Assembly (NCBI GenBank): GCA_964628195.1 | Contig: CAZVPF010000002.1 | Location: 100,078-164,077 of the forward strand | Length of the DNA: 64,000 nt | Direction of reading: 5' to 3' | From: an uncultured Pirellulales bacterium | GTDB lineage: Bacteria > Planctomycetota > Phycisphaerae > Sedimentisphaerales > Anaerohalosphaeraceae | In this document: piece by piece, positions 1-64,000 of the stretch | How positions within the stretch are numbered: the stretch's first letter is position 1 | Layout: each line of letters opens with the position of its first letter | Program-made: the position numbers and the translations under genes | The notes under the pieces: model-generated | Told to the model about the DNA's origin: nothing | The model's input: only the letters and a program-made list of their open reading frames with translations | The model's database searches: none

Positions 1-56
1 CTCGTTAAAGAAATTCTTTCAAACAATTAAACTTCTTTTTTAGAAAGGGTAATACC

Positions 57-191
57 ATGAAAGCTAAAGCATTATTGGTCGTTTTGGTTCTTGCACTGTC
101 AGCAGTGGTCTTTTCCGGCTGCCAGGAAACAAACCGGAACATAAGTAACAAACATTGCGAAGATGTCATCAGGGCGGAAGCACAAATGTAA
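57..191 (+). CDS. small putative lipoprotein (44 aa)
   Basis: ATG 57-59, TAA 189-191, hand-translated: MKAKALLVVLVLALSAVVFSGCQETNRNISNKHCEDVIRAEAQM. It has a hydrophobic signal peptide followed by a lipobox-like FSGC. It is below the ORF-track length cutoff. Confidence 0.35.
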   Translation: MKAKALLVVLVLALSAVVFSGCQETNRNISNKHCEDVIRAEAQM

Positions 192-211
192 TTTCACGGA
201 GGTTATGATCT

Positions 212-709
212 ATGAAACTCGAAGCTAAACATAAGATTTGGATAGCAGGTTCTCTCGGACTTATCACAGGTTTCGTTATCTGCGGACTGGTTATTTTCAC
301 GGTAATGCCGTCACTGATGATAGTGACACACGAAACCACGATGGGTTTCGAAGAGACCGTATCGGGTTTGCAGGAGTCAATTAAAGAAAACGGGTGGCAG
401 GTTTCCCAGTTAGTTGATATGAATAAGTCACTTGCAAAGCACGGCAGACAATTCGAGCCTAAAGTTAAACTGGTGAAACTCTGTCACCCGGACTATGCGA
501 AACAAGTGCTTGCTTCGGACAGGTATGTATCTTGTCTAATGCCATGCACTTTCGCCGTTTGGCAGGGCGACGAAGGAAAGACTTATTTGTCGAAGATGAA
601 TCTTTCATTGATGGCAAAGATGTTCGGTGGTACAATAGCAGATGTCATGGGCGGCAAAGTGGTTGAAGACGAAAAGCGGATACTTGAGGGATTTATTAAA
701 ACCGAGTAG
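212..709 (+). CDS. DUF302-domain protein with N-terminal transmembrane helix
   Basis: 165-aa ORF with GGAGG 8 nt upstream of the ATG. The N-terminus has a hydrophobic helix (IWIAGSLGLITGFVICGLVIFTV). The body resembles DUF302 (KLVKLCHP...MPCTFAVW). Confidence 0.7.
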   Translation: MKLEAKHKIWIAGSLGLITGFVICGLVIFTVMPSLMIVTHETTMGFEETVSGLQESIKENGWQVSQLVDMNKSLAKHGRQFEPKVKLVKLCHPDYAKQVLASDRYVSCLMPCTFAVWQGDEGKTYLSKMNLSLMAKMFGGTIADVMGGKVVEDEKRILEGFIKTE

Positions 710-759
710 CCCGGTCTTCAGCCGGTTCATTCACACTTACAGAAAGGAGAGGTTTTACC

Positions 760-1437
760 ATGGAACAAGAAATTAACAGAATGCCGTTGATCGGTGAAAA
801 GGCGCCTTCGTTCGAGGCAGAGACCACACAGGGTCTTATCCGGTTTCCGAAAGACTATGAAGGCAAATGGGTTATCCTGTTTTCGCACCCAGCCGATTTC
901 ACGCCTGTCTGCACAACCGAATTTATGACATTCGCCAGCAGGGAAAAAGAGTTCAACGATCTCAACACGCAGCTCATCGGTTTATCTATCGACAGCACCT
1001 ACAGCCACATTGCATGGCTCAGGACAATAAAGGAAAAGATAGAGTACCGCGGCATGAAAGGCGTTGAGGTCAACTTCCCGGTTATAAGCGACCTTAAAAT
1101 GGACGTTGCGCGGAAGTTCGGCATGCTCCAGGGCGAAAGCGACACACAGGCTGTTCGCGCGGTTTTCATTATGGACCCCCAGGCTGTGGTAAGGGCGATA
1201 CTTTACTATCCGTTGTCAAATGGCAGAAGCATCGACGAGGTTAAACGCATACTGGTCGCCATGCAGCACTCTGATGAACACGGTATCGCAACACCTGCCA
1301 ACTGGGAGCTTGGTGACGATGTTATCGTACCCCCGCCGGGCTCTTGCGGTGTGGCTAAAGACAGGGTGGAAACCCCTGATGAGGACCTCCAGTGCCTTGA
1401 CTGGTTCATGTGTCTTAAGAAGTGTCCGCACAAATAA
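760..1437 (+). CDS. peroxiredoxin (1-Cys/Prx6-like thiol peroxidase)
   Basis: Carries the peroxidatic-Cys motif FSHPADFTPVCTTE and shows full-length AhpC/TSA-like similarity. An AGGAGAGG ribosome-binding site lies upstream. Confidence 0.92.
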   Translation: MEQEINRMPLIGEKAPSFEAETTQGLIRFPKDYEGKWVILFSHPADFTPVCTTEFMTFASREKEFNDLNTQLIGLSIDSTYSHIAWLRTIKEKIEYRGMKGVEVNFPVISDLKMDVARKFGMLQGESDTQAVRAVFIMDPQAVVRAILYYPLSNGRSIDEVKRILVAMQHSDEHGIATPANWELGDDVIVPPPGSCGVAKDRVETPDEDLQCLDWFMCLKKCPHK

Positions 1438-1498
1438 GACAGAACGCGAATTATAAATGTAATAAAACGACAACAAACGATGTCGCAGGAGTTTTTTT

Positions 1499-4366
1499 AT
1501 GAAAATCAAATCGTCGATAACTGAGTTCTCGCTGAAGCACTACAAAATGGTGACATGGATAATGGTGCTTGTAACCATCGTACTGGGAGCCCTGATACCG
1601 CTTATCAAGGTTGACACGGACCCGGAGAATATGCTCGCAGAGGACGAACCGGTGCGGGTTTTTCATAACGAGGTTAAAGACAGGTTCGATCTCAGCGACA
1701 TCGTTGTTGTCGGTGTTGTCAATGAGCAGCACCCGGAGGGGGTATTCAACCCCGAGTCGCTGCAGAGGATATATGAGATTACGCAGTTCGCCGAGGGACT
1801 TCGATGGGACGATCCGTCGGGGGAGAAAAAATTCGAGGGGGTGATAGAGGTTGACATGATAGCCCCGTCCCTGGTCGACCATATAGGCCAGGGCGGTGTC
1901 GGGGTTGTTAAGTTCGAGTGGCTGATGCCAAGCCCTCCGCAAACCGTTGAACAGGCCAAAGAAATACGCGAAAAGGCGATGAATAACCCGCTTTTGAAAG
2001 GGACAATGGTCTCGGAGGACGGCAAGGCTATAGCGATATATCTGCCTCTTACAAGCAAGGACCTGAGCTACAGGGTTTACCGCGAGCTGCAGAAGGAGAT
2101 CGAAACGTTCTCGGGCGATGACCAGTTCCATATAACGGGTCTGCCCGTCGCTGAGGACACCTTCGGCGTCGAAATGTTCATACAGATGGCGATATCAGCG
2201 CCGCTTGCGATGCTTACGATATTCATATTAATGCTGATATTCTTCCGCAAACTGGTGCTTGTAATTTCACCGATGATCGTGGCGATGGTTTCGGTTATTA
2301 CTACAATGGGCCTTATGATAGGGCTTGGTTACCCTGTGCATATTATGAGCTCGATGATACCGATCTTCCTTATGCCCATCGCGGTGGTGGACTCTGTGCA
2401 TATACTGTCGGAGTTTTTCGACCTTTACACAAAGCAAAAGGGCAGGCGCCAGAGCATACGCGAGGTAATGGACAACCTTTTCGTTCCTATGCTTTACACG
2501 TCGCTGACCTCTGCCGCTGGGTTTGCTTCGCTTTCTCTTACTCCTATTCCACCGGTGCAGGTCTTTGGGGTGTTCGTGGCAATAGGGATTATGGTCGCGT
2601 GGCTGTGCACCGTTACCTTTGTGCCCGCTTATATAATGATGATAAGCGATAAAAGGCTTGAGAACTTTGGAATGGCGGCGCACCATGAGGACAGCGATTC
2701 ACCGTTGTCGAAGCTGCTCCATGCCGCAGGCAGGTTGACCTACCGCTGGGCAAAACCGATACTTGCCGTTATTGTAGTGCTCACCGGCATTGCCGTTTAC
2801 GGCATTACACGTATTCAGATCAACGACAACCCGGTCAAATGGTTCGCGCAGGGGCACCCGATACGCGTGGCAGACAATGTTCTTAACGAGCATTTTGCCG
2901 GCACCTACATGGCATATCTTGTGCTTTCCGGCCCCGAGCAGCTCCAGGCCGACCAGCAGTATATCCAGCAGCTAAAGGAAAGTTTCGAGCAGTACGCAAA
3001 TGAGATTCGCGGTGATTATGACAACTTCGATAAGTATTCCGCAACCGTAAAAGGGTTTATAGAAGATGCCCAGTCTGAGGCTGATGCCGAGAAGTACCTT
3101 GACGGTATTATAAGTAAGATAGAAAAACAGATGCAGGGCGCGCCGGACGATAAATATTTCTCTATGGATGACATGATCGCCTTTTTCTCGGTCGAGAAGG
3201 AAAGGCTTAAAGTCTTCAAAAGGCCCGAGGTTTTGCGGTTTATGGACGACCTGCAGAATTACCTTGTCGATCTCGAAGTGGTCGGCAAGGTCAACTCCGT
3301 GGCGGACATTGTAAAAAAGGTTAACCAGGAACTCCGCAGCGGCGAAAAGAAAGATTATGAGATCCCCGACGAGCTTCGAGGCGTCGCAGAGACGCTGCTT
3401 CAGTTCCAGGGAAGTCACCGACCCGGCGACCTGTGGCATTTTGTTACGCCTGATTATAAAAACGCGAATTTGTGGCTGCAGCTCAGCAGCGGCGACAACA
3501 AGGATATGCAGAAAGTTACCGACGCGGTGGACGATTATTTTGCAAAGCACCAGCCGCCTGTTAATATCGAGCACGACTGGGCGGGGCTTACATATATAAA
3601 CGTTGTCTGGCAGGACAAGATGGTGTGGGGAATGCTGCAATCCTTTATCGGCAGCTTCCTTGTCGTATTCATTATGATGTCGATACTTTTCCGTTCACCC
3701 CTTTGGGGCATAATCTGCATGGTGCCGCTTACGATAACTATCGCCATGATATACGGTATCATCGGCCTGGTCGGCAAGGACTACGACATGCCGGTGGCGG
3801 TTTTGAGCGCGCTTACGCTCGGCATGGCAGTCGACTTTGCGATACATTTCCTGCAGCGGTCGAGGGACAGCTTCGCTAAAACCGACAGCTGGAAGGAAAG
3901 CTCCGCGGAGATGTTCGGCGAACCTGCCAGGGCGATAAGCAGAAACGTGCTTGTAATAGCGATAGGGTTTTTGCCCCTCCTGGCCGCGCCGCTGGTGCCT
4001 TATAAAACGGTGGGCATATTCCTTTGCGCTATAATGGGTCTTTCCGGCGCGGTAACGATAATAGCACTTCCTGCCATAATAAGGCTTGCGGAAAAGGCAC
4101 TGTTCAGGCATAAGGCAAAAGTGCAGTCACCGACATGCAACTGCGGGTTCTGTATAATAATCTCAATTGCGATAACCGTGCTTGTGCTGCTGAATCTTCA
4201 CCAGTACTGGCAAATGGGAGTAAGCACCCTTACATGGGTAAGCGCAGTCGCTATACCGGCAATGGCTCTCGGATGCGGTATAATATCGAGGCGTAAGGCG
4301 TGTAACCGTATGGAATCGACGCAAAAAAGTGAAAATCAAGAACAGGAAAAGGGAGACAAGCAATGA
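1499..4366 (+). CDS. RND-superfamily / MMPL-type (COG1033-like) membrane exporter
   Basis: 955 aa with two clusters of about 6 TM helices (res ~210-400 and ~700-860). Each cluster follows a large soluble loop, which is typical MMPL/HpnN-like architecture. A GCAGGAG ribosome-binding site lies upstream. Confidence 0.85.
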
Positions 4367-4551
4367 CAGTTGAAAGATATTTAAGAGCGATAGCGGGATT
4401 TTTTATCCTCGTCAGCGTACTCTTGGCGTATTATCATAGTATGTACTGGCTTTTCTTTACGGGCTTTGTCGGGCTGAATTTATTTCAGTCGGCGTTTACC
4501 AACTGGTGCCCGATGATGACAATACTGAGAAAAGCAGGCGTTAAAGACTGA
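4363..4551 (+). CDS. small membrane protein, DUF2892 / YgaP-like TM domain
   Basis: 62 aa with two hydrophobic helices and a C-terminal NWCPMMTIL motif typical of DUF2892. Its start overlaps the exporter stop (ATGA), suggesting translational coupling. Confidence 0.6.
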
Positions 4552-4572
4552 TAAATGAAAGGAAGGTGTATT

Positions 4573-5397
4573 ATGAAGCTCAGGAATTTGATTACGATTT
4601 TTATAACAGCCCTGCTTGTGTCTGCGGTTTTTGCACAGGAACAGTCCGGAAACAGCAGCGAAAAACTGACGTTGGATGAGATAGTCAAAAAGGCAAACAT
4701 CGCATCCTATTATCAGGGCGATGACGGCAAGGCACGCGTAAACATGGTCATCACCGACAAACAGGACCGCAAGCGCGAGCGTGAGTTTGTGATACTCCGC
4801 AGGGACGTTAAGGACGGCGGGGATCAAAAGTATTACGTTTATTTCCACCGCCCTGCGGACGTCAGGCGGATGGTGTTCATGGTGCACAAGCATGCCGGAC
4901 TTGACAAGGACGATGACAGGTGGCTTTACCTGCCCAATCTTGACCTTGTTAAGCGAATAGCCGCAAGCGACAAGCGGACAAGCTTTGTCGGGTCGGATTA
5001 CCTTTACGAAGATGTTTCCGGCAGGGGCGTCGAGCTTGACAGTCACGAGCTTAAAGAAGAGACGGACAGTCAGTATGTCTTGAAGCATACCCCAAAGAAT
5101 CCGGAGCTTGTCGAGTTCAAGTATTACCTGACCTATATCGATAAGGAAACTTTCCTGCCCATGAAGATCGAGTACTTCGACGACAAGGACCGGAGCTACC
5201 GCCTTATCGAGGCAATGAAGGTTGAAAAGATCGGCGACAAAGAGTATCCTACCGTTACGAAGTCCAAAGTTACGGACAAGAAACGCGAGAGCACGACAGA
5301 GATGGAATTCAGCGATATTCAATATAACATCGGTATAGAGGACGACATTTTTACCGAACGGTATCTTAGAAGACCGCCCAGAGAGGCAAGGAGGTAA
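4573..5397 (+). CDS. secreted LolA-like 'outer membrane lipoprotein-sorting' family protein
   Basis: Signal peptide MKLRNLITIFITALLVSAVFAQE. The body resembles the LolA-like family (DDRWLYLPNL..KRI..SDKRTSFVGSDYLYEDV). I prefer ATG 4573 over 4555 because GGAAGGTG lies 4 nt upstream. Confidence 0.7.
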   Translation: MKLRNLITIFITALLVSAVFAQEQSGNSSEKLTLDEIVKKANIASYYQGDDGKARVNMVITDKQDRKREREFVILRRDVKDGGDQKYYVYFHRPADVRRMVFMVHKHAGLDKDDDRWLYLPNLDLVKRIAASDKRTSFVGSDYLYEDVSGRGVELDSHELKEETDSQYVLKHTPKNPELVEFKYYLTYIDKETFLPMKIEYFDDKDRSYRLIEAMKVEKIGDKEYPTVTKSKVTDKKRESTTEMEFSDIQYNIGIEDDIFTERYLRRPPREARR

Positions 5398-5406
5398 AGA
5401 AAAGGT

Positions 5407-6714
5407 ATGCTCAAAGAAATAAGTTCCAAGGGATTGATCGTTTTGGGATTATTGACTGCGGCTTGCTGTGTTTCGACCGCAATGGCGCAGGATCAGGGAC
5501 AGGACGGTAAAAGCGAAACTTCGATGTTCGAAGATCTGCTGCCGCCCGTGCACGGCTTCTGGGAGATACGTTCAGGATACCGTGTAACCGAGGATGAAAA
5601 CGAAAAGGATATGTCCCTCATGGAAACCCGGCTGCAGCTCGACCTGCTTAAGTATCTCGAAGGTGCGGACCTGAAGTTCAAGGCCGACTTTTACGGCGAC
5701 CTCGTTACCGAGGAAGCGCAGATCGACATCCGCGAAGCTTACATCTTTTTGATGCCCGCTGATTTCATGGACCTGTGGGTAGGCCGGCAGATACTGACCT
5801 GGGGAACGGGTGATCTTATCTTTATTAATGACATGTTTCCGAAAGACTGGCAGTCATTTTTCATCGGCAGGGACAGCGAGTATCTAAAAGCCCCGTCTGA
5901 TGCGGTAAAGGCCAGCATTTTTAACGACCTTGCGAATATCGACATTGTATACACCCCGCAGTTCGACCCGGACAGGTACATCAGCGGCAAGAGAATCTCG
6001 TACTGGAACGGAAATATTCCAGGCATAGTCGGGCAAAACGTAATATCCGAGCCTTATATACCTAATGTGTGGTTCAGGGATGACGAGCTTGCATGGCGTA
6101 TTTACAAGAACATAAATAATAACGAGCTTGCCTTTTACGGGTATCGCGGTTACTGGAAAAGCCCAGGCGGCCAGACCCCAGCCGGCAGGGCGAGGTTCCC
6201 GAAACTGAATGTTTACGGTGCGAGCATTCGGGGCGATTTCGCCGAGGGTATCGCCAATTTCGAGTTCGGTTATTACCAGTCCGACGAGGATGAGGGGGGG
6301 ACCGACCCGCTTATCAATAATTCCGAAATCAGGCTGCTCGGCGGGTATACCAGGGAAATTGCCAAGAACCTTACTGCCGGTTTTCAGTATTATATTGAGT
6401 ATATGCTTGATTATGACAATTACAAGGCGAACTTCCCCGGCAATGCTGTAAACATGCGGGACGAGGACAGGCACCTGACAACATTCAGGCTGACAAAGAC
6501 CTCCGATGACCAGCGCTGGACCTATTCATTGTTTACATATTATTCGCCCACGGACAGCGATGTATACATGCGGCCTAACATTAAGTACAAGGCAAGCGAT
6601 AATATAGCATGGGAGCTCGGCGGAAATATATTTTTCGGTGATTACAACCATACATTCTTCGGCCAGTTCGAGGACAACACGAATATTTACACCGCTATAA
6701 GGTACAGTTTTTAA
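5407..6714 (+). CDS. outer-membrane beta-barrel protein (DUF1302-like)
   Basis: Signal peptide ending AMAQD and an alternating amphipathic pattern. The C-terminus ends ...TAIRYSF with a terminal Phe, typical of OM barrels. It sits directly downstream of the MMPL and LolA-like genes. Confidence 0.6.
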   Translation: MLKEISSKGLIVLGLLTAACCVSTAMAQDQGQDGKSETSMFEDLLPPVHGFWEIRSGYRVTEDENEKDMSLMETRLQLDLLKYLEGADLKFKADFYGDLVTEEAQIDIREAYIFLMPADFMDLWVGRQILTWGTGDLIFINDMFPKDWQSFFIGRDSEYLKAPSDAVKASIFNDLANIDIVYTPQFDPDRYISGKRISYWNGNIPGIVGQNVISEPYIPNVWFRDDELAWRIYKNINNNELAFYGYRGYWKSPGGQTPAGRARFPKLNVYGASIRGDFAEGIANFEFGYYQSDEDEGGTDPLINNSEIRLLGGYTREIAKNLTAGFQYYIEYMLDYDNYKANFPGNAVNMRDEDRHLTTFRLTKTSDDQRWTYSLFTYYSPTDSDVYMRPNIKYKASDNIAWELGGNIFFGDYNHTFFGQFEDNTNIYTAIRYSF

Positions 6715-6732
6715 TTAGTTTATGGAGTTTTT

Positions 6733-7293
6733 ATGATAAGGCTGATAATTGGTGCGGCAATCGGCGCCGCTTTGGGTGCGATGACGGGTTACTTCGGCAA
6801 ATGCACGGGTGGGGCTTGTCCTCTTACCGCCAACCCGATGCGCGGCAGTATGTACGGAATGTTCATTGGCATAATTATTAGCATGGCGTTTGGCCCTGGC
6901 AGCGTGGGAAGCGTCGACACCGAGAACATAAAACCGCTGACCGGCGGTGAACAGTTCGAGGCAAAAGTAAACTCCAGGGGCGTGGTTGTTGTGGACTTCT
7001 TCTCGCCAAGGTGCGGACCCTGCCTGAAGCTTATGCCCGTACTTGACGAAATTGCCGGCAGCTACGCAGGCAAAGCCGACATTTATAAACTCAACGTCAT
7101 CGAGAACAATGCAATTGCCGCCATGCACAATGTTTCAGCCGTCCCAACCGTCATTTTTTTCCATAACGGCAAAGAGGCAAGCAGGATAATTGGAAAAAAA
7201 CCCGCATCAAGATACATAGAGACAATTGATGAACTGTTGAACGAACAAACCGGCGAAAACGAACAAACCCAGGCACCCACAAATGAAACTTAG
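6733..7293 (+). CDS. membrane-anchored thioredoxin
   Basis: The N-terminus is a Gly-rich hydrophobic segment (IIGAAIGAALGAMTGYFG...). The C-terminus is a thioredoxin fold with active site FSPRCGPCLKLMP (CGPC) and a cis-Pro region SAVPTVIFF. Confidence 0.85.
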   Translation: MIRLIIGAAIGAALGAMTGYFGKCTGGACPLTANPMRGSMYGMFIGIIISMAFGPGSVGSVDTENIKPLTGGEQFEAKVNSRGVVVVDFFSPRCGPCLKLMPVLDEIAGSYAGKADIYKLNVIENNAIAAMHNVSAVPTVIFFHNGKEASRIIGKKPASRYIETIDELLNEQTGENEQTQAPTNET

Positions 7294-7335
7294 ACGCCTT
7301 TTCGATCACAAATTTTGTATTTCTCCCGGTATTTC

Positions 7336-7363
7336 TTGCAAATAGCCTTCAAAGTGCTACAAT
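7336..7363 (+). promoter_or_regulatory. candidate sigma70-type promoter (TTGCAA - 16 nt - TACAAT)
   Basis: TTGCAA at 7336-7341 and TACAAT at 7358-7363 with a 16-nt spacer, about 45 nt upstream of the 7408 ATG. Based on sequence pattern only. Confidence 0.3.
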
Positions 7364-7407
7364 ACGCTTCATTCCTTAGGGAAATGGGTTACCTTTTCTT
7401 CCTATAG

Positions 7408-8130
7408 ATGAACGCGGAGACTATGAGCGAAAAAGCGAATAACATGCTCCCACTGACAAGGATTCAGAAACTTATCGGTGGGTATATGCAGCACTCGAAA
7501 GAAACAATGCCCTGCAGCTACATGCTCGTGCGCGTTGATGTTACACAGATCGTCCGGATAAGAAAACCATACTGCAAGCGGGTAGGTTCCCGGGTGACAA
7601 CAAACGATTTTTTCTTTTGCGCTATAGCCCAGGCTATAAAAGATTTTCCGCTTATGGCAGGTGGAATTGACGAAGCGGGGGAGACGATCGATATTGCTTC
7701 ACAGGCTGGTATAGGCTTCGCCGTTGCGGCGCCTCAGGGGCTTGTGGTTCCGGTTATAAAGGATGTCACCGGCGACTCCCTGCCGGAGATGGCGAAAAAA
7801 AGTGACACGCTCGTCAAAAAGGCCCGTGCCAATAAGCTCATGCCTGACGACTTTGACGGTGCAAGCGTAGTGATCAGCAGCCTCGGCATGTATAATATTT
7901 ATTCTTTTTACGCTATTGCCCCACCGGGTTCAAGCGGCATTATTTCTATGGGTAAGATAGACGAGCACGTTGTACCGATAGACGGCAGCTTCGTCAGCCG
8001 TAAGTTCATGACTCTCGGAATCGCCGCGGACAGGCGGTTTATCAGCGATATCTATGCCGCAAGGTTCATGAACCGGGTTAAAGAGTTTCTCGAAATACCC
8101 GAAAAACTTACCGGCGAGGTTTTCGATTGA
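7408..8130 (+). CDS. 2-oxoacid dehydrogenase E2-type acyltransferase catalytic-domain protein (no lipoyl or E3-binding domains)
   Basis: 240 aa covering only the catalytic domain (…VVISSLGMYNIYSFYAIAPPGSSGIISMGKI…MTLGIAADRRFISDIYAARFMNRVKEFLEIPEKL). The position of the canonical DHRxxDG motif reads DRRFISD. Confidence 0.7.
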   Translation: MNAETMSEKANNMLPLTRIQKLIGGYMQHSKETMPCSYMLVRVDVTQIVRIRKPYCKRVGSRVTTNDFFFCAIAQAIKDFPLMAGGIDEAGETIDIASQAGIGFAVAAPQGLVVPVIKDVTGDSLPEMAKKSDTLVKKARANKLMPDDFDGASVVISSLGMYNIYSFYAIAPPGSSGIISMGKIDEHVVPIDGSFVSRKFMTLGIAADRRFISDIYAARFMNRVKEFLEIPEKLTGEVFD

Positions 8131-8153
8131 AACCCTTTCGCCCTGTTGCTTGC

Positions 8154-10493
8154 TCATTGCTCGTGGTAAAGAAGTTTCCATGAAATCACACCGTAAGGAT
8201 GTGCTGGCCCTTCCATATACACCGGAAAATAATTGTCGGATTCATGCCGCTGACGGTGCAGTATGCGTAGTTTGTGCATTCCTTCTTCAAGCGGAAGCTC
8301 TTTGCAGATAAGGTGATGGTTGTTGACAATATGCGCAGCAACCCTGCCGTCAATAAATATTTTTGTTTCCATCAGCTTGTTGTTCGAGTAGACCTGGAAA
8401 TTATATAGACCGCTCTTTTCGATTTTTACATAACCGTTCGCCTCGAAAGCCTGCTGAGGGTTCTTAACGGCATAGGATATCTGGGTGGTGCTGCCCACAG
8501 TGGTTTCGGCATCGGCCTTGAGCTTCGAAAAGTCCGGCAATTCGTCGAACACTCCCTCGACAGCCGACACTTTCAATCCCTTTTTAAGCTCACCTGCGGT
8601 CCTGGCGGCCTTTATCAGTTCATCGTCGCTTACCTTCCGGAAAAGGCATGAAACAACATCACTTTTTTCGTTACCTTTATAAGCGACGGCCTTGAACAGG
8701 CGGCTGTCGGAAACAGTAACAGGCCCGGAATATTTTTGCGAGTTCTTATCCGGCTCTGAACCGTCGGTTGTGAAGTAAATAACTTCCGCTTGTGAAATAG
8801 CAGCAAGCCTGACCTCCTGTGAACCAATGAAAGTGCCTCCGAATGGTTCAATAACCGGCGTCCATGCCTTTTTCGAGCCTGAACCGGGTTTTTCCACGAC
8901 CAGAACTCCCCACGGATCGAGCCCCGGCACTTTAAGCAGGTTCCCCCCGCCCCGCGCCAGAACATGCGTTTCCACAAGCAGCGAAAAGTCATTGCAAGCC
9001 TGCGACTGTTCATGAACTGCGGCATTATAAGGTTTCGGGGTCAGTAAAGTTACCTTTAAGTCATCGTTCCCTGAGAAAAACCGCTTCGGGTTGAGTATGA
9101 CCCCCGCTGGTCTCATGTCATCCGACCAGTTCACAAGGTGTATCACAACAGGCGCATCCGCTTTACCCGGCTGCGCCCGAACGACGGCGGTAACTTCGAT
9201 GTCCTGGTGAACAATAACAGGTGCTTTCTCGGCAGTTTCATGTATACCGTGCCCGTATGCCCCGACTATTTCATAATCGTCGAAGTACCATGCCGCGCCT
9301 CGAATAAAACCGCTCAGGTCCGCATATTGCGAGGGCTTCCCGTAATATCTTTTAGAGCCTTCCGGTGTCGAATAAAGGTAATTATCCCAGGGCATCATAG
9401 CCTGTCCCCCGCAAGCGTATACAAACGCGATAAACCTCCGAATATTCGGCTCATCCTCCGGAATGCGAAGAGTATGCCCCTTTATCATCGTAAAAACCTG
9501 TGCCTTTTTCAGCTCGATTATCTCAAGAAGTGTCTTATATATCTTTTCAGGCTGCAGATTGCGGACATTGAATTCCCCGATCCCGTAATCATACACATTC
9601 CGGTGATAGAAAGGCCATCGACCGCTGCCGTTGTTCATCGAAAGCGTAACTTTGCCGTATTTTTCTTCGAGCCTCTTTCTTACCTCCTCCATACAGTTCT
9701 GCACCGCCTCCTCCTGGAACCGTATAAACTGTTTTTTAAGCCCGTAGTTCCATTTCTTGTCCTGCATTGAGTGATCGCCCACCGCAGCCCCGAGTTTTTC
9801 CAGGTGTCCCTTTAAATTGAAACTTTCCAGGGTCTCGATTCCCATCGTTTTCAGTTCGGCTTCGGAAAACTTTTTCCGCCGAAGATAATCCGTAAACCCC
9901 TCAACGCAGTATTCGCAAAAACAACTGCCCCAGTTATAAGACACTGCATTCATATCCGGGTCGTCGATCTGTACGGAATTAACACCCATATCGAACCGCT
10001 GCGAAAGGATATTCACAAAACTGTCAACGGTTTTCGGGTGACTTGCGCATGTCGAGGTCGGCTGCGGCGTCCAAATACGCATCCAAGGCGGTGTTATGGG
10101 ATTACCCTTGAGGTCTTTAACCGTGTTGTCAAGGTTGTCATTGCTCGCGTCGATGGAGCATATCGCGTTGCCGAACTTACAGCCCTGCTCGCTGATTTTT
10201 TCTAAAAAGCTGCTGTCGGAGTCTTTCTTTACTTCCAGCCTGTCAAAATGAAAATAAGTCCACTCCAGCCGTGTTACATGAAAAGCCTTAACCATTTTCA
10301 CGGTGTCATAGGGGTCATCCGGACCTGATGGGTGAATGTGAAGGGATCGCATTAATACATCGCTGTATTTGGGTGCGCCTTGCGGCATGACTCTCTTTTG
10401 AGCGATCTCATGCACTTTCGACAATGTTTCGCCAAAGCACAAATAACCTGGAACAAGAAGGAACAATACATTTAACAACACTGACTTTCTCAT
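8154..10493 (-). CDS. secreted carbohydrate-active-like protein with CHB_HEX_C-type Fn3-like and PA14-like C-terminal domains
   Basis: Signal peptide MRKSVLLNVLFLLVPGYLCFG. It has a chitobiase/hexosaminidase C-terminal-type motif (VIYFTTDGSEPDKNSQKYSGPVTVSDSRLFKAVAY). The C-terminal region is PA14-like (GLKVSAVEGVF...GYVKIEKSGLYNFQVYSNN). I could not assign the ~520-aa N-terminal domain. ATG 10493 is preceded by GAGAGG, whereas the ORF-track start at 10523 is TTG. Confidence 0.6.
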   Translation of the reverse strand: MRKSVLLNVLFLLVPGYLCFGETLSKVHEIAQKRVMPQGAPKYSDVLMRSLHIHPSGPDDPYDTVKMVKAFHVTRLEWTYFHFDRLEVKKDSDSSFLEKISEQGCKFGNAICSIDASNDNLDNTVKDLKGNPITPPWMRIWTPQPTSTCASHPKTVDSFVNILSQRFDMGVNSVQIDDPDMNAVSYNWGSCFCEYCVEGFTDYLRRKKFSEAELKTMGIETLESFNLKGHLEKLGAAVGDHSMQDKKWNYGLKKQFIRFQEEAVQNCMEEVRKRLEEKYGKVTLSMNNGSGRWPFYHRNVYDYGIGEFNVRNLQPEKIYKTLLEIIELKKAQVFTMIKGHTLRIPEDEPNIRRFIAFVYACGGQAMMPWDNYLYSTPEGSKRYYGKPSQYADLSGFIRGAAWYFDDYEIVGAYGHGIHETAEKAPVIVHQDIEVTAVVRAQPGKADAPVVIHLVNWSDDMRPAGVILNPKRFFSGNDDLKVTLLTPKPYNAAVHEQSQACNDFSLLVETHVLARGGGNLLKVPGLDPWGVLVVEKPGSGSKKAWTPVIEPFGGTFIGSQEVRLAAISQAEVIYFTTDGSEPDKNSQKYSGPVTVSDSRLFKAVAYKGNEKSDVVSCLFRKVSDDELIKAARTAGELKKGLKVSAVEGVFDELPDFSKLKADAETTVGSTTQISYAVKNPQQAFEANGYVKIEKSGLYNFQVYSNNKLMETKIFIDGRVAAHIVNNHHLICKELPLEEGMHKLRILHRQRHESDNYFPVYMEGPAHPYGVISWKLLYHEQ

Positions 10494-10626
10494 GTTTAAG
10501 CCTCTCACTCTAATTGTTCTCAAAGAAAAACTTCCAGATACCCTGCGAATACTTTAAATTTTTATGGGGATTTTTCTTTATAATCAAATTTTTAATTGAC
10601 AAAGGCAAGTGAAGTGACGATAATTA

Positions 10627-11634
10627 TCAATGGTATTGATTTTCAATATCAGGCTGCCTTAAATTTTCATCCACAGGGCAGCCTTCTTTATTTTCATCTT
10701 CAAGTGTTTCAATGTCTTTTTGTTCAGCGGCATCCCGACCGGCGATTTCAGTTTCCGGTAAAGAAGTTTCTGTGTTTTCGCTCAGGGATTTACTGCTTTG
10801 TGTGTTATTCGCATTGCTATTGCTGTAAAAACCGGAATCTATAAATTTGGCGACCTGCATATAATCAGCTGCGCCGTTGCAGTTGGGTTCATACTCAAAA
10901 ATGGTCGTGCCGTGACTTGGCGCCTCGGCGAGCTTTATATTCCTGCGTACCTGCGTGGGAATTATTCTCGCGTTTGACCAGGGCAGGCCGGAATCTTTCG
11001 CGGAACCAAGAAATTTATCAATATCTGCAAGAACCTCGCCGGAAAGCGATGTCCTGCTGTCGTACATGCACATGAGTATCGCCGAAACTTTCAACTGCGG
11101 GTTAATACGTGATGAAACAAGAGAGATGGTCTGAAGCAGCTTGCCGAAACCCTGAAGCGCCAGAAAATGCGGCTGAACAGGAATAATAACATCCTCTACG
11201 CATGCAAGGGCATTCAGAGAAAGCAGCCCAAGCGAAGGCGGACAGTCGATAATTACATAATCAAGCTCAATCGAACTTTCCTTCAGCGCATAAGACAGGA
11301 TAGTCTCCCTGCCGACAACAGAAACAAGCTCACTTTCGGCACCGACAAGATCGATATTTGACCCCAAAAGCCATAGATTTTCCCTCACAGCCTTAAGCGA
11401 TTCGTCGAAATCCGCTGATTGGGTAAGAACATTATATGTCCCGTCACCGTTTTGCTCAGGGTCCACACCGAAATGTATCGTAAGGTGCGCCTGCGGGTCC
11501 ATGTCGATAACAGCCGTTTTTCTCCCCATTCCCGCCAAAGCAGCCGAAACATTCGCGACCGTGGTAGTCTTGCCAACTCCGCCTTTTTGATTTAGAACCG
11601 CTATTTTTTTCAAAACATCACCGCCCGCTGTCAC
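10627..11634 (-). CDS. ParA/Soj/MinD-family P-loop ATPase with acidic C-terminal tail
   Basis: Deviant Walker A KIAVLNQKGGVGKTTT and a full ParA-like body. The ~70-aa Ser/Glu/Asp-rich tail is extra. The start is uncertain: GTG 11634 overlaps nusB, while TTG 11613 would give MKKIAVLNQKGG. Confidence 0.88.
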   Translation of the reverse strand: MTAGGDVLKKIAVLNQKGGVGKTTTVANVSAALAGMGRKTAVIDMDPQAHLTIHFGVDPEQNGDGTYNVLTQSADFDESLKAVRENLWLLGSNIDLVGAESELVSVVGRETILSYALKESSIELDYVIIDCPPSLGLLSLNALACVEDVIIPVQPHFLALQGFGKLLQTISLVSSRINPQLKVSAILMCMYDSRTSLSGEVLADIDKFLGSAKDSGLPWSNARIIPTQVRRNIKLAEAPSHGTTIFEYEPNCNGAADYMQVAKFIDSGFYSNSNANNTQSSKSLSENTETSLPETEIAGRDAAEQKDIETLEDENKEGCPVDENLRQPDIENQYH

Positions 11635-12031
11635 TTCTTTTTAAAATCGCGTCCAGAACACCATTTACAAACCTCGACGACTGCTGGCTCGAATATTTTT
11701 TTGCAAGCTCAATAGCTTCGTTTATAACAACCTTGCCCGGAATATCCTCACAGAAAAGAAGCTGAAAAGCAGCCAGCCGTAAAATGCTTTTATCTACAAG
11801 CGAAAGTCTCGAAAGCTGCCATTTAATCGCGGCCTGCTGTATTATCTCGTCACACTTATCACGATTCCGCCAGCACTGCTGCGTCCAGTTTTTAGCCATG
11901 TCCACAACAAGTTTATCGTCCTCGTTCTCCCTGAAAAAGATGTCTATGGACCTCAAAAGGTCGTCGCCCTGTACGTCAAGCTGATACAAAGCCTGCATCA
12001 CAAGTTCTCTTGCACGCGTTCTTCTGTCCAC
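11618..12031 (-). CDS. nusB: transcription antitermination factor NusB
   Basis: 137 aa; RARELVMQALYQLD... and LSRLSLVDKSILRLAAFQL..INEAIELAKKY are typical NusB motifs. GTG start. It sits in the conserved ribH-nusB arrangement. Confidence 0.9.
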   Translation of the reverse strand: MDRRTRARELVMQALYQLDVQGDDLLRSIDIFFRENEDDKLVVDMAKNWTQQCWRNRDKCDEIIQQAAIKWQLSRLSLVDKSILRLAAFQLLFCEDIPGKVVINEAIELAKKYSSQQSSRFVNGVLDAILKRSDSGR

Positions 12032-12065
12032 AGAATCTTCCCTGAAAATCGGCTGATAAAGAGCG

Positions 12066-12530
12066 TTATATCTGAGCCATTAGGTTCGCCATTTCGATGG
12101 CGTTTATAGCTGCCGATGCGCCGGCGTTGCCGTGCTTAGTTCCGGCCCTCTCGACGGCCTGCTCGATTGTCTCACATGTAAGCACCCCGAAAACAGCGGG
12201 CACACCCGTGTCATAGTTTACCTGCGAAATACCCGATGAAACCTGCCTGCAAACGTAATCGTAATGTGAAGTGCTGCCCCGGATGACAGCCCCCAGGCAG
12301 ATAACGGCGTTGTATTTACCAGACTGCGCGAGCTTCTTGGCTGTCAGCGTTATCTCCACCGAACCGGGAACCCATACCACGGTAATCTGCTCGTCCGATG
12401 CACCATGCCTTTGCAGGGCGTCAATCGCGCCTCCGAGCAGTTTAGAGGTAATAAACTCGTTAAAACGGCTGACCACAATCGCGTATTTGAAATCGCCTGC
12501 GGTTAAATTAGCTTTAATCTCGTTGATCAT
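12066..12530 (-). CDS. ribH: 6,7-dimethyl-8-ribityllumazine synthase
   Basis: [22 protein letters not shown]...VWVPGSVEI...[19 protein letters not shown] matches RibH. I prefer ATG 12530, which has GGAG 7 nt upstream, over the GTG at 12554. Confidence 0.92.
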
Positions 12531-12823
12531 TTTATGACTCCGGTTCGACAACACCTGTTTCGCCAGGCCTTTATAAGACCTGAAACGACCAATCTATATT
12601 ATTGCTCAATAAAAAAATATTTCAATTCAATTAAACACCATATAAATACTGGTTTTCAGGTATTTTACGGACTTAAAAGACGAATTACCAGCATTTTTTT
12701 AATAAACACTAACACGAATCAAAAAGCGTCGAAGTCACCCCGTTTTAGTGCCGATATATTTTCCGTATGCGGGAGAAAAGTTCACCCTAAGGCAGAAAAG
12801 TTAAGTTTTTCAACGGGTACAGT

Positions 12824-14242
12824 ATGTTTGACGCAATGGATTTTAACGGATGGGACGAAGCAGAAGAAAAGGCAATGGCAGCCTATGAGCTCTATGAACA
12901 GGGCGAAATGGCACCTGCACTTGCCTATCTTGAGCAGGCTATACAAATTAACCCCGATAATAGCGCATGGCACTTCAATGCGGGACTCACACTTGATGCC
13001 CTTAACAGGTTTGAGGACGCCATAGAGTCTTATAAAAAGGCTCTGGTCCATACTCCTGACGATCCTGAAATTCTAAATTCTCTTGCCGTTGATTATACAC
13101 GTATAGGAATGTACGACCTGGCCCTTGATACTTTCGAGAATGTAGAAAAACTTTATCCAGATTTCGAGCCATGCTACTGCAACCGTATAATTACCTATAC
13201 CGAGCTTGAAAAGCATGATAAAGCCGAGGAAATGTTCTACCTGGCCCAGCAGATTAACCCGGACTGCCCGATATGCTTCTATAATATAGGTAATTCGCTT
13301 TTTTCACGGCAGCAATACGATAAGGCAATATGGTGCTGGCAAAAAACCTCCATCCTGGAGCCAACACATCCACAAATTAATTACAGAATAGCCCAGGCCC
13401 ACTGGGCAAACGGAAATTCAGAAAAGGCAAGAACGCATTTTTTGAACGAGCTAAGACAAAATCCGGGCGATACTGATGTGATACTTGATTATGGGATGTT
13501 CCTCCTCGAAAGCGGTGAAACTGACCAGGCCAAAGAGAAGTTTAACCGCATTCTTGAACTCAATCCTGAATCTGCAACAGCCTGTTTTTATCTGGCTGAA
13601 CTTGCCCTTAATGAAGGGGACACCGCTTGCAGCGAGAGACTTTACAGGGAGGCGATATCAAAAAATTTCAATCTGCCCGGCCCAAGATACAGGCTCGGAG
13701 AGATTGCTTATAAAAAGGGTAACCCGGAAAAAGCCATCGAATACCTCAAGTCCGAGTGCGAGCTTAATGTTGAAAACCCGGATGTCCTGCTCGCCATGGG
13801 CTCGCTTTTCCTCGAAATGGGAGAGAATGACTTTTCCACGGACTGCTTCTTGAGGGTTGTAGATGCCAATCCGCGAAACAGTGAAGCTTTTTATCATATA
13901 GGCACATCACTCGCAAGAAAAGGCGACCGGCAGGGGGCACTTCAGTTCTTTGAGCATGTTCTTTCACTTGATCCGCAAAACGCAAGGGCCTTAAAGGATG
14001 TGGCATGTCTTTATTATGACGAAAAACAGTTCGTTCTCGCCGCGAAAATGGTAAAGGACGCGATAAAAGCCAAACCCGAAGACGTCGAACTCAAAAAGCT
14101 CCTCAAGGCGATAAAGCTTAAGAGGCTTGCGAAGAAGATGCAAAACCTCGTCTATTCCATCCCGTTTTATAAATGCCGTTTGAGTTACGAAAAGCAGCGA
14201 TGCAGGGTCCTAAAGGCCATGAACAAGGCCAAAGACAAATAG
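12824..14242 (+). CDS. tetratricopeptide (TPR) repeat protein
   Basis: 472 aa with repeated 34-aa A..Y.kAl.l.P.n patterns throughout, for example AIESYKKALVHTPDDPE and ALQFFEHVLSLDPQNARA. Confidence 0.85.
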   Translation: MFDAMDFNGWDEAEEKAMAAYELYEQGEMAPALAYLEQAIQINPDNSAWHFNAGLTLDALNRFEDAIESYKKALVHTPDDPEILNSLAVDYTRIGMYDLALDTFENVEKLYPDFEPCYCNRIITYTELEKHDKAEEMFYLAQQINPDCPICFYNIGNSLFSRQQYDKAIWCWQKTSILEPTHPQINYRIAQAHWANGNSEKARTHFLNELRQNPGDTDVILDYGMFLLESGETDQAKEKFNRILELNPESATACFYLAELALNEGDTACSERLYREAISKNFNLPGPRYRLGEIAYKKGNPEKAIEYLKSECELNVENPDVLLAMGSLFLEMGENDFSTDCFLRVVDANPRNSEAFYHIGTSLARKGDRQGALQFFEHVLSLDPQNARALKDVACLYYDEKQFVLAAKMVKDAIKAKPEDVELKKLLKAIKLKRLAKKMQNLVYSIPFYKCRLSYEKQRCRVLKAMNKAKDK

Positions 14243-14580
14243 CCGTCGCAACAAAGCCTCTTTGCTCATTAATTCTCTGCTTTACCCTCATTTAATCATG
14301 TTGGCTGTAATCACTCCTGAAAAACGGTGTATTATAGGTCTTTTGTAATTTCTTTACCCATCTAAATTTGCCCACACCAGCCTTGATAAAGCTGATAATT
14401 CAAAAATTGTACTTGATAACAACCATATTATGAGATAAAAAAATGGTACTGACAAAAACCCATTAGGTTGACGGATTCGACAATCAGTGTGCACTGACAG
14501 GGACGGAGTCTAAAAACGGTGTTTCGCATCAAAAATCACCTCTTTATTTCCACCCAAGTTCCATTTTACATGGATAATTT

Positions 14581-15219
14581 GTGGCCTTTGCAGTTAATTT
14601 CAATATTTCGGCAAGATTCGGGTATGTTAGTATTCCAACAGGTATAGCTTTGTTAAGAATAAGATTTTTATTATTATCATTACTGCAGGCACTTACGGTT
14701 TTGTTTGTGATTTCGATCATTTTGTCCGCTTCCAAAGTTGACAATGTCTGGAGGAATTTATGGTCATCCAAATCCGATAAAGTGTTTCTCCGTACAAAGC
14801 ATGGTGACATTGCGGCCCATAGTCTTTTTCTTAAAGATAAACTATTCCAAAGTGTAAATGAAAGTGTTACACTTTTATACCCCGAGCAGGTCAAAGAATT
14901 GAAAACAAGTGGAGTTTTGAACCCCGGGGATTACTTAGGTAAGTTCTGGGCGCCGATACCACAGGTGTATCTTTACCCGGCTTCGGTTGTGCGTAAATAT
15001 TACAATTATAACTTGTCACCTGTTTTAGTAAAACAGTTGCTTAGCCGCGATCATTATGTTGAAAAGTTTAAGGACCGCAATTTTGTTGTGCTTAAAGAAT
15101 CAAATGAAAACCAAGGCGATAAGTGGGCTCTGTTTGTCGGAGCATTGCAGGATGAGCAATACATATTCACTCTCCCTATAGAAAAAGGTCTGGCCCTTAC
15201 TCGGGGTGACAGTAATTGA
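14581..15219 (+). CDS. hypothetical protein with N-terminal membrane anchor (start uncertain)
   Basis: The ORF contains no in-frame ATG; candidate starts are GTG 14581 or TTG 14650, the latter giving LRIRFLLLSLLQALTVLFVISIILSA. I recognised no family motif. It ends 4 nt into the next gene. Confidence 0.35.
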   Translation: MAFAVNFNISARFGYVSIPTGIALLRIRFLLLSLLQALTVLFVISIILSASKVDNVWRNLWSSKSDKVFLRTKHGDIAAHSLFLKDKLFQSVNESVTLLYPEQVKELKTSGVLNPGDYLGKFWAPIPQVYLYPASVVRKYYNYNLSPVLVKQLLSRDHYVEKFKDRNFVVLKESNENQGDKWALFVGALQDEQYIFTLPIEKGLALTRGDSN

Positions 15220-16772
15220 TTAAGGCACAAATATTATTAAATACAGCCATGCTTTTATACGGCAGCATTTTAGCAATGGCATATTCGGATAAATTCAGCT
15301 TTATGCTTATGCCGACAATATCATGGCTGAGTTCGTGGCTGGTACTGACATGTGCATATATTTTCCTCTCGATAACGGGATTGATAATTAGCCCGATTTT
15401 AGTCGTTGCCTTCCTTGTCGCAGCAGCAGCGTTATTTATTATAGTATCACGCCACAGATTGATTGCCAATCTGAAAGCCACTTTCGGCGACAGGGACAGG
15501 CTTAAAAGGCTTGTTATTTTATATTTTGTATGTTTGTTATTCATTTTTTTGATAACAATTAAGCTGCATTATGTTTTCGCAACACCAGACTCCCTTCAGT
15601 ATAATGCTTTCTCGAAAATCTTTCATTACTACGCACATTTTGAACGGGGCAATTCAAGAGTTTTTGTTTTTGCTCACAGCGTGCGTCTGCCTTTTATTTC
15701 TGCTGTTCAAAATTTTGCTTATTTACTTGGGATTGGTGCATATACTTCATTTTTTCCGGTGACATCTTTCTTTGTCATAATATTGGTCTTGTTTTTCCTG
15801 TTTGACAAAATCAGTATACGGGAAAAACCCGCCGCCGGGCTCACGTGGTTTTCCATATCAGCCCTTTTATTGCTCTTCAATCGAAACTATCTTCTTCACA
15901 GTTTTTACTATCACAGTAATTTGACCGTAGCGGCTTACTTTTCAGCAGGAGTTTTTCTTTCACTTCTTTATCTTCGCCGCGAAGAGCCGATTTATTTTTT
16001 TTTCTCTTCCGGCCTTCTTGCCTCGACCGTACTTATCCGCAAAGAAATGCTTATTTTCTCCTTGATACCGATTTTCCTCACATTGTATTTTTTCAAACCA
16101 TATCGAGCTAAAATACGTTTCTCGGCTTTAGCATTATTCCTTGTGATTGGTTATCCGTGGTTTTTATGGGGTATTTTTAAGTTGCTTGAGTGGGGAAGTT
16201 TTTCATTCAAGAATTTTTCTTCAGGGCATGGCTCATTCTATCTGCCTATATTGACTTTAGCCTGCACCTTTGCTGCTTTTTTACTGCCTGTTCCAAAGTT
16301 TTTTCGCAAGAACAGTATCAAACTATCTCTTGTTTCATCTGCACTTTTTTTTCTCATATTGTATTTTCTAAATGGTTCGAGATTAATCGGTTCATTGCGG
16401 GATTTGCTTTCACTTGCCCTTGCCGGCAAAGGCAGATGGCAGCTTTTCTGGTATTGCTTCACTTTTGCGACAGCCATATATATATTAATTATTTATTTAA
16501 AAAGCAAACCCAAAGCGTCACTTTTAGAACATGAGTACAAACCTCTATGCGGACTGAAGTTTGTATTGTCGGTAATCATTGTCTTTTTTGCTTTAAGAAT
16601 TGTTTTGTATTCGATTTTCACTGCCCCAAAAGCAAATGCTTATCTTGCCAGCGGAAACAGAATACTTCTGCATATTTTTCCAATCGCAGTATATTTTTGT
16701 GGATGCGTTGGGTATTCATTTTCATTAATCGCCTCCCGTTTGAGCAAACAGCAAATATTACAATCAAACTGA
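15216..16772 (+). CDS. polytopic membrane protein, GT-C-like (ArnT/PMT/GtrC-like) putative glycosyltransferase
   Basis: 518 aa with 12 or more predicted TM helices and no soluble domain. It lies immediately upstream of a GtrB/ArnC-like GT2. The start is TTG 15216 or ATG 15249. The call rests on topology and context, not a strong motif. Confidence 0.45.
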   Translation: MIKAQILLNTAMLLYGSILAMAYSDKFSFMLMPTISWLSSWLVLTCAYIFLSITGLIISPILVVAFLVAAAALFIIVSRHRLIANLKATFGDRDRLKRLVILYFVCLLFIFLITIKLHYVFATPDSLQYNAFSKIFHYYAHFERGNSRVFVFAHSVRLPFISAVQNFAYLLGIGAYTSFFPVTSFFVIILVLFFLFDKISIREKPAAGLTWFSISALLLLFNRNYLLHSFYYHSNLTVAAYFSAGVFLSLLYLRREEPIYFFFSSGLLASTVLIRKEMLIFSLIPIFLTLYFFKPYRAKIRFSALALFLVIGYPWFLWGIFKLLEWGSFSFKNFSSGHGSFYLPILTLACTFAAFLLPVPKFFRKNSIKLSLVSSALFFLILYFLNGSRLIGSLRDLLSLALAGKGRWQLFWYCFTFATAIYILIIYLKSKPKASLLEHEYKPLCGLKFVLSVIIVFFALRIVLYSIFTAPKANAYLASGNRILLHIFPIAVYFCGCVGYSFSLIASRLSKQQILQSN

Positions 16773-16785
16773 ACGGAAGATTATC

Positions 16786-17658
16786 TTGTCAAAAGCAACC
16801 ATAATAATACCGGCATATAACGAAGAGCATGGAATTGAGCGGACTATTGGGCGGCTTAATGAGCTGCTGAAAAAATCCAGCCACGAGTTCGAGGTAATCT
16901 TTGTCGATGACGGCTCCACAGACGAAACATATAAAAAACTTAAGGAGAGTGATTTCAAGTTCTTCAGGGTTATTCGTCACAAGGTCAACGCGGGCTACGG
17001 AGCCGCATTGAAAACCGGGGTCCAGGCTGCGGCTAATGAGATAATTGTCATAACCGACGCCGACGGCACCTATCCCGTTCAAAAGATCCCGGAACTTATC
17101 GACATTATGGTCGACCAGGAGCACGACATGGTCGTGGGCTCAAGGGAAGGACGAAAGCTTGAGTTTAACCCTGCCCGTGTTTTTGCAAAATATTTCCTGC
17201 ACTTACTTGCCAACTACCTGACCAGCCGTAAGATTCCCGACATAAACTCCGGGCTTAGAGTGATGAACAAAAAAGTTGTGGAACGTTTCATAAACATTCT
17301 CCCGGAAGGTTTTTCCTTCACTACGACTATTACCCTGGCAATGCTTTCGAATTCATACTCGGTGAAGTACGTACCCATCAATTATAAGTTCCGCAGGGGC
17401 AAATCAAAAATAAACCCCTTTGCCGACACCCTGAATTTCTTCGCTCTCGTGGTCAGGACGGTGATGTATTTTAATCCGCTCAAAATCTTCCTGCCGCTGA
17501 GCTTTTTCTTTCTGCTGCTCGGCTTTGCGGTGCTTGTCATGAGTTACATGTTTGCTGAAAAAATTATGGATGTCACCTGTGGAATAATTCTTATGACTTC
17601 GGTCCTGATTCTTTCCATAGGTATGCTGGCTGACTTAATAGATAAGAGGATGAAATAA
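16786..17658 (+). CDS. GT2 polyprenyl-phosphate glycosyltransferase (GtrB/ArnC/DPM1-like)
   Basis: N-terminal IIIPAYNEE...VIFVDDGSTDET...TDADG motifs plus two C-terminal TM helices, which is the GtrB/ArnC architecture. TTG start. Confidence 0.85.
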   Translation: MSKATIIIPAYNEEHGIERTIGRLNELLKKSSHEFEVIFVDDGSTDETYKKLKESDFKFFRVIRHKVNAGYGAALKTGVQAAANEIIVITDADGTYPVQKIPELIDIMVDQEHDMVVGSREGRKLEFNPARVFAKYFLHLLANYLTSRKIPDINSGLRVMNKKVVERFINILPEGFSFTTTITLAMLSNSYSVKYVPINYKFRRGKSKINPFADTLNFFALVVRTVMYFNPLKIFLPLSFFFLLLGFAVLVMSYMFAEKIMDVTCGIILMTSVLILSIGMLADLIDKRMK

Positions 17659-17695
17659 AGATAATTACAAATAGATTGGTTATGATGGAAATATA

Positions 17696-19114
17696 ATGAA
17701 AGTGATGCTAATCTCACAGCCGGGCAAAGAAACCATCAAAAGCGATCTGGCAAAGCTGATCCATGAAGAAAGAGGTGTGAACCCGCCCATCGGGCTTCTT
17801 TACGTTGCAGCTTCCATAAAACAATGGTCCGGGCATGAAGTAAAAGTAGTTGACGCAGCAGTGGATAATTTGTCGGTCGAACAGATTAAGAGCGAAGTTG
17901 AATCTTACTGGCCGGATGTGGTTGGTATGACGCTTACCACTTTCTCTTTGATTGAAAGTATAAGCATAGCCAAAGCAATTAAACAGTTAAACAGCGACAT
18001 AAAGATCATTGCAGGGGGCATACATATTTATATTTACCCCGAGGAAACGCTGAAACTGGGGTGTTTCGATTACGGCGTGCTCGGCGAAGCAGAAAATATA
18101 ATCTGCCCCTTGCTTGACTGCATAGAGAAAGGCATTGAGCCCTCGCAAGTAAAAGGTGTTGTATACAAAGCAGATGGCGGTGTTCATTACACAGGCGAGC
18201 CCAGACTGCTTGAAGACCTAGACAGCATACCTTTTCCGGATCGGACTATGCTGCCTTACAAAAAGTACAATTCGATAGTTGCAAAGCATAACCCTGTAAG
18301 TATTATGATTACCAGCCGGGGTTGTCCGTACGGCTGCATATTCTGCGATAGGCCGCATTTAGGCAAAAGGTTTCGCATGCGTTCTGCGGAAAACGTTGTT
18401 GACGAGTTCGAGGAATGCTACAAATTAGGAATCGGGGAGATTCTGGTGTATGATGACACTTTTACACTGAATTCTCAACGGGTGATTGACATCTGCGAAG
18501 GTCTGGTCGATAGGGGGATTAATATTTCATGGGGAATAAGAGCAAGGGTGGACACTGTAAACGAAAAGATGATAAAGGCTCTTAAAAAAGCCGGCTGTGT
18601 CAGGGTGAACTACGGTGTTGAATCCGGCAGCCCGGATATCTTAAAAACTCTTAACAAGGGGATAACCCTTGAACAGGTTGAAAAGGCCTTTGCAATGACC
18701 CGAAAGTTTGGAATAGACACACTTGCTTATTTCATGATTGGCTGCCCCGGAGACACACTTGAAACGATCGAACGTACTCAGGAGATTGCCAAAAAGATTA
18801 AGCCTTCATACGCGCACTTTACAATTTTGATGCCTTTCCCTGCTACCAAAATATACACCGATGCCGTTGATAACAAAATTATCAGCAGTGATGTTTGGAG
18901 GGAATTTGCAGAGAGCCCTCAAAGTGATTTTGAGATACCGGTTTATGAAGAAAGTTTCAAACGGGAGGAACTAATAGACCTGCTCACAAAATGTAATAAA
19001 TCTTTCTACCTGAGGCCGACCTTCGTAATTCGAGAATTATTCAAAAAAAAGCAGTTCGACCAGGTTTTCAAAGAGATAAAGGTTGCCTGGCGTCTTTTAT
19101 TCAAGGGAAAATAA
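17696..19114 (+). CDS. B12-binding-domain radical SAM enzyme (class B)
   Basis: The N-terminus is a Rossmann-like cobalamin-binding region (PPIGLLYVAASIK...VVGMT...IIAGGIH). It is followed by the radical SAM cluster motif SRGCPYGCIFC. Confidence 0.9.
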   Translation: MKVMLISQPGKETIKSDLAKLIHEERGVNPPIGLLYVAASIKQWSGHEVKVVDAAVDNLSVEQIKSEVESYWPDVVGMTLTTFSLIESISIAKAIKQLNSDIKIIAGGIHIYIYPEETLKLGCFDYGVLGEAENIICPLLDCIEKGIEPSQVKGVVYKADGGVHYTGEPRLLEDLDSIPFPDRTMLPYKKYNSIVAKHNPVSIMITSRGCPYGCIFCDRPHLGKRFRMRSAENVVDEFEECYKLGIGEILVYDDTFTLNSQRVIDICEGLVDRGINISWGIRARVDTVNEKMIKALKKAGCVRVNYGVESGSPDILKTLNKGITLEQVEKAFAMTRKFGIDTLAYFMIGCPGDTLETIERTQEIAKKIKPSYAHFTILMPFPATKIYTDAVDNKIISSDVWREFAESPQSDFEIPVYEESFKREELIDLLTKCNKSFYLRPTFVIRELFKKKQFDQVFKEIKVAWRLLFKGK

Positions 19115-19117
19115 GTC

Positions 19118-19696
19118 ATGTCCGAAAAAGTCAGGGATGGAGCTCTAAGTGGATTGCTGAGAACCTTAAGATTTAGAGAAGTTGTTCCACACATTAAGGG
19201 CAGAAGAATACTGGACATCGGCTGTGACCAGGGCTATATCATACCGCATCTTCCTGATGACATCGAATACATAGGCATAGATCAGGATGAGCATATGCTT
19301 GGCAAGGCAAGAATAAAATATCCGGATCACATTTTTTACAAAATCGAAATAAATGCAGATACTGTCGGAACAGTTGAACTCGGGACTTTTGATACTATAC
19401 TTATGGTTGCGGTAATAGAACATATGGACCAGCCGTTTGAGATACTGACAGGATTAAGCAGCTTCCTGAATGTAAACGGAAGGATAATCATAACTTCACC
19501 TGCAGAAAAAGGCCACGGTTTACTGAGCGGTTTGAGCTGTTTGGGCCTGACAAGAAATGACAAAGATGAACATGAATCATATATTGATAATGCAATGATG
19601 TCTGGATTTATTGCGGAAAGCAGCCTCGAAGGAATCTTGCATAAAACATTTGAATTTGGTTTGAATCAGTTATGGGTTTTGAAAAAGAATAACTAA
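19118..19696 (+). CDS. class I SAM-dependent methyltransferase
   Basis: Motif I ILDIGCDQG, followed by YIGIDQDEHML and ILMVAVIEHM. Confidence 0.8.
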   Translation: MSEKVRDGALSGLLRTLRFREVVPHIKGRRILDIGCDQGYIIPHLPDDIEYIGIDQDEHMLGKARIKYPDHIFYKIEINADTVGTVELGTFDTILMVAVIEHMDQPFEILTGLSSFLNVNGRIIITSPAEKGHGLLSGLSCLGLTRNDKDEHESYIDNAMMSGFIAESSLEGILHKTFEFGLNQLWVLKKNN

Positions 19697-19730
19697 CGGA
19701 AATACATGTTAGATTAACTTTTACTAAAGG

Positions 19731-20774
19731 ATGTTTTATATAGCTAAATCAAATCACAATATTTATACCGGCTTTTCAAATTACGAAGAATTCAACCAGC
19801 AAGACAGAAAAATTCGCGCAGAGTCAGAGTTAGAAAAGTGGGGACAAGAGGCTGATATTTTCAGAAAATATCGTCTAAAATGGAAAAAAGCCGCTGAAGA
19901 AGATTTTCTGCCTGAGCATCCTCTAAATGTGGACATTGAGCTTTCCGATATTTGCAACCTGAGATGCAAGATGTGTGCGCAGGGCATGGGAACAGTTCGA
20001 GGAGCGGGTTTTATGAGTAATGATATTGTTTGTAATATCATTGACCAATGTGCCCAAACAGGTGTTTATTCGATTAAGTTCAATTGGCGAGGTGAGGCTA
20101 CGCTAAATCCATTCCTGCCCGAAGCGATCAGCTATGCAAAGAAAAAGGGTATTCTTGAAGTGCAGATCAACACCAACGGACTTCCTTCACAAAAAGATAT
20201 TATCATTGAATGCGCTGAGAATGGGCTTGACAGGGTCATTTTCTCGGTTGACGGGTTCTCAAAACAGACCTATGAAAGTATCCGAATAAACGGCAGTTAT
20301 GAGCGGCTGCTTGAAAATATTCACAATCTTATTGACTGGAAAAAAAATTCTGCAGGTTCAAAGCCCCATGTAAGGGTTCAAATGGTACGTACCAAACAAA
20401 ATGCACATGAAGTGGAAGATTTTATCGAATACTGGCAGCAGCTGGTTGACGATGTGCGGATAAGTGATGTTATGGATCGCGGGCAAGGCGGAGATCTCAC
20501 CGTGGCAGACCAGGTCGTTACGGGAAGACGAAGGTGTCCACAACCTTTCCAGAGACTTACGATCGGCAGGGACTGCAGGGTTAGCCCCTGCTGCGCAGAC
20601 TGGGACCAGGAATTTATTCTTGGCGATATTCGTCAAAACACATTGATGGAGATGTGGCAGTGTGAGATGATCAATGATTTACGCGAAAAACTCAGAAATA
20701 TACAGCATCACAAGATTAAAATTTGCAGAAGCTGTCCTGTTAAAGAAAGTTACATTTGGCGAAAAATAAAGTAA
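19731..20774 (+). CDS. radical SAM / SPASM-domain enzyme
   Basis: CX3CX2C motif DICNLRCKMC. The C-terminal region is Cys-rich (RRRCPQPF...VSPCCADW...KICRSCP), as in SPASM/twitch auxiliary-cluster domains. Confidence 0.85.
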   Translation: MFYIAKSNHNIYTGFSNYEEFNQQDRKIRAESELEKWGQEADIFRKYRLKWKKAAEEDFLPEHPLNVDIELSDICNLRCKMCAQGMGTVRGAGFMSNDIVCNIIDQCAQTGVYSIKFNWRGEATLNPFLPEAISYAKKKGILEVQINTNGLPSQKDIIIECAENGLDRVIFSVDGFSKQTYESIRINGSYERLLENIHNLIDWKKNSAGSKPHVRVQMVRTKQNAHEVEDFIEYWQQLVDDVRISDVMDRGQGGDLTVADQVVTGRRRCPQPFQRLTIGRDCRVSPCCADWDQEFILGDIRQNTLMEMWQCEMINDLREKLRNIQHHKIKICRSCPVKESYIWRKIK

Positions 20775-23700
20775 AAATAATAGCCGAGATTGCTAATGCT
20801 CACCAGGGCAATCCTGAGTTGGCTTTGGAGTTAGCACGAGCAAGCATCGAGGCCGGTGCAGATGCTGTGAAGTTTCAGGTATATTTCGCTGAAGAGCTTT
20901 TGGTCGGCACGCATAGCCGTTTCGAACATTTCAAAAATCAGTCTTTTAGTGAAGATGACTGGGACAAAATTTTTGAAAAGGTATGCAAGTTTGGCTCAGA
21001 AGTGTATGCGGATGTTTTTGGAGCAAAAGCGATTGCTGTCGCTGCAAAATACGACCTGGATGGGTTGAAAATACATTCCTCTGATTTGACCAACACCAGC
21101 CTTCTCAATAAGGCGGCAAAGTATAAAAGAAAATTGTTTTTGGCTGTTGGGGGCAGCACAATTCTGGAAATTAAATACGCACTTGATCGGTTGGCCAATG
21201 CGGGCTGTTCCAGCCGGATTGTTCTAATGCATGGATTTCAGGCTTATCCCACCAAGGTCGAGCATGCAGCACTTTGCAGGCTCAAAATGCTTAAAGAATA
21301 CTTCGGAGATTCTGTTTCGCTCGGCTATTCGGATCATGCCGACGCGGAGACTGATTTTTCACTGTTTCTGCCGTTAATCTCGCTTCCATTCGAAGTTCGG
21401 TACATCGAAAAGCATGTTACGCTTGACCGTGCTTCCAGGGGGGTCGATTACTATTCTTCTTATGAGCCGGATGAGCTTGCAAATTTTATTGAATGTGTCA
21501 GGGTGGCTGAGAAAGCTATAGGTGATAAGCCTTTATGTTTTTCACAGTCCGAAAAAGTTTACAGGAAAACGGTAAAAAAACAGTGGGTCGCCGCCCGTGA
21601 CATGCAAAAAGGTGACGTTATAAATGAGTCGGACTTGGTCATGCTCCGTACCGAGGACTCTGTGAACGGCGCCGCTTATGAAAGTCTTATAGGCAGCAAA
21701 CTGGTTTGCGATGTCGCAAAAGAGCAGGTTATTTCCAGAAATGATATCAAAAACAGAATTTTAGCGGTAGTGGTAGCTCGTTCGGATTCGAGCAGGCTTC
21801 CCGGAAAGGCCGTCTGTCCGATCAACGGTGAGCCGGCCATAAGCCACTTGTTAAACCGCCTCGAAAGGGCCAAGGATAAAGGCTTTCTGGACACCATTGC
21901 ATTTTGCACCACAACAGAGCCCTCTGACGATAAACTTGTGACTATAGCCTCGAAGCACTCTTGTTTTGTGTACAGGGGTTCGGTCGAAGATGTGTTGGCA
22001 CGCATGATGCTGGCAATAGATGATCACCATGATCACAACATAGTGCTTCGCGTTACCGGCGACGACCTGTTGATTGATCCTGATTATCTGCATAAAACAA
22101 TTGAACATCACCTGAAAAGCAATGCACATTACACCGATGCAAAGCAGTTGCCAAGTGGAACGGAAGTTGAGGTTTTCGATTCTGAAATTCTCAAGCTTAT
22201 TTATGAATTATCACATGACAGCAGCGGTTCGGAATATTTGACAAATTACATAGTAAGTAACGCCGACCAGTTTCACCTGGCGAGTCTGCCTGTTCCAGGC
22301 AGGCATGCTAAAAACTACCGGTTGACCCTCGACACGAAACAGGACTACGAGGTCATAAAAAATATTCTGGAATATTTTGAATCGATCGGCCTGAAGTATG
22401 ATTACACACTGGATGACATTTGCGAGTATTTTGAGAATTACCCTAAGGCACAAGCCGCTAATCGAACCGTCAGGCAAAAAACAACGCCGTTGACAGTGGA
22501 TACGAGGATTAACTGGGGAAATTACACCCGTAGTCCGCTGGTCAGCGTATATATCGTGAACCATAACTACGGGAGCTATATAAAACAAGCCATCGATTCA
22601 ACGCTTAATCAAAAGTTCAGGGATTTTGAGGTAATTATTATTGACGATGGCTCGACCGATGATTCGAGGAAGGTCATTGAATGCTATCGGAATAACCCTC
22701 GGGTTTCGGTCGTTTACCAGGAAAATAAGGGCCTGAATGTAACCTGCAATATTGCCTTGAAGCTTTCAAAGGGAAAATACATCATGCGTCTCGACGCGGA
22801 TGATTACCTGGATGAAAACGCATTGCTTGTAATGGTCGAGAGGCTCGAACGACAGGAAAATGCGGCGATAATATTTCCGGATTATTATATTGTCGACCGG
22901 GACGGTAATATTCTTTCTCTCGAAAGAAGGCACGACTTCAGTCAAGTGGAACTCCTTGATCAGCCTGCCCATGGCGCATGTTCGTTGATAAGGAAATCCT
23001 GTCTGCTCGAAGCGGGTGGTTATAACGAGAAATATAATTGCCAGGATGGTTATGACCTCTGGTTTAAAATGACCAGGGATTATAGAGTCACAAATGTAAA
23101 TCTTCCGCTATTCTATTATCGCCGCCACGATAAAAACCTCACTTTGAAAGAGGACCGCCTTTTGTTCACCAGGCATGAACTTATAAAGGAGCACACAGCC
23201 GAATACAATATAAATAACAAAAAACACCTTTGTATTCTTCCAATCCGTGCTTTTCCCGATGGGAATTCACTTGCTGTCAGGCCTTTTGCAGGCTCGAGTC
23301 TTCTTGACTTAACGCTTGCGCAGATTCGGGAAAGTGAGAATGTAACTCAAACGGTAGTTACAAGCCCTGACAACAAAGTCCTCGATATTGCAGGAAAATA
23401 TGACTCAGACTTGGTTTTGACACTGGACCAAAGGCCGGTTGATTTGAGCGGATATAATACCCGTATAGAACAAACGGTGAATTATTTGCTTGAAAGGTAT
23501 TTTGCAGACATTGAATTTGACACGATAACGATTGTCAACTACGAGTACCCTTTTAGAAAGCCGATCTATATAGATAAGGCAATAAACACTCTCTATCTTT
23601 ATAACGTTGACGCTGTCATAGCAGTTGAACAGAAAAATGCGAATTATTATCAGCATTACGGCAATGGCCTCGTTCCCTTTAAGACAAACACGGAACTCAA

Positions 23701-23893
23701 TCTGGAAAGAGAGTTTATTTATGAAGAAGCTGGAGGAATTCACTGCATACGGTTTGATTCCTATCAGCGATACGGATCAATGCTGAGTGGCAAAATCGGA
23801 CATATAGTTATGGACCGTCTGAGCGTTAGAAAAGCCGAGTGTGAAATTGACTTTGAGATGCTTGAAATGTTATTTAAAAAGAGCGTTAAATGA
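20756..23893 (+). CDS. four-domain fusion: NeuB-family sugar-acid synthase (with SAF) + SpsF/PseF-like cytidylyltransferase + GT2 glycosyltransferase + NeuA-like (degenerate) cytidylyltransferase domain
   Basis: aa 5-330: IIAEIANAHQG...GADAVKFQ...LGYSDH plus a SAF-like tail. aa 334-560: ILAVVVARSDSSRLPGK...VTGDDLLIDP. aa 594-800: VSVYIVNHNY...IIIDDGSTDDS...RLDADD. aa 824-1040 is NeuA-like and ends ECEIDFEMLEMLF. TTG start, 19 nt overlapping the upstream gene; one uninterrupted ORF. Confidence 0.8.
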   Translation: MAKNKVKIIAEIANAHQGNPELALELARASIEAGADAVKFQVYFAEELLVGTHSRFEHFKNQSFSEDDWDKIFEKVCKFGSEVYADVFGAKAIAVAAKYDLDGLKIHSSDLTNTSLLNKAAKYKRKLFLAVGGSTILEIKYALDRLANAGCSSRIVLMHGFQAYPTKVEHAALCRLKMLKEYFGDSVSLGYSDHADAETDFSLFLPLISLPFEVRYIEKHVTLDRASRGVDYYSSYEPDELANFIECVRVAEKAIGDKPLCFSQSEKVYRKTVKKQWVAARDMQKGDVINESDLVMLRTEDSVNGAAYESLIGSKLVCDVAKEQVISRNDIKNRILAVVVARSDSSRLPGKAVCPINGEPAISHLLNRLERAKDKGFLDTIAFCTTTEPSDDKLVTIASKHSCFVYRGSVEDVLARMMLAIDDHHDHNIVLRVTGDDLLIDPDYLHKTIEHHLKSNAHYTDAKQLPSGTEVEVFDSEILKLIYELSHDSSGSEYLTNYIVSNADQFHLASLPVPGRHAKNYRLTLDTKQDYEVIKNILEYFESIGLKYDYTLDDICEYFENYPKAQAANRTVRQKTTPLTVDTRINWGNYTRSPLVSVYIVNHNYGSYIKQAIDSTLNQKFRDFEVIIIDDGSTDDSRKVIECYRNNPRVSVVYQENKGLNVTCNIALKLSKGKYIMRLDADDYLDENALLVMVERLERQENAAIIFPDYYIVDRDGNILSLERRHDFSQVELLDQPAHGACSLIRKSCLLEAGGYNEKYNCQDGYDLWFKMTRDYRVTNVNLPLFYYRRHDKNLTLKEDRLLFTRHELIKEHTAEYNINNKKHLCILPIRAFPDGNSLAVRPFAGSSLLDLTLAQIRESENVTQTVVTSPDNKVLDIAGKYDSDLVLTLDQRPVDLSGYNTRIEQTVNYLLERYFADIEFDTITIVNYEYPFRKPIYIDKAINTLYLYNVDAVIAVEQKNANYYQHYGNGLVPFKTNTELNLEREFIYEEAGGIHCIRFDSYQRYGSMLSGKIGHIVMDRLSVRKAECEIDFEMLEMLFKKSVK

Positions 23894-24903
23894 ACTGTTT
23901 TAAGGGAAAATACGGTCCTTATATTATTGCCGAGATAGGCGGCAATCATGAAGGAGATTTTGAGTATGCAAAACGGCTGACAGAGCTTGCCGTAAGGTCC
24001 GGTGCCGATGCGGTTAAATATCAGTTATACACCGGCGATTCCCTTGTCAACAGGCTTGAGGATTTGGATCGCAACAAACATTTTAAAAAATTTCAGTTGA
24101 GAGACGAGCAGTATATCGAACTTGCTGAGATTTGCAGCTCCTTTGGCGTCACGTTTATGGCTTCAGTATGGAACATCGATGCTTTTGATTTTATCGATCC
24201 TTACATGAAAGTATATAAGATCGGGTCGGGTGACTTGACCGCTTACAACGTTATTAAACGCACGGTCGAAACAGGAAAGCCGATAATTATGTCCACTGGC
24301 CTTTCCACAATGACTGAAGTTCTCGAAACTGTTAAGTTTATTACTGGGCTTGATAAAAGCTATATCACAGACAGGAAACTGGCACTGATGCAGTGTTCGG
24401 CTATGTATCCTATACCGGATGAAGATGCAAATTTGAATGTTATGCTCTCATTGAGAGAAAAGACTTCTCTGCCTGTAGGCTATTCCGATCACACTTTAGG
24501 AACTGATGCACTTGAGACGGCTGCTGCGATGGGGGCTGAAATCCTTGAGATGCATTTTACAGACACCAGGCAGCACAAAACTTTCAGGGACCATAAGATC
24601 GCATTAACAGCCCCTGAGATAGAAAACTTGATTGAAAAGATTAAAAAAATATATTTGCTCCAGGGAAACTACGATAAAAAGCCGGTAACTTCCGAAATTC
24701 AGGCAGGTCATGTCATTTCTTTTCGGCGTGGGGTTTATCCGCTGACAGATTTACCTGCGGGCCATAAGATTGATAAAACTGACCTTGTGACTTTAAGGCC
24801 TTGTCACGGGATCGGAGCAAATCACTTTTATGAAATTGTAGGCAAAACTTTGAAAATAGATGTAAAAAAGCTTCAGCTTTTAGGATGGAATATGTTTGAT
24901 TAA
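23890..24903 (+). CDS. NeuB-family nonulosonic-acid synthase (NeuB/PseI/LegI-like) with SAF domain
   Basis: Canonical YIIAEIGGNHEGDFEYAKRL...GADAVKYQ...VGYSDHTLG motifs and a C-terminal SAF-like region. ATGA overlap with the upstream fusion gene. Confidence 0.9.
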   Translation: MNCFKGKYGPYIIAEIGGNHEGDFEYAKRLTELAVRSGADAVKYQLYTGDSLVNRLEDLDRNKHFKKFQLRDEQYIELAEICSSFGVTFMASVWNIDAFDFIDPYMKVYKIGSGDLTAYNVIKRTVETGKPIIMSTGLSTMTEVLETVKFITGLDKSYITDRKLALMQCSAMYPIPDEDANLNVMLSLREKTSLPVGYSDHTLGTDALETAAAMGAEILEMHFTDTRQHKTFRDHKIALTAPEIENLIEKIKKIYLLQGNYDKKPVTSEIQAGHVISFRRGVYPLTDLPAGHKIDKTDLVTLRPCHGIGANHFYEIVGKTLKIDVKKLQLLGWNMFD

Positions 24904-24927
24904 TTTTTTTATGAGGATAGAAAGCCA

Positions 24928-25971
24928 ATGAAATGCCTCGACGAACTGATTAGTATTTCCGAATCATTTTATGAAAAGTGCGACAGCTTAGTCCAGAAGC
25001 ATCCATGGGCCGTATGTATCGCAATGCACGAGTATGCGAGAAATTTATATCCAGCGGACCCTTATATACCTTTTTCATCGGGACAAAGCTCTACCGAAAG
25101 AGTTTATCAGGTGACAGTCAACTTGATTGATTTTTTAAATAAGACTGCTGTGATTGGAAATTATGAAACGAGAGCGTATACTGATATCATTGATGCTGAA
25201 GTAAAAGAGAAGACCGGTGATGTATACGGTAGTTTTTGGGAAACTTTCTCATACGAAGATCTTACAGAAAATGCAATCAATATTTTAAAAGACCGATGGA
25301 TAAAAAATGGATTTGATTTAAAACTGATTGAGGGAAAAAAAGCCATCGATATTGGTTGCGGATCAGGACGATATACTTTCGCCCTGAGAAAGCTGGGCTG
25401 TAAACATGTAACAGGGGTTGACTACGGAGACCGGGGCCTGGAGGTTGCGAAAAAGATTATTAAGCAAAGTGGGATTGACAATATAGACTTTGAAAAAGCG
25501 AATATTCTGGATCTTCCCTTCGAAAATGCAGCTTTTGATTTTGTATTTTGCCACGGAGTTCTTCATCATACCGAAGATATGGAAAAAGGACTGTCCGAAA
25601 TGATCCGTGTTGCCGCACCCGGGGCAACAATATGGCTGTATATATACGGCGATGGCGGTATATTCTGGCATGCCCGCAAACGAATGCCTCAGGTTATGAA
25701 GAAAATACCTCAGCCTTACACAATGAAAGTTCTCAATTTGATCGGTATGCCGTCAAATCGCTTTATATTCGCCGACAACTGGTATGTTCCTATTGAAAGA
25801 CATACCACCGATAAGCAGGCAAGGGACATTCTGAAAAAGTTGGGAATAAAAAAGATCGAAAGAAAAGTTCATGGTCGCCCAACCGACCTCGATTATCTTT
25901 CTATGAATGGGGGTGAAGAAGGCAAAATTATGTGGGGCGATGGTGAGCTAAGTTATTTTTTGGAAAAATAA
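24928..25971 (+). CDS. class I SAM-dependent methyltransferase with ~130-aa N-terminal extension
   Basis: Motif I AIDIGCGSGRYT, VTGVDYGDRGLEVAKK and FDFVFCHGVLHHTED. Confidence 0.8.
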   Translation: MKCLDELISISESFYEKCDSLVQKHPWAVCIAMHEYARNLYPADPYIPFSSGQSSTERVYQVTVNLIDFLNKTAVIGNYETRAYTDIIDAEVKEKTGDVYGSFWETFSYEDLTENAINILKDRWIKNGFDLKLIEGKKAIDIGCGSGRYTFALRKLGCKHVTGVDYGDRGLEVAKKIIKQSGIDNIDFEKANILDLPFENAAFDFVFCHGVLHHTEDMEKGLSEMIRVAAPGATIWLYIYGDGGIFWHARKRMPQVMKKIPQPYTMKVLNLIGMPSNRFIFADNWYVPIERHTTDKQARDILKKLGIKKIERKVHGRPTDLDYLSMNGGEEGKIMWGDGELSYFLEK

Positions 25972-25976
25972 GATTT

Positions 25977-27050
25977 ATGCCGGAACAAATGACACAGAAT
26001 AAAATATCTGATTTCGGGTTTAAGGTTTTCCAAATAGAAATCAACAGTAGTTGCAACATGCAATGTTCCTTTTGCGCTTATCCTTTGCGTTCGGTGCCGA
26101 AAATGAACATGGATTTGGAGCAGATAAAACACATTATTGACCAAGCCGCCGAAGACGGTTCATTAAGATTTGTTGCTTTTCAGCATTATGGTGAGCCCCT
26201 GCTTCACAAGAGCCTCTTTGAAGCTATCGACTACGCCCGTGAAAAAGGCGTCAAATCCCAGGTTATCACAAATTGCCTTCTTTTGACAGATGATATTGTT
26301 GACAAATTGTTGACTCATTCGCCGGATATTCTGCGCCTCTCATTTCATACAACTGATCAAGAGCTTTATCAAAACACAAGAGGTTCAAATTTGCCTTTTC
26401 ATGAGTATCGTAACAGGATAGAGCGTTGTGCTGTTAAAATATTGACGCAGAGAAATAACATCAAAGAATGCCGGATTGATATAGCTTGCGCCCCTCGAAT
26501 AAAATCAGTAACTAAAAAAATAAAACAAAAATTCTTCAATCAAAATCCTGGTGTAATTATTACTAAACGCATTGAAGATATTGAGGGCTCTGTTCGATCA
26601 TTTGCTGCTGATATTGCAGCCCGGGCATGTTTGACTTTTGATGGCGACCAGTTTAAAAGAAATGTTAGCGATTACAAAAAAAGCTGCAAATCAGCCAGTG
26701 TGTTATATAAATTCAATGATATTATGTCGTTAACAGTGAAAAGACATATTGACGGCAGACGGATGTTTCATAACATACCTGTACAATATGGAAAGTGCAG
26801 TACCAATACAATCGGGATATTGCCGGACGGGAGAATAACACTTTGTTGCCTGGACTGCGACGGTTGGACCTCGATCGGCAACGCGTTTGAAGATAAAATT
26901 ATTAACCTTTTAAGGCAAAATAGCGACCTGATAAGTCAGATTCGTAAAGGACCACGAATCCCGTTCGAGCCTTGTCAGCGATGCCAGGGTTACTCAAAAA
27001 GACCAGCTTCCTTTGCTCACGATTTTTTAAAAAGAATTCATTTACGATGA
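25977..27050 (+). CDS. radical SAM enzyme with C-terminal Cys-rich (SPASM/twitch-like) region
   Basis: CX3CX2C motif NSSCNMQCSFC. C-terminal Cys-rich stretches: KCSTN...ITLCCLDCDGW...FEPCQRCQGY. Confidence 0.8.
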   Translation: MPEQMTQNKISDFGFKVFQIEINSSCNMQCSFCAYPLRSVPKMNMDLEQIKHIIDQAAEDGSLRFVAFQHYGEPLLHKSLFEAIDYAREKGVKSQVITNCLLLTDDIVDKLLTHSPDILRLSFHTTDQELYQNTRGSNLPFHEYRNRIERCAVKILTQRNNIKECRIDIACAPRIKSVTKKIKQKFFNQNPGVIITKRIEDIEGSVRSFAADIAARACLTFDGDQFKRNVSDYKKSCKSASVLYKFNDIMSLTVKRHIDGRRMFHNIPVQYGKCSTNTIGILPDGRITLCCLDCDGWTSIGNAFEDKIINLLRQNSDLISQIRKGPRIPFEPCQRCQGYSKRPASFAHDFLKRIHLR

Positions 27051-27100
27051 GTTAGGGTTATATCTCGACCTCCTTTAAAGTTACATAGAGTGAGTATTAA

Positions 27101-28087
27101 ATGTCAGTTTTCTTTCACATCGGCATGGGCAAAGCCGGGTCAACTTATTTGCAGCAGCAGGTCTTTCCTAATCTCAAAGGGATAACTTATGTCGATCATT
27201 TCCGATATGACAATCCAGTCAGCAGTATTTTGCTCAAACTGTATTATGAGCAAAACCCATGGAAGTCGAATTCGACAGAAGACAAAGAGAAAGCGAATTT
27301 ATTTTTAACTTCTGTTGAGAACAAGCTTTTCAGCTGGGAAAGCATTGTTGGAAACCCGTACGCTAATTTTCATAATCATTTTCTGCTTGCAGATGCGCTC
27401 AAGGAAATTTGCCCTGAGGGGAAGATTATACTTATAATTAGAAAGCAGGACGATTATATTCATTCTCAGTATATGCAGGCTGTTCAAATGGGTTCGGCAT
27501 TTAGCATACGTTATTTTATGAATTACAGCAGCGGTAATTTCGGCACATACACCCCGCCGCCCTGGAAGAAGGCAAATCTTGACGTAAGAATATTAAACTA
27601 TATGAATTTTCTTGACACTTACATTAAGAGATTTGGTAAAGAGAATGTCTTGGTTCTGCCATTTGAACTGATGAAAGAGAATCCGAAAACATTTATTAAA
27701 AAAATTGAAGCATTTACCGGCAGTACCTATAGTGAAGAAAGCTCACAGAAGTTATACGGCATACATAATAAAAGTTATTCTCTGCTTTCATATTATATCG
27801 CAATTATTACTAACGGAATAACCGACCCAACATGTCCTTCTGTGATAAGGTTTGTCAGGAACATCCTGTCTAAGCTGTTTTCAATATGTACTCAATGTTC
27901 CGGCAGAAAGAAGTCTTCTTTTGGCCTTCGTCATGTTCTTCAAAACGGTCTCGATAGAGTTTTTTATATCAGGCCCAATCTTTTAAGCTCCGAACAGCGA
28001 AAGGCAATACTGTCTTTTCATAAAGAATCCAATAAACAGTTGGATGCTTTATATGGTCTTGAACTCAAGAAATACGGTTATTACTGA
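27101..28087 (+). CDS. sulfotransferase-like protein
   Basis: N-terminal 5'-PSB-like loop FFHIGMGKAGSTYLQ and a 3'-PB-like LIIRKQDDYIHSQY, matching PAPS-dependent sulfotransferase motifs. Motif-level evidence only. Confidence 0.55.
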   Translation: MSVFFHIGMGKAGSTYLQQQVFPNLKGITYVDHFRYDNPVSSILLKLYYEQNPWKSNSTEDKEKANLFLTSVENKLFSWESIVGNPYANFHNHFLLADALKEICPEGKIILIIRKQDDYIHSQYMQAVQMGSAFSIRYFMNYSSGNFGTYTPPPWKKANLDVRILNYMNFLDTYIKRFGKENVLVLPFELMKENPKTFIKKIEAFTGSTYSEESSQKLYGIHNKSYSLLSYYIAIITNGITDPTCPSVIRFVRNILSKLFSICTQCSGRKKSSFGLRHVLQNGLDRVFYIRPNLLSSEQRKAILSFHKESNKQLDALYGLELKKYGYY

Positions 28088-28097
28088 AGTACTTTAA

Positions 28098-29945
28098 ATG
28101 TGCGGTTTTACGGGTATAGTTTACTCCGATTCATCCCGGACCATCGACCCTGACACCTACACTCGGTTGACGGAGATTCTTTCTCATCGTGGACCGGACA
28201 ATCTGGGCTGTTTCAGGGATGATAGAATCGACTTGATACACCATCGCCTTTCTATTATTGACCCGACCGACCAGGCCAATCAGCCAATGAAGGACCCGAA
28301 TACAGGAAATGTCGTAGTTTTTAACGGCGAAATATATAACTATAAAGAACTTAAGTCTCAGCATAATGACATTCACTGGCATACAAATTCTGACACAGAG
28401 GTTATACTTAAGTTATACCAACGACTGGGTAAAAGTTTTGTTAATAAGCTTAATGGGATTTTTGCTTTTGCAATTTATGATAATGTGCAAAAATGTGTTT
28501 TACTGTATCGCGACCGTTTCGGGATAAAACCCCTGCATTATATTAACACACAATCTGGGTTCGCGTTTTCTTCCGAAATCAAACCGCTGCTTCAGCTTAT
28601 TCGGCCTGAATATGACCGAACTGTTATTTTTGATTACCTTGAGTATGGACGCTTGGCACATGACCAGCGGACCTTCTTTAGAGGTGTCTGCAGTCTCAAA
28701 CCGGCCCATTATATGAAGTATGACTTTGAAAAAGGAAGTATCTCCACAGTCAGGTATTGGGACATAAAAGACGACAACTCTTTGAGTAACTTATCGAATG
28801 AGCAGATAGTGGAAAGGACGTATACGGAACTTCAAAAAGCTATACGCCTTAATATGGTAAGTGATGTCGAAGTGGCAGTCAGTTTAAGCAGTGGGGCCGA
28901 TTCAACGCTTATTCTGAGACTTGCTCAGCAGCAAACTGCACAAATAAAGGCTTTCACATTCGGCTTTGAAGAGGATGCCTACGACGAAGTGAGCCGTATA
29001 AAAGACCAAGATAGCCTAAAGGGTATCGAATTGCATCCGGTCTATCTCAGGCCCGGTCAAATGCTGGAGCTGCTGAAGCAGGCCGTCTACTACTTTGAAA
29101 CACCTTTAGGAGGACTAGGCACTTTATCGGCATACAATATGATGAAAGAGGTCCGGCGAAAGGGAATCAAGGTGATGTTGGCTGGTGAGGGTGCGGATGA
29201 GATATTCGGCGGATATCAATATTATTTCCCTGCATACTTTAAAGACCTGGAGTACGACAATGAGTTGCTGTATAGAGAAGTGGAAGATTATGCCAAAGCA
29301 CACGGGATCAAAATGAAACCTTTTTGCCAGGCTTATAATGAGTTGATCAAAACAGTCAACTCAAAAACTGTGCTGGCGCCTGATGGCACCGGTTCTTCAA
29401 ACAGCCATGCAAGTTCGGATTTAAGGGCTGAGTTTAAGCAAGACGCTTTAGTCTCTGGTCCGGCCATATTTAAAAGCTGTCTTATTTGTGAAATGTACCG
29501 GGACCTTACAGAAAAGAAGCTGCCGAAACTGTTGCATTTTCAGGACCGAGCAGGAATGGCCGGCGGCATTGAAACAAGGGTTCCTTATCTGGACCATAAC
29601 CTTGTAGAGTTTATTTATGCTTTGGGTAACCGTTGCAAAATATATCGGGGACAAAGCAAGTATTTATTGAAGGCCGTGCTTAAGCGTTATTTTGATTATA
29701 CAGAACCTAAAAAGACAAAACATTATGTGGCAACCCCTCAACGGGAATGGCTGAAAACTACGTCTCTTGCAAAGGAGATACTGGAAACATTGCGCTTTGG
29801 CTGGCTTGTTGAAGAGGGACTTATAGACTTTAAGTTGTTCGAAAGGGATTATAACGCATATATATCTCAGCCGGAACTTGGGAATTCCTTTTTTGTATGG
29901 AAGCTTATCAACCTTGAGTATCTTTTGGGACAAAAATGGAATTAG
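28098..29945 (+). CDS. asparagine synthase (glutamine-hydrolysing) family amidotransferase, glycan-locus paralog
   Basis: N-terminal nucleophile MCGFTGIV, Ntn-amidotransferase body, PP-loop VSLSSGADST, and a 615-aa length. Confidence 0.9.
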   Translation: MCGFTGIVYSDSSRTIDPDTYTRLTEILSHRGPDNLGCFRDDRIDLIHHRLSIIDPTDQANQPMKDPNTGNVVVFNGEIYNYKELKSQHNDIHWHTNSDTEVILKLYQRLGKSFVNKLNGIFAFAIYDNVQKCVLLYRDRFGIKPLHYINTQSGFAFSSEIKPLLQLIRPEYDRTVIFDYLEYGRLAHDQRTFFRGVCSLKPAHYMKYDFEKGSISTVRYWDIKDDNSLSNLSNEQIVERTYTELQKAIRLNMVSDVEVAVSLSSGADSTLILRLAQQQTAQIKAFTFGFEEDAYDEVSRIKDQDSLKGIELHPVYLRPGQMLELLKQAVYYFETPLGGLGTLSAYNMMKEVRRKGIKVMLAGEGADEIFGGYQYYFPAYFKDLEYDNELLYREVEDYAKAHGIKMKPFCQAYNELIKTVNSKTVLAPDGTGSSNSHASSDLRAEFKQDALVSGPAIFKSCLICEMYRDLTEKKLPKLLHFQDRAGMAGGIETRVPYLDHNLVEFIYALGNRCKIYRGQSKYLLKAVLKRYFDYTEPKKTKHYVATPQREWLKTTSLAKEILETLRFGWLVEEGLIDFKLFERDYNAYISQPELGNSFFVWKLINLEYLLGQKWN

Positions 29946-31273
29946 TTAAAACAGGTAATTACATAAAGGATATCGAGTCAAAACATTTTGACAAAATCAC
30001 CAAGCTGAATTTTGGAAAATTCAATGTTTGGCAAATTTACAGAAACTTTCTTATATATAGATTTATGAAAGCAAAAAACTCTTCACAAAAACCGGCTTCC
30101 AAAAGAACTGAAAGTTTGATTAGTTTCTTTTTTCAAATGTATAAAAAAAGGAAGTATCTGAAGAATAAACATATATTATATTCGACTTCTGCGAATTATG
30201 ATAAAAAGGAAGGCGAAAGACTTGCCTCAACGGTTCTTATGAGTTTAGCCAACGAGATCGGTGAGGATAAAGTTTATGTTATTGCAACTGATAAGTATGA
30301 TATTGAACAGCACGAATCCTTTCCAAAGATTGAATTTAATGACTTTACACTTAATAAAATGCGCTTTTCTCCTTTTATTTGTGTTTTTTTATTTCCCGCC
30401 ATATTCCGGCATTTCAGAGCGCTGAAAAACTTTTTAGATGTCAGTTTTTCCAAAGTTGCAATTCTGCTCGCCGGTTTTTTTGAAAAGCATCTTTATTATA
30501 ATATAATGTTGTGGATCATTAAGCCCGCAAGTCTGTTTTTTTACAGGTCTTCATATGGAAGCGAGGCGTTAATATCTGCTGCAAAGGCTCAAGGTATAAA
30601 AGTGTATGAATACCAGCACGGACAGTTGTACAAAGAGCATTATGGATATAATTTTTGCAGATCACTGCTTGGAATTAAAAACAAGATGATTCTTCCGGAC
30701 AAATTACTTTTATACGGGGAGTATTGGAAAGAAGTTTTGAAAGAAGAAGGTTTTTTCGATGATAAAGATGTGATTGTGTGTGGTCATCCGACCCTGCACG
30801 ATGCAGGCAAGATAGATTTTGATATAAATTATGAACAGATAGCGGTATTTTCCTCGCCTTATGCTGCCGAAAAGTTAATAAAATTTATCGATCGTTATAT
30901 AAATAATTCAGATTATGCCTGTGATTATCAGTGGATAATCAAATGCCATCCCCGCGAAAATAAGCAACTATGGCAGGAACTTGCTGATAAGCATCAACAA
31001 GTTCAGGTCATATCTAAAAGCACTTATGATATATTGAATTCGGTGAAAATTATTTTATCAGCTTCCCCTTCTATAATATATGAATCGACTTATTTTGGAA
31101 ATTCTGTATACGCTTTTTTTCCGGGTGTTGACCTTGATAATTCGCAAAGCTGGGCCTTTCCTGAATGTAACAGGATTGAAGAAGGCTTTCTGGGCCATTT
31201 TGAAAAAAACAAACAAGTGGATGTTTCCGAAAAATACTATAAGGGACTTGCTCTCCAACAAATATTTTCTTAA
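29936..31273 (+). CDS. hypothetical protein (possible GT-B-like transferase)
   Basis: 445-aa ORF coupled to its neighbours by a 10-nt overlap upstream. I recognised no confident family. It contains EEG (LKEEGFF) and two HP dipeptides (CGHPTL, IIKCHPRENK), reminiscent of bacterial sialyltransferase D/E-D/E-G and HP motifs. Confidence 0.5.
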   Translation: MELVKTGNYIKDIESKHFDKITKLNFGKFNVWQIYRNFLIYRFMKAKNSSQKPASKRTESLISFFFQMYKKRKYLKNKHILYSTSANYDKKEGERLASTVLMSLANEIGEDKVYVIATDKYDIEQHESFPKIEFNDFTLNKMRFSPFICVFLFPAIFRHFRALKNFLDVSFSKVAILLAGFFEKHLYYNIMLWIIKPASLFFYRSSYGSEALISAAKAQGIKVYEYQHGQLYKEHYGYNFCRSLLGIKNKMILPDKLLLYGEYWKEVLKEEGFFDDKDVIVCGHPTLHDAGKIDFDINYEQIAVFSSPYAAEKLIKFIDRYINNSDYACDYQWIIKCHPRENKQLWQELADKHQQVQVISKSTYDILNSVKIILSASPSIIYESTYFGNSVYAFFPGVDLDNSQSWAFPECNRIEEGFLGHFEKNKQVDVSEKYYKGLALQQIFS

Positions 31274-31297
31274 TAAAGCGTAAGCTGGTCTGAAACG

Positions 31298-32026
31298 ATG
31301 ATTTTCAAGAAACTAAAAAATCATATTTGCAATTACAACCTTAATCGTGCTTATTTCAAAAAATTTGACGCCTCTGTCAGCGGCAATTTTTTAAGAAAAA
31401 AAGATCTTGTAAAAGACAGCATAAATATCGGTAAAAAGTCGCTGGTCTATAAGAACAGGATATCCGGTAAAGTAAGTATTGGAAGTTATTGTTCCATATC
31501 CCACGCCATTATCAGGGCCTCTGATGAAACCGAGGTGAGGATTGGCTCTTACTCGATAATACAGGGAGGACAGTCTCAGATCGTCTCTAAAATTAATGAT
31601 ATAACAATAGGGAAATTTTGCACTATTGGCTTTGGAGCTGTAATTATTGGTTACAGCCATCGAACTGACACTTACACCTATTCACTGCTCGACAAGCGGA
31701 TTTTGGGTGGTAGAACTGCGAATTTCTGTTCATTTGGTGATATACAAATTGGCCATGACTGCACCATCGGCATGTATTCCTTTATCATGCCCGGAGTCTC
31801 TTTAGGTAACGGGTGTATCGTCCTGCCGAACAGCGTAGTGACTTCCTCTTTTGAGCCGTATACGATTATTGCCGGAAATCCAGCTGTTAAAGTCGGCATT
31901 CGTTTTAGTCAAAAGAAGATTGATTATTTGAACACAATTAACTGGTATGAATGGCCGCATGAAAAAATCGTTTCAAATATTTACAAACTCAATAAGAGAG
32001 TCAGAGAAAGTAATGAATTTGATTGA
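31298..32026 (+). CDS. left-handed beta-helix (hexapeptide-repeat) acyl/acetyltransferase
   Basis: Repeated [LIV]-G-x-x-x-x hexapeptides (IGSYCSI, IGSYSII, IGKFCTIGFGAVI, IGHDCTIGMYSFI, LGNGCIVLPNSVV). It also has a GNPAVKVGIRF...INWYEW tail like the Vat/CatB-type subfamily. Confidence 0.8.
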   Translation: MIFKKLKNHICNYNLNRAYFKKFDASVSGNFLRKKDLVKDSINIGKKSLVYKNRISGKVSIGSYCSISHAIIRASDETEVRIGSYSIIQGGQSQIVSKINDITIGKFCTIGFGAVIIGYSHRTDTYTYSLLDKRILGGRTANFCSFGDIQIGHDCTIGMYSFIMPGVSLGNGCIVLPNSVVTSSFEPYTIIAGNPAVKVGIRFSQKKIDYLNTINWYEWPHEKIVSNIYKLNKRVRESNEFD

Positions 32027-32038
32027 AAGAGCGGCCCT

Positions 32039-33460
32039 ATGATCCGGGTTGAAAAAAATTATTTGTTTACACATCAGGACCAGCTTTCATTTGCAGAGCT
32101 TTCAGGTGATTTTAATCCGGTTCATATTGACCCTCTTTATGCCCGCCGTACTTTGTTCGGCAAACAAATAGTTCACGGAATCAATCTTTTATTAAAAGCT
32201 TTGGATTATGCTGTTGAAACTTGCACAGCCGGCAAGTCTTTCAATATTATAAATGCTCAATTTCTTAAACCTGTTAAGATTAATGAAAATGTTGTATTCT
32301 CTTGTAATCTTGCTCAAGATACAATTCAGGTCGAAATATTACAGGCAAGTACAAAAGCAGCGTCTTTTAACATACTTTTGGCCGATTTCCAAGTCGATCT
32401 TGATATTCCGAACAAATCTGACGAAAGTATTGAGTGCAAGGCTATCGACAGTGATACGGCAGAGTATGCAAACGGAATACTAAGACTATACCTAAATAAG
32501 CATGCCGCTGAATTGCTTTTTCCTAATCTTTACCGAATAGCGCCATTAGTTCAGATTGCCGAGATTTTGGCAGCAACAAGGCTTGTAGGAATGAATTGTC
32601 CCGGTAAGAACTCTATATTTAATGGCCTTGACGTTCATTTCAACGGGAGTCCAAGTGACAGTGGTGAGCTTCGCTGGAATGTCTCTACCTGCAGCCGACG
32701 CTTCTCAAGATTAAATATAGAAATAGCCGGGCCAACCCTCAGGGGCAGAATTGATACCTTCTTAAGGCCCGAACCGTTAAAACAGCCGGACTTGAAGAAA
32801 CTTTGTAAAATGGTCAAGCCATTTGAGTTTGCCGGACAGAAGGCTCTTGTTATCGGCGGATCAAGAGGACTTGGTGAAGTGACCGCTAAGCTTCTAGCGG
32901 CTGGGGGTGCTGACGTAAAAATCACTTATTTCATGGGTGAAATGGAAGCTAATGAGATTGTTAAGGAAATATCAGACTGGGGCCAAGCTGCTGAATGCTT
33001 CAAGTTCGATGTTTTAACACCTGGTGCCTGTTCTACGGTGCTTCATAACTTTCGAAACACCACGACGCTTTACTACTTCGCCACACCGTTTATTTTCGAT
33101 GCCGTTAAAGGTGATTTTTCTGCCAAACTGTTTCAGCGTTTTTGCAATTATTACGTAAGCGGTTTCTTTAATACTGTCAAAATACTCATGGAAAATTGCC
33201 AAAACCTGCAGTATATTTTTTATCCGTCTTCGATCGCTGTCGAGGAATATCCATCAAATATGTGTGAGTATGCGGCTGCCAAATCATCAGGAGAGTTTAT
33301 TTGTAACTTTCTGGCGAAGAAGTTTACTAACCTTATTGTATATAAACCAAGGATCTCGAGGATGGCGACTGACCAGACAGCCAGCCTTTTGCCTGTTAAT
33401 AATCAGGACCCGGGTCCTGTCATTCTTGAGCATTTAAGATGCATGAAAAAATTAAAATGA
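32039..33460 (+). CDS. MaoC-like (hot-dog) dehydratase fused to short-chain dehydrogenase/reductase
   Basis: N-terminus: FAELSGDFNPVHIDPLYARRTLFGKQIVHG (MaoC motif). C-terminus: ALVIGGSRGLGEVTAKLLAAGGADV (SDR glycine motif) and the catalytic YAAAK. Confidence 0.8.
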   Translation: MIRVEKNYLFTHQDQLSFAELSGDFNPVHIDPLYARRTLFGKQIVHGINLLLKALDYAVETCTAGKSFNIINAQFLKPVKINENVVFSCNLAQDTIQVEILQASTKAASFNILLADFQVDLDIPNKSDESIECKAIDSDTAEYANGILRLYLNKHAAELLFPNLYRIAPLVQIAEILAATRLVGMNCPGKNSIFNGLDVHFNGSPSDSGELRWNVSTCSRRFSRLNIEIAGPTLRGRIDTFLRPEPLKQPDLKKLCKMVKPFEFAGQKALVIGGSRGLGEVTAKLLAAGGADVKITYFMGEMEANEIVKEISDWGQAAECFKFDVLTPGACSTVLHNFRNTTTLYYFATPFIFDAVKGDFSAKLFQRFCNYYVSGFFNTVKILMENCQNLQYIFYPSSIAVEEYPSNMCEYAAAKSSGEFICNFLAKKFTNLIVYKPRISRMATDQTASLLPVNNQDPGPVILEHLRCMKKLK

Positions 33461-34359
33461 GTGAAGCTGTAAGTTCACTTGTAGACCGGATAGTCTCAAA
33501 AAATAAGCTTCAGAAAAATATGATTTTAACCGGCTTAAAATCGCTTTCCGGAGATAATCTCTGTGACTTTGAAGCTTACATTAACTTTTGTTCCAAAAAA
33601 GGAATGAATCACAAATATCTATCAGATTGTTACGAACTGATAACCCGGGCGAGTTTTCGTGAACAAGTGTATTTTAAGCGCCATAAAAAATACAGGTACA
33701 GCAGCTATAGTGAAGTTTCTAATTCAGTGTATTTCAATGAAGACTATATGTTGCGTTATATGACAGGGCTGGCGTTAACATCTTTTTTATGGCCCAACCA
33801 TGTGGCAATGATGAACTATTTTCATGAGAATTTGCCGCGTGATAAAGCCGGACTGTACCTTGAAATCGGACCTGGACACGGGTTTTATATGATGAATGCT
33901 ATGCGGTTGACTTCTTTCTCCCATTTTCTTGCAGTTGATATAAGCCCCACAAGCGTTAATATGACTAAAAGCATACTCAGCGATTCATCTTTCGGTAAGT
34001 TTGACAGGTATGAGATAATACAGGGTGATTTCCTTGAATTCCCGTCCACTGATAAATTTGACGTCATTGTTATGGGAGAGGTTCTTGAACATGTCGAAAG
34101 CCCGGTTTCTTTTCTTAAAAAAGCTCACTGTTGCTGCAAAGAAAATGGTTTTATTTATATAACAACAGCAATCAACGCTCCAGCAGTGGACCATATATAC
34201 CTTTACCGGTCATCGGAGCAGATTGAGACTCAAGTTAAATCATGCGGTTTTGAGGTATTAAATAAACTTGTTTGCCCTTATTATGGAACTTCTTTAGAAG
34301 AAAGCATACAAAATGATCTGCCTGTTAATATAGCACTCGTTCTTCAAAAGAGTAACTAA
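33457..34359 (+). CDS. class I SAM-dependent methyltransferase
   Basis: Motif I YLEIGPGHGF, then LAVDISPTSVNM and FDVIVMGEVLEHVESP. ATG 33457 forms an ATGA overlap with the upstream stop; the ORF-track start is 33439. Confidence 0.75.
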   Translation: MSEAVSSLVDRIVSKNKLQKNMILTGLKSLSGDNLCDFEAYINFCSKKGMNHKYLSDCYELITRASFREQVYFKRHKKYRYSSYSEVSNSVYFNEDYMLRYMTGLALTSFLWPNHVAMMNYFHENLPRDKAGLYLEIGPGHGFYMMNAMRLTSFSHFLAVDISPTSVNMTKSILSDSSFGKFDRYEIIQGDFLEFPSTDKFDVIVMGEVLEHVESPVSFLKKAHCCCKENGFIYITTAINAPAVDHIYLYRSSEQIETQVKSCGFEVLNKLVCPYYGTSLEESIQNDLPVNIALVLQKSN

Positions 34360-36105
34360 ATGAAGGAAATGAAATACAGTGAAATTATAAAACAAAACGC
34401 TTCTCTTGGTCAACAGATGAACACTGACAAGTTCCCCATCAGTGTCCTGTCAAATATTATGGTGGACCAAATCAAGGATATTGGAGAATATTTTCTCAAA
34501 ACAAACGGCCTCAATGCGGAGTTGCTGGTCGGCGACTATGACAATATCCTGCAGGAATCACAAAAAACAGCGGATTGTAGAGTCGCGGTAATCTTTTGGG
34601 AAGCCGCCAATCTGCTCGATGGATTTCAATACCGGGCAGATTCCATGAAAAAAGAACAGCTCGAGGAACTTTTAAATAAAACTGTAAATGAAATTGATTT
34701 TGTTTTGAAATCTCTTGCCGATAAATCGCTTGTAATCTTCAATTCCTTCTCAAGTAATGTTTTTAATTCTACGCTGCTTGAAAGAAACAATTTTGATCAC
34801 TTCTGCGATTCACTTAATTCTTATCTTAAAAAATACAGTGCTGCAAATCTGCGAGTGATCGATATTGACCGGATCATATCAAATCTGTCTGTCGCCGAAA
34901 GTTCTGATATGAGATTTTATTACTCTTCAAAATCCCTGTACACGGTTGATTTCTTCAAAGCTTACGTGTCTGATGTCTTTCATTATATTTTGTCAGCATG
35001 TGGAAAGACCCGAAAGGCCTTGATATTCGACTGTGACAACACTCTTTGGAAGGGAATTCTGGGGGAGGACGGAATTGATAATATTGAAATGTCAGGGTAC
35101 ACCCCAGCCGGAGCTGTATATAAGGAAATACAGTATATCGCCCTTCAGCTTAAGCAAAAAGGGGTGATTTTAGGCATTTGCAGTAAGAATAATCCGCAAG
35201 ATGTCGATCAGGTGTTTGCCGAACATCCCTCCATGACTCTAAGAGAAGAAGATATTGCCATCAGGAAAGTGAACTGGAATGATAAAGTGTCTGGGTTGAA
35301 ACAGATTGCTGAGGAGCTTAACATAGGCCTTGACAGTCTTGTTTTTGTGGACGATTCAAAGTTCGAGATAGAGATGGTAAATGAAATGCTTCCACAAGTG
35401 CACACCATATTAGTGCCGAAAAAACTATCGGATTACCCTGCGGTTTTAAGAAGTTCATGCCGCCTGTTCTTAAGTGAATCACAGACGCATGAAGACAGGA
35501 TGAAAACGAAGATTTATAGTGTACAGGCTGTAAGAAAAAAAGAAAGCCTTAAATTTGAAAATGTTGAAGATTATTTAAAGTCGCTTGAACTTCGATTAAC
35601 TGTTAAAACGGACGATAAGAACTCTATTCAAAGGCTGGCACAGCTTACGCAAAAAACAAATCAGTTTAACTTGACCACAAAACGGTATACTGTTTCTGAT
35701 ATTTCAAAATTCATGAATTCTGACGACCACATAGTGTTTAGTTTTGAACTCTCGGACAAATACGGAAGTTACGGGATTACCGGTCTGAGCATAGTTCAGA
35801 TTGACCTTGAGAATTTGAATGCTGATATCGACACATTTTTAATGAGTTGCAGGGTAATAGGACGAAACGTCGAGTTTAGTTTTTTCCGTTTCATCGTTGA
35901 CCGCCTTAAAGAAAAAAAAATTCAGCAAGTTAAATCGCATTATATTCAAACCCTTAAAAATAAACAGGCAGAAAACTTCTTTGAGAATTGCGGGTGCGGA
36001 CTTGTTAATGAAACTGCGAAAGAAAAACATTACAAAATGTTTTTAGACCAACCGGTGCTGAACACTTTTGATTACATAGGAGTTGTAAATGGAAGACAGG
36101 ATTAA
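34360..36105 (+). CDS. FkbH-like HAD-IIIC family protein with C-terminal GNAT-like domain
   Basis: HAD motif I ALIFDCDNTLWKGILGEDG, then ICSKNN and VFVDDS, matching the FkbH-like subfamily. The C-terminal ~150 aa look acyltransferase-like (GSYGITGL...MSCRVIGRNVE). Confidence 0.85.
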   Translation: MKEMKYSEIIKQNASLGQQMNTDKFPISVLSNIMVDQIKDIGEYFLKTNGLNAELLVGDYDNILQESQKTADCRVAVIFWEAANLLDGFQYRADSMKKEQLEELLNKTVNEIDFVLKSLADKSLVIFNSFSSNVFNSTLLERNNFDHFCDSLNSYLKKYSAANLRVIDIDRIISNLSVAESSDMRFYYSSKSLYTVDFFKAYVSDVFHYILSACGKTRKALIFDCDNTLWKGILGEDGIDNIEMSGYTPAGAVYKEIQYIALQLKQKGVILGICSKNNPQDVDQVFAEHPSMTLREEDIAIRKVNWNDKVSGLKQIAEELNIGLDSLVFVDDSKFEIEMVNEMLPQVHTILVPKKLSDYPAVLRSSCRLFLSESQTHEDRMKTKIYSVQAVRKKESLKFENVEDYLKSLELRLTVKTDDKNSIQRLAQLTQKTNQFNLTTKRYTVSDISKFMNSDDHIVFSFELSDKYGSYGITGLSIVQIDLENLNADIDTFLMSCRVIGRNVEFSFFRFIVDRLKEKKIQQVKSHYIQTLKNKQAENFFENCGCGLVNETAKEKHYKMFLDQPVLNTFDYIGVVNGRQD

Positions 36106-36322
36106 AAAAGTTATGTCTGAAGTGCTTGGGCTTGACATTGCCAAAATTAATAAAGACACTTCGGTCGATACGGTAGATACATGGGATTCACTTAGGCAGA
36201 TGAATCTTATTGTCGCACTGGAAGATGAATTTGATTTCGAATTTGATGAAGATGAAATGACAGAATTAACCGGTTTTACAATTATTGTAAATTCGGTCTC
36301 AAAAAAAGTTGCTTGCCGATAA
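36089..36322 (+). CDS. acyl carrier protein
   Basis: 77 aa and acidic. The phosphopantetheine-attachment context is DTWDSLRQMNLIVALEDEF (DSL). It overlaps the FkbH-like gene by 17 nt. Confidence 0.8.
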   Translation: MEDRIKKVMSEVLGLDIAKINKDTSVDTVDTWDSLRQMNLIVALEDEFDFEFDEDEMTELTGFTIIVNSVSKKVACR

Positions 36323-36323
36323 G

Positions 36324-38105
36324 ATGCTCCATTCTTTTAAAAGATTTAACAGTTTCGCAGAAGTTTCAAAAGCTCATTTAGCAGTTGTTTTTTTGCTGAA
36401 TTTTGCAGAAGCTTTTTTCGCTGTGTCAGGCCTTGCGTTGCTTTATCCTTTGATCCGTTTTCTGCAGGTTGGAAAAGAAACTTTTGTAAACGACATAGGC
36501 CAAAGCAGCCTCAAATACATCGAAAAGTTGTCTGATTTTTTGGGGATCGAAATCTCTCTCGGCTTTCTTGTAATTTGCGCGGTTTTGCCTTTGCTTTTAC
36601 AGCAGATGTTCAGGTTCCTGAAAGAATATGTTGCAATACAAATTCAAAATAATTCTGTATGCCGTATGCAAAGGAAACTTATTAACTCAATGTTCAGTGT
36701 CGATGTCGAGTTTTTCTCACGCACACAGCTTGGTGAGCTGGGCAATGCCGCGACAACCGCCACCTTCAGGGCCGGTCTCACGATACAGCAAATAATTAAT
36801 TACTTCAGCAGCATCCTGATTGGCACGGTTTATTTTATCGTAATGTTGGTTATATCATGGAAGCTTACGCTTGTTTCAGTTTTAATCATAGGGTTGATTC
36901 CTCTGCTTACAAATAGGCAGTCTCACGCAATAAGACAGAGGAGCAGGCTTGTCGAGTCAATAAACCGTGACCTCCATGCTTACCTTATTGACAGGCTGCG
37001 TTCTATTAAGAGGATGCTTCTTTCTAACATGTCAGATGTTGAAATGGATTATTTCTCCAGGATGGCACAGAAAAGAGAAAAGACGATTGTACACACCCTG
37101 ACCCTGATTTCTCTTATAAATAATACTCTTGAGCCTGCCATGATGGCTGTGGCCCTGGCGATTATTTTTGTTGGGGTTAAAGTAATTCATATTGAATATG
37201 CTGTCCTGTTCCTGTTTTTGTATATCGTGACTAAAACCAAGCCTGCGATAAACAGCGTTGTAAAGTCTAAAAACCAGGCATTAATATACATGAGAAGTTT
37301 TGATGTAGTTGAGGATGTTTACCGTAGGATTTCAAGCGCAACGACAATCAAAAATGGGACCAAAGAACTTAATAAACTTGAAAAGTATATTAAAATTGAC
37401 AAATTAACTTTTGCTTATGATAAAAAAGATCCGCTTTTTGATAACTTATCTGTTTCTTTTATGGCCGATCAAACGACAGCGCTTGTTGGAAGGTCCGGCT
37501 CCGGCAAAACAACGCTGCTCGACCTTATTCTACGTTTCCGCGAGCCGCAAAGCGGCAGTATAATGTTTGATGACACCGAACTTAAAGAAATCAAGCTGGA
37601 AAGCTTGCGAAGCAGAATTGGCATGCTCTCGCAGGATATTATGCTTTTCCACGGAACCATCATCGATAATATTACTTACGGGCTTAAAAATTTAACAGAA
37701 GATCAGGTACGAAATGCATGTCGTATGGCCCATGTTGATGACTTTGTTGAGCACCTCCAGGAAGGCTATGAAAGTCATATCGGTGAGTGTGGCGCTAAAC
37801 TGTCAGGCGGCCAAAAACAGAGACTGGCACTGGCGCATATTTTTCTGAAGAACCCTGAGATCATTATTCTTGATGAACCGACCAGCGCGCTGGACGGTGA
37901 AACTGAGTTAATCATCAAAAATGCAATTGATAAGATGAAAGGCACAAAAACTATTATTATCGTAGCGCATAGGTTATCGACAATAAGGAATTCTGATGAT
38001 ATTATTGTGCTCGATAGTGGCCGTGTTTTATCTCGGGGTACATTTGACAAATTGATGGAGGAAAGTGAAGAATTTCGCAAAATGGTGAAATACCAACAGA
38101 TATAG
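36324..38105 (+). CDS. ABC exporter, fused TMD-NBD (MsbA/PglK-like type I exporter)
   Basis: Six N-terminal TM helices, Walker A GRSGSGKTT, signature LSGGQKQR and Walker B IIILDEPTSALD. I prefer ATG 36324, directly after the ACP stop (36320-36322). Confidence 0.9.
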   Translation: MLHSFKRFNSFAEVSKAHLAVVFLLNFAEAFFAVSGLALLYPLIRFLQVGKETFVNDIGQSSLKYIEKLSDFLGIEISLGFLVICAVLPLLLQQMFRFLKEYVAIQIQNNSVCRMQRKLINSMFSVDVEFFSRTQLGELGNAATTATFRAGLTIQQIINYFSSILIGTVYFIVMLVISWKLTLVSVLIIGLIPLLTNRQSHAIRQRSRLVESINRDLHAYLIDRLRSIKRMLLSNMSDVEMDYFSRMAQKREKTIVHTLTLISLINNTLEPAMMAVALAIIFVGVKVIHIEYAVLFLFLYIVTKTKPAINSVVKSKNQALIYMRSFDVVEDVYRRISSATTIKNGTKELNKLEKYIKIDKLTFAYDKKDPLFDNLSVSFMADQTTALVGRSGSGKTTLLDLILRFREPQSGSIMFDDTELKEIKLESLRSRIGMLSQDIMLFHGTIIDNITYGLKNLTEDQVRNACRMAHVDDFVEHLQEGYESHIGECGAKLSGGQKQRLALAHIFLKNPEIIILDEPTSALDGETELIIKNAIDKMKGTKTIIIVAHRLSTIRNSDDIIVLDSGRVLSRGTFDKLMEESEEFRKMVKYQQI

Positions 38106-38137
38106 TTGTCTTAAACAAAACTATGCATCAGTGATAC

Positions 38138-39064
38138 ATGGAAAATGATAAGAATAAAAATCCGCTTGTTTCTGTAGTCATACCGACTAAGAACAGAGCT
38201 AAGCTTCTTGAACGTGCAATTAAGAGCGTTCTTGTTCAGGGCATTGATGACTATGAAATAATTGTAGTTATAGACGGGGCTATGGACGAAACAGAGCAGA
38301 TAGTTAATGCATTTAATGATAAAAGGATAATTGTTTACAGACATGAAATTTCTAAAGGTGCTTCAGCCGCACGTAATACTGCAATGAGACATAGTCGTGG
38401 CAAATATATAGCATTTCTGGACGATGACGACGAATGGACACCAGATAAACTTGAAGTACAGTTGCCTGTCATTCAAAACTCGGGTGAAACAGTGGGGTTG
38501 GTATATGCCTGGATGGAATATGTTCAGGACGGCAAAATAACGGGGATACGCGCTCCGGAATTAAAGGGTGATGTCTTCGTGGAAATGCTCGATAAACAGG
38601 CCATAGGCGGCTGTCCGACAATTATTATAAAACGCTCTGTAATGGAAAAAGTGGGCTGCTTCGATGAGAATCTGCCTCGCGGAAACGATGGGGACTACTG
38701 GCGTAGGATATGCAGAAACTACAATGTAGATTATGTGCCTAAAGTATTAGCGAAAGTGTATATTGGCCACCAAGACAGAATAAGTACTAGGAAAACGCCG
38801 GAAAATATTGACGACGGGATACGAAGTAAAATGCATCGAATGAACATTTTCCGAGATGATTTTAAGAGACACTCTAAGCCATGCGCGAAGTTGTATGCAC
38901 GAATTTCCTATGACTATCTGTGCCGATTTTCTTTGTCTCGAAAATATTATGATTTTCTGAAATATTTGAAGTATAGTTTTTTTTCTTTTTTTCGTGCTCC
39001 TCTCAGTTTCTTCTGGTTCCGTTCTTGTCTTCGGTTTTTTTGCACAAAAAATACAAGGAAATAA
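38138..39064 (+). CDS. GT2 family glycosyltransferase
   Basis: VSVVIPTKNRAKLLERAIKSVLVQ...IIVVIDGAMDET...IAFLDDDDEW. Confidence 0.85.
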   Translation: MENDKNKNPLVSVVIPTKNRAKLLERAIKSVLVQGIDDYEIIVVIDGAMDETEQIVNAFNDKRIIVYRHEISKGASAARNTAMRHSRGKYIAFLDDDDEWTPDKLEVQLPVIQNSGETVGLVYAWMEYVQDGKITGIRAPELKGDVFVEMLDKQAIGGCPTIIIKRSVMEKVGCFDENLPRGNDGDYWRRICRNYNVDYVPKVLAKVYIGHQDRISTRKTPENIDDGIRSKMHRMNIFRDDFKRHSKPCAKLYARISYDYLCRFSLSRKYYDFLKYLKYSFFSFFRAPLSFFWFRSCLRFFCTKNTRK

Positions 39065-39069
39065 ATTAG

Positions 39070-40911
39070 ATGAATAAGACCGATAAAAGCCAGCCTGTTT
39101 TTATTTTTGGCTGTCCTAGGTCGGGCACTACTTTGCTTAGACTGATGCTGACCAGTCACTCCACAGTCTGTATACCCAGCGAAAGTGATTTTTGTATTAA
39201 GATGTTCAGCAAGTGGGGACAACTTATAATAACCGGACAACCGCAGTTGAGGGCGTTTTTAAATGAACTTTATTTAAATGACAAATTTAAAGAATGGGGT
39301 ATAAAAAGAGATGAGTTGCACGATTACCTTATAAAATTATTACCGCTGAATTATGCAAAATGTGTTGAGCAAATATACGTCTGCTATATGAAAAGCAAAG
39401 ACAAAAATGGCATCTGGGGGGACAAAAATCCGGGATACGTATATTCGGTCGATGTTATTTTAAAGCTTTTTCCGCAAGCCAAGTTAATTCATGTTGTACG
39501 GGACGGGCGGGCAGTATTCTTGTCAAATATGCAGGCTAACGCAGCTAAAGGCAGGCATGGACTCAAGGCTGTATTTCCATGTGATGCCTATGGAAGTGCA
39601 TTTAATTGGATTAGGGCTCTTCATGCTGCAAGGAAATTTATATCGTATGAGAATTTTAAAGAAATAAAATATGAGACACTGCTCGAACAACCAAAAGTGA
39701 CTCTTGAAAATTTATGCAGTTTTTTGGGGATTGAATTTGAGGATGCGATGCTCAAATATCATTACAGAAATAAGTCGCAACAGCTTGTTCCGCAACACAG
39801 GTCGGCATGGCACAAAAACACTTTCAAAGAAATTGATTCTACTAGGATAGATGCTTGGAAAAAAAGCCTCAAATCAAAAGACATTTATTTGTTTGAGCTT
39901 TTGGCAGGTAGGTATTTAAGAAAAAACGGGTACAATTGTAAGTTTTCTTTTAATCATCTATTCCAATTCAGGCCAATATTTTTCCGTCACCTTCTGAGGC
40001 TCTTTTATTTGAGTGCCCCATTACCTGAAGGATTTAAACAAAAAATTAAGGTCTTGCGCCATTGGTACTTCTGGCGCAAAGAGATTTCCATAAGAAGCAT
40101 TCGTGAATTTTTTGCAAGATATGGCGGAAATAAAAAACGTTTACCGGGCAATAAGGAACTGATTGTTTTTATGATAGGAATGCCCCGCACCGGAACAAGT
40201 TTAATGAAGAATTTCTTTGGAGACCATAAAGGTCTTGAGATTCAACCTTTTCAAAAAGATGGTTTTTTTGTGTCATGGGAAAAAACAAATAACTCCAATT
40301 CTATATTGATCGACAAGTCAACTCATTATATTCGAAACTTAAACTTGATCCGATCAGCAACTGGTGTCAATGCGGCATTTTGTTGTATTGTAAGAGATCC
40401 TCGTGACCAGCTTATAAGCCTTTTTGAATTTGACCGACATCCTGAGTTGCCAAGAACTAAACTGTTCTGGAATAAATGGGCTAAGCAATATTTAGGTTTT
40501 ATTGAATTTGCAAAAAAACATAGTAACATAAAATGCTTCTTGATCCGATATGAAGACCTTGTGAGCTACCCAGTCGAAAGTAAAAGAACCTTTCTAAAAT
40601 GGATTGGGGTTTTCGAAGGAAATGAAAATATTGAATCAAAATATGAAATTGCTGTTTTAAATGACAGGCAGGATCCTAAAGTGGCTCAACAGTCCTCTGT
40701 AAATAAATCTTCAATCGGCCGTTATAAGGCCACTAAATGCCCGGATCAGTTAGCTATGGTCAATGCGTTTCAGTACAACTCAAAAGCGAAAAAATTAATG
40801 AATCTTTTTGGCTATTCCGACAATGGTCTCGCCGATATAAAAATTATCGGAATACCTAATTTGTTTGTTTTTGAACCTAACTTAAAACCTTCAGAAAAAA
40901 ACGTAACTTAA
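39070..40911 (+). CDS. tandem di-domain sulfotransferase
   Basis: Two complete PAPS-binding motif sets. Domain 1: VFIFGCPRSGTTLLRLM plus IHVVRDGRAVFLS. Domain 2: VFMIGMPRTGTSLMKNF plus CCIVRDPRDQLISL. Confidence 0.75.
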   Translation: MNKTDKSQPVFIFGCPRSGTTLLRLMLTSHSTVCIPSESDFCIKMFSKWGQLIITGQPQLRAFLNELYLNDKFKEWGIKRDELHDYLIKLLPLNYAKCVEQIYVCYMKSKDKNGIWGDKNPGYVYSVDVILKLFPQAKLIHVVRDGRAVFLSNMQANAAKGRHGLKAVFPCDAYGSAFNWIRALHAARKFISYENFKEIKYETLLEQPKVTLENLCSFLGIEFEDAMLKYHYRNKSQQLVPQHRSAWHKNTFKEIDSTRIDAWKKSLKSKDIYLFELLAGRYLRKNGYNCKFSFNHLFQFRPIFFRHLLRLFYLSAPLPEGFKQKIKVLRHWYFWRKEISIRSIREFFARYGGNKKRLPGNKELIVFMIGMPRTGTSLMKNFFGDHKGLEIQPFQKDGFFVSWEKTNNSNSILIDKSTHYIRNLNLIRSATGVNAAFCCIVRDPRDQLISLFEFDRHPELPRTKLFWNKWAKQYLGFIEFAKKHSNIKCFLIRYEDLVSYPVESKRTFLKWIGVFEGNENIESKYEIAVLNDRQDPKVAQQSSVNKSSIGRYKATKCPDQLAMVNAFQYNSKAKKLMNLFGYSDNGLADIKIIGIPNLFVFEPNLKPSEKNVT

Positions 40912-41900
40912 TGCAAAAAACTGAAGTCTCTGTAATAATTACAACACACAACAGGCCAAAATTGTTAAAACGCGCAATAGATTCAGTTCTTGCACAAACT
41001 TACAGGTATTTCCTGTTATACATAATTGACGACGCGTCGAATGATGAAACTCGTAAATTGGTAAGTGAATATTTTGATAAATGCACAAGGGTCAATTACA
41101 TTAGGCTTGAACAAAATCAGGGTCTTGCTAAGGCTAGGAACAAGGGATTAGAAATTTCTGAAGGGCAATTCATCGCCTTTCTGGACGACGATGACTGGTG
41201 GAAGCCTCAGTGCCTTGAAAAACGAATGAATATACTCAACTCGCTTCCCGGGCGGGAACTAAAACGACTTGGCGTTGTCTACTGCGGCTGTGAGATCCAA
41301 CTAACTGATTCGGGCGAAATTACATATAATATGCCTCAGATCATTGGAAGTATTCGTGAAAATATCATCGCTAAGGACATATCGACAATCCCTTCCTCGT
41401 GCTTATTCTCCCGAGAGGCTCTTGAAAAAGCAGGCTTGTTTGACGAAAGCCTCGTCTCATCGATCGACCATGATATCTGGATGTCACTCGCGAAACAGGG
41501 TTTCAACGCTTATGCGGTAAATGAACCTCATGTCGTTACTTATGAATCGACAAAACGAAATGCGATGATGACCGATACAGAAAAACGCATAAGAGGTGTC
41601 GAACAATACCTTGAGAAGTGGAGTCCGGTTTATAGAGAATGGCTGGGCGATGCAAGTAGCTCAAAGTATATAAAAAAATATCGTAGAAGGGTCCTTGTCC
41701 GCATGGCTGCAACAAAGATACTCTCAGGTAAACCACGCGAAGTTAGGGCAATATTCAGGCACATTCTTTCAAAAGGGCACAACTTCATATTCGAAGCACT
41801 TTATGTTTCGCGGCTTATTTTTCTTCAAAAGATTAAAATGGTTTGCCCAAAGTGGTTTGCAAGATGGGTCAGGAAAAAGAAAAAATTGGAAATAGTTTGA
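40911..41900 (+). CDS. GT2 family glycosyltransferase
   Basis: VSVIITTHNRPKLLKRAIDSVLAQ...IIDDASNDET...IAFLDDDDWW. TAATG overlap with the upstream gene. Confidence 0.85.
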   Translation: MQKTEVSVIITTHNRPKLLKRAIDSVLAQTYRYFLLYIIDDASNDETRKLVSEYFDKCTRVNYIRLEQNQGLAKARNKGLEISEGQFIAFLDDDDWWKPQCLEKRMNILNSLPGRELKRLGVVYCGCEIQLTDSGEITYNMPQIIGSIRENIIAKDISTIPSSCLFSREALEKAGLFDESLVSSIDHDIWMSLAKQGFNAYAVNEPHVVTYESTKRNAMMTDTEKRIRGVEQYLEKWSPVYREWLGDASSSKYIKKYRRRVLVRMAATKILSGKPREVRAIFRHILSKGHNFIFEALYVSRLIFLQKIKMVCPKWFARWVRKKKKLEIV

Positions 41901-43234
41901 TGCAACAGCCAAAAGTTGGCAGTATGGCAATTTCAAAACAAAGTGTGTCGGACCATCCCGCCATTGATTACGCTATGGTGACACTGCTTGTTTGTATTTC
42001 CGGAAACAATCTGCTCTCTTCGATTACAAACATTCGAATTTTATTGATTTCAACACTTCTATCTTTTTGCGGTGTTTTATGCTTAAGGCAAGTCTTTTGC
42101 GTTTCAAAAAGACTCATAGTGGTTATGGTTGGATTCGGGATTTTGTTTCTTTTCCATTGGTATCAGTTTAACTTTCTGCCAATTCAAACAATTTGCGGCT
42201 TTTATGTTAAGTTGCTGATAGCTTTCATCGGCTGTTGTATAATAAAAGATTTTTGTAGAAAGCTTATAGATGTTTTTTTCTGCATTTGCATAGTCAGCCT
42301 GATATTTTTCTTTGGTGAGCAGTTATTTAACCTTTTTAACGTAGATCTTCGTGCTGTGTTTCAACCCGTTGCTGACTTTCTGGGGTCAGAAAGAGGATTA
42401 CATATTGGTATATACAATTTTTTTGCAGTCCGCCGAAACAGCGGCATATTCTGGGAACCGGGTGGATTTTCAGGATATCTGTTAATAAGTCTTATTCTAT
42501 TAAGTTTTGAAAAGGAGAGATACAACTCAAAAGGATTTTGGATTAGATTTTGGGTCCTGTTTACCGGGGTTCTTACAACTTATTCAACTACAGGATATAT
42601 TGTTTTGCCTTTCCTGGTCTTTCTTTATTACCAATTCCATGAAAATAAAGGGACTAAGAAAAATGCCTTTATCAATTTCTCAAAATTGCTTTTTTTGTGC
42701 ATATTGTTAGAGTCAGCTTTTTTTATTTCTTATTATCTTACATTTAATGAACCAGGTGACCCTGCATATAATACTGGAAAATATCATAAAGTGCATGGCG
42801 ACTTTGTGTTTGAGAAGATCAAACGGCAGTATAACTATGCTAAGAATACACAGAGGTCTTTAAAGCATCAAAGCCGTTTTGATGATATTATTGATGATTT
42901 AAGTTATATTGAACAGCGCCCATTCACCGGCTGGGGCATTCATAAAAAGACAAGATACCGGTTGCATCCAACAAATGTTTATGAAAGCGGTCATGGTTGT
43001 GGGTTAACCGATTTTTGGTGTAAATTCGGCATTTGGGGCATGACCATCCTGGTAATTTGCATGCTGGTTAGCTTTTTAAAGATATCGAATTGGTCTTATT
43101 TTACAGCTTGTTTTAGTGTATTTTTGATACTTTTGATTTCCGCAGGTGAAAATTTCATCCGGTTTCCTCTATATTATTCCTTATTCTTTTTAGGAATTTC
43201 GATTAGAAAATTCGAAAAAAAAAGTTTTGAATAA
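41900..43234 (+). CDS. O-antigen polymerase/ligase-family (Wzy-like) membrane protein
   Basis: 10 or more TM helices plus a Wzy_C-like loop, RRNSGIFWEPGGFSGYLLISL. ATG 41900 overlaps the upstream TGA (ATGA); the ORF-track start 41843 lies inside the upstream gene. Confidence 0.7.
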   Translation: MQQPKVGSMAISKQSVSDHPAIDYAMVTLLVCISGNNLLSSITNIRILLISTLLSFCGVLCLRQVFCVSKRLIVVMVGFGILFLFHWYQFNFLPIQTICGFYVKLLIAFIGCCIIKDFCRKLIDVFFCICIVSLIFFFGEQLFNLFNVDLRAVFQPVADFLGSERGLHIGIYNFFAVRRNSGIFWEPGGFSGYLLISLILLSFEKERYNSKGFWIRFWVLFTGVLTTYSTTGYIVLPFLVFLYYQFHENKGTKKNAFINFSKLLFLCILLESAFFISYYLTFNEPGDPAYNTGKYHKVHGDFVFEKIKRQYNYAKNTQRSLKHQSRFDDIIDDLSYIEQRPFTGWGIHKKTRYRLHPTNVYESGHGCGLTDFWCKFGIWGMTILVICMLVSFLKISNWSYFTACFSVFLILLISAGENFIRFPLYYSLFFLGISIRKFEKKSFE

Positions 43235-44102
43235 CAGGTTAATTACAAACATAGCTGTTCTTATGACTTGCCATAACCGCAGGAAGTTGACTGTTGAATG
43301 TCTGCAGAGGCTTTTTTCTCAGGACTGTATTAGGGATATCAACCTCAATGTTTATCTTGTAGACGCTGGAAGTACCGATGGAACCGTTGAGGCGATTCGG
43401 CAAAAATTCCCTGATGTAAAAGTGATTGAAAAAGACGATAAACTTTACTGGTGCGGCGGTATGCGGGTCGCTTTTGAGCATGCCTGTAAAGGTAATTATG
43501 ATTATTATTTATGGCTCAACGATGACTCCATGTTGTATGTAAACGCATTAGGACAAATGTTGACAACAGCAAGAAATACGGAACCAGAATTAACCGCAGG
43601 CCCAATTGTCGTTGGTTGTTTATGCGATCCGGTAACAGGTCAATATACCTATGGGGGCCATGTCAGACCCAACCCCCAAAAACCGGTCAAATTCGAGCCT
43701 GTAATACCGAACGGATGCTCACAAAAGTGTGACACTATAAATGGCAATTGCGTGCTTGTCCCGAGACATGCGATAAATATTTTAGGCAACCTTAGTTCGA
43801 AATTCTCACACAGAATGGGCGATACGGATTATGGGTTGCGGGCGATATCAAAGGGAATTGATATATTTACAACGCCGGAATATATCGGTACCTGTCCGCA
43901 AAACCCACCCGCTGAGTGGCTCGATCCTGAAGTTCCGATTTCAAAACGTTTAAAATTATTACGCCATCCCAAGGGACCAAATCCTCAAGAGTGGGCGGTT
44001 TTTACGAAGAGGCATGTCGGATGGAAATGGCCTTTTTATGTAATTAGTCTCTATTGCAGGATAATATTTCCCAACTTGCGCAAATCGGATAAAGACAAAT
44101 AA
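43227..44102 (+). CDS. GT2 family glycosyltransferase (rhamnosyltransferase-like)
   Basis: IAVLMTCHNRRKLTVECLQRL...VYLVDAGSTDGT...LWLNDDS. TTG start, 8 nt overlapping the Wzy-like gene. Confidence 0.75.
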   Translation: MNNRLITNIAVLMTCHNRRKLTVECLQRLFSQDCIRDINLNVYLVDAGSTDGTVEAIRQKFPDVKVIEKDDKLYWCGGMRVAFEHACKGNYDYYLWLNDDSMLYVNALGQMLTTARNTEPELTAGPIVVGCLCDPVTGQYTYGGHVRPNPQKPVKFEPVIPNGCSQKCDTINGNCVLVPRHAINILGNLSSKFSHRMGDTDYGLRAISKGIDIFTTPEYIGTCPQNPPAEWLDPEVPISKRLKLLRHPKGPNPQEWAVFTKRHVGWKWPFYVISLYCRIIFPNLRKSDKDK

Positions 44103-44103
44103 A

Positions 44104-45261
44104 ATGTCGGCTGACCGGAATAATTTGAGCAATACGAAAATAGCGGTTTTTTATACGCATCTTGGCCCTTATCATTCTGCGAGGTTAAACGCTTTAAACA
44201 AAATCTTCCCAAGAACTTGTGCTGTTGAAATCGCGTCCGGTGAAAAGATATACCCTTGGAAATATGATAGATCACTATACTCATTTAAGAGAAAAATCCT
44301 TTTTCCTGAAGATTCAATCGACGATGTTCCTGTAAAAGCTCAGTGTGAATCTGTGCAGGTTTTCCTTGATGAATTCAATCCGGATTTTATAGCGGTCGCA
44401 GGCTATGGGGAGCCTTCTATGCGCGCCGCCGCTGCCTGGGCAAGAAAAAATAATGTGCCGGTCATTCTTCTTTTCGCATCAACAATGAAGGGAAACCGCC
44501 GCCCTTTTTTAAAAGAAATAATAAAAAGATTCTGGATAAGACAATATTCAGCTGTCGCTGCTTTGGGAACCGCCGCTGAAGAGTACGCCCTTGCTCTGGG
44601 GGTTCCAAAGCATAAGATTTATAAGATCGGCAACGTGGTTGATAACCAATACTTCACCGGCACTGTGGAAAAGTTGAAAAATAAAGCTAATGAAATCAGA
44701 AGCCAATACGGCCTTCCAAAAAAATTCTTTGTGTGTGTATCAAGGTTTTCCGAAGAGAAAAATCTCTTTGGTCTTTTGGATGCCTTTGTTTTATACCGCC
44801 GTTCTGGTGGTGAATGGGACCTTGTACTGGTTGGCGGCGGACCCCTGCAGTCGGACATTCAAAAACACATCTCTGACAACAACATCAAAGGTGTTCATCT
44901 TTTCGGGTGGCATTCATATGATGAACTGCCGATTTTCTACATGCTCGGTTCCGGACTCATTCTTCCGAGTTTCAGGGAAACATGGGGGCTGGTTGTCAAC
45001 GAGGCTATGGCATGCGGCCTGCCGGTACTTGTAAGCAGAAACTGCGGCTGTGAGCCTGACCTCTGCCGTGAAGGTGTCAACGGTTATTCATTTGAACCTG
45101 AAAATTTAGAGGAAATTAAAAACACAATGCTAAAAATTTACAATTTGGAAATAAGTAATTCCGCCCGGCAAAGCCAAAGGATTATTTCCAATTTCACTCC
45201 GGAAACATGGGCGGATAAAATAAAAAAAATAATAGCAGATTTTTATGCACTTAAAAAATAA
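44104..45261 (+). CDS. GT4 (GT-B fold) glycosyltransferase
   Basis: C-terminal motifs SRFSEEKNLFGLLDAF...LVLVGGGP...ILPSFRETWGLVVNEAMACGLPVLVS (E-x7-E type). Confidence 0.85.
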   Translation: MSADRNNLSNTKIAVFYTHLGPYHSARLNALNKIFPRTCAVEIASGEKIYPWKYDRSLYSFKRKILFPEDSIDDVPVKAQCESVQVFLDEFNPDFIAVAGYGEPSMRAAAAWARKNNVPVILLFASTMKGNRRPFLKEIIKRFWIRQYSAVAALGTAAEEYALALGVPKHKIYKIGNVVDNQYFTGTVEKLKNKANEIRSQYGLPKKFFVCVSRFSEEKNLFGLLDAFVLYRRSGGEWDLVLVGGGPLQSDIQKHISDNNIKGVHLFGWHSYDELPIFYMLGSGLILPSFRETWGLVVNEAMACGLPVLVSRNCGCEPDLCREGVNGYSFEPENLEEIKNTMLKIYNLEISNSARQSQRIISNFTPETWADKIKKIIADFYALKK

Positions 45262-46078
45262 AACAGAAGAGCTTAATGAAATGGATCAGTATTTTTCGGG
45301 AAAAAAACTTTACGGAAATGATTTTGATTCTGAGCAAATAAAGCAATGGTTCAATGACGAAAAAGAAGCATACTCAAGTCTTGGGAAAGGCACAAAATCC
45401 AATGGAGGGTATGGATATCACCTCTTAAATCAACAAACTTTGCTGAAACATCTGCCGGATAAACATTTTGACCGTGTTCTCGGCTTCGGCAGCGCCCATG
45501 GGCAGGAGTTTGTTCCCATACTGGACAAAATAGGACATTTGACAATACTTGAACCTTCTGAAAAGTTTATTAGGAATCATATCGGCAACGTCCCTGTCGA
45601 ATATCACCAGCCGAGTGCAGATGGAACTTTTGAGTATGAAGAAAACACCTTTGACTTGATACTGTGTATTAGTGTCCTTCATCATATTCCAAATGTGAGT
45701 ACAATAATTAAAGAGTTTGCAAGGTGCTGCAGGCCCGGCGGATATGTGCTGATAAGAGAACCCATCACCTCAATGGGTGACTGGAGAAAGCCGCGAAGCG
45801 GACTCACAAAACATGAAAGAGGTATACCCCTGAATATACTTGAGCGAATGATATTGGATTGCGGCTTAAGAATTATAAACAGGCAAAAGTGCATGTTTTC
45901 ACTGACCAGCCGCTGGAGGTACCTGACCAAAAACGCACCTTACAACTCAGGCATTGCAATGTTTTTTGATCGCATACTATGCGCTGCCTTTTGCTGGAAC
46001 TCTGTTTATCATGCAAAAACCCCTTTTCAAAAATTCCGACCTACCTCGGCCTCTTATGTACTGCAGAAACCATCATAA
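45245..46078 (+). CDS. class I SAM-dependent methyltransferase
   Basis: RVLGFGSAHGQE motif I variant, FDLILCISVLHHIPN and GGYVLIREP. The start is either 45245 (17-nt overlap) or ATG 45281. Confidence 0.7.
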   Translation: MHLKNKTEELNEMDQYFSGKKLYGNDFDSEQIKQWFNDEKEAYSSLGKGTKSNGGYGYHLLNQQTLLKHLPDKHFDRVLGFGSAHGQEFVPILDKIGHLTILEPSEKFIRNHIGNVPVEYHQPSADGTFEYEENTFDLILCISVLHHIPNVSTIIKEFARCCRPGGYVLIREPITSMGDWRKPRSGLTKHERGIPLNILERMILDCGLRIINRQKCMFSLTSRWRYLTKNAPYNSGIAMFFDRILCAAFCWNSVYHAKTPFQKFRPTSASYVLQKPS

Positions 46079-46100
46079 GAACTAAATTGTTGGAGTATTT

Positions 46101-46883
46101 ATGAACATGCTTCACTGGCAGACAAGCAAAACTATTCGGGTTGATTCATATAAGGTGCCATGCGCAAGGGAACCAGAGGACTCCGCATTTCCGCATGCGA
46201 TCAGACGGGACTCAAAATTGAAGGGCTTTGCTAAAAGAATCTTTTGGCCGTTTTTGTCCTGTCGCAACCGCATATTTGTTGACGGTTTTATCGAACGGGT
46301 TATAAAACGATGGGCCGCAGAATTAATTTCACCCGAAACGGTTTTTCTTGAAGTCGGGTGCGGCAATATGGAAATGATAAAAATCTTGCCGCCGGAATTG
46401 TATTATAATGGTTTCGATATCTCGCTCTCCCAATTTCATATCAGTCGAATAATGGAAAAAGACGGGAAAGTGAACATCGCTGTCGCAAGCGCGACAGATA
46501 TACCGCTTGCCGATTCCAGTGTCAACCTTATCATTTCGTGCGAAGTTTTCGAGCATATTCTCGATCTGGATAAAGCTATAAGCGAGATTCTCCGTGTAGC
46601 GATGCCGGGTGCGTCTTTACTTTGCAGTATTCCCAACAATTTCTGTCATAAGTACAAGGTGAAAGGGCCACATCCGGACCATGTCAATAATTTCACATTT
46701 CAGGGTTTTATTGATTACATGGAGACAAGAGGGTTTGACTGCAAAAAAAAATTAATGAAAGGCTTTTGGATTCCTTTTCCAAAATGGCTGGTTAAAACAA
46801 GCTGCCATCTCCCTGTAAAACCTAAGACTGAATATTATTGCACAAATTTTTTCTACCATTTCAAGGTGACTAAACAAAGTTAA
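46101..46883 (+). CDS. class I SAM-dependent methyltransferase
   Basis: Motif I FLEVGCGNM, then YNGFDISLSQ and VNLIISCEVFEHILD. Confidence 0.75.
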   Translation: MNMLHWQTSKTIRVDSYKVPCAREPEDSAFPHAIRRDSKLKGFAKRIFWPFLSCRNRIFVDGFIERVIKRWAAELISPETVFLEVGCGNMEMIKILPPELYYNGFDISLSQFHISRIMEKDGKVNIAVASATDIPLADSSVNLIISCEVFEHILDLDKAISEILRVAMPGASLLCSIPNNFCHKYKVKGPHPDHVNNFTFQGFIDYMETRGFDCKKKLMKGFWIPFPKWLVKTSCHLPVKPKTEYYCTNFFYHFKVTKQS

Positions 46884-48094
46884 TGCCGAGTTACCACCCT
46901 CAGTTAAAAGTTGCACATGTCCTTGCTTACCTTGCAAGCAGGTACGGAGGTCCGCCCAGAGTCGCATTAGCATTGGGCAAAGAGATGGCAAGGCTTGGTT
47001 GTGAATTATCGTATTATGCCACCTCTAAACAGGATGAAAAGCGCGAATTTGAAGATTCTCAGAAAAAAATTAAACTTTTTGAAACCACCTTGCTCAAAAG
47101 TTGGTATTACAGCCCAAGCATTTCAAAAGCACTTTTAAATGTAATAACCAACCTCGACATTGTTCATATACACGAACTCTGGTCATACCCTCAACTTGTC
47201 GCTTCCCGACTTTCTCGACGATCACAAACTCCCTACATTATAACTCCCCATGGCCTGCTCGAACACTGGCGGTACAACAGCAAAGGCTTCAAAAAAAGAG
47301 CTTATATGGCAGCGGTATGCAGGAAAATGCTTAATAACTCGGCCTGCCTGCATGCCATAACCCCACTCGAGGTCGAAGGTTTTCGGCGCATCGGCTACAA
47401 AGGGCCCGTGACAGTTATACCCAACGGCATTGACCCGGACGACTTTGCCGATATGCCCGAACCCAGGCAAGCCCAACTGGATTGGCCGATATTGAAAAAC
47501 AAAAGAACCGTCCTGTTCTTGTCCCGTCTCAGCAAAGAAAAAGGCCTTGACCTGCTTATCCCTGCATGGGCCCGCATGAAAGAGAAAAATTCATACGACG
47601 ATTGCGTTCTCATAATTGCCGGCCCCGATTACCGAGGCTATGCGAACACAGTGCAAAAGCTTGTGGACAGCTATCAAATAAATGACAGCGTGCTTATGAC
47701 CGGTATTGTTACCGGCCGAAGAAAGCTTTCACTGGTTTCTTGTGCGGATATTTACACGCTTCCATCTTACAGTGAGGGGTTCAGTATATCCCTGCTTGAA
47801 AACATGGTTGCCGCAAATCCGGTGTTAGCTACTACAGGATGCAACTTCCCTGAAATTGCCGAATATGATGCAGGAATTTGTGTCGAACCCGACATCGACC
47901 AGGTTAAGACATCTCTTGAAAAGCTTCTGGACCTTTCCCGCGAACGTCGATTACAAATGGGGCAAAATGGCAAAACACTGGTGTTGCAAAATTATACTTG
48001 GTCGGCAGCATCTAAAAAGATGCTCTCGGTCTATAAAAATATTGTCAGTGGCAGAGAAATACCAATGTTCCCTCAGGCTGAAGTGACAGGGTAA
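46883..48094 (+). CDS. GT4 (GT-B fold) glycosyltransferase
   Basis: LFLSRLSKEKGLDLLI...LIIAGPD...TLPSYSEGFSISLLENMVAANPVLAT. TAATG overlap with the upstream gene. Confidence 0.85.
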   Translation: MPSYHPQLKVAHVLAYLASRYGGPPRVALALGKEMARLGCELSYYATSKQDEKREFEDSQKKIKLFETTLLKSWYYSPSISKALLNVITNLDIVHIHELWSYPQLVASRLSRRSQTPYIITPHGLLEHWRYNSKGFKKRAYMAAVCRKMLNNSACLHAITPLEVEGFRRIGYKGPVTVIPNGIDPDDFADMPEPRQAQLDWPILKNKRTVLFLSRLSKEKGLDLLIPAWARMKEKNSYDDCVLIIAGPDYRGYANTVQKLVDSYQINDSVLMTGIVTGRRKLSLVSCADIYTLPSYSEGFSISLLENMVAANPVLATTGCNFPEIAEYDAGICVEPDIDQVKTSLEKLLDLSRERRLQMGQNGKTLVLQNYTWSAASKKMLSVYKNIVSGREIPMFPQAEVTG

Positions 48095-48101
48095 TGAAAA
48101 C

Positions 48102-48848
48102 ATGATGATTTCTATAATTACTGTTTGTTACAACAGCGAAGCTACGATTAGACAAACTATCGAGAGCGTGATATCACAGGATTATGAAAAAATCCAGTAT
48201 ATCATTATCGATGGCGGCTCAACCGACCAAACTCTCAAAATTATTAAACAGTTTCCCGAAGCGGTGGACAAGTGTGTTTCCGAACCGGACCGGGGCGTCT
48301 ATGACGCCATGAACAAAGGAATTTCACAGGCAAACGGTGATTTAATAGCATTCCTAAATGCTGATGACATTTACGCCTATCCGCAAGCCGTCAGGGATAT
48401 GGTAAATTTAATAATTAACGATAAAGTTGATGCCGCCTATGCCGACCTCATGTATGTCGACAGATACAAAGACAACAAAATTGTAAGAAAATGGAAAACC
48501 GGGCCATATAAAACAGACGCTTTTCGTTACGGCTGGGTACCACCTCATCCGACATTTTTCTGTAAGAAAAGCGTATATAAGGAATTAGGTGTTTTTGACA
48601 CAAACTTTGAAGTTGCCGCTGATTTTGAGCTTATGCTTCGTTTTATCGAAAAGAACAGCCTGAAAACCGCCTACCTGCCTCGATACCTTGTAAAGATGCG
48701 AACAGGTGGAAAAGCCAACCAGGTTCCCGGCATTGCCAGGGGCAACCGCGACATTCTCAGGGCATTTTCAAAACATAAAATAAAACCATCCCCTTTATAC
48801 TTTTTAATTAAACCAGTGACAAAAGCCTTGCAATATATTCTTAAATAA
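48102..48848 (+). CDS. GT2 family glycosyltransferase
   Basis: ISIITVCYNSEATIRQTIESVISQ...IIIDGGSTDQT...IAFLNADD. Confidence 0.85.
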   Translation: MMISIITVCYNSEATIRQTIESVISQDYEKIQYIIIDGGSTDQTLKIIKQFPEAVDKCVSEPDRGVYDAMNKGISQANGDLIAFLNADDIYAYPQAVRDMVNLIINDKVDAAYADLMYVDRYKDNKIVRKWKTGPYKTDAFRYGWVPPHPTFFCKKSVYKELGVFDTNFEVAADFELMLRFIEKNSLKTAYLPRYLVKMRTGGKANQVPGIARGNRDILRAFSKHKIKPSPLYFLIKPVTKALQYILK

Positions 48849-48952
48849 CATACATTCCGCTGTTGAGGCCTAGTCATCGAGAGAGAATGACAGATACAGT
48901 CGAATTGTGGAATTTATCAAAAAAATGACCCCCGCTTCATTGGAGAAGCATT

Positions 48953-50227
48953 ATGAATACAAAGACAGCAATATGGATTCAGTTGCTTCTTTTTATATTT
49001 GATGTCTTTTTAATTAATGTTATTTTTCTTGGCAGTTTTGCACTGCGTTACGGGTTGCCGCTCCCTGGATATAATTTCCGGCCCTACAAAGAAAATTTCC
49101 TTTTTGTGACATTTCTTTATGCCCTTGCTTTCGCTATTTGTGGCTGCTTTCGACCGAGATACCAGTCCCGCTGGGCACTGTTTAAGTGTGTCTTCAAAGG
49201 GATTTTTGTGGGTACGCTGCTCGGCGTATCACTTGTGTATGTTAATAGGGAGCAATGGTCGGCTTTTCCCTCAAGCGTATTTCTTATCGCCTTCATATTC
49301 GGGCTTTTTGTAATTTTCCCCCTGCACTTGATTGTTCTAAGTATCGCTGACAGAATAAGAAAAAAAGTCTTGATTATAGGACAGGGAAGGATTGAAGATG
49401 TCCTTGATGAAAAAAGTAGAACTGACTGCAAGCAGATTGAAAAGATTGAAGATATCCTGCATCATGAAGATGCAGATGAAATTATTATCTGCAAAGAATT
49501 TCATGATGATGCCCAGATGAATCTTCTTATCTTTCTTTTGCTCAAACTTAATATCAATGTCATCTTCAGTCCTGCTTTATATGCCAAGTTGCTGTCGGAA
49601 AGTGTGATGGAGGAAAATGCCCTGAGATATGTTGCTACCTCGCTCGGTAGAAAATCCGACACGGAGGAATTTCTTATTCGCGCTCTTGACATCTTATTGA
49701 GTCTTGTCCTGTTGCTGGTCCTCTCGCCGGTTATGCTCCTCATCGCCTGCCTCGTTAAGTTAAGCTCTCCAGGACCGGTCATTTTCTGTCAGACAAGGCT
49801 TGCCAAAGATGGCGAGCCATTTATTTTGTACAAGTTTCGGACAATGGTGGATAACGCGGAAAGAGAATCCGGCCCCGTGTTAGCATCCGAAAACGATGAT
49901 CGTGTAACACCTATCGGGGCCTTTTTAAGGCAGACACGGCTTGACGAGATGCCGCAGTTGTTCAACGTTCTTCTCGGCCAGATGAGCCTCGTCGGTCCCC
50001 GCCCTGAACGGCTGCATTTTATCAGGCAGCATCGAGTTCTCAGAGAAATGCGGCTTGCGGTAAAGCCCGGCCTGACAGGTTTCGCTCAAATTCGCAATCT
50101 TTACGATCTTCACCCACGGCACAAGATTAAGTACGATTACCTTTACATACAAAAAAGGTCCTTGGCGCTGAACCTCTATATACTGTTAAAGACCCTGCCC
50201 GTAATTATAATGCGGAAGGGGCGTTGA
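48953..50227 (+). CDS. polyprenyl-phosphate glycosyl-1-phosphate transferase (WbaP/EpsB-type initiating enzyme)
   Basis: N-terminal TM helices and a central linker. The C-terminus is a 'bacterial sugar transferase' domain (ILYKFRTM...RLDEMPQLFNVLLGQMSLVGPRPE). Confidence 0.9.
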   Translation: MNTKTAIWIQLLLFIFDVFLINVIFLGSFALRYGLPLPGYNFRPYKENFLFVTFLYALAFAICGCFRPRYQSRWALFKCVFKGIFVGTLLGVSLVYVNREQWSAFPSSVFLIAFIFGLFVIFPLHLIVLSIADRIRKKVLIIGQGRIEDVLDEKSRTDCKQIEKIEDILHHEDADEIIICKEFHDDAQMNLLIFLLLKLNINVIFSPALYAKLLSESVMEENALRYVATSLGRKSDTEEFLIRALDILLSLVLLLVLSPVMLLIACLVKLSSPGPVIFCQTRLAKDGEPFILYKFRTMVDNAERESGPVLASENDDRVTPIGAFLRQTRLDEMPQLFNVLLGQMSLVGPRPERLHFIRQHRVLREMRLAVKPGLTGFAQIRNLYDLHPRHKIKYDYLYIQKRSLALNLYILLKTLPVIIMRKGR

Positions 50228-50230
50228 ATA

Positions 50231-51760
50231 TCACTCCCTGTTTTCATCACACTGGAAGATCTTTAGCAGTTTCTTTTTATCTTCATCCAGCCATAATGAA
50301 TTAACTAGCCAGCCATATTCTCCGGTCCCTTGTTGGCCATCCTTCTCATCAGTAATGTCCAAAATGTAATCATAGTTTTCAGGAATATACTTGTCGTTGT
50401 ATCGTAATCCCTCCCTGCCTGCATACAAGGGTATCCGCAAATCTTCCGCCGCAATAATATCTTCAGGGTCCGTATTGTCTTTTATCCATTCTGCAGCTGT
50501 AAGGAAACCCTTTTTGTCGCTGCCGATAGGAAAAAGATTAACCGCTTTGCCGGCATTTGCTGCAAATCCGAGAATAACAAGAATTCCGAACCAGCACATT
50601 TTGCTGTCTTTCTTCAGACCGAAAAAATCCTTATCCTTACCACCGCTTAAAAAGCCTGCCATTTTCTCAATCCCCGCGGGAACGTAAAAAAACGTCAGAA
50701 TAGCCATAGACAGGCAGTGCCTTCTGCTGATATATTGCCAATTTATATAAAGCAGGATCATCATCACCGCGTAAATCATCAGCATCAGTGAAACAATCAT
50801 CTCCTTACTGGAAGAATCGCTCCTGATCTTTCGCAAGCCGCAGAACAAACCAATGCCCCATGGAATGAAAAAGTAGTAGTTCAGATTTTCCGATAATCGG
50901 CTTATAAGCTTTCCAGTTCCCCGTACTGCATCGATTCCAGTTCCTGTCCTTTGGATAGATGGAACAGTGGTTTCTTTTAAGGGTGCACTCAAGTTATCCC
51001 TGCTGATTATCAGCCTGAATTTCGAAGGTAACTTTCTTTCAGACATACATATATGGGGCCCTGCGGTTACTGTAAAACCAGCCGCTAAATATAGACTAAA
51101 AGCTAATACTTTGGCTGGGAGCATTTTATGCTTTCTGGAAATAATTGTAGCTACAGCCCAGAAAAAACAAATTATAATTATTATACCGGATTCAGGTCGT
51201 ATCAAATAACCCAAACCGCAAAATAAACCGGATAGAAAAAATAGTCTTCTTAATCTATTTTCCATACCCAGTGCGAGAAACATAAACGACGTTGAGAAAA
51301 ATAAAAGGTAAGGCCATTCTCTAAGAATATCCGCACCCATCTCCGCAGGGTAGGGCAAAGTCAGCAAAATAAGCATACCCAAAAAACTGTAACCCCTGCA
51401 GACAAAGACCCTTCCCAGCAAATAAAGCGGAACCACGCAAAGAGTCCTGCAAACAAGCGAAGCGATCTGCCCTGACAAAATCCAGTTTCTTATGCCGAAA
51501 ACGCTCAGAAGCTTAAAATGGCCCCATATTAAAAACCCATACCCCGGGTGAGGCCGGCTAAAAGCATCGAACGGCTCGGAATCGACCTGTTTCGCCGACT
51601 CTATATAATACGGCCCGTCTTTTGTTATCAAAACAGTCGTTGCGATCAGCCATGCACCGATTGTAATACTCAGACCCGCAAGGACCAGCAAATATATTAA
51701 ATCAGACCGCCCGAACGAAAAAGAACTTTTTGAACCAACAGCCGAATCCTTATCTTTCAT
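50231..51760 (-). CDS. GT-C-like (ArnT/PMT_2, GT39/83-like) membrane glycosyltransferase with C-terminal soluble domain
   Basis: About 11 TM helices, a first-loop TKDGPYYIESA motif and GYLIRPE. The C-terminal ~130 aa are soluble. I prefer ATG 51760, preceded by GGAGA, over TTG 51817. It is convergent with the WbaP-like gene. Confidence 0.55.
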   Translation of the reverse strand: MKDKDSAVGSKSSFSFGRSDLIYLLVLAGLSITIGAWLIATTVLITKDGPYYIESAKQVDSEPFDAFSRPHPGYGFLIWGHFKLLSVFGIRNWILSGQIASLVCRTLCVVPLYLLGRVFVCRGYSFLGMLILLTLPYPAEMGADILREWPYLLFFSTSFMFLALGMENRLRRLFFLSGLFCGLGYLIRPESGIIIIICFFWAVATIISRKHKMLPAKVLAFSLYLAAGFTVTAGPHICMSERKLPSKFRLIISRDNLSAPLKETTVPSIQRTGTGIDAVRGTGKLISRLSENLNYYFFIPWGIGLFCGLRKIRSDSSSKEMIVSLMLMIYAVMMILLYINWQYISRRHCLSMAILTFFYVPAGIEKMAGFLSGGKDKDFFGLKKDSKMCWFGILVILGFAANAGKAVNLFPIGSDKKGFLTAAEWIKDNTDPEDIIAAEDLRIPLYAGREGLRYNDKYIPENYDYILDITDEKDGQQGTGEYGWLVNSLWLDEDKKKLLKIFQCDENRE

Positions 51761-51911
51761 GTCAAATATTCTCCATATTAACCCGAGAATTCTAACTGTT
51801 ACATTTGAGCATTTCAAGTTTATTAATCTTGCTCCAAATTTGCACTTGAGTTATTGCGCATTTGAGCTTAATTATAAATTATTCGCTTTTAATTAATTAA
51901 AAGAATTTACA

Positions 51912-52412
51912 ATGGATAATCCGCAAAACATAACTGATATTGAAAAACAGGACGAGCGTTTCATGAAGGTCGCCATCGACCAGGCATTCATCGCCGAGCA
52001 AAACGGCGATGTTCCGATAGGCTGCTGCATCGTCTACAACGGCATAGTCATTGCCAAGGCATACAACCAGCGCGAGCAGTTAAACGACCCCACCGCCCAC
52101 GCAGAGATAATCGCCCTCACCCAGGCCGCAGACTACCTTAAATCATGGCGGCTGCACGGCTGTACGATATACGTAACCCTCGAACCGTGCCCCATGTGCG
52201 CCGGAGCACTTGTCCTGGCAAGGCTCGACCGCCTCGTCTACGGGTGCGACGACCCGAAAACCGGGGCCGTCAAAAGCCTCTACAATATCCCCCAAGACCC
52301 CCGACTTAACCACCGCCTCGCAGTAAAATCCGCTGTCATGGCCGACACCTGTTCGGACATATTATCCAGCTTTTTTGCCCGCAAGCGAAAAACAGCCCCC
52401 AAAACCGACTGA
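51912..52412 (+). CDS. tadA: tRNA-specific adenosine(34) deaminase
   Basis: CDA-fold zinc motifs HAEIIAL and PCPMCAGAL, and a 166-aa length. Confidence 0.9.
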   Translation: MDNPQNITDIEKQDERFMKVAIDQAFIAEQNGDVPIGCCIVYNGIVIAKAYNQREQLNDPTAHAEIIALTQAADYLKSWRLHGCTIYVTLEPCPMCAGALVLARLDRLVYGCDDPKTGAVKSLYNIPQDPRLNHRLAVKSAVMADTCSDILSSFFARKRKTAPKTD

Positions 52413-52499
52413 CCACCATTTACATTTAGTATGAATTTTTATGAAAAATTTCTTGAATTGTTACCCCGACAACGATAAATTAAAAGTTTCGATTTTTTC

Positions 52500-52572
52500 G
52501 GGTGATTAGCTCAGCCGGTAGAGCAGCGGATTCTTAATCCGGAGGTCACAGGTTCGAATCCTGTATCACCCA
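52500..52572 (+). tRNA. tRNA-Lys (anticodon CTT)
   Basis: Hand-folded 73-nt cloverleaf. Acceptor GGGTGAT/ATCACCC, D stem GCTC/GAGC, anticodon loop TTCTTAA (CTT at 52533-52535), T arm ACAGG-TTCGAAT-CCTGT, discriminator A. No CCA is encoded. Confidence 0.9.
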
Positions 52573-52829
52573 TTCTGTGCCTTTTTACCTGTTCCCAAAA
52601 ATCCATGCAAGTCTCAGGTAAACCCTTTTGATGTAAGAACTTACAGTTTTCTTCCGCTTCGCGAATTCTTGCAGCCGCTTACAGGTCTCTTATCACCCGA
52701 GTGCACCCGTCCTAACATCATTATAATGTGATCATCTTCCAGTCCAAACAGGCTTGAATTCGTTTGTTTCCTGTTCAACACGTTCTTATTAAATAAATTT
52801 GTCTTGCTTTAACCGGTTTGAGCAGTAAA

Positions 52830-52855
52830 ATAATATAACGTGTACGATATATTAT
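52830..52855 (+). promoter_or_regulatory. 26-nt near-perfect palindrome overlapping a TATAAT box; candidate MarR operator
   Basis: ATAATATAACGTGTACGATATATTAT matches its own reverse complement at 22 of 26 positions, with perfect outer 8-bp arms. TATAAT lies at 52853-52858, and the marR ATG at 52874 follows an AAGGTGA ribosome-binding site. Confidence 0.4.
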
Positions 52856-52873
52856 AATTAAGGTGAATGCTTT

Positions 52874-53431
52874 ATGAAAGGATCAACGCCTACAAGTGCT
52901 GTGTTCGTCGCTTTAAGACGGATAATAAGGGCAATCGATTTGCGGTCCAGGTTTCTGGTCAACAAATTCGGCATTACGGGTCCGCAAATAGCTATTATGA
53001 ACGAGCTGTCAGCTCACGGCGGAATATCAATTTGCGACCTGAAAAGAAAAGTCCACCTCAGCCAGGCAACTGTAACCGGCATAATCGACAGGCTCGAAAA
53101 GAAGGGCTTTGTCGAGAGACGCCAATGTAGCAAGGATAAAAGACGCGTCGAAATATGGCTTACAGAACAGGGCACCGAGGTCTTAAACGAGGCTCCGCCG
53201 CTGCTTCAGGAAGAGTTTACGGAGCAGTTTCTGCGGCTCGAAGACTGGGAACAGACCCAGATATTGTCTTCCCTGCAGCGGGTCGTTTCAATGATGGAAG
53301 CACGCGACATCGAAGCAACCCCTATGCTCGCTACCGGCCCGATCTCGGCGACATTTGAAAATACAAAAGAATTTCTTCAAGAAAACTCTAACAATAACCT
53401 TAAAGGAGTATCCACAAACAATGTCAATTAA
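52874..53431 (+). CDS. MarR-family transcriptional regulator
   Basis: Winged-helix region ITGPQIAIMNELSAHGGISICDLKRKVHLSQATVTGIIDRLEKKGFVERR..DKRRV. Confidence 0.85.
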   Translation: MKGSTPTSAVFVALRRIIRAIDLRSRFLVNKFGITGPQIAIMNELSAHGGISICDLKRKVHLSQATVTGIIDRLEKKGFVERRQCSKDKRRVEIWLTEQGTEVLNEAPPLLQEEFTEQFLRLEDWEQTQILSSLQRVVSMMEARDIEATPMLATGPISATFENTKEFLQENSNNNLKGVSTNNVN

Positions 53432-54890
53432 AACAGCATCAGTTAATGAAAAAGTGGGTTTTCAGTCGTCTCTTTATCAGCCGTTAGACGAAACTGCCCT
53501 GCAAAAAACAGCGGCTTCAGCTTTCGAGGTCCTCGAAAAATCCGGCGTCGCCGTTTATTCCGATACCGCTTTTGAGGCCTTTAAAAAAGCCGGGGCAATT
53601 GTCGATACCCGGACAAGAACAGTCAAGCTGCCCAAAAGCCTGGTTGAAGATTCGATCGACTCTAACCCTTCTTCAATTACATTGTATTCAAGGGACAGAA
53701 AGACAGATATTCATCTTGAAAAAAACAGGGTCCACTACGGAACAGGCGGAACCGCAATATATGTTATTGACCCCGACACCAGACAGCGAAGGCAGTCTAC
53801 AAACAAAGATGTCGCTCTTAATGCCCGCCTGGTTGAAGACCTTGAAAATATCCATTTATTTACTATCAATGTCTTCCCCAATGACATACAGGATAATAAC
53901 TCGATAGACATAAATCGCTTTTTCCATGCCCTTGACAATACCCAGAAACATATAATGGGCGGAATATACTCGCTTCAGGGCTGTAAACAGGTCATCGAAA
54001 TGGCCGAGATGATCGCAGGTGGAGAGGAAGCCCTCAGGAAAGAACCCTTTGTCTCGTTTATCACCCTGCTTATAAGTCCCTTCAAGATCGACGACCACTA
54101 CGGCGAAATGACATGCCACATTGCCGAGAAAGGGTTGCCCGTTGTTGTGCCCACTGAGCCTATCTGCGGAACGACCTCGCCGATAACCCTTGCAGGAAAC
54201 GTCCTTACCCACATCGCTGAAACACTTGCAGGCATTGCTCTTGTTCAATGTGTCAACAAAGGCGCGCCCGGTATATGTGGAAGCGTAGGTTCAATTACCG
54301 ACCTTAGAACAATGAACCACCTCGGCGGAGCAATAGAACGGGCAATGATCAACTCAGCCGTCGCCCAGCTTGCACAGCATTTCAGTATTCCATTGTACTC
54401 CACCGCAGGAACCACCGATTCCAAGAACCTGGATATGCAAAGCGCCTATGAAAGCGGAATGTCAAACCTGCTTGTCGCGATGTCGGGCGCCAACTACATC
54501 CACGACTCAGCAGGTCTGATGGAATCCGATCTCACCGTTTCCTACGAAAAACTTGTAGTCGATAATGAAATTCTCGGCATGTGCCAGAGAGTCCTAAAGG
54601 GCATAGAGGTAAACGACGAAACCCTCGGCCTTGACATGATGGTAAACAAGGGCCCTGCAAAGGATTACCTTGCAGAAGAGCATACAATTAAATATATGCA
54701 CGACGAATTCTTCATGCCCGACCTTGCCAACAGGGACAAGCGTGAAGGCTGCGGCGAAAAAGACGACGCTCTCGGAAGGGCAAAACAGTTCGTTGACCGG
54801 GTAAGATCCGCCGCACCCCAGGGCTGCATTGACAGCGGCATAAGGGAAAAAATATTGAAAAAGTTTGCCAATATTCAAAAAGCCGACTGA
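53421..54890 (+). CDS. MttB-superfamily (trimethylamine methyltransferase family, non-pyrrolysine) methyltransferase, paralog 1
   Basis: About 490 aa with MttB-like similarity over its full length (..YGTGGTAIYV.., ..ISPFKIDDHYGE.., ..VVVPTEPICGTTSPITLAG..) and no in-frame stop. ATG 53421 is preceded by AAAGGAG. Confidence 0.8.
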   Translation: MSIKTASVNEKVGFQSSLYQPLDETALQKTAASAFEVLEKSGVAVYSDTAFEAFKKAGAIVDTRTRTVKLPKSLVEDSIDSNPSSITLYSRDRKTDIHLEKNRVHYGTGGTAIYVIDPDTRQRRQSTNKDVALNARLVEDLENIHLFTINVFPNDIQDNNSIDINRFFHALDNTQKHIMGGIYSLQGCKQVIEMAEMIAGGEEALRKEPFVSFITLLISPFKIDDHYGEMTCHIAEKGLPVVVPTEPICGTTSPITLAGNVLTHIAETLAGIALVQCVNKGAPGICGSVGSITDLRTMNHLGGAIERAMINSAVAQLAQHFSIPLYSTAGTTDSKNLDMQSAYESGMSNLLVAMSGANYIHDSAGLMESDLTVSYEKLVVDNEILGMCQRVLKGIEVNDETLGLDMMVNKGPAKDYLAEEHTIKYMHDEFFMPDLANRDKREGCGEKDDALGRAKQFVDRVRSAAPQGCIDSGIREKILKKFANIQKAD

Positions 54891-54936
54891 CACAACTTTT
54901 CCCAAAACGAACCTGAAAACTAAAACGGAGAACAAA

Positions 54937-56436
54937 ATGAGTTTGACAATAACTGAAGACAAAACCAACCAGAGACAGGGTATGCTCGTAAAACCCCAAT
55001 GCAGGCTTTCCGACGGGCAGGTAGCCGCCATAGATGAAACTTCGCGAAAACTTCTCGTAGACCCCGGCCTTTTGTGCTATAACAAACGTGCCGCCGAAAT
55101 ATTCAAACAAGCCGGCGCCGAAGTAACACCCGAAGCAGAATACGTCCATGTAAAATTAACCGACGAATTGATCGACAAGGCGCTCGCTTCGGCACCCTCG
55201 ACGGTCGTGCTCGGAGGCAGGGGCGAAGAAAACCGCCTTATACTCGACGCCGACGAACCGCGGGTAAGATTCGGCAGCGGCTCGGAAACCAACGTCTGGC
55301 TCGACGTGAACTTCGACACCGGCAAAGCGGTATTCGACCGTCAGCCCGGTTCGATAGAAAAACTCAAGAAAGCGGCCCATCTTTGCGACAACCTTGAACA
55401 TCTCGACTTCTTCATCCGCTGCGTAAACATCCAGGACCAGGGCGTTACCGCCGAAAACAAGGACGTCAACAAGTTCCTCGCCAGCCTCAACAACATAACT
55501 CGCCACGTTCAGGCCGGCCTTACCGACATCAACGCGCTCGATGACCTTGTAACGCTCGGTAAAATAATCGCAGGCGGCCCGGAAAGTTTCACCGCAGCCC
55601 CGCCGATATCGTTCATAACATGCGTAATAAAAAGCCCGCTCCAGGTCGTGGACGACACCGCCGAGAAACTTATCGAAATAAGCAAACGCGGCCTGCCCGT
55701 GGTTATTTCAAGCTGTCCGATGGGCGGGGCGACCGGACCCTTCGACGAGTTCGGCATGGTCGCGCTAATAAACGCAGAGCTGCTCGCCGGCGTCATCCTG
55801 ACCCAGCTGGTCAACCCCGGCACACCAGTAATCTACGGCGCTGTGCCCGTAAGAACCCGCCTCGACAACCTGAACGACATGTACGGAGCCCCGGAGTTCG
55901 TTCACTACAACGTTGACTGCGCACAGATGGCACGACATTACCACCTACCTTGCTACTCAACTTCAGGTGTCGCCGACACCAGCACCCCGGGCATACAGTC
56001 AACCGTCGAAAAGCTTATGACTTACTTAACAGTGCCCCGCGCTGGCGCACAATACATTCACTACGCATTCGGACTGCTCGAAAGAACAAATGTCTTCTGT
56101 CCCGAACAGGCCATAATGGACAACGCTCACATCGGCATCGCCAAGCGAATAATGGCAGAGCCCGACATTGACGAAAACAGCAGTGAGAATCTCATCAACA
56201 TGGTTAAAGACGTCATGGACTCCGACCACAAAACGTTCATATACAACCTGCCCATACCAACACGCGACGACGTTTACACATATTATCCGCTCGAGGACAA
56301 GGAAAACGGGGCGCTGTTCGCGGCACATAAAAAATACAAAGAACTGCTCGACCAGCCGCGAAACACACTTGACGACTCGACACTCGAAGAGATAAAGAAT
56401 AACGTCCCCAACATACTGGATGATACTGTTAAATAA
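54937..56436 (+). CDS. MttB-superfamily (non-pyrrolysine) methyltransferase, paralog 2
   Basis: About 500 aa, with blocks collinear to paralog 1 (..FGSGSETNVWL.., ..IKSPLQVVDDTAE.., ..VVISSCPMGGATGPFDEFG..) and no in-frame stop. ATG 54937 is preceded by ACGGAG. Confidence 0.8.
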   Translation: MSLTITEDKTNQRQGMLVKPQCRLSDGQVAAIDETSRKLLVDPGLLCYNKRAAEIFKQAGAEVTPEAEYVHVKLTDELIDKALASAPSTVVLGGRGEENRLILDADEPRVRFGSGSETNVWLDVNFDTGKAVFDRQPGSIEKLKKAAHLCDNLEHLDFFIRCVNIQDQGVTAENKDVNKFLASLNNITRHVQAGLTDINALDDLVTLGKIIAGGPESFTAAPPISFITCVIKSPLQVVDDTAEKLIEISKRGLPVVISSCPMGGATGPFDEFGMVALINAELLAGVILTQLVNPGTPVIYGAVPVRTRLDNLNDMYGAPEFVHYNVDCAQMARHYHLPCYSTSGVADTSTPGIQSTVEKLMTYLTVPRAGAQYIHYAFGLLERTNVFCPEQAIMDNAHIGIAKRIMAEPDIDENSSENLINMVKDVMDSDHKTFIYNLPIPTRDDVYTYYPLEDKENGALFAAHKKYKELLDQPRNTLDDSTLEEIKNNVPNILDDTVK

Positions 56437-56455
56437 ATAAAGAACGGAGCAAGCA

Positions 56456-57748
56456 ATGTCAGAACAACTATCGAATGACAAAACACAGCAGGCCTACGCC
56501 GAAGCCGTCAGCAGCGGACTCTATGCAAAAAAAAGCGGCCTGATCGGAAAATACGATAACGTCCGTAAGTACTGGGAAGACGAAATAACCCGTCACCATA
56601 TTTACCCGAACCTGAAAAAACTCATCCAGCGATGCCAGACAGAACCGCGCAGGCTTCGTATTATGGACCTCGGATGCGGAAGTGCCGACGGCCTTGAAAT
56701 GCTCATGGGCATCCGGGACCGCGATGCCGACCTGAGACAGGACGAAGTAGAGCTGCTCGGCTCCGACCTTCTGGGCCATTACAAAGGCGTGGATATAAGC
56801 GATGAACTTCTCGCCCAGGGCAGCGGTATATACGGCCACAACCCCAAGATAACCTTCCAGAACGCCGACTTCACAAAGGGACTGCCCCTCGAAAAAGACG
56901 AAGACCCCTACGACCTTTACTTCACCTCGTACGGTTCCTCGTCGCATCATAACAACCTCAAGACGCTCGTCAAGCTCCTCGCCGATATCGCCAAACGTAC
57001 GAAAGCATACTCGATCATCGTTTGCGACTGGCTTGGCAGGTATTCATACGAATGGCAGAGCCTCTGGACAAACGACCTCTCAAAAAACTGCAACATGGAT
57101 TACGTTGTTTCATATATATACGACAAGGAAGAACGCGAGCAGAAACGCGACGAACTCCAGCATATCCGCCTTAGGTTGATGTGCAGGCAGGAAGCCGAGA
57201 ATGTCATAAAAAAAGCAAGCGAAGAAGCCGGTATCAAAATTAACCCCGTAGACTTCTTCGACCGCTCAATCTTCACCGGCAGGCACATGGACACCGGGGA
57301 GTACAACATCCACGCCCAGCCGATCCGTTATGCGGTTAACTCCCTGCACGAACCCAACACGCGAACCGACCTTGGAACACTGATACTTGACTATGTTCCC
57401 AAAAAAGGCTTTGACACGCTGAACAAACATTTCGACTACCTCCAGTGCTGCTGGAACGCCCTCGTTCGTTACACAGAATCGCTTATCCATGCTTATGACG
57501 AAAAGCAGGGACGCTTCACTTCGGACCTGCCGCAAATTTCCGGTTCATACCCCCAGCACCTGCGTATCATGCTCGAACGAATGAAAATGGTCGTCGAAGG
57601 TGTCGGCTGGCTCAAGACAGGCCTGCCCCGTGAAAACATAATCGAACCGCAGCTCGCTTATTCGCTGCGTTACCTGATTATCAACCTCCAGCAGGGCCTC
57701 GGTTGCGCACACGGTTTCGGCGCGGTGCTCGAAGTGGACAAAACCTGA
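56456..57748 (+). CDS. class I SAM-dependent methyltransferase with large uncharacterised C-terminal region
   Basis: Motif I RIMDLGCGSADGLEML, then YKGVDISDELL and YDLYFTSYGSSSHH. I recognised no motif in residues ~230-430. Confidence 0.7.
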   Translation: MSEQLSNDKTQQAYAEAVSSGLYAKKSGLIGKYDNVRKYWEDEITRHHIYPNLKKLIQRCQTEPRRLRIMDLGCGSADGLEMLMGIRDRDADLRQDEVELLGSDLLGHYKGVDISDELLAQGSGIYGHNPKITFQNADFTKGLPLEKDEDPYDLYFTSYGSSSHHNNLKTLVKLLADIAKRTKAYSIIVCDWLGRYSYEWQSLWTNDLSKNCNMDYVVSYIYDKEEREQKRDELQHIRLRLMCRQEAENVIKKASEEAGIKINPVDFFDRSIFTGRHMDTGEYNIHAQPIRYAVNSLHEPNTRTDLGTLILDYVPKKGFDTLNKHFDYLQCCWNALVRYTESLIHAYDEKQGRFTSDLPQISGSYPQHLRIMLERMKMVVEGVGWLKTGLPRENIIEPQLAYSLRYLIINLQQGLGCAHGFGAVLEVDKT

Positions 57749-57757
57749 CCGGTCAAA

Positions 57758-58714
57758 ATGATTAAGTTTGAGAACGTTTCAAAAAAGTTCCCCGGCGGCG
57801 TTACCGCTGTCGACGACCTCACCCTCGAAGTCAAACAGGGCGAAACCCTCGTTCTGCTCGGAACAAGCGGAAGCGGAAAAACCACCACCATGAAAATGGT
57901 CAACCGCCTTATAGAGCCTACTTCCGGCACTATCCTGATCGACGGAAGCGACATAATGTCTCAAAACGTTATCGAACTGCGAAGGAGCATCGGCTATGCT
58001 ATCCAGCACATAGGCCTGTTCCCGCACATGACCGTCGCCGAGAACATCGCCGTTGTGCCCGCCTTGTTAAGCTGGACCGACAGCAAAATTTCACAAACAA
58101 TAGACGAGCTTCTCAACATGGTCGGTCTCGAACCAGAAAGTTTCCGCGACCGTTTCCCCACACAGCTCAGCGGCGGACAGAAACAGCGGATCGGCGTCGC
58201 CCGCGCACTCGCTGCCGACCCGCCCATCGTGCTGATGGACGAACCGTTCGGAGCCCTGGACCCGATAACCCGCGAGCAGCTTCAGGATGAATTTCTCGAA
58301 CTCGAATCCGAAATAAAAAAGACCATTATTTTCGTAACGCACGACATATTCGAAGCCGTCAAAATGGGCGACCGTGTCGCGCTGCTCGACGAAGGCAAAA
58401 TCCAGCAGCTTGACGAACCGGCCAAACTGGTCGACAACCCCGCAAACGAATTTGTCGAAAACTTCCTCGGACAAAGCAGGTTCCAGCTTTACCTGATGAC
58501 AAAAAGCATCCGGCCGATAGTAACTTCTTCAGATAGGCAAATGGTGCACGAAAAGAACACAAATCACCTTCACATAAAAAACAATTACATTCAGGCTCTT
58601 GATATGTTCAAACGCTCTTCAACTGAACAGCTTGCTGTTTTTGACGGACAGAAATTCGCCGGACTGCTTGAAAAGAAAAAACTGTTCGCCGCAATGTCGG
58701 AGATAATCAGCTAA
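57758..58714 (+). CDS. ABC transporter ATP-binding protein, OpuCA/ProV-like (quaternary-amine uptake type)
   Basis: Walker A GTSGSGKTT, signature LSGGQKQR, Walker B IVLMDEPFGALD and a short C-terminal CBS-like tail. Confidence 0.85.
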   Translation: MIKFENVSKKFPGGVTAVDDLTLEVKQGETLVLLGTSGSGKTTTMKMVNRLIEPTSGTILIDGSDIMSQNVIELRRSIGYAIQHIGLFPHMTVAENIAVVPALLSWTDSKISQTIDELLNMVGLEPESFRDRFPTQLSGGQKQRIGVARALAADPPIVLMDEPFGALDPITREQLQDEFLELESEIKKTIIFVTHDIFEAVKMGDRVALLDEGKIQQLDEPAKLVDNPANEFVENFLGQSRFQLYLMTKSIRPIVTSSDRQMVHEKNTNHLHIKNNYIQALDMFKRSSTEQLAVFDGQKFAGLLEKKKLFAAMSEIIS

Positions 58715-58726
58715 AAGAAAAAGAAA

Positions 58727-59386
58727 ATGGAACCTTTAAAAACATTTTACGAAAAACTCGGACCGGAAATATTCGCCAGGGCAAACGAACACTTATACCT
58801 CGTCTTCCTGTCGATAACCGCCGCTATTGCGATTGCTCTGCCACTCGGCATCTGTCTCGCCAAAAGCAGGTTCAAAACTTTCGTCTCGGTCGTCATGGGC
58901 TTTGCCGGCGTCATCCAGACCATCCCGAGCCTCGCACTTATCTCTTTCATCGTCGTAATATTCGCACTCGTCGCACTTCCAACTATCGGCGTTGTTCCCG
59001 CAATAGTCGCCCTTGTTCTCTACGCCTTGCTGCCGATTCTCCGCAACACCTACACCGGCATCAGGCAGGTTGACCCCTCCGTCATAGAAGTCGCCCGCGG
59101 AATGGGAATGAAATCCCGTCAGATACTCATGCAGATCGAACTTCCCCTTTCGCTTCCATTCATAATGGCCGGCATCCGCATCGCCGCCGTATGGACAATC
59201 GGCGTGGCGACCCTGTGCGGCCTTATCGGGGCAGGCGGGCTCGGCGACCTGATCATCAAAGGCCTGAGAAGCATCCAGCTTGACTATCTCCTCGCAGGAA
59301 CTATCCCAGCTGCGCTGCTTGCAGTCGCTTTCGACTGGCTGCTCTCAATGATTGAAAAATGGCTCACACCGGAAGGATTGAAATAA
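58727..59386 (+). CDS. ABC transporter permease, OpuCB/OpuBB-like
   Basis: 219 aa with 5-6 TM helices and an EAA-like loop, IEVARGMGMKSRQILMQIELPLSLP. Confidence 0.85.
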   Translation: MEPLKTFYEKLGPEIFARANEHLYLVFLSITAAIAIALPLGICLAKSRFKTFVSVVMGFAGVIQTIPSLALISFIVVIFALVALPTIGVVPAIVALVLYALLPILRNTYTGIRQVDPSVIEVARGMGMKSRQILMQIELPLSLPFIMAGIRIAAVWTIGVATLCGLIGAGGLGDLIIKGLRSIQLDYLLAGTIPAALLAVAFDWLLSMIEKWLTPEGLK

Positions 59387-59392
59387 CCGACC

Positions 59393-60346
59393 ATGAAAAG
59401 GATCAAGACAAAACACAAGGTTATGATAATCCTCACCGCTGTGGTCCTTATCTGCGCCGCCCTCATAACCTCGAGGATAGAAACAAAAACCAGCCGTCTA
59501 ACCGTCGCTTTCGGCGCCGAGTTCCTCACCAGGCCCGACGGCTACCAGGGCCTTGCAGAACATTACAACTTCCGCTTCGCCTCCGAACCTAAACAGATGA
59601 TGGACGGGCTTTTATACAAGGCCCTTGCAACCGGCTCCATAGATGTTATTAACGCCTTCTCAACCGACGGGCGAATACCGGCATATGATCTCGTCTGCCT
59701 CAAAGACGACAAGAACTTCTTCCCGCCATATTACGCAGCTCCTCTCGTAAGGCAAAGCACACTCGAAAAATATCCTGAGATCGAACAGGCCCTCAACCTG
59801 CTCGCCGGAAAGATAAACAACAAAACAATGCAGCAGCTTAACTTCCACGCCGACGAAAAAGGCATAAAGGCAAAGGACATCGCCGCCGATTTCCTTACCA
59901 AAAACGGGCTGGTTGACTCCGCTAATAAAAACTCAAGCACAACCGACGGCAGCATAACAGTCGCAAGCAAGGAATTCACCGAACAGGAAATACTCGGCGA
60001 GATACTCGTCCAGTTGCTCCGGGCAAAAACAGGCCTTGAGGTAAAAAAGAAGCTCAACCTCGGCGGTACTATTATATGCTTTAACGCACTCAAGGCAGGC
60101 GACATAGACCTCTACCCCGAATACACCGGCACCGGTCTTGTCAACATACTCAAAAAAGATGTTGTCAGCGACCCCGACAGCGTAATGAAAATAGTAAAAC
60201 AGCAATTCAAAAAGAAATACGAGCTGGTATGGCTCGAACCTTTCGGCTTCAACAACACCTACACGCTTACAATGCGAAACCGAACCGCCGAAAGACTCGA
60301 ACTCCAAACCATATCCGACCTCGCTGACTATGTTAATAATAAGTAA
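59393..60346 (+). CDS. glycine betaine/choline/carnitine-type (OpuCC/YehZ-like) substrate-binding protein, apparently circularly permuted
   Basis: Family hallmarks are present: STDGRIPAYDLVCLKDDKNFFPPYYAAPLVR and SKEFTEQEILGEILVQLL...GDIDLYPEYTGTG. Their order is swapped relative to what I recall for the family. An N-terminal TM/signal anchor is present. Confidence 0.8.
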   Translation: MKRIKTKHKVMIILTAVVLICAALITSRIETKTSRLTVAFGAEFLTRPDGYQGLAEHYNFRFASEPKQMMDGLLYKALATGSIDVINAFSTDGRIPAYDLVCLKDDKNFFPPYYAAPLVRQSTLEKYPEIEQALNLLAGKINNKTMQQLNFHADEKGIKAKDIAADFLTKNGLVDSANKNSSTTDGSITVASKEFTEQEILGEILVQLLRAKTGLEVKKKLNLGGTIICFNALKAGDIDLYPEYTGTGLVNILKKDVVSDPDSVMKIVKQQFKKKYELVWLEPFGFNNTYTLTMRNRTAERLELQTISDLADYVNNK

Positions 60347-60363
60347 ATGAAAAGGAAACCACC

Positions 60364-61863
60364 ATGTGCGGTATCGCGGGAATCTGGGGAAAACAAAACG
60401 AAGATATAGTCAAGGAAATGATGAGCAGAATGGTCCACCGCGGCCCCGACGCCAAAGGCATGTTCACCAGCCGGCACGGCTGTCTCGGCCACCGAAGGCT
60501 CTCGATCATGGACCCCACGGGCGGCGACCAGCCGATATACTCAGCAGACAACAGCCGCGCCATCATCGCAAACGGCGAAATATACAACTACCCGACCCTT
60601 CGCGAGGACCTCAAGAACAAGCACAAGTTCAAAACATCCAACGACAGCGAATCGGCCCTGCATCTTTACGACGACCTCGCCCACAATGCCGCCGAGCAGC
60701 TTGACGGAATGTTCGCTTTCGCAATATCCGACGGCGAAAACATCTATGCCGCCAGAGACGCTATAGGCATAAAACCCCTCTACTACGGAAAAAAAGACGG
60801 GGCGCTTATATTCGCCTCGGAGCTCAAAGCCCTCAGCGGCCTGGCAGAGGATGTAAAAGAATTCCCCCCCGGCACATGGTATCACTCGAAGCTCGGCTTC
60901 AACTCTTTCTACGTCGTCCCGCGCCACCAGCAGGGAAAATACAGCATCGAAGAAAGCTGCAAAATGATCCGCCAGAAACTCGAAAACGCCGTTCTCAAAC
61001 GTCTCATGAGTGACGTCCCCGTAGGTGCCTTCCTTTCAGGCGGTCTCGACAGCAGCCTCATCTGCGCACTTGCCCGCCGCCACTTAAAAGAGCTGCACAC
61101 ATTCTCCGTTGGCGTCGAAGGAAGTCGCGACATCCAAGCCGCCCGAATGGTCTCCAGGCACATCGACTCGATACACCATGAATACCTTTTCACCCAGCAG
61201 GAAGTAATAGACAAGCTGCCCGAAATAGTCTACTGGCTCGAATCATTCGACCAGGACCTCGTGCGAAGCGGAATACCATGCTATTTCACATCCCGCCTGG
61301 CTTCGCAGCACGTTAAAGTCATCCTCACAGGCGAAGGCGCAGACGAGCTGTTCGCCGGCTACACCTATTACAAGGACATCGACGACAATGACGACCTGCA
61401 CGACGAGCTCCGAAGAAGTGTCTGCTCACTGCATAATATCAACCTCCAGCGCGTGGACCGCCTGACAATGGCTCACTCAATCGAAGGTCGCGTCCCGTTC
61501 CTCGACACCGACCTGATAGACCTCGCCCAGAAGATACCCGCCGAATACAAACTCTACGACGACGGCAGCGGCGAGCCGGTCGAAAAGTGGATACTCAGAA
61601 AGGCATGCGACGACCTGCTCCCCCATGAAATAGTATGGCGCGACAAGGAACAGTTCGACGAAGGAAGCGGAACAGTTGATTTTATCTCACAAGGCGTTAA
61701 AGAAATAATCAAACAGAAAGAAGCCGCCGGTTATATAAAAGACAACAACGACAAAAATCTTCGCTCCACGGAAGAAGCCGCCTATTACAAACTTCTCGAT
61801 GAAGCATATTCCGGCTCCCAGGTCGTTCTCGGCAATGTCGCCCGCTGGGCCGACCGTCCCTGA
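60364..61863 (+). CDS. asnB: asparagine synthase (glutamine-hydrolysing)
   Basis: MCGIAGIWG N-terminal nucleophile, canonical PP-loop AFLSGGLDSS, and a 499-aa length. Confidence 0.9.
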   Translation: MCGIAGIWGKQNEDIVKEMMSRMVHRGPDAKGMFTSRHGCLGHRRLSIMDPTGGDQPIYSADNSRAIIANGEIYNYPTLREDLKNKHKFKTSNDSESALHLYDDLAHNAAEQLDGMFAFAISDGENIYAARDAIGIKPLYYGKKDGALIFASELKALSGLAEDVKEFPPGTWYHSKLGFNSFYVVPRHQQGKYSIEESCKMIRQKLENAVLKRLMSDVPVGAFLSGGLDSSLICALARRHLKELHTFSVGVEGSRDIQAARMVSRHIDSIHHEYLFTQQEVIDKLPEIVYWLESFDQDLVRSGIPCYFTSRLASQHVKVILTGEGADELFAGYTYYKDIDDNDDLHDELRRSVCSLHNINLQRVDRLTMAHSIEGRVPFLDTDLIDLAQKIPAEYKLYDDGSGEPVEKWILRKACDDLLPHEIVWRDKEQFDEGSGTVDFISQGVKEIIKQKEAAGYIKDNNDKNLRSTEEAAYYKLLDEAYSGSQVVLGNVARWADRP

Positions 61864-62098
61864 TTTCACAAATATATGCCTTTCTCAGAAAAACAGGCCG
61901 AATTTACCGCATTTTACCCATAAAACTATGGGAAAATATCTGTTTGCCGATTGCGTTAAAATAAGTTAATGTATTTTGAGTTTTTATCTCGGTTAAGGTA
62001 AAATACAATAAACAATCGGCTTTGCACAGCCGGGCGGTAATAAAACCGCTTGAATGCAAAGACATTTTCTTAGATGCTTTAACTTTGAAAGGCGTAAA

Positions 62099-63247
62099 AT
62101 GGAAGTTTCTTTCGATGTTCACAATAAAGTTTACCCCTCCGGTGATGGAGTTCTTCTGAGCATAACAGATATGCTCGGTTATTTCGAACGGCAGGGGGCC
62201 ATGAGGGTCTCCGATCTCCATATCAAAATAGGCGCCCAGCCCGCCTACCGCGTGGACGGCGACCTCGTTAAGATGAAAGGCGATATTGTAACAAAAGATA
62301 TGGCCGAAAAGCTGATCTACCCCCTCATAGGCCCCAGGATGCTCGAAAGGTTCGACTCGGATACAAGCGTTGACTGTTCCTATAAGCAGGGGACCATGCA
62401 GTTTCGCATAAATGTATTTCGTGAAAACGACGGAGTGGCAGCCGCGATAAGGGCGCTCGGAATAGAAATACCCGAACCGGAAAAGTTAGGCTTTCCAAAC
62501 GACATATGGAAAGACATTATCCGCAGAAACCACGGCCTTGTGCTTTTTACAGGCATAACCGGGGCAGGCAAGAGCACAACAATTTCCTCGCTCATCGAGC
62601 GGATAAACCAGAACAGGGCATCGCGGGTCATAACACTCGAGGACCCGATTGAGTATATCTTCAAACAGAAAAACTGTATGATATCTCAGCGCGAAGTCGG
62701 CAGGGACGTTCCCTCCTTCGCTTCGGGACTCCGCTCGATGATGCGGGAGGACCCGGACGTCATATTTGTCGGGGAAATGCGAGATGCAGAGACAGTATCC
62801 CTTGCCCTTACCGCCGCCGAAACGGGGCACCTTGTCTTCTCTACCCTGCATACCCGAAATGCGGTAGGCACGATAACGCGAATACTCGACTTTTTCCCGA
62901 CAGGCAAGCAGGACGAGGTTCGCAACCAGCTCTCGCTCGGGCTTGGTTACGTTATCAGCCAGAAACTTGTCCCCGCCAAGAACAAGCTCGGACGGATTGT
63001 GGCGATGGAGGTTCTCAACAACAACTACGCCGTCGCAAACCTTATCAGGACTGGCAAGACAGAGCAGATTTACACCCAGCTTCAGACAAAAACCAGGAAC
63101 GTGCCCGACGAAAAGATGGTCACGCTTGAGTCCCACCTGGCAAGGCTTGTAAAGACAGGCAAGGTCGAACTGCTGGCTGCTCAGAAATGGGCTAACGATT
63201 ATAAGAGCTTTATCGATGCAATGAACGCAGATGTCGAGGTCAGCTGA
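62099..63247 (+). CDS. pilT: type IV pilus retraction ATPase PilT/PilU family
   Basis: SDLHI, Walker A GITGAGKST, Asp box VITLEDPIEY, Walker B DVIFVGEMRD, His box TGHLVFSTLHT and a PilT-like AVANLIRTGK. I chose ATG 62099; the ORF-track start is 62054. Confidence 0.88.
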   Translation: MEVSFDVHNKVYPSGDGVLLSITDMLGYFERQGAMRVSDLHIKIGAQPAYRVDGDLVKMKGDIVTKDMAEKLIYPLIGPRMLERFDSDTSVDCSYKQGTMQFRINVFRENDGVAAAIRALGIEIPEPEKLGFPNDIWKDIIRRNHGLVLFTGITGAGKSTTISSLIERINQNRASRVITLEDPIEYIFKQKNCMISQREVGRDVPSFASGLRSMMREDPDVIFVGEMRDAETVSLALTAAETGHLVFSTLHTRNAVGTITRILDFFPTGKQDEVRNQLSLGLGYVISQKLVPAKNKLGRIVAMEVLNNNYAVANLIRTGKTEQIYTQLQTKTRNVPDEKMVTLESHLARLVKTGKVELLAAQKWANDYKSFIDAMNADVEVS

Positions 63248-63306
63248 CAGATAAGTAAAATTGTCCATAGTGTCCATATATTCTTTATAGTTTTTTTTTA
63301 ATATAT

Positions 63307-63355
63307 AATCGAAACCAGTTCGATTATTCATCTGTTTATGTAAAAAAATAAACAG
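63307..63355 (+). terminator. two tandem AT-rich stem-loops downstream of pilT (weak terminator candidates)
   Basis: Hairpin 1: AATCGAA-ACCAG-TTCGATT (63307-63325). Hairpin 2: CTGTTTAT-GTAAAAAA-ATAAACAG (63332-63355). Neither has a canonical trailing U-run. Confidence 0.25.
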
Positions 63356-63663
63356 ACTGTTGTTTAAAACACCGCAATTTCAATAAAAAAGGTGCTTTTT
63401 ATTATTATTTTACTTCGTTCCCTTGACACTTTTCGCAAAATTGATAAAATTATAATGTGGATGTGTGGAATGAAGTGTATCTTCATTTGTTTCCTTATCT
63501 CCAGATAAATCCTTAAATGTTTTTTTTAGGGTTTCAAATGGATAAACTGAAATTAATCGTGCGGGGGATTTCTTATCAGTCTCTTTTTATCTTTTCATTT
63601 ATGTATTTTGTGCCCTTGACGGCGGTTTTTAAATCTTAGTTTGACCACAGCGAGGTGAGAAAT

Positions 63664-64000
63664 ATGCGGGAAGATGTTACCATCCTTGTTGCCGAAGACG
63701 ACGAAGGACACTTTTCCCTTATCAGGAAAAATATTCAGCGGGCCGGCATTACCAACCCTGTCCTCCATTTCAAGGACGGCCAGGAGTTGCTGGACTTTCT
63801 CTTCCACGGCCCGGGCGTCGACGAACATATCCAGTTCGGCGTTGCCTACCTTTTGCTGCTCGACATACGCATGCCAAAGGTTGACGGCATCGAAGTGCTC
63901 TCACGCATTAAGCAGGATCCGGTCTTATGTAAAATTCCTGTTACGATAATAACAACAACAGACGACCCTAAAGAGATAGAAAAGTGTCATCTTCTCGGCT
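63664..64000 (+). CDS. CheY-like response regulator receiver domain (partial, runs off the window)
   Basis: Hand-translated from ATG 63664 (GAGGTGAGA upstream): MREDVTILVAEDDEGHFSLIRKNIQRAG...YLLLLDIRMPKVDGIEVLSRIKQD...IPVTIITTTDD. The acidic pocket DD, the phospho-acceptor D in LLLDIRMP and the conserved T are all present. It is missing from the ORF track because no stop lies within the window. Confidence 0.85.
   Translation, partial: MREDVTILVAEDDEGHFSLIRKNIQRAGITNPVLHFKDGQELLDFLFHGPGVDEHIQFGVAYLLLLDIRMPKVDGIEVLSRIKQDPVLCKIPVTIITTTDDPKEIEKCHLLG

Follow-up and report, generated by a model that had tools for sequence, protein, structure and literature searches.

The spore-crust sps operon of Bacillus subtilis encodes SpsE (NeuB-like), SpsF (cytidylyltransferase) and SpsA (a GT2 glycosyltransferase), the same three families that recur in the protein described here (PMC7439481). 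SpsF is needed for the transfer of legionaminic acid (Leg) and not for its synthesis, and SpsA, a DxD-bearing GT2, proved not to be the transferase for CMP-legionaminic acid; sialyltransferases usually have no DxD (PMC7439481). A second set of three separate polypeptides comes from Leptospira borgpetersenii JB197, namely 6NCS (NeuB-like), 6OEW (cytidylyltransferase) and 6P61 (glycosyltransferase). The Leptospira cluster has been described only as multiple NulO synthases and CMP-synthetases (PMC3438082), and no functional study of the three proteins was found in the literature. The soluble two-domain polymerases, E. coli K4 chondroitin polymerase (K4CP; 2Z86/2Z87) and P. multocida heparosan synthase 2 (PmHS2; 8VH7), polymerise glycosaminoglycans with two active GT2 domains. 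NeuA enzymes such as those of N. meningitidis (1EYR), V. cholerae (6IFD) and the CMP-Kdn synthetase PpNeuA (9T4Z) belong to a family of dimeric proteins in which one subdomain is dedicated to dimerisation.

The locus analysed here carries domains of these families, four of them on one chain. Within the window (the whole stretch of DNA analysed, 64,000 nucleotides) the relevant features are:

19731-20774, forward strand: radical-SAM/SPASM enzyme upstream of the fusion (Pfam Radical_SAM and SPASM)
20756-23893, forward strand: four-domain fusion ORF, TTG start, 1045 codons, stop-free
20756-21754, forward strand: D1, NeuB-family PEP-condensing synthase (TIM barrel) with SAF/antifreeze-like domain, aa 1-333
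21755-22510, forward strand: D2, SpsF/KdsB-type cytidylyltransferase, aa 334-585
22535-23200, forward strand: D3, GT2 (GT-A fold) glycosyltransferase, aa 594-815
23213-23893, forward strand: D4, NeuA-family (CMP-nonulosonate synthetase) fold without catalytic residues, aa 820-1045 plus stop codon
23890-24903, forward strand: downstream NeuB paralogue with the canonical motif EIGGNHEG (Pfam NeuB 1e-60)
29936-31273, forward strand: polysialyltransferase-family (GT38-like) ORF, 445 aa (Pfam PF07388 6.8e-06, 26.3 bits vs a cut-off of 23.3)

The first 19 nt of the fusion ORF are shared with the radical-SAM/SPASM ORF upstream, and its last 4 nt with the NeuB ORF downstream; the probability of an open frame of 1045 codons by chance is ~1e-23 (an estimate with ~5% stop codons). 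Profile and structure searches recovered all four domains that the first-pass annotation had placed on one uninterrupted chain, and the motifs it had quoted (EIANAHQG, ARSDSSRLPGK, DDGSTDDS, RLDADD and LPIRAFPDGNSLAVRPF, with EIGGNHEG in the neighbouring NeuB) are all present. The AlphaFold2 model of the 1045-residue chain has a mean pLDDT of 88.6 and is confident in the linkers as well; its Foldseek matches are NeuB/PseI, the Leptospira cytidylyltransferase, the Leptospira GT2 and CMP-sialate synthetases (target TM 0.77-0.93). Two contigs encode the identical product, one of 51.7 kb in a separate Logan assembly (SRR7048228) and one of 204 kb at NCBI. Homologues of full length form ~75 clusters (90% identity clustering; 39-61% identity) in many phyla, and collinear four-domain proteins occur in genomes of Arcobacteraceae, Omnitrophota, Cloacimonadota and SAR86. 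Because the same protein appears in an independent assembly and has full-length homologues in many phyla, the fusion is not an artefact, and the 1045-residue four-domain protein is genuine.

D1 matches Pfam NeuB (aa 28-258, 7.7e-42) and SAF (aa 278-332, 7.8e-06) and, by Foldseek, 1xuu, 8h2c and 6ncs (target TM 0.77-0.84). It scores below the equivalog cut-offs for NeuB (189 vs 399.65 bits) and PseI (146 vs 340.25 bits), and differs from the sps Leg pathway in lying under every NulO-synthase equivalog cut-off and in its pocket. The equivalents of NmNeuB E25, K53, Q55, K129, S132, H215, E234, H236, D247 and R314 are kept in 35-38 of the 38 D1-clade members, which share fixed, clade-specific pocket substitutions. 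The motif EIANAHQG, for which the synthase had been flagged as atypical, is indeed unusual, but it is invariant across this NeuB subclade with all catalytic residues kept, and reads as a clade signature, not as decay. As judged from the alignment, D1 belongs to a separate ‘NeuB*’ clade of the family and is a divergent NeuB-type synthase with complete catalytic and metal residues.

D2 matches Pfam CTP_transf_3 (aa 337-537, 2.6e-26) and, in the PDB, 6oew (1.3e-24); in its alignments with KdsB both PAR..S(T)RLPGK and GDE are covered. Its P-loop is ARSDSSRLPGKA; TGDD and LTLDTxxD are also present, and residues R342, S345, R347, K351, G435-D437, D526 and D530 are invariant. With P-loop, GDD and DTxxD all present, D2 is an intact SpsF/KdsB-type cytidylyltransferase, predicted to be active. 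The coupling of synthase and CMP-activation that had been read from this ORF is upheld.

D3 matches Pfam Glycos_transf_2 (aa 597-722, 1.6e-29), and its motifs DDGSTD, RLDADD (DxD), HGAC, QDG and PLFYYRxH are invariant among 36 homologues, DDGSxD and RLDADD included. In K4CP and PmHS2 it is one GT2 domain that is most similar to D3; the second GT domain of K4CP aligns its DxD ‘LDSDD’ with ‘LDADD’ of D3 (6.4e-37), followed by 6p61 (1.4e-29). Its nearest solved relatives, K4CP, PmHS2 and SpsA (Foldseek target TM 0.72), bind UDP- or dTDP-nucleotides, and no similarity to a sialyltransferase family was detected in Pfam, NCBIfam or PDB profile searches. The prediction for D3 is an inverting GT2 that depends on a metal and an NDP-sugar, most likely a UDP-sugar; a CMP-sugar is an unlikely donor for such a classical DxD GT2, whose closest matches are domains of chondroitin and heparosan synthases.

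The three Leptospira structures are among the best solved matches to D1, D2 and D3 (profile E-values 2.2e-42 for 6NCS, 2.7e-36 for 6OEW and 8.2e-46 for 6P61; target TM 0.84, 0.89 and 0.93), and 6P61 shares RxDADDY and PLYxYRRH with D3, but 6NCS has no SAF domain and 6P61 no D4. SpsE (1vli), SpsA (1qg8, 1h7l) and SpsF-type matches were likewise recovered; the sps proteins are separate and have no pseudo-NeuA domain, whereas here all lie on a single chain with D4. Several GT-A-like domains per chain are common to K4CP, PmHS2 and the fusion protein, in which, however, one GT2 is flanked by nucleotidyltransferase-fold domains.

D4 has no Pfam match, though the other three domains do, and reaches only 38.6 bits against NCBIfam PseF (TIGR03584; aa 841-1041, 8.7e-10), under the cut-off of 205.7. 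A profile built from 37 D4 domains finds solved NeuA enzymes at E-values of 6.9e-25 to 1.7e-15 (9t4z, 6.9e-25; 6ifd, 8.1e-21; 1eyr, 1.3e-16). The fold and the R12, R71 and P108 equivalents are common to NeuA and D4; in a census of 70 domains the two cytidine-contact arginines are kept in 69/70 (R12) and 70/70 (R71). Unlike NeuA, D4 has Leu, Ile or Val at the K21 position (no Lys among the residues listed) and Ala at N22 in 47/70, and the P-loop Ser/Lys is not conserved. The D209 position is non-acidic in at least 67/70 and D211 is Asp in only 6/70, the window protein having Lys and Glu there; acidic residues are kept by a few relatives from Thermodesulfovibrionales (L008) and Nanoarchaeia (L010). 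The NeuA sugar-contact residues Q104, T106, Q166, N175 and Y179 are replaced, with new conserved residues at T106 (Glu, 52/70), Q166 (Leu, 64/70) and the adjacent Q167 (Glu, 70/70). Some proteins consisting of D3 and D4 are labelled CMP-N-acetylneuraminic acid synthetase by JGI.

Since the catalytic Lys and both metal-binding Asp positions are lost, D4 is to be read as a catalytically dead NeuA homologue, a pseudo-cytidylyltransferase; the pseudo-enzyme module suspected in the first-pass annotation is borne out. The near-invariant Arg and Pro and the conserved pocket replacements over ~70 very divergent sequences (25-46% identity) suggest a maintained site and not a scaffold alone. D4 is a putative binder of a cytidine nucleotide or CMP-ulosonate, of which the two kept arginines are no proof.

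In the loci examined the fusion of D3 with D4 (~460 aa; up to ~2,100 database clusters) is universal; D4 is never free-standing and always C-terminal to the GT2. A D1D2 gene adjoins a D3D4 gene in 24 loci and the full fusion occurs in 4, while D1 is split from D2D3D4 in a Methanosarcinales MAG, and D1, D2 and D3D4 are three genes in a Nanoarchaeia MAG. The four domains are far commoner as two adjacent genes than as a single chain, and in a tree of D3D4 the fully fused forms group essentially as a single clade. The one-chain architecture, first taken as unusual, is rare but not unique; no characterised member of the fusion or the gene set was found. Some split loci, e.g. L013, could themselves be sequencing frameshifts.

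In TIGR04321 ‘spiro-SPASM protein’ (SpsF-like plus radical SAM/SPASM), the C-terminal half corresponds to the upstream radical-SAM ORF and the N-terminal half to D2; no paper mentioning this family was found. The radical-SAM ORF has homologues (≤62% identity) at most 9 kb from the GT2-pseudo-NeuA gene in 26 of 74 loci, and in the Arcobacteraceae locus L080 the position is the same; it is a conserved, often co-occurring partner. The most conserved partner is the downstream NeuB (≤66% identity, within 9 kb in 68/74), which forms a clade apart from D1 with its own pocket residues and scores 248.7 bits against TIGR03569, under the cut-off of 399.65. The window encodes no canonical or stand-alone NeuA and none of the upstream Leg genes (4,6-dehydratase, aminotransferase, NeuC/LegG). 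For the product of the second NeuB an activating enzyme is thus not evident, save for a promiscuous D2 or a gene elsewhere. The predicted structure of the polysialyltransferase-like ORF is poor (pLDDT 49.9). EEG (270-272) and KCHPRE (336-341) are invariant across its 3 known relatives, and a 442-aa ORF stands at the matching position in L080. It is more likely than D3 to be the dedicated CMP-ulosonate transferase.

From the domain assignments, conserved residues, gene linkage and alternative fusions observed, we lean towards a cytoplasmic enzyme of four domains that belongs to a surface-glycan island, with D1 and D2 making a CMP-ulosonate, D3 an NDP-sugar glycosyltransferase and D4 a dead coupling module. 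D1 would condense PEP with an aldose to a nonulosonic or related ulosonic acid other than the product of the canonical neighbour, and D2 would convert it to the CMP-ester. D3 would use a metal-bound NDP-sugar, not the CMP-acid. D4, its sugar pocket remodelled yet conserved, may couple this hexosyltransferase to the ulosonic-acid branch by presenting an acceptor that carries the ulosonate, or by acting as sensor or tether, and the CMP-ulosonate would more probably be transferred by the ORF at 29936-31273. The substrates, the D4 ligand and any substrate channelling are what we infer here.

D4 might instead bind no ligand and be a scaffold for structure or oligomerisation that descends from the NeuA dimer. 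The fusions would then reflect only co-expression, stoichiometry or operon compaction, the enzymes working independently of one another on one glycan. The loss of the catalytic residues of D4 and the confinement of full fusions to essentially one clade are compatible with this, and the halves stay separate genes in most genomes, so that fusion is not required. We nevertheless hold a scaffold to be rather unlikely, given the (near-)invariant R12, R71 and P108 equivalents, the conserved pocket replacements and the universal D3-D4 fusion.

The interpretation that a NulO is made by D1, activated by D2 and attached by D3, with D4 perhaps as a donor-binding module, is a little less probable still. 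The four domains recur together, as adjacent genes and in independent fusions, and the kept cytidine-contact arginines would permit donor binding in principle. PF07388-type homologues lie near the module in only 2/74 other loci and no other NulO transferase candidate was identified near it in most, so the attacher there could still be D3D4. Against this, D3 retains the complete NDP-sugar and metal apparatus of a GT2, is nearest to UDP-sugar enzymes and resembles no sialyltransferase family detectably; SpsA, the analogous GT2, is not the CMP-Leg transferase (PMC7439481), and this island has its own PF07388-family ORF. While the original observation is confirmed, its interpretation is supported in part, the attachment step by D3 being doubtful.

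Two NeuB paralogues without a stand-alone NeuA in the window, the acidic residues in L008 and L010 and the JGI label could point to D4 as an active, divergent cytidylyltransferase for the neighbouring NeuB's product, with two activating enzymes per chain. This is very improbable in view of the residues at K21, D209 and D211, the unconserved P-loop, the low TIGR03584 score and the canonical NeuA that several related loci have besides D3D4. A frameshift or mis-assembly of ordinary separate genes, raised at first and suggested by the two or three genes of most genomes, is practically dismissed by the independent Logan assembly, the ~75 collinear homologues with alignable linkers, the confident linker models and the presence of the fusion in complete-chromosome MAGs (e.g. 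OY762960.1).

The NeuB-phosphatase of L. interrogans and the mammalian epimerase-kinase GNE (PMC3438082) are precedents for the fusion of consecutive NulO-pathway enzymes, but neither these nor TIGR04321 join a synthase, a cytidylyltransferase, a GT2 and a pseudo-NeuA. The evolutionarily fixed unit is the GT2 with its pseudo-NeuA and not the four-domain chain, and the full fusion is a rare, minority arrangement of a gene set that is widespread and unstudied.

The reading frame that joins a NeuB-type synthase with its SAF domain (D1), an SpsF/KdsB-type cytidylyltransferase (D2), a GT2 glycosyltransferase (D3) and a NeuA-like pseudo-domain (D4) is the following.

20756..23893, + strand: fusion ORF, TTG start, 1045 codons without a stop

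By our own estimate, an open frame of this length would occur by chance with a probability of ~1e-23. The frame shares 19 nt with the radical-SAM/SPASM ORF before it and 4 nt with the NeuB ORF after it; from these overlaps the three genes appear to be translationally coupled. An origin as an artefact or by frameshift was rejected; it is opposed by the identical 1045-aa product that a 204-kb NCBI contig and a contig of the independent Logan assembly (run SRR7048228) both encode, by full-length collinear homologues (1030–1055 aa, 39–61% identity; ~75 clusters at 90% identity), by their inter-domain linkers, which can be aligned without large gaps, and by a scan of one genome per species, which returned relatives in 331 genomes. 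The source names of the full-length homologues are only ‘N-acetylneuraminate synthase family protein’ or ‘SpsE/SpsF’.

All motifs quoted in the first-pass annotation were present in the protein, and the four families that it had named were all confirmed by the combined use of Pfam, NCBIfam, a D4 profile and AlphaFold2/Foldseek. Pfam returned NeuB at aa 28–258 (7.7e-42; 143.8 bits, cut-off 22.1), SAF at aa 278–332 (26.8 bits, cut-off 21), CTP_transf_3 at aa 337–537 (2.6e-26; 93.2 bits, cut-off 22.6) and Glycos_transf_2 at aa 597–722 (1.6e-29; 103.4 bits, cut-off 23.3). The AlphaFold2 model, built with 36 homologues as input, had a mean pLDDT of 88.6 and a pTM of 0.69. When it was compared with the PDB by Foldseek, D1 matched NeuB and PseI (target TM 0.77–0.82). 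The comparison also recovered three separately encoded proteins of Leptospira borgpetersenii JB197, a NeuB-like protein (6ncs; target TM 0.84), a cytidylyltransferase (6oew; 0.89) and a glycosyltransferase (6p61; 0.93). We hold the domain-level statements on the fusion protein with high confidence.

D1 shows a TIM-barrel fold with a C-terminal SAF/antifreeze-like domain (Foldseek matches 1xuu, 8h2c and 3g8r, target TM 0.77–0.83). Its motif EIANAHQG had been called atypical, and it does differ from the canonical EIGxNHxG and from the EIGGNHEG of the neighbouring synthase (23890–24903); it is invariant throughout the NeuB subclade to which D1 belongs, here termed the EIANAHQG clade. We aligned 38 domains of this clade and 61 adjacent canonical NeuBs to Neisseria meningitidis NeuB. 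E25, K53, Q55, K129, S132, H215, E234, H236, D247 and R314 (NmNeuB numbering) are kept in the clade, and E25, K53, K129, H215, E234, H236, D247 and R314 are conserved in 37–38 of the 38 sequences; their equivalents in the window protein (E11, K39, K105, H194, E218, H220, D231, R298) are invariant. We take H215 and H236 to be metal ligands and the other six to be catalytic or PEP-binding. As the catalytic residues are kept across the clade, we rejected the motif as the mark of a degenerate synthase. The sugar site carries fixed substitutions (G27A, N29A/S, T110D, G131H, G133S/T, C182G, T183F, N184Q, I248Y, V249Y, C250S), and the adjacent canonical NeuBs form a second coherent clade with other residues at these positions. 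D1 fell short of the equivalog cut-offs of N-acetylneuraminate synthase (TIGR03569, 189.2 vs 399.65 bits) and pseudaminic acid synthase (TIGR03586, 145.8 vs 340.25 bits), and the adjacent NeuB likewise lies under the NeuB and PseI cut-offs. Judged by its residues, D1 is a predicted active synthase with a substrate that would be distinct from that of the neighbouring NeuB, and it appears not to be assignable as NeuB, PseI or LegI.

The P-loop of D2, ARSDSSRLPGKA, aligns with PARxxSTRLPGK of KdsB, and TGDD aligns with QGDE; the alignments to KdsB and 6oew cover these motifs. R342, S345, R347, K351, G435–D437, D526 and D530 are invariant in D2 homologues, and the domain thus has the P-loop, the GD(D/E) motif and the acidic metal site of an SpsF–KdsB-type cytidylyltransferase. 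D2 is a credible candidate for the activating enzyme. SpsF of Bacillus subtilis, which is of the same type, is needed for legionaminic acid transfer and not for its synthesis (PMC7439481).

D3 combines a GT-A fold, a nucleotide-binding motif and a DxD metal site, as found in inverting GT2 enzymes, and DDGSxD (630–635), RLDADD (678–683), HGAC, QDG and PLFxYRxH are invariant. Among its best solved relatives is K4 chondroitin polymerase, whose second GT2 domain is matched at 6.4e-37 and has ‘LDSDD’ aligned with ‘LDADD’; this domain is, we assume, the glucuronyltransferase. The others are Leptospira 6p61 (Foldseek target TM 0.93), heparosan synthase 2 and SpsA (0.72), and all of these are metal-dependent NDP-sugar enzymes. 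Searches of Pfam, NCBIfam and the PDB matched D3 to no sialyl- or NulO-transferase family (GT38, GT42, GT52, GT80, GT97 etc.). Sialyltransferases are usually without a DxD motif, and SpsA of B. subtilis was shown not to be the CMP-Leg transferase (PMC7439481). Because D3 bears the DxD motif, has NDP-sugar relatives, falls into no sialyltransferase family and has the precedent of SpsA, it is unlikely to be the enzyme that attaches the ulosonic acid. A known type of NulO transferase has become less likely, and a new type is conceivable. The first-pass annotation had read the chain as one enzyme that makes, activates and attaches the acid; making and activating agree with the predicted roles of D1 and D2, and the attachment step is probably wrong, D3 being a DxD GT2 with no match to a sialyltransferase family.

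Another ORF in the window may take this role.

29936-31273, + strand: polysialyltransferase-like ORF, 445 aa, Pfam PF07388 (alpha-2,8-polysialyltransferase, GT38-like)

It scored 26.3 bits against PF07388 (gathering cut-off 23.3). A word-index search found only 3 homologous proteins, and EEG (270–272) and KCHPRE (336–341) are invariant with only 3 sequences compared; both appear similar to the D/E-D/E-G and HP motifs that bacterial GT-B sialyltransferases carry. A PDB sequence search with this ORF returned noise only, and the structure model from the 3-sequence alignment had a pLDDT of 49.9. An Arcobacteraceae locus holds a 442-aa ORF at the equivalent place. This product, a candidate CMP-ulosonate transferase from a poorly populated family, is on weak evidence a better a priori candidate for attachment than the DxD GT2. 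As only 2 of 74 other loci have a homologue of it close to the module, it does not settle which enzyme attaches the acid in the wider family.

D4 was not seen by Pfam, and the NCBIfam PseF model (TIGR03584) matched aa 841–1041 at 8.7e-10 with 38.6 bits, far below its cut-off of 205.7. A PDB search with the single D4 sequence returned only an unrelated protein at E=0.47; the NeuA homology emerged only with a 37-sequence profile. This profile matched the solved CMP-nonulosonate synthetases 9t4z (CMP-Kdn synthetase, 6.9e-25), 6ifd (8.1e-21), 1eyr (1.3e-16) and 1qwj (1.7e-15), and by Foldseek D4 resembles CMP-sialate synthetases with a target TM of 0.79–0.85. Residues at the functional positions of NmCSS were tallied over 70 D4 domains.

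Residues of the D4 domain at NmCSS positions (NmCSS numbering, 70 domains)
R12: Arg in 69/70
S15, K16: unconserved
K21: Leu/Ile/Val, no Lys among the listed residues
N22: Ala in 47/70
R71: Arg in 70/70
T106: Glu in 52/70
P108: Pro in 70/70
R165: Arg or Lys in 66/70
Q166: Leu in 64/70
Q167: Glu in 70/70
D209: chiefly Gly/Arg/Gln
D211: Asp in only 6/70

In the window protein, Leu, Lys and Glu stand in place of K21, D209 and D211. In NmCSS, K21 is presumably catalytic, S15 and K16 belong to the P-loop, D209 and D211 bind Mg, and R12 and R71 contact the cytidine nucleotide. The loss of the K21, D209 and D211 equivalents bears out the earlier suggestion that the last domain is a pseudo-enzyme module. 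Since the catalytic Lys and Asp are lost while the contact arginines and pocket residues are conserved, D4 is a predicted pseudo-cytidylyltransferase in which the nucleotide-contact arginines and a remodelled pocket would be under selection; on these residues it does not appear assignable as a cytidylyltransferase. We infer that D4 may bind a cytidine nucleotide or a CMP-ulosonate. JGI labels many stand-alone proteins consisting of D3 and D4 (D3D4) as ‘CMP-N-acetylneuraminic acid synthetase’ (P0123, P0140, P0147, P0156 and others). With the catalytic Lys and Asp residues absent, this naming is likely a systematic misannotation, and it serves as a practical warning that some automated pipelines call the pseudo-domain an active enzyme of this name.

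According to the composite mechanism that we propose, D1 would condense PEP with an aldose, D2 would form the CMP-ester and D3 would use a UDP- or NDP-donor to add a hexose-type sugar. D4 would bind the cytidine-linked ulosonate or a related ligand and couple D3 to the ulosonate branch, as an acceptor-presenting module or a sensor, and ulosonate transfer would be left to a separate enzyme. We place slightly more trust than doubt in this mechanism taken as a whole. An alternative that we consider improbable is that D3D4 is a new kind of enzyme, in which the dead NeuA holds a CMP-ulosonate while the GT2 glycosylates it, the module making unusual ulosonic acids. The product would then be either a disaccharide linked to CMP or a ulosonate precursor in glycosylated form, and the EIANAHQG-clade synthase, the SpsF-type cytidylyltransferase and the radical-SAM/SPASM enzyme together with D3D4 would lead to ulosonic acids of unusual structure, perhaps with an extended chain. 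A 2026 preprint describes CMP-activated C10 ulosonic acids, as yet unassigned, in Magnetospirillum gryphiswaldense (bioRxiv 10.64898/2026.04.20.719630), which may be an example of such products; a Magnetospirillum sp. MAG (L063) and Magnetovibrio MAGs (L005, L013) carry relatives of the module.

The pathway link on which the composite mechanism draws can be followed in the arrangement of the domains. HMMs of the four domains were run against the ORFs of 78 species loci. D3 and D4 were on a single polypeptide of ~455–470 aa in every locus examined. In 24 loci, among them those of Pelagibacteraceae, Rhodospirillaceae, Nitrospira, Planctomycetota and Scalinduaceae, D1 and D2 form a separate ~590-aa gene (D1D2) adjoining D3D4, and 40 loci, mostly of Bacteroidota, have D3D4 with a small SpsF-type cytidylyltransferase and one canonical-type NeuB, without a member of the EIANAHQG clade. 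D1, D2 and D3D4 are separate genes in a Nanoarchaeia MAG, and a Methanosarcinales MAG has D1 beside a D2D3D4 gene. The full four-domain fusion is a minority state, present in 4 of the 78 loci plus some cases cut by contig ends; full fusions occur on a complete Arcobacteraceae chromosome and in Omnitrophota, Cloacimonadota and SAR86. An exhaustive search of 1.84 billion 50%-identity representatives found all four domains in only P0001, P0067, P0076 and P0245, each half (D1D2, D3D4) being carried by dozens of representatives. With D3D4 as the query, 2,125 clusters were found at E<=1e-20, a maximum figure since some may match the GT2 part alone; the best 120 of these are mostly ~450–480 aa long, and their named members read ‘glycosyltransferase’ or ‘CMP-N-acetylneuraminic acid synthetase’.

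In a neighbour-joining tree built from D3D4, nearly all fused forms share one block; P0050 lies outside, and the archaeal D2D3D4 fusion is a separate event. D2 has thus become fused with D3D4 on at least two or three occasions. This repeated joining is Rosetta-stone evidence of a shared pathway. There are further multi-domain variants. Two (P0261, 963 aa; P0326, 899 aa) carry the EIANAHQG-clade synthase and cytidylyltransferase pair behind an N-terminal extension of ~325–390 aa, and two others (P0346, 1174 aa; P0363, 923 aa) have the GT2 domain inside longer multi-stretch proteins. A cultured carrier of a distant GT2+NeuA-like protein (WP_103041587.1; 31% identity across 88% of D3D4) is Azospirillum argentinense MTCC4035 (L082; plasmid p6, NZ_CP032327.1, 11995–13395), where the flanking genes are an NTP-transferase, a fused DegT aminotransferase, a GNAT, a methyltransferase, a short NeuB-family gene and asnB. 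This strain could be used as a genetic model.

The neighbourhood of the module is partly conserved. In 68 of 74 loci the module has a second NeuB no more than 9 kb away (up to 66% identity to 23890–24903), and a radical-SAM/SPASM enzyme like that of 19731–20774 is found in 25–26 of the 74 (up to 62% identity). A hexapeptide acetyltransferase is near the module in 29 loci and an AsnB-like amidotransferase in 14–15; in Bacteroidota, a ~380-aa ORF of methyltransferase-like sequence lies between NeuB and D3D4. NCBIfam TIGR04321 (‘spiro-SPASM protein’) matches D2 with its N-terminal half (fusion aa 384–558) and the ORF 19731–20774 (+) with its C-terminal half, so a family with both partners fused exists, which is a further linkage; a literature search on this family found nothing. 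The Arcobacteraceae locus (L080) is syntenic with the window, in the order radical-SAM, four-domain gene, NeuB, methyltransferase, ABC exporter, AsnB-like gene, 442-aa ORF and acetyltransferase.

Classical upstream Pse or Leg genes were not found within the 64-kb window. GDP-mannose synthesis and dehydratase or epimerase genes lie upstream of the four-domain gene in L080 (OY762960.1, 1–8993), and the Ca. Pseudothioglobus singularis locus (L081, 3482–8588) has a HAD phosphatase, a 2-hydroxyacid dehydrogenase, an HpcH aldolase and an extra cytidylyltransferase. These genes hint at Kdn-like or phosphorylated-intermediate routes rather than Pse or Leg.

The fusion gene lies in a glycan island of ~40 kb (12000–52600) with a GC content of 0.385–0.44, against 0.47–0.51 in the flanks. 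The further features of the island and its surroundings are these.

27101-28087, + strand: sulfotransferase gene
39070-40911, + strand: sulfotransferase gene, 613 aa, two sulfotransferase stretches
52500-52572, + strand: tRNA-Lys(CTT), adjoining the island end
53355-54890, + strand: MTTB-family (trimethylamine methyltransferase-like) gene
54865-56436, + strand: MTTB-family gene, adjacent to the former
57758-60346, + strand: ABC transporter with OpuAC glycine-betaine-type binding protein, after the MTTB pair

The low GC content and the tRNA-Lys at the end suggest a horizontally acquired or hypervariable surface-polysaccharide island, and its two sulfotransferase genes suggest a sulfated surface glycan. 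Four genes (17696–19114, 19118–19696, 24928–25971 and 25977–27050, all +) flank the fusion gene and comprise a B12-binding radical-SAM enzyme, two class-I methyltransferases and a second radical-SAM/SPASM enzyme; the best NCBIfam matches of the first are HpnJ, BchE and P- or C-methyltransferase types. Radical and methyl chemistry around the fusion gene is unusually heavy for a sugar cluster. The MTTB pair with the OpuAC transporter looks like a quaternary-amine demethylation locus.

All four folds are already known, fused pathway enzymes have precedent in sialic-acid pathways, and the four-domain architecture is already in databases under generic annotation. A literature search found no paper on this architecture, on the GT2+pseudo-NeuA unit or on the EIANAHQG clade. 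The fusion protein is a useful and testable lead into a large environmental enzyme family rather than a system of an entirely new category. Nonulosonic acids influence the surfaces of bacterial and archaeal cells, their susceptibility to phages and their interaction with hosts, and most environmental pathways for these acids are, to our knowledge, unknown. As Rosetta-stone evidence, the rare four-domain fusion assigns the four activities to a common pathway, and it offers a single polypeptide for reconstituting that pathway in vitro. The locus points to a large uncharacterised family of GT2 enzymes that carry a dead CMP-sialate-synthetase domain and whose genes are firmly linked to ulosonic-acid synthesis in abundant microbes of marine and engineered systems, with module relatives in SAR11, SAR86, a Prochlorococcus single-cell genome, Nitrospira, an anammox-family (Scalinduaceae) MAG and Bacteroidota.

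Follow-up and report, generated by a model that had tools for sequence, protein, structure and literature searches.

NeuB-type synthases and radical SAM (rSAM) enzymes form a genuine pairing, one that evolution has conserved in bacteria of many phyla and in one archaeon. The copy described here lies at 19.7-27 kb of the window, the 64-kb stretch of DNA that was analysed, and we give an even chance to its being one instance of a widespread, uncharacterised cassette for CMP-activated ulosonic (sialic-acid-like) sugars that are tailored by rSAM enzymes. Judged from sequence and gene context, the rSAMs would be tailoring enzymes acting on ulosonic acids or their CMP derivatives, not replacements for the upstream pathway.

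Positions 19731-27050 hold five ORFs, all on the + strand, and Pfam searches confirmed the NeuB homologues and rSAM neighbours that an earlier, sequence-only reading had placed there with the same boundaries. The genes run in the order rSAM1, a NeuB fusion, NeuB_B, a methyltransferase and rSAM2. Adjacent genes either overlap or lie 4-35 nt apart: the gene starting at 20756 begins inside the one ending at 20774, and the one starting at 23890 overlaps the one ending at 23893. The 1045-aa fusion joins in one chain a NeuB synthase with its SAF domain (Pfam NeuB aa 28-258, SAF 278-332), a first cytidylyltransferase (CT1; CTP_transf_3 337-537), a glycosyltransferase domain (GT2; Glycos_transf_2 597-722) and a second cytidylyltransferase-like region (CT2; aa 841-1041 on the NCBIfam PseF model, 8.7e-10). 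This is not an assembly artefact, since fusions of 1042-1047 aa occur in the independent assemblies L003, L084, L088 and L092. The cassette is embedded in a 37-kb surface-polysaccharide cluster, whose other tailoring genes comprise five methyltransferases, sulfotransferases and an FkbH/ACP set.

The synthase domain of the fusion (NeuB_A, aa 1-332; 20756..21751, + strand; Pfam NeuB 7.7e-42, plus SAF) and the free-standing synthase (NeuB_B; 23890..24903, + strand; Pfam NeuB 1e-60, plus SAF) share 25% identity. NeuB_A retains the equivalents of catalytic E25, K53, Q55, K129, H215, E234, H236, D247 and R314, with clade-specific changes of T110 to D/E and N184 to Q. The catalytic residues are likewise complete in the window's NeuB_B and are retained across the aligned orthologues of both synthases, except that the short NeuB_B of L004 and L088 (about 228-234 aa) has neither a SAF domain nor an equivalent of R314. 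Because the catalytic residues are fully conserved, both NeuBs are probably active PEP-dependent aldol-type synthases, each condensing PEP with an aldose. By sequence, both are non-canonical. NeuB_A scores 189 bits and NeuB_B 249 (248.7) bits on the NeuB/LegI model (TIGR03569; cut-off 399.65), and 146 and 192 bits, respectively, on the PseI model (cut-off 340.25). The phylogenetic placement that the sequence-only reading had proposed set both outside the reference-enzyme clade (100% bootstrap), with the NeuB_A clade separate (99% bootstrap), in a neighbour-joining tree of few references and without Kdn-9-P synthase, SpsE, Aci or 8eLeg synthases. The description of the enzyme at 23890 as a canonical NeuB/PseI/LegI-like synthase thus holds for its NeuB and SAF domains and its catalytic residues, but not for the word canonical.

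CT1 (aa 337-575; 21764..22480, + strand) is an SpsF-like cytidylyltransferase domain (Pfam CTP_transf_3, 2.6e-26) that matches PDB entry 6oew, deposited as 'Cytidylyltransferase' (1.3e-23). Its motifs (V/A)RxxSxR(L/M)xxK(A/P), TGD(D/N)(P)LxD and RLTxDTxxD are kept in 18 orthologues, the last being one that we take to be typical of SpsF-type cytidylyltransferases. The GT2 domain (aa about 590-820; 22523..23215, + strand; Pfam Glycos_transf_2, 1.6e-29) matches the A2 domain of chondroitin synthase 2z86 and the glycosyltransferase 6p61, and DDGSTDD and DADDY motifs can be read straight from its sequence. No GT2 enzyme is known to act on CMP-sugars, which counts against reading the cassette as a CMP-sugar pathway. 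CT2 (aa about 835-1045; 23258..23893, + strand) is NeuA/PseF-like, scoring 38.6 bits where the PseF model requires 205.7. It is always joined to the GT2 domain, and in L087, L093, L009 and L001 the two form a separate protein of 450-470 aa. CT2 motifs are conserved across the alignment except for the N-terminal nucleotide-binding motif, which is divergent in the window's clade; given this divergence, CT2 might be a binding module instead of an enzyme.

In the domain-swapped dimers that NeuB enzymes form, each active site is capped by the SAF domain of the partner chain. This suggests another arrangement, one that we regard as quite unlikely, in which NeuB_A and NeuB_B form an obligate hetero-oligomer that makes a single ulosonic acid, with CT2 as a non-catalytic binding module for GT2. 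The two paralogues do occur together in nearly every cassette, and both the SAF-less NeuB_B of L004 and L088 and the degenerate CT2 motif are consistent with such a complex. The retention of catalytic residues in both paralogues argues against it, as do the pairing of each NeuB with its own cytidylyltransferase family and several NeuB_A-CT1 loci with ample flanks that show no NeuB_B.

Of 13 genomes carrying an rSAM1 orthologue of at least 40% identity, 12 showed the order rSAM1, NeuB_A, CT1, GT2-CT2, NeuB_B, fused or split. Cassette-bearing genomes include Nitrospirota, Cloacimonadota, Omnitrophota, Desulfomonile, Magnetococcales, a Rhodospirillaceae MAG and one Woesearchaeote, and the same order was seen in SAR11-like and further metagenome contigs. 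In the reverse test, an rSAM1-type gene stood directly upstream in 40 of 67 metagenomic NeuB_A-CT1 loci. The recurrence of one order across phyla places the arrangement far beyond chance, and these counts bear out the co-occurrence of rSAMs with NeuB that the sequence-only reading had proposed to look for across genomes. Its remark that it was aware of no described pairing also agrees with our literature search, which returned no describing paper; the sole trace was a table of Campylobacter fetus annotations.

The conserved partner of NeuB_A, rSAM1 (19731..20774, + strand; Pfam Radical_SAM and SPASM), carries CxxxCxxC at C75/C79/C82 and invariant cysteines at 269, 287, 288, 332 and 335. Its family profile matched BtrN (4m7t) at 9.5e-22 over a span that includes the core and Twitch cysteines; other small-molecule rSAMs (GDGT-MAS, BlsE) followed, and scores for the peptide maturases CteB, SkfB and PqqE were on a level with those for MoaA, viperin and DesII. 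BtrN was also the top Foldseek match of the AF2 model (pLDDT 91.5; 5.3e-13, TMt 0.73), with an E-value just modestly ahead of those of peptide-modifying SPASM enzymes. rSAM1 is BtrN-like, with a single auxiliary Twitch-type cluster rather than a full SPASM domain, and the label SPASM-type given earlier to the rSAMs is better replaced by BtrN-like Twitch rSAMs, as opposed to true two-cluster SPASM enzymes. rSAM2 (25977..27050, + strand; Pfam Radical_SAM and SPASM) is a divergent, rare paralogue with the same cysteine pattern, C..CC..CxxC, and weak PDB matches (BtrN 2.9e-5, BlsE 4.3e-5); one homologue besides itself was found among 5.8 billion proteins. The adjoining class I SAM methyltransferase (24928..25971, + strand, 347 aa; Pfam Methyltransf_31/11/25) is kept together with rSAM2 in L088, where its orthologue is 69% identical.

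It is very unlikely that the rSAMs modify some other repeat-unit sugar, a lipid or a peptide, and lie near NeuB through the mixed nature of the polysaccharide cluster. The abundance of other tailoring genes in the cluster, the single detectable homologue of rSAM2 and the rSAM relatives of <30% identity in contexts without any NeuB would suit that explanation, but rSAM1 stays next to NeuB_A from phylum to phylum even as the genes around them vary, and the rSAM1 family includes a CTP_transf_3-rSAM fusion (P0280). RiPP-maturase models all scored far under their cut-offs on the window's rSAMs, and no precursor-peptide gene came to notice, without a dedicated search, among the genes called beside them.

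The sequence-only reading recognised no canonical upstream enzyme at the locus, and Pfam and tblastn over the 64-kb window likewise gave no 4,6-dehydratase, aminotransferase, NeuC/LegG or PseG. Among the major ORFs of the whole window, Pfam detected no Polysacc_synt_2/GDP_Man_Dehyd-type dehydratase, DegT aminotransferase or PseG-type family and no Epimerase_2 above cut-off, the sole sub-threshold match falling on a GT4 glycosyltransferase (44104-45261). Neither the LegB/LegC/LegH/LegG/PtmE-like set from L028 nor other SDR, DegT and PseG-like proteins from related loci matched the window by tblastn at E <= 1e-5, and tblastn with these queries found no canonical upstream genes in flanks of up to 10 kb (shorter at contig ends) of L009, L010, L013, L088 and L092. 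Several cassette-bearing relatives do have SDR dehydratases and aminotransferases. In L087 and L093, loci in which no NeuC, LegG or PseG was detected, rSAM1 follows three SDR genes and precedes NeuB_A in the same operon.

These absences would fit a role for rSAM1 in precursor supply, which we consider unlikely. Here rSAM1 would act before NeuB_A, using radical chemistry (oxidation, deoxygenation or nucleotide elimination) on a common sugar or nucleotide-sugar to give an unusual aldose and a new ulosonic acid, in place of the dehydratase, aminotransferase and 2-epimerase route. The usual NeuC/LegG/PseG position taken by rSAM1 in L087 and L093 and the D/E110 and Q184 substitutions in the NeuB_A active site point the same way, as does the rSAM1 gene lying directly upstream of, and overlapping, NeuB_A; this translationally coupled position counts against tailoring, a pre-synthase role being equally compatible with it. 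However, 27 of the 67 NeuB_A-CT1 loci have no upstream rSAM and show the same D110/Q184 signature with overlapping residue patterns, which speaks against the earlier suggestion that the synthases may take a possibly rSAM-modified sugar. Also weighing against the rSAMs as substitutes for the absent pathway are the SDR dehydratases and aminotransferases of the relatives and the paralogous rSAMs adjoining complete legB/C/H/I/G sets in Sulfurospirillum and related genomes. The P0280 fusion, the architecture of TIGR04321 and the Campylobacterota operon (both described below) tie the rSAM family to cytidylyltransferases, enzymes that work on the product of the synthase. We therefore favour tailoring over precursor supply, because the Campylobacterota rSAM operon stands beside a complete legB/C/H/I/G set and because NeuB_A loci with and without an rSAM share one active-site signature.

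For the tailoring role, we infer the following substrates, order of steps and rSAM chemistry. Either common metabolism or a source beyond the locus would supply the aldose; a mannose-type sugar, for instance, would yield a Kdn-type acid. The SpsF-like CT1 and NeuA/PseF-like CT2 would turn the synthase products into CMP-sugars. rSAM1 and rSAM2 would then act on the ulosonic acid or, more probably, its CMP derivative, abstracting a hydrogen at a carbinol carbon of the sugar with oxidation or epimerisation as the result. Methyltransferases, a B12-binding rSAM, sulfotransferases and an AsnB-type amidotransferase may add further decoration. The GT2 domain and a polysialyltransferase-like protein may place the sugars on a lipid-linked glycan, to be handled by an ABC exporter and Wzy-type machinery.

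Candidates for these later steps flank the cassette on the + strand. Upstream are a class B B12-binding rSAM (17696..19114; Pfam B12-binding and Radical_SAM) and a 192-aa class I SAM methyltransferase (19118..19696; Pfam Methyltransf_12/23/31). The former, perhaps an accessory C- or O-methylase of the cassette, has every NCBIfam match far under cut-off and homologues of 24-30% identity near the cassette in L001/L004, L006, L103, L106 and L130. Downstream lie a sulfotransferase (27101..28087; Pfam Sulfotransfer_1/3; 61% identity to its syntenic L088 counterpart) and an AsnB-type glutamine amidotransferase (28098..29945; TIGR01536, 395.6 bits) with homologues near the cassette in L003, L005/L084, L085, L088 and L092. 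The polysialyltransferase-like protein (29936..31273), a candidate CMP-sugar-using transferase, gave a weak PF07388 (A-2_8-polyST) match (6.8e-06, 26.3 bits against a cut-off of 23.3) and has orthologues in L088 and L005/L084. A fused TMD-NBD exporter of the HepA/MsbA/PglK-like type (36309..38105; NCBIfam HepA_fam_ABC 2.1e-111, under cut-off) has homologues adjoining the cassette in L003, L005, L087, L092 and L093.

Like the canonical nonulosonic-acid pathways (NeuB/NeuA for sialic acid, LegI/LegF for legionaminic acid, PseI/PseF for pseudaminic acid and SpsE/SpsF of Bacillus subtilis), the cassette has a NeuB-fold synthase with SAF and all catalytic residues and, after it, a CTP_transf_3 cytidylyltransferase, within a surface-glycan cluster that has a polysialyltransferase-like transferase. 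Unlike them, its synthases score well under the equivalog cut-offs and fall outside the reference clade, it combines two synthases, two cytidylyltransferases and a GT2 domain as one conserved unit, often a single polypeptide, it has a radical SAM partner, and its locus has no dehydratase, aminotransferase, and acetyltransferase-plus-hydrolase or 2-epimerase set.

BtrN, the 2-deoxy-scyllo-inosamine dehydrogenase of the butirosin pathway, is the best profile and fold match of rSAM1, and in both a compact rSAM core precedes a Twitch domain at the C-terminus. C269, C287, C332 and C335 of rSAM1 align with cysteines in the matched BtrN stretch that are presumably its auxiliary-cluster ligands. The two differ in several ways: they are only about 14% identical when aligned by structure, rSAM1 has an additional helical hairpin near its N-terminus (aa 23-56; Y47/R48 conserved), and BtrN lacks the CC motif, whereas all 15 cluster-associated rSAMs aligned, rSAM1 and rSAM2 included, have a second cysteine beside the aligned Twitch cysteine. 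BtrN serves aminocyclitol biosynthesis, whereas the genomic context of rSAM1 is CMP-sugar biosynthesis.

The NCBIfam subfamily TIGR04321 ('spiro-SPASM protein'), for which the literature searched held no mention or described function, combines an N-terminal part resembling a cytidylyltransferase with a C-terminal rSAM/SPASM part. The match to CT1 covers model positions 43-218 and that to rSAM1 positions 224-502, with scores of 78 and 26 bits, far under the cut-off of 250. TIGR04321 and P0280 carry both components in one chain, whereas CT1 and rSAM1 of the window are on separate genes. Campylobacterota legionaminic-acid clusters contain a conserved operon that runs PtmE-like gene, rSAM, cytidylyltransferase, second rSAM (e.g. 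Sulfurospirillum sp. SCADC, L028). As in the window, two Twitch-type rSAM paralogues with the CC motif accompany a cytidylyltransferase, here flanking it (188.5 bits, slightly short of the 205.7 cut-off of the PseF model), and a polysialyltransferase-like (PF07388) gene adjoins the operon. These clusters differ in having a canonical LegI (522.9 bits, TIGR03569) with full legB/C/H/G and no NeuB_A, GT2-CT2 or second synthase; their rSAMs are 22-27% identical to rSAM1, and one of them (rSAM342) is 33% identical to rSAM2.

The polysaccharide cluster is a continuous run of genes on the + strand, from about 12-12.8 to 50.2 kb of the window. Pfam and NCBIfam scans of its ORFs identify it as a cluster of the surface-polysaccharide type, with GT2 and GT4 glycosyltransferases, a Wzy-like protein, a Bac_transf initiating transferase, a fused ABC exporter, five class I methyltransferases, sulfotransferases, an AsnB-type amidotransferase, a hexapeptide acyltransferase, a MaoC-SDR fusion and, as the sole HAD-type protein that the cluster encodes, an FkbH-domain protein. 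The cluster has a G+C content of 0.36-0.46, clearly below that of the flanks (0.46-0.53), a difference that suggests it was acquired horizontally. A scan for promoters and terminators between 12 and 31.5 kb returned sites no more numerous than in shuffled sequence. For two ORFs of 212 and 518 aa at the cluster head (14581-15219 and 15216-16772, +), neither Pfam nor NCBIfam gave a match, and none of the fetched loci contained a homologue. Outside the cluster, an MMPL protein (1499-4366) is 64-66% identical to proteins from named MAGs, which puts the host close to Sedimentisphaerales/Phycisphaerae (Planctomycetota); the window corresponds to Logan SRR7048228 contig 7361. The stretch 53355-60346 (+), where two MttB-family methyltransferase homologues lie beside a MarR regulator and an ABC transporter for glycine betaine (OpuAC-type), resembles a locus for quaternary-amine demethylation and has no relation to the NeuB/radical SAM cassette.

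The sequence-only reading had described five genes here, with two NeuB paralogues flanked by radical SAM enzymes, and all five were recovered: rSAM1 (19731-20774, +), a 1045-aa fusion (20756-23893, +), the second synthase NeuB_B (23890-24903, +), a methyltransferase (24928-25971, +) and rSAM2 (25977-27050, +). By Pfam and NCBIfam the fusion comprises four or five domains, namely a NeuB synthase with its SAF domain (NeuB_A, residues 1-332), a CTP_transf_3 cytidylyltransferase (CT1, 337-537), a GT2 glycosyltransferase (597-796) and a second, putative cytidylyltransferase region (CT2, 841-1041). Directly upstream, a B12-binding radical SAM enzyme (17696-19114, +) adjoins the cassette together with a small methyltransferase. 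The further claim that the locus has no canonical upstream pathway for nonulosonic acids held across all 64 kb. Pfam on the major ORFs of the whole window detected no sugar 4,6-dehydratase, DegT aminotransferase or PseG, nor any NeuC/LegG (Epimerase_2) above cut-off. Equally, tblastn of the window gave zero matches at E <= 1e-5 when queried with LegB, LegC, LegH, LegG and the PtmE-like set of Sulfurospirillum sp. SCADC (locus L028) and with SDR, DegT and PseG-like proteins of cassette-bearing relatives. The window locus shares this absence with some relatives; the cassette in general does not show it.

NeuB_A and NeuB_B are 25% identical, and both contain the NeuB TIM barrel and SAF domain. 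When aligned with N. meningitidis NeuB and C. jejuni PseI, whose sequences were taken from PDB alignments, both paralogues and all full-length orthologues were found to keep E25, K53, Q55, K129, H215, E234, H236, D247 and R314 (N. meningitidis numbering). Since these catalytic and metal-binding residues are kept, both synthases are probably enzymatically active. The NeuB_A clade has two invariant changes of its own, T110 to D/E and N184 to Q. Neither paralogue reaches the cut-off of the NeuB/LegI equivalog TIGR03569 (399.65 bits; NeuB_A 189.2, NeuB_B 248.7) or of the PseI equivalog TIGR03586 (340.25 bits; NeuB_A 145.8, NeuB_B 192.3); LegI of the Sulfurospirillum locus, used as a control, scored 522.9 bits on TIGR03569. 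In a neighbour-joining tree, N. meningitidis NeuB, C. jejuni PseI and four LegI proteins grouped in one clade (100% bootstrap support) to the exclusion of both window proteins, NeuB_A forming its own clade (99%) and NeuB_B a looser group. The reference set of this tree was small and held neither Kdn-9-P synthase nor SpsE, so the tree says that the two proteins are not canonical NeuB, LegI or PseI rather than that they make a new product. Judged by these comparisons, both window synthases are non-canonical.

CT1 and the putative cytidylyltransferase CT2 belong to different families. CT1 matched CTP_transf_3 with 93.2 bits (cut-off 22.6), and its N-terminal Arg/Lys nucleotide-binding motif VVARSDSSRLPGKA is conserved, as are the motifs (V/A)RxxSxR(L/M)xxK(A/P), TGD(D/N)(P)LxD and RLTxDTxxD. 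Its best PDB match is 6oew, a chain deposited as 'Cytidylyltransferase', and CT1 is predicted to be a CMP-nonulosonate synthetase of the CTP_transf_3 type. CT2 is NeuA/PseF-like and constantly joined to the GT2 domain; the PseF model alone matched it (8.7e-10), with 38.6 bits where the cut-off is 205.7, and its motif is divergent, an IPAR-type motif being recognisable in distant orthologues and degenerate in the clade of the window. Two synthases with two families of cytidylyltransferase are most simply read as making two CMP-activated products. A heteromeric synthase built from NeuB_A and NeuB_B is a live alternative to two products, and the NeuB_B proteins of two related loci (L004 and L088), which have no SAF domain, speak in its favour.

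rSAM1 and rSAM2 are 31% identical over their core. In rSAM1 the radical SAM motif CxxxCxxC corresponds to C75/C79/C82, and the top match of the rSAM1-family profile was BtrN (PDB 4m7t; 9.5e-22), spanning both the radical SAM core and the C-terminal domain. Residues C269, C287, C332 and C335 of rSAM1 align with four cysteines in the C-terminal stretch of BtrN, which we take to be the ligands of its Twitch cluster. GDGT-MAS and BlsE came next, followed by the peptide maturases CteB, SkfB and PqqE, which scored in the range of MoaA, viperin and DesII. An AlphaFold model of rSAM1 built from 70 sequences (pLDDT 91.5) likewise had BtrN as its best Foldseek match (5.3e-13, TMt 0.73-0.78), with BlsE close behind and a modest margin over the peptide-modifying SPASM enzymes. 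Across 70 family members, just five cysteines outside CxxxCxxC are invariant, and the CX2CX5CX3C block of the seven-cysteine SPASM motif (CX9-15GX4C ... CX2CX5CX3C ... C) was not found, which indicates enzymes with one auxiliary cluster (Twitch) rather than true SPASM proteins. The label 'SPASM-type' first given to these enzymes is not borne out. The Pfam SPASM model still matches rSAM1 (46.8 bits), and this model is expected to match Twitch-type domains too. With its radical SAM motif and four putative auxiliary-cluster cysteines, rSAM1 is best described as a predicted BtrN-type Twitch enzyme. A role of the two window enzymes as RiPP maturases was rejected on the cysteine pattern, the model scores and the polysaccharide context; all NCBIfam peptide-maturase models scored far below their cut-offs.

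One feature sets these enzymes apart from BtrN. At the second Twitch ligand position, all 15 cluster-associated radical SAM enzymes that were aligned have a CC doublet (C287-C288 in rSAM1), where BtrN has a single cysteine (PCF). The doublet is present in rSAM1, rSAM2 and the enzymes of the comparison loci L028, L085, L092, L001, L014, L015, L088, L097, L133, L151 and L167, a set that spans a Campylobacterota pair and a marine subfamily. The second cysteine might donate a hydrogen or serve as an additional ligand. In radical SAM epimerases a cysteine acts as the hydrogen donor, and for this reason a putative epimerisation appears as plausible as a putative BtrN-type oxidation.

To follow the cassette across genomes, we ran the radical SAM family profile on one genome per GTDB species, a set of representatives from which the species of the window is absent, and searched for cassette loci by tblastn and blastp with the window proteins. 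rSAM1 homologues number in the hundreds in metagenomes, and the rSAM1 profile picks up about 4,900 clusters (50% identity) at E <= 1e-30; the search with rSAM2 returned rSAM2 itself and one relative only. NeuB_A adjoins the radical SAM gene in 12 of the 13 loci whose enzyme is at least 40% identical to rSAM1, so that the pairing of NeuB with radical SAM enzymes noticed in the window is real and conserved. Wherever the contig was long enough, these 12 loci kept the order rSAM1, NeuB_A, CT1, GT2-CT2, NeuB_B. They come from Nitrospirota (including a Nitrospira and a Thermodesulfovibrionales MAG), Cloacimonadota, three Omnitrophota, Desulfomonile, Magnetococcales, a Rhodospirillaceae MAG, a 'bacterium' MAG with no phylum and a Woesearchaeote; the same order occurs, by Pfam calls from the source, in metagenome contigs, among them SAR11-like marine ones. 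The parts are fused variously, as one protein of 1042-1047 aa, as NeuB_A-CT1 plus GT2-CT2, or not at all, as expected of proteins working together. Synteny between the window and L088 runs from rSAM1 to rSAM2 and on beyond it over the sulfotransferase, AsnB, polysialyltransferase-like and acyltransferase genes. Related clusters also encode large proteins (L001 8092-10008, L002 11268-12593 and L091 2778-4754) that match only the very recent Pfam families PF27859 'LIC12162' and PF27878 'PFTS_polysacc'.

In the reciprocal direction, metagenome contigs were scanned with a NeuB_A-CT1 profile that was blind to radical SAM genes, and the 67 loci with at least 1 kb upstream were counted. An rSAM1-type gene lies directly upstream in 40 of these loci (11 orthologues and 29 members of the marine subfamily, at 27-32% identity to rSAM1) and is missing from the other 27, which makes it a frequent but not obligatory partner of NeuB_A. 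The active-site signature of NeuB_A is identical in loci with and without it. A protein of about 458 aa holds the upstream position in 11-12 of the loci that have no radical SAM gene (L100, L101, L105, L107 at 4583-5959, L108, L128, L132, L138 and L142-L144). It had no Pfam or PDB match and a weak match (1.7e-7) to the 'BFO_1060 family glycosyltransferase' model. Its reading as a non-orthologous replacement for the radical SAM enzyme was dropped, the glycosyltransferase model being all that it matched; it is now read as a transferase, and may be one for nonulosonic acids.

Several observations tie the radical SAM family to the cytidylyltransferase step. The single-chain spiro-SPASM model TIGR04321 matches CT1 with its positions 43-218 and rSAM1 with positions 224-502; in the window the two are encoded by separate genes, and scores are below the cut-off of 250 bits (rSAM1 78.1, rSAM2 54.8, the fusion 26.1). 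Natural fusions were present among the best matches of the rSAM1 profile in 1.84 billion representatives (P0280, P0349, P0273, P0387, P0299 and P0333), tandem double radical SAM proteins among them. In P0280 the partner is CTP_transf_3, in P0349 a D-2-hydroxyacid dehydrogenase, in P0273 an FkbM methyltransferase and in P0387 a weak MptE/Maf-like domain. An epimerisation that first oxidises and then reduces would be in line with the dehydrogenase fusion. In addition, an operon of a PtmE-like gene, a radical SAM gene (288), a PseF-like cytidylyltransferase gene and a second radical SAM gene (342) was found in at least ten Campylobacterota loci. It adjoins canonical leg genes in four of these, of which L024 and L028 have the complete legB/C/H/I/G set, L026 has no LegH match and the L060 contig ends within legC. 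Because such Campylobacterota already have all genes for CMP-legionaminic acid, their radical SAM enzymes must add to the pathway rather than replace a part of it.

These ties to the cytidylyltransferase, the coexisting leg sets and the unchanged NeuB_A signature in loci without the radical SAM gene favour a tailoring role for the enzymes, with the ulosonic acid or its CMP form as the putative substrate, over a role in precursor supply. Of the original interpretation, the non-canonical synthases and the conserved pairing stand, and the idea that the radical SAM enzymes replace the missing upstream genes is not favoured. A precursor role for rSAM1 itself, which we favour less than tailoring, would agree with two loci (L087 and L093) where its gene lies between SDR genes and NeuB_A and where no NeuC/LegG or PseG was found.

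Other genes of the cluster point to further decoration of the glycan. A MaoC-SDR fusion, a methyltransferase and a hexapeptide acyltransferase precede the FkbH-domain protein (34360-36105) in the stretch 31298-36105, and directly 3' of the latter lies a 77-aa ACP-like ORF (36089-36322, +) containing TVDTWDSLRQMNL. The set at 31298-36322 looks like a cassette for a glyceryl- or hydroxyacyl-ACP side chain and recalls the decoration of Pse and Leg with N-glyceroyl or di-O-methylglyceroyl groups. Sulfotransferases number at least two (27101-28087 and 39070-40911), one of them a 613-aa protein with a double domain, and L088 has an inositol-monophosphatase/CysQ-like gene upstream of its cassette. 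From its gene content, the glycan is probably sulfated and heavily methylated.

The pairing of NeuB with radical SAM enzymes had been thought undescribed, and the literature searched agrees. It held no paper joining 'radical SAM' with 'nonulosonic' and no functional description of spiro-SPASM/TIGR04321; papers with radical SAM together with neuraminate synthase, pseudaminic acid or legionaminic acid treated the topics separately, with no functional link, and a large phylogeny of NulO synthases has no mention of fusion, radical or similar terms. What comes closest is a table of phase-variable genes of Campylobacter fetus, in which two radical SAM genes of the 'MoaA/NifB/PqqE/SkfB family' appear without comment beside genes for methyltransferase, SDR and formyltransferase whose locus tags have nearby numbers. 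CMP-activated ulosonic acids from Magnetospirillum that have a C10 backbone are reported in a 2026 preprint, which assigns no genes to them. A link of the cassette to these C10 acids through the adjacent B12-binding enzyme is conceivable.

It is possible, if rather doubtful, that the cassette makes an undescribed class of ulosonic acid in which a radical SAM enzyme acts on the CMP-activated sugar, either by cofactor-independent epimerisation or oxidation by the Twitch enzymes with the CC motif or by extension of the carbon backbone by the B12-binding enzyme. If so, the cassette could be the genetic origin of environmental ulosonic acids that are so far unexplained, for instance the C10 CMP-ulosonic acids of Magnetospirillum, and the two non-canonical synthase clades would mark new families of sugars with a wide distribution in SAR11 and uncultivated phyla. 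The cassette is compact (three genes) and could be expressed, with mass spectrometry (DMB or CMP-sugar) as a direct readout. Its carriers include abundant environmental lineages such as SAR11, Nitrospira, Omnitrophota and DPANN archaea, and the large rSAM1 family is linked to two uncharacterised synthase clades. Bacterial surfaces and flagella, susceptibility to phages and recognition by the immune system are all shaped by nonulosonic acids. To our knowledge, the characterised routes to them all use NAD- and PLP-dependent chemistry; compared with these, a conserved radical SAM partner would bring a new type of reaction to nonulosonic-acid chemistry.

Follow-up and report, generated by a model that had tools for sequence, protein, structure and literature searches.

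The five-gene cassette at positions 31298-36322 of the window (the whole stretch of 64,000 nucleotides analysed here) very probably assembles a C3 hydroxyacyl group on an ACP, for final attachment to a sugar. More specifically, we propose, with a probability of roughly 55%, that the cassette encodes a PKS-independent carrier-protein pathway which decorates a surface glycan with this small C3 group, rendered lactyl-type by a MaoC-SDR fusion. A preliminary description of this DNA had envisaged a modified glyceroyl or hydroxyacyl group; of this, the PKS-free C3 hydroxyacyl group on a sugar is retained, while a glyceroyl identity now appears less likely, since the best precedent for a dehydratase-ketoreductase beside FkbH yields lactyl-ACP.

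Table 1. Features of the cassette and its surroundings (window positions; for domains, residues of the encoded protein).
Feature	Position	Strand	Length	Remarks
NeuB / CMP-sugar cytidylyltransferase / GT2 fusion and separate NeuB paralog	20756-24903	+	1045 aa and 337 aa	NeuB, SAF, CTP_transf_3, Glycos_transf_2
AsnB-type glutamine-dependent amidotransferase	28098-29945	+	615 aa	Asn_synthase 7e-57 and GATase
Polysialyltransferase-like protein	29936-31273	+	445 aa	directly upstream of acyltransferase
Hexapeptide acyltransferase	31298-32026	+	242 aa	
Dehydratase-ketoreductase fusion (MaoC-SDR)	32039-33460	+	473 aa	
Fusion, hotdog 1	residues 1-116			hydratase-2 motif S22-G-D24-F-N26-P-V-H29
Fusion, hotdog 2	residues ~145-241			
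Fusion, classical SDR domain	residues 265-473			G273-x3-G277-x-G279; Y411-x3-K415
Class I methyltransferase	33439/33457-34359	+	306/300 aa by start	
FkbH-like loader	34360-36105	+	581 aa	
FkbH-like, N-terminal alpha/beta domain	residues ~1-215			
FkbH-like, HAD-IIIC phosphatase domain	residues ~217-370			motif I D224-C-D226-N-T
FkbH-like, C-terminal GNAT-fold domain	residues ~400-575			holds S496-C497-R498
ACP	36089-36322	+	77 aa	
Fused ABC exporter (transmembrane + ATPase; HepA/MsbA/PglK-related)	36309-38105	+		ABC_tran 2.9e-32, ABC_membrane; overlaps ACP gene

An ORF check of the cassette places all five genes on the + strand at the coordinates of Table 1, co-directional and separated in gene order by +12, -4, 0 and -17 nt. 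The junction of -4 nt between the fusion and the methyltransferase is an ATGA overlap if the start at 33457 is taken, that of -17 nt is the overlap of the FkbH-like and ACP genes, and the ACP gene is followed by the exporter gene at -14 nt. Both the adjacency of five overlapping or nearly overlapping genes and the domain calls of the preliminary description are borne out, the latter by Pfam, NCBIfam and fold matches; its limits of the cassette hold for the five genes, but the functional unit reaches upstream to the AsnB-type and polysialyltransferase-like genes. The cassette lies in the middle of a co-directional array of 30 genes (14581-50227; gaps of -58 to +104 nt) comprising glycan genes, and its gene order recurs in unrelated contigs and is therefore far beyond chance. 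KS and PKS domains are absent from every scanned ORF of the window, as had been stated before; likewise, neither a condensation nor a thioesterase domain is present in the cassette setting, and the window contains no PPTase gene.

The FkbH-like protein matches the NCBIfam FkbH domain TIGR01686 over residues 217-547 far above the curated cutoff (1.3e-81; 274.2 vs. 146.65 bits), and also the HAD-IIIC model (62.9 bits vs. a cutoff of 35.75). In an alignment of 27 homologs (47-56% identity), D224, D226, S275, K309, D332 and S496-C497-R498 are invariant, and the catalytic Asp and Cys residues, chosen beforehand as the point on which the assignment would turn, are hence all retained. In the AF2 model (pLDDT 81.9), residues ~400-575 fit GNAT acetyltransferases (TM 0.65-0.75, target-normalised), in agreement with the GNAT-like tail described earlier, and the N-terminal and HAD part matches PDB entry 3SLR (BF1531) in sequence (E = 2.3e-34) as well as in fold (TM 0.80). 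The motifs KCLVWDLD(N/D)TLW and ...LTLRTSQMN encoded by PCR primers for actinomycete FkbH (PMC3679948) have their counterparts at residues 219-230 and 425-437. The ACP (PP-binding, E = 1.2e-6, plus several ACP NCBIfam models) carries its phosphopantetheine attachment site, the DSL site recognized before, at Ser34 in D33-S34-L35.

At least 7,967 homologs of the FkbH-like protein exist. For the best 80 of at least 589 matches, which constitute our locus survey and bias its co-occurrence fractions towards close relatives, an ACP homolog adjoins the FkbH-like gene in 71 of the 75 related loci with enough downstream sequence, and only 4 of 48 related loci also contain a NeuB homolog; taken as a whole, the FkbH family is hence not NulO-specific. 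Homologous cassettes are found in Wzm/Wzt, exosortase-EPS and GT-rich loci of several phyla. PKS-free FkbH-ACP pairs thus appear, from their sequences, to form a very large family in glycan loci with a predicted function there, and variants of this gene set are common across microbes.

Within the fusion, Pfam identifies MaoC_dehydratas (1.9e-14, residues 6-91) and adh_short (2.9e-9, residues 268-424), and the catalytic Asp/His and Tyr/Lys are invariant among 38 homologs. A Foldseek search with its AF2 model (pLDDT 83.2) yielded ketoreductase/SDR structures, the double-hotdog MaoC-like dehydratases 5I7N and 4V12, and the PKS DH-ER-KR region 5BP4. By sequence and model, the fusion thus combines a double-hotdog dehydratase and a ketoreductase, with catalytic residues intact, and resembles a PKS DH-KR region in its fold; the domains had been named correctly in the preliminary description, and are now refined to a dehydratase-ketoreductase tied to FkbH. 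Each of the three closest homologs examined adjoins an FkbH-like gene, and 13 of 54 loci (from the top 80 of at least 589 matches) have a MaoC-SDR gene directly upstream of FkbH.

The methyltransferase is recognized by Pfam Methyltransf_23/12/31/11 (about 1e-15) and weakly by the NCBIfam models of BioC (malonyl-ACP O-methyltransferase) and UbiG, and possesses an N-terminal extension of ~120 aa; no relative was found in the PDB. In 13 of 54 loci (likewise from the top 80 of at least 589 matches), homologs of the methyltransferase (up to 312 bits) lie no more than 4.5 kb from FkbH, in the presence as well as in the absence of a MaoC-SDR gene. It is a predicted accessory tailoring enzyme of FkbH cassettes, with acyl-ACP or sugar, O or C, as putative target.

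The acyltransferase (Hexapep, E = 2.6e-13), a left-handed beta-helix, belongs to the Vat/CatB xenobiotic acetyltransferase (XAT) class: its PDB matches are VatD and CatB (E about 1e-22), its putative catalytic residue H121 aligns with H82 of VatD, and the NCBIfam Vat/CatB models score 93-104 bits, far under their equivalog cutoffs of 300-350. It represents a rare subfamily with 9 full-length relatives; MaoC-SDR, FkbH and ACP genes lie downstream in two of the three examined, and the contig of the third ends inside the MaoC-SDR gene. We presume that this enzyme acylates the glycan from the loaded ACP, although the normal donor of the XAT class is acetyl-CoA and not acyl-ACP.

The AsnB-type protein (TIGR01536, 395.6 bits), which probably amidates a glycan carboxylate, has orthologs of 50-59% identity at the same position in three related loci (L090, L091 and L092) that encode relatives of the acyltransferase, and the same is true for the polysialyltransferase-like protein (34-43% identity). 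The latter is a candidate ulosonic-acid transferase, with PF07388 (26.3 bits vs. a cutoff of 23.3; E = 6.8e-6) as its sole Pfam support and no meaningful match in a PDB sequence search. L090 and L091 retain the block AsnB / polysialyltransferase-like / LbH acyltransferase / (methyltransferase) / MaoC-SDR / FkbH / ACP, and so does L092 as far as the contig end. Locus L092 opens with a NeuB fusion (1044 aa) that has the architecture of the one in the window, and its synteny with the window reaches back to this gene. The NeuB fusion and the NeuB paralog of the window are predicted to supply ulosonic acid, and the synteny of the conserved unit with NeuB genes supports a link to an ulosonic-acid residue. 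Hence, the tie to a NeuB product proposed earlier gains some support, but its Pse/Leg identity does not, the window encoding no diamino-sugar pathway. The exporter (HepA_fam_ABC, 373 bits, under cutoff), with homologs of 36-38% identity just upstream of AsnB in L090 and L091, likely exports or flips the glycan or a lipid-linked precursor.

Given the observed genes, domains, catalytic residues, folds and conserved linkage, we predict chemistry, donor and acceptor as follows. Family membership and intact residues suggest that the substrate of the FkbH-like enzyme is a phosphorylated C3 acid of glycolysis, canonically 1,3-bisphosphoglycerate (1,3-BPG); the Asp224/Asp226 site of the HAD domain would strip the 3-phosphate, and Cys497 of the GNAT-fold domain would hold the glyceryl group for delivery to the phosphopantetheine arm at Ser34 of the ACP. 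By analogy, the MaoC-type double hotdog may then dehydrate glyceryl-ACP, a 3-hydroxyacyl thioester, to enol-pyruvoyl/pyruvoyl-ACP, which the fused SDR ketoreductase would reduce at C2 to lactyl-ACP. In the weakest step, the SAM methyltransferase might act on the free hydroxyl to yield 2-methoxypropanoyl-ACP or, alternatively, on glyceryl-ACP prior to dehydration. Finally, the Vat/CatB-class acyltransferase, with His121 as base, would use the acyl-ACP to acylate a sugar hydroxyl, most likely one of a NeuB-derived ulosonic-acid residue installed by the polysialyltransferase-like protein. A lactyl or O-methyl-lactyl product appears more likely than a glyceroyl product, because an intact dehydratase-ketoreductase beside FkbH mirrors lactyl-ACP loading modules.

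The preliminary description had instead held it plausible that glyceroyl- or O-methylglyceroyl-ACP is made and the group N-linked to NeuB-made pseudaminic or legionaminic acid, comparable to Tannerella Pse5Am7Gra and Campylobacter dimethylglyceroyl-Pse, which we now consider unlikely. Two NeuB genes are indeed located 7-10 kb upstream in the window, and the loci L014, L033 and L039 combine methyltransferase, FkbH and ACP without a MaoC-SDR gene. Moreover, cj1295 is required for the dimethylglyceroyl-Pse sugar in Campylobacter, and in 4 related loci (among the top 80 of at least 589 matches) FkbH-ACP is followed by aminopeptidase-like DUF4910/DUF2172/HTH_47 proteins, which we take to be the Cj1295 family. 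The proposed connection to Campylobacter holds up, and the association is already on record: C. jejuni cj1302, in the flagellin glycosylation locus, is named an 'fkbH domain-containing gene', and strains 12664 (cj1302 pseudogene) and 12661 (cj1301 missing) are devoid of dimethylglyceric-acid Pse sugars (PMC7099621). For the Tannerella Pse N-glyceroyl group, the genetic basis 'remains a major challenge' (PMC5378307). However, a domain scan of the window ORFs revealed no DegT-type aminotransferase, PseB/LegB-type dehydratase, PseG/LegG or Cj1295-like gene, and a 5,7-diamino Pse/Leg acceptor for N-glyceroylation is therefore not encoded here. Furthermore, both NeuB proteins score under the NeuB and PseI equivalog cutoffs, and the catalytically intact dehydratase-ketoreductase between transferase and FkbH would be left without a role. 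With a transferase of the Vat/CatB, and thus O-acetyltransferase, class and no Pse/Leg diamino-sugar pathway in the window, O-acylation appears likelier than N-glyceroylation.

An oxidative route resembling that to methoxymalonyl-ACP is more doubtful still: the SDR would, like FkbK, oxidise the C3 hydroxyl of glyceryl-ACP and the methyltransferase would methylate the 2-hydroxyl, giving a 2-methoxy-3-oxo/hydroxymalonyl-type unit for the glycan. In the canonical cassette, a dehydrogenase and an O-methyltransferase stand alongside FkbH and ACP (PMC3679948), and the cassette of the window likewise encodes an oxidoreductase and a methyltransferase; such oxidation by the SDR is also a point against the lactyl-type pathway. 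Yet the domain scan detected in the window neither an FkbK-type 3-hydroxyacyl-CoA dehydrogenase nor an FkbI-type FAD acyl-CoA dehydrogenase, the Pfam scan gave no match of the methyltransferase to the caffeoyl-CoA-type O-methyltransferase model, and the dehydratase domain would stay idle despite its invariant catalytic Asp and His. We assign a slightly lower probability again to a role outside the glycan, that is, an ACP-derived small molecule or lipid head group exported by the neighbouring ABC transporter, or an FkbH-like substrate other than phosphoglycerate. The overlap of exporter and ACP genes would fit such a role, as would the feeding of FkbH products into small molecules in PKS pathways and the N-terminal domain of ~215 residues, which the PKS-type FkbH of 367 aa lacks (PMC3679948). 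The location amid the 30-gene array, the homologous cassettes in glycan loci of several phyla and the absence of KS, condensation and thioesterase domains argue against it.

The lactyl-type pathway which we prefer has its closest counterpart in FkbH-containing PKS loading modules, which convert 1,3-BPG and ACP to lactyl-ACP according to the statement in PMC7901079 that cites Zhang et al. 2011; formation of glyceryl-ACP from 1,3-BPG is likewise described (PMC3679948). The DH-KR-FkbH-ACP order of these modules is mirrored by the fusion, FkbH-like protein and ACP of the window, but their DH is of the PKS type whereas the window dehydratase is of the MaoC type, so that the likeness is functional and not homologous. 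In work attributed to He et al. 2014, glyceryl-ACP is reportedly the substrate of the dehydratase, and pyruvoyl-ACP that of the ketoreductase. Peroxisomal MFE-2, to which the fusion is weakly matched, likewise unites SDR and MaoC hydratase activities, which would accord with the oxidative route. Finally, the proposed cooperation of the window's acyltransferase and polysialyltransferase-like protein would have a parallel in sialate O-acetyltransferases that are paired with a polysialyltransferase.

All five ORFs claimed for the cassette in the preliminary description are present at the positions listed in the table, all on the + strand, and each of the five domain calls made there is matched by Pfam and NCBIfam. 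The junctions between the genes measure +12, -4, 0 and -17 nt, the last being an overlap of the ACP gene with the 3' end of the FkbH-like gene, and the gene of the ABC exporter overlaps the ACP gene in turn by 14 nt. Likewise, the cassette is indeed free of any polyketide synthase (PKS): the ORFs of the window that were scanned contain no ketosynthase or other PKS domain. An exact-sequence look-up supplied no names for the proteins of the window, whose contig also turns up in Logan run SRR7048228.

Features of the cassette and sulfotransferases of the surrounding array (window positions)
Feature	Position	Strand or setting	Basis or remark
Acyltransferase	31298-32026	+	hexapeptide family, Pfam/NCBIfam
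MaoC dehydratase domain and short-chain dehydrogenase, one protein	32039-33460	+	Pfam/NCBIfam
Class I methyltransferase	33457-34359	+	Pfam/NCBIfam
FkbH-domain/HAD-IIIC protein, 581 aa	34360-36105	+	TIGR01686
ACP, 77 aa, PP-binding, DSL site with Ser34	36089-36322	+	Pfam/NCBIfam
Sulfotransferase	27101-28087	co-directional array	
Sulfotransferase	39070-40911	co-directional array	tandem double domain

The FkbH-like protein scores 274.2 bits against NCBIfam TIGR01686 (curated cutoff 146.65) and 62.9 bits against the HAD-IIIC model (cutoff 35.75). In an alignment of 27 homologs (47-56% identity), both the HAD motifs D224-C-D226-N-T, S275, K309 and D332 and the triad S496-C497-R498 are invariant, and the catalytic Asp and putative catalytic Cys residues on which the proposed FkbH chemistry had been made to depend (D224, D226 and the Cys of S-C497-R) are thus retained. 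This invariant Cys may be the counterpart of the Cys reportedly catalytic in OzmB, and would then carry the glyceryl-S-enzyme intermediate. Two peptide motifs that degenerate primers for actinomycete FkbH genes encode (PMC3679948) find their counterparts in residues 219-230 and 425-437. In the AF2 model (pLDDT 81.9), residues ~400-575 superpose on GNAT acetyltransferases (TM 0.65-0.75), which bears out the suggested GNAT-like tail, while residues 1-370 superpose on B. fragilis BF1531 (TM 0.80), the only solved relative and itself uncharacterised. Residues 1-215 (34360-35005) constitute an extra N-terminal alpha/beta domain found in glycan-locus FkbH proteins; the BF1531 crystal structure 3SLR includes this domain of ~215 residues, which the 367-aa FkbH of the PKS type does not have.

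The cassette is located in a 30-gene co-directional array (14581-50227) with intergenic gaps of -58 to +104 nt and a G+C content of 0.36-0.45, compared with 0.46-0.53 in the flanks. A scan for promoters and terminators revealed no convincing internal signals, terminator-like sites being fewer (5) than expected from shuffled sequence (8.7). Encoded in the array are a Wzy-like protein, an initiating transferase (Bac_transf) and, with the GT2 domain of a NeuB fusion included, eight GT2/GT4 glycosyltransferases. Of its three radical-SAM enzymes, one is of the B12 type and two are of the SPASM type, and of its six methyltransferases, one is that of the cassette. The array further contains the sulfotransferases of the table, an AsnB amidotransferase, a 1045-aa NeuB/cytidylyltransferase/GT2 fusion, a second NeuB, and a 445-aa protein whose similarity to alpha-2,8-polysialyltransferases only just reaches significance (hereafter 'PST-like'). 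It is unusually rich in tailoring enzymes, and the glycan is probably heavily methylated and sulfated. The NeuB fusion (20756-23893) is a single ORF with a TTG start that comprises NeuB, SAF, CMP-sugar cytidylyltransferase and GT2 domains as well as a C-terminal PseF-like segment; it appears to unite an ulosonic-acid synthase, the activating enzyme and a transferase in one polypeptide. Two ORFs of 212 and 518 aa, overlapping by 4 nt, open the array (14581-16772), and neither has a Pfam match at E <= 0.001. Outside the array, two MttB-family methyltransferase genes lie beside an ABC transporter with an OpuAC glycine-betaine-binding protein (53355-60346), which suggests a demethylation system for glycine betaine or quaternary amines of the kind typical of anaerobes, and this region is followed by a second, shorter AsnB (60364-61863).

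At E <= 1e-20, the FkbH-like protein has at least 7,967 homologs, many of them full-length (~580 aa) with ~50% identity in records named Omnitrophica/Omnitrophota, Desulfomonile, Marinimicrobia and Calditrichales, and one further locus is found in a Thaumarchaeota MAG. A scan of genome contigs with the single FkbH-like protein yielded two loci and a profile scan of metagenome contigs far more; 83 related loci, for which the profile scan contributed the best 80 of at least 589 matches, were scored with the window's own proteins. Among these best-matching loci, 75 extend far enough downstream, and in 71 of them an ACP homolog adjoins the FkbH-like gene. A MaoC/SDR gene lies just upstream of FkbH in 13/54 of the surveyed best-matching loci, a homolog of the cassette methyltransferase (at most 312 bits) lies near FkbH in likewise 13/54, and both are present in 6/54. 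FkbH and ACP hence form the core, and the other three genes of the cassette are optional modules for tailoring and transfer. Specificity for nonulosonic acids was considered for the entire FkbH family and rejected, NeuB homologs being present in only 4 of 48 surveyed best-matching loci.

A Pfam scan of two genes on each side of FkbH-ACP in the related loci indicates which modules recur: (i) SDR and MaoC domains, hexapeptide and GNAT acyltransferases, and methyltransferases, (ii) AMP-binding enzymes and polysaccharide deacetylases, (iii) as downstream neighbours, FabH-like KAS III genes (7 loci) and PPTases (6 loci), and (iv) small Glyoxalase_4/VOC proteins, which are the commonest neighbours (16 upstream and 9 downstream matches across loci L002-L086) and of which none is encoded in the window. 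The VOC proteins may be the equivalents of cj1301, the C. jejuni 'epimerase', and might invert glyceryl-ACP at C2. In four loci, 'aminopeptidase-like' proteins with DUF4910, DUF2172 and HTH_47 domains, presumably the domain family of Cj1295, directly follow FkbH-ACP. The wider surroundings are polysaccharide loci with Wzm/Wzt, exosortase EPS genes and glycosyltransferases.

The MaoC-SDR protein belongs to a large and uniform family (~472 aa, more than 2,800 matches) without informative names. For the three closest homologs on long contigs, the neighbouring gene is in each case FkbH-like, and in two of these loci the arrangement is Hexapep, MaoC-SDR, FkbH, ACP. Across 38 sequences, including shorter versions of ~394 aa, the hydratase-2 motif (D24, N26, H29), the SDR glycine motif and Y411-x3-K415 are invariant. 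The middle part of the protein, which carries no annotation, is a second hotdog fold in the AF2 model (pLDDT 83.2), and Foldseek matches that model to ketoreductase-type SDRs, to double-hotdog MaoC-like dehydratases and to the DH-ER-KR region of PKS. Based on this second hotdog and the structural matches, the protein is a free-standing dehydratase-ketoreductase (DH-KR) didomain. Homologs within PKS megasynthases were sought as well: all 120 homologs listed are free-standing (about 461-497 aa), so that the likeness to lactyl-forming loading modules is a functional one only.

Being a 3-hydroxyacyl thioester, glyceryl-ACP would present the type of substrate on which MaoC dehydratases act. Its dehydration would afford enol-pyruvoyl- or pyruvoyl-ACP, reduction of the 2-keto group would then give lactyl-ACP, and the lactyl product might be O-methylated to a 2-methoxypropanoyl group. 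He et al. reportedly demonstrated the glycerate dehydratase and alpha-ketoreductase steps one by one in 2014. As the order DH-KR, methyltransferase, FkbH, ACP in the window is collinear with that of lactyl-forming loading modules, we rank a lactyl-type product, possibly 2-methoxypropanoyl, above the glyceroyl group. A passage of PMC7901079 that cites Zhang et al. 2011 reports that PKS loading modules containing FkbH convert 1,3-bisphosphoglycerate (1,3-BPG) and ACP into lactyl-ACP. Lactyl is nonetheless a product we infer: the window dehydratase is not homologous to PKS DH domains, and the SDR could in principle act in the opposite sense and oxidise C3 as FkbK does.

For the transfer of the acyl group, the hexapeptide protein is nearest to the Vat/CatB xenobiotic O-acetyltransferases (PDB E ~1e-22), but remains below the NCBIfam equivalog cutoffs for both Vat (104.4 bits vs 300) and CatB (92.8 vs 350), and is hence related to Vat/CatB in class (XAT) without being a Vat or CatB enzyme. 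In an alignment with VatD, His121 of its G-Y-S-H-R-T-D segment falls opposite H82 of G-A-N-H-R-M-D, the catalytic base in the extended loop of VatD. Matches to sugar-modifying families are lower: 57.6 bits against the NeuD/PglB/VioB family (cutoff 160.8), E = 5.8e-4 for OatWY (PDB 2WLC), and weak NCBIfam matches to LpxA/LpxD. The subfamily is rare, with nine full-length relatives, and the three loci inspected (L090, L091 and L092) have a block in common that consists of AsnB (50-59% identity), the PST-like protein (34-43%) and the left-handed beta-helix (LbH) acyltransferase (55-59%), followed by an optional methyltransferase and then MaoC-SDR. FkbH (46-48% identity) and ACP come next in L090 and L091, and the contig of L092 ends within the MaoC-SDR gene. 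L092 is furthermore syntenic with the window back via a sulfotransferase, a radical-SAM/SPASM enzyme and a 347-aa methyltransferase (61-69% identity) to a 1044-aa NeuB/cytidylyltransferase/GT2 fusion, the first gene of that locus. Because the AsnB/PST-like/LbH block is shared by the inspected relatives, the unit under selection extends upstream beyond the 31298 of the preliminary description, to 28098, and goes together with a CMP-activated acidic sugar and the putative transferase for it. Comparison of the loci hints that the acylated sugar differs among them while the acyl cassette is kept. L090 encodes a 769-aa HMGL-like aldolase/cytidylyltransferase fusion (1175-3484) in place of the NeuB genes, and a DUF386 protein (YhcH-like, associated with sialate metabolism) follows the ACP in both L090 (13156-13638) and L091 (14043-14549), as does a cupin.

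The weakest link in the chain is the acceptor. We propose that the LbH acyltransferase O-acylates an ulosonic-acid residue, since its gene directly follows the PST-like gene, much as genes of sialate O-acetyltransferases accompany those of polysialyltransferases. The PST-like call itself lies just above the Pfam cutoff (26.3 bits vs 23.3), and a PDB sequence search with this protein returned nothing meaningful, so that the assignment remains weak; the same kind of search gave no match for the cassette methyltransferase.

It had been suggested that the cassette supplies an N-glyceroyl group for pseudaminic (Pse) or legionaminic (Leg) acid made by NeuB. Pfam detected neither a DegT-type aminotransferase nor a Polysacc_synt_2/PseB/LegB-type dehydratase in the scanned ORFs of the window, and no Cj1295-like protein (DUF4910, DUF2172) was found among them either. 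Hence, the acceptor of N-glyceroylation, a 5,7-diamino nonulosonic acid, is not encoded there. Both NeuB proteins fall below the NeuB and PseI equivalog cutoffs. What stands of the preliminary description is thus the cassette and its general idea, while the specific chemistry and the acceptor are revised.

It also held that the link between such genes and the decoration lacks a biochemical definition, which seems right for the literature searched, in which we found no characterised FkbH enzyme of a glycan locus. In the supply of polyketide extender and starter units, the conversion of 1,3-BPG to glyceryl-ACP by FkbH is an established reaction (PMC3679948). The association of FkbH with C3 acyl groups has already been noticed for Campylobacter: in the flagellin glycosylation locus of C. 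jejuni, cj1302 is named as an 'fkbH domain-containing gene', cj1301 is 'annotated as an epimerase', and strains 12664, in which cj1302 is a pseudogene, and 12661, which is without cj1301, are both devoid of Pse sugars carrying dimethylglyceric acid (PMC7099621). The gene cj1295 is likewise needed for the dimethylglyceric-acid Pse sugar in C. jejuni. For Tannerella, the genetic basis of N-glyceroylation was called 'a major challenge' in 2017 (PMC5378307). What is new here is the combination of a PKS-free FkbH/ACP pair with a free-standing DH-KR, a methyltransferase and an XAT-class transferase in a glycan locus that contains NeuB.

It is then tempting to speculate, though with a probability of only about 0.3, that FkbH-ACP of glycan loci represents a widespread modular diversion of 1,3-BPG into C3 acyl decorations in both bacteria and archaea, with the accessory genes setting the product: glyceroyl where there are none, O-methylglyceroyl with a methyltransferase, the other enantiomer with a VOC 'epimerase', and lactyl with DH-KR. 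With the variant in the window, a sialic-acid-like residue would then receive an O-lactyl or O-(2-methoxypropanoyl) group and be the bacterial analogue of the O-lactyl sialic acids found in animals, and the same logic would provide the missing genetic basis of N-glyceroyl-Pse in Tannerella and of dimethylglyceroyl-Pse in Campylobacter. Small acyl groups on surface sugars affect antigenicity, recognition by phages and lectins, and charge, and the genes behind several C3 acyl decorations, such as glyceroyl on Tannerella and dimethylglyceroyl on Campylobacter pseudaminic acid, are still missing. To our knowledge, work on FkbH chemistry has dealt only with the supply of building blocks for polyketides, and the family of PKS-free FkbH/ACP cassettes is very large and untouched. 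If the cassettes of thousands of glycan loci do carry out the first step known from polyketide pathways, a small set of accessory genes would predict the C3 acyl group, which would aid the prediction of glycan structures from genomes, serotype genetics and glyco-engineering. To this the window adds a defined sub-architecture of DH-KR, methyltransferase and XAT-class transferase, linked to NeuB, AsnB and a PST-like gene.

Among known systems, the closest parallel is provided by the trans-AT PKS loading modules DH*-KR*-FkbH-ACP, which provide the lactyl starter of FR901464 and combine the same activities in the same order as the cassette; BryA of bryostatin biosynthesis is a further lactyl loading module of this kind. 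Modules and cassette are alike also in the net conversion proposed for them, from 1,3-BPG to lactyl-ACP, and the catalytic residues are intact in the cassette (D24/H29, Y411/K415). However, the activities of the cassette reside on separate proteins instead of megasynthase domains, its dehydratase is a MaoC-family (PF01575) double hotdog that does not correspond to the PKS DH model, a methyltransferase gene is inserted, and no KS follows. Accordingly different is the predicted destination of the acyl product, that is, a hexapeptide acyltransferase in a glycan locus and not a PKS.

The methoxymalonyl-ACP cassette (FkbG/H/I/J/K; BafAI-AV) likewise clusters genes for an FkbH-like protein, an ACP, an oxidoreductase and a methyltransferase, and its first step is the formation of glyceryl-ACP from 1,3-BPG (PMC3679948). 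In contrast, neither an FkbK-type 3-hydroxyacyl-CoA dehydrogenase nor an FkbI-type FAD acyl-CoA dehydrogenase was detected by Pfam in the scanned ORFs of the window, whose FkbH protein comprises 581 aa with its extra N-terminal domain (367 aa in the methoxymalonyl-ACP type), whose methyltransferase is of another subfamily, and which encodes no PKS as consumer.

The locus cj1295 to cj1304 of C. jejuni NCTC 11168 shares with the window an FkbH-domain gene, cj1302, in a setting of nonulosonic-acid glycosylation, and cj1302 correlates with a C3 acyl decoration, namely Pse modified with dimethylglyceric acid. Genes for an ACP, a methyltransferase, a GNAT and a FabH-like protein, which also belong to this locus, are companions seen around the surveyed FkbH-ACP pairs as well. 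The Campylobacter modification, however, is an N-linked 2,3-di-O-methylglyceroyl group on Pse that requires the aminopeptidase-like Cj1295, whereas the window is devoid of Cj1295-like, Pse-pathway and VOC 'epimerase' genes and has the DH-KR and the XAT-class transferase instead.

On the side of the acceptor, the sialate O-acetyltransferases NeuO, OatWY and NeuD sit by polysialyltransferases, just as the LbH gene of the window lies directly downstream of the PST-like gene in a locus that also encodes NeuB and a CMP-sugar synthetase. While these enzymes use acetyl-CoA, the transferase of the window is attached to a dedicated ACP pathway, implying that its acyl group would be larger than acetyl. 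Delivery of an acyl group to a sugar by a dedicated or housekeeping carrier protein has precedents in the acyl-ACP transferases LpxA and LpxD, which are hexapeptide acyltransferases able to use acyl-ACP donors, and in NodF/NodA, D-alanylation by DltC and the tetronate of Vibrio cholerae O1 (RfbK-N). In systems of the LpxA, NodF, DltC and RfbK-N kinds the acyl group stems from fatty-acid synthesis or adenylation, whereas that of the cassette would be drawn from a glycolytic intermediate by the FkbH loader.
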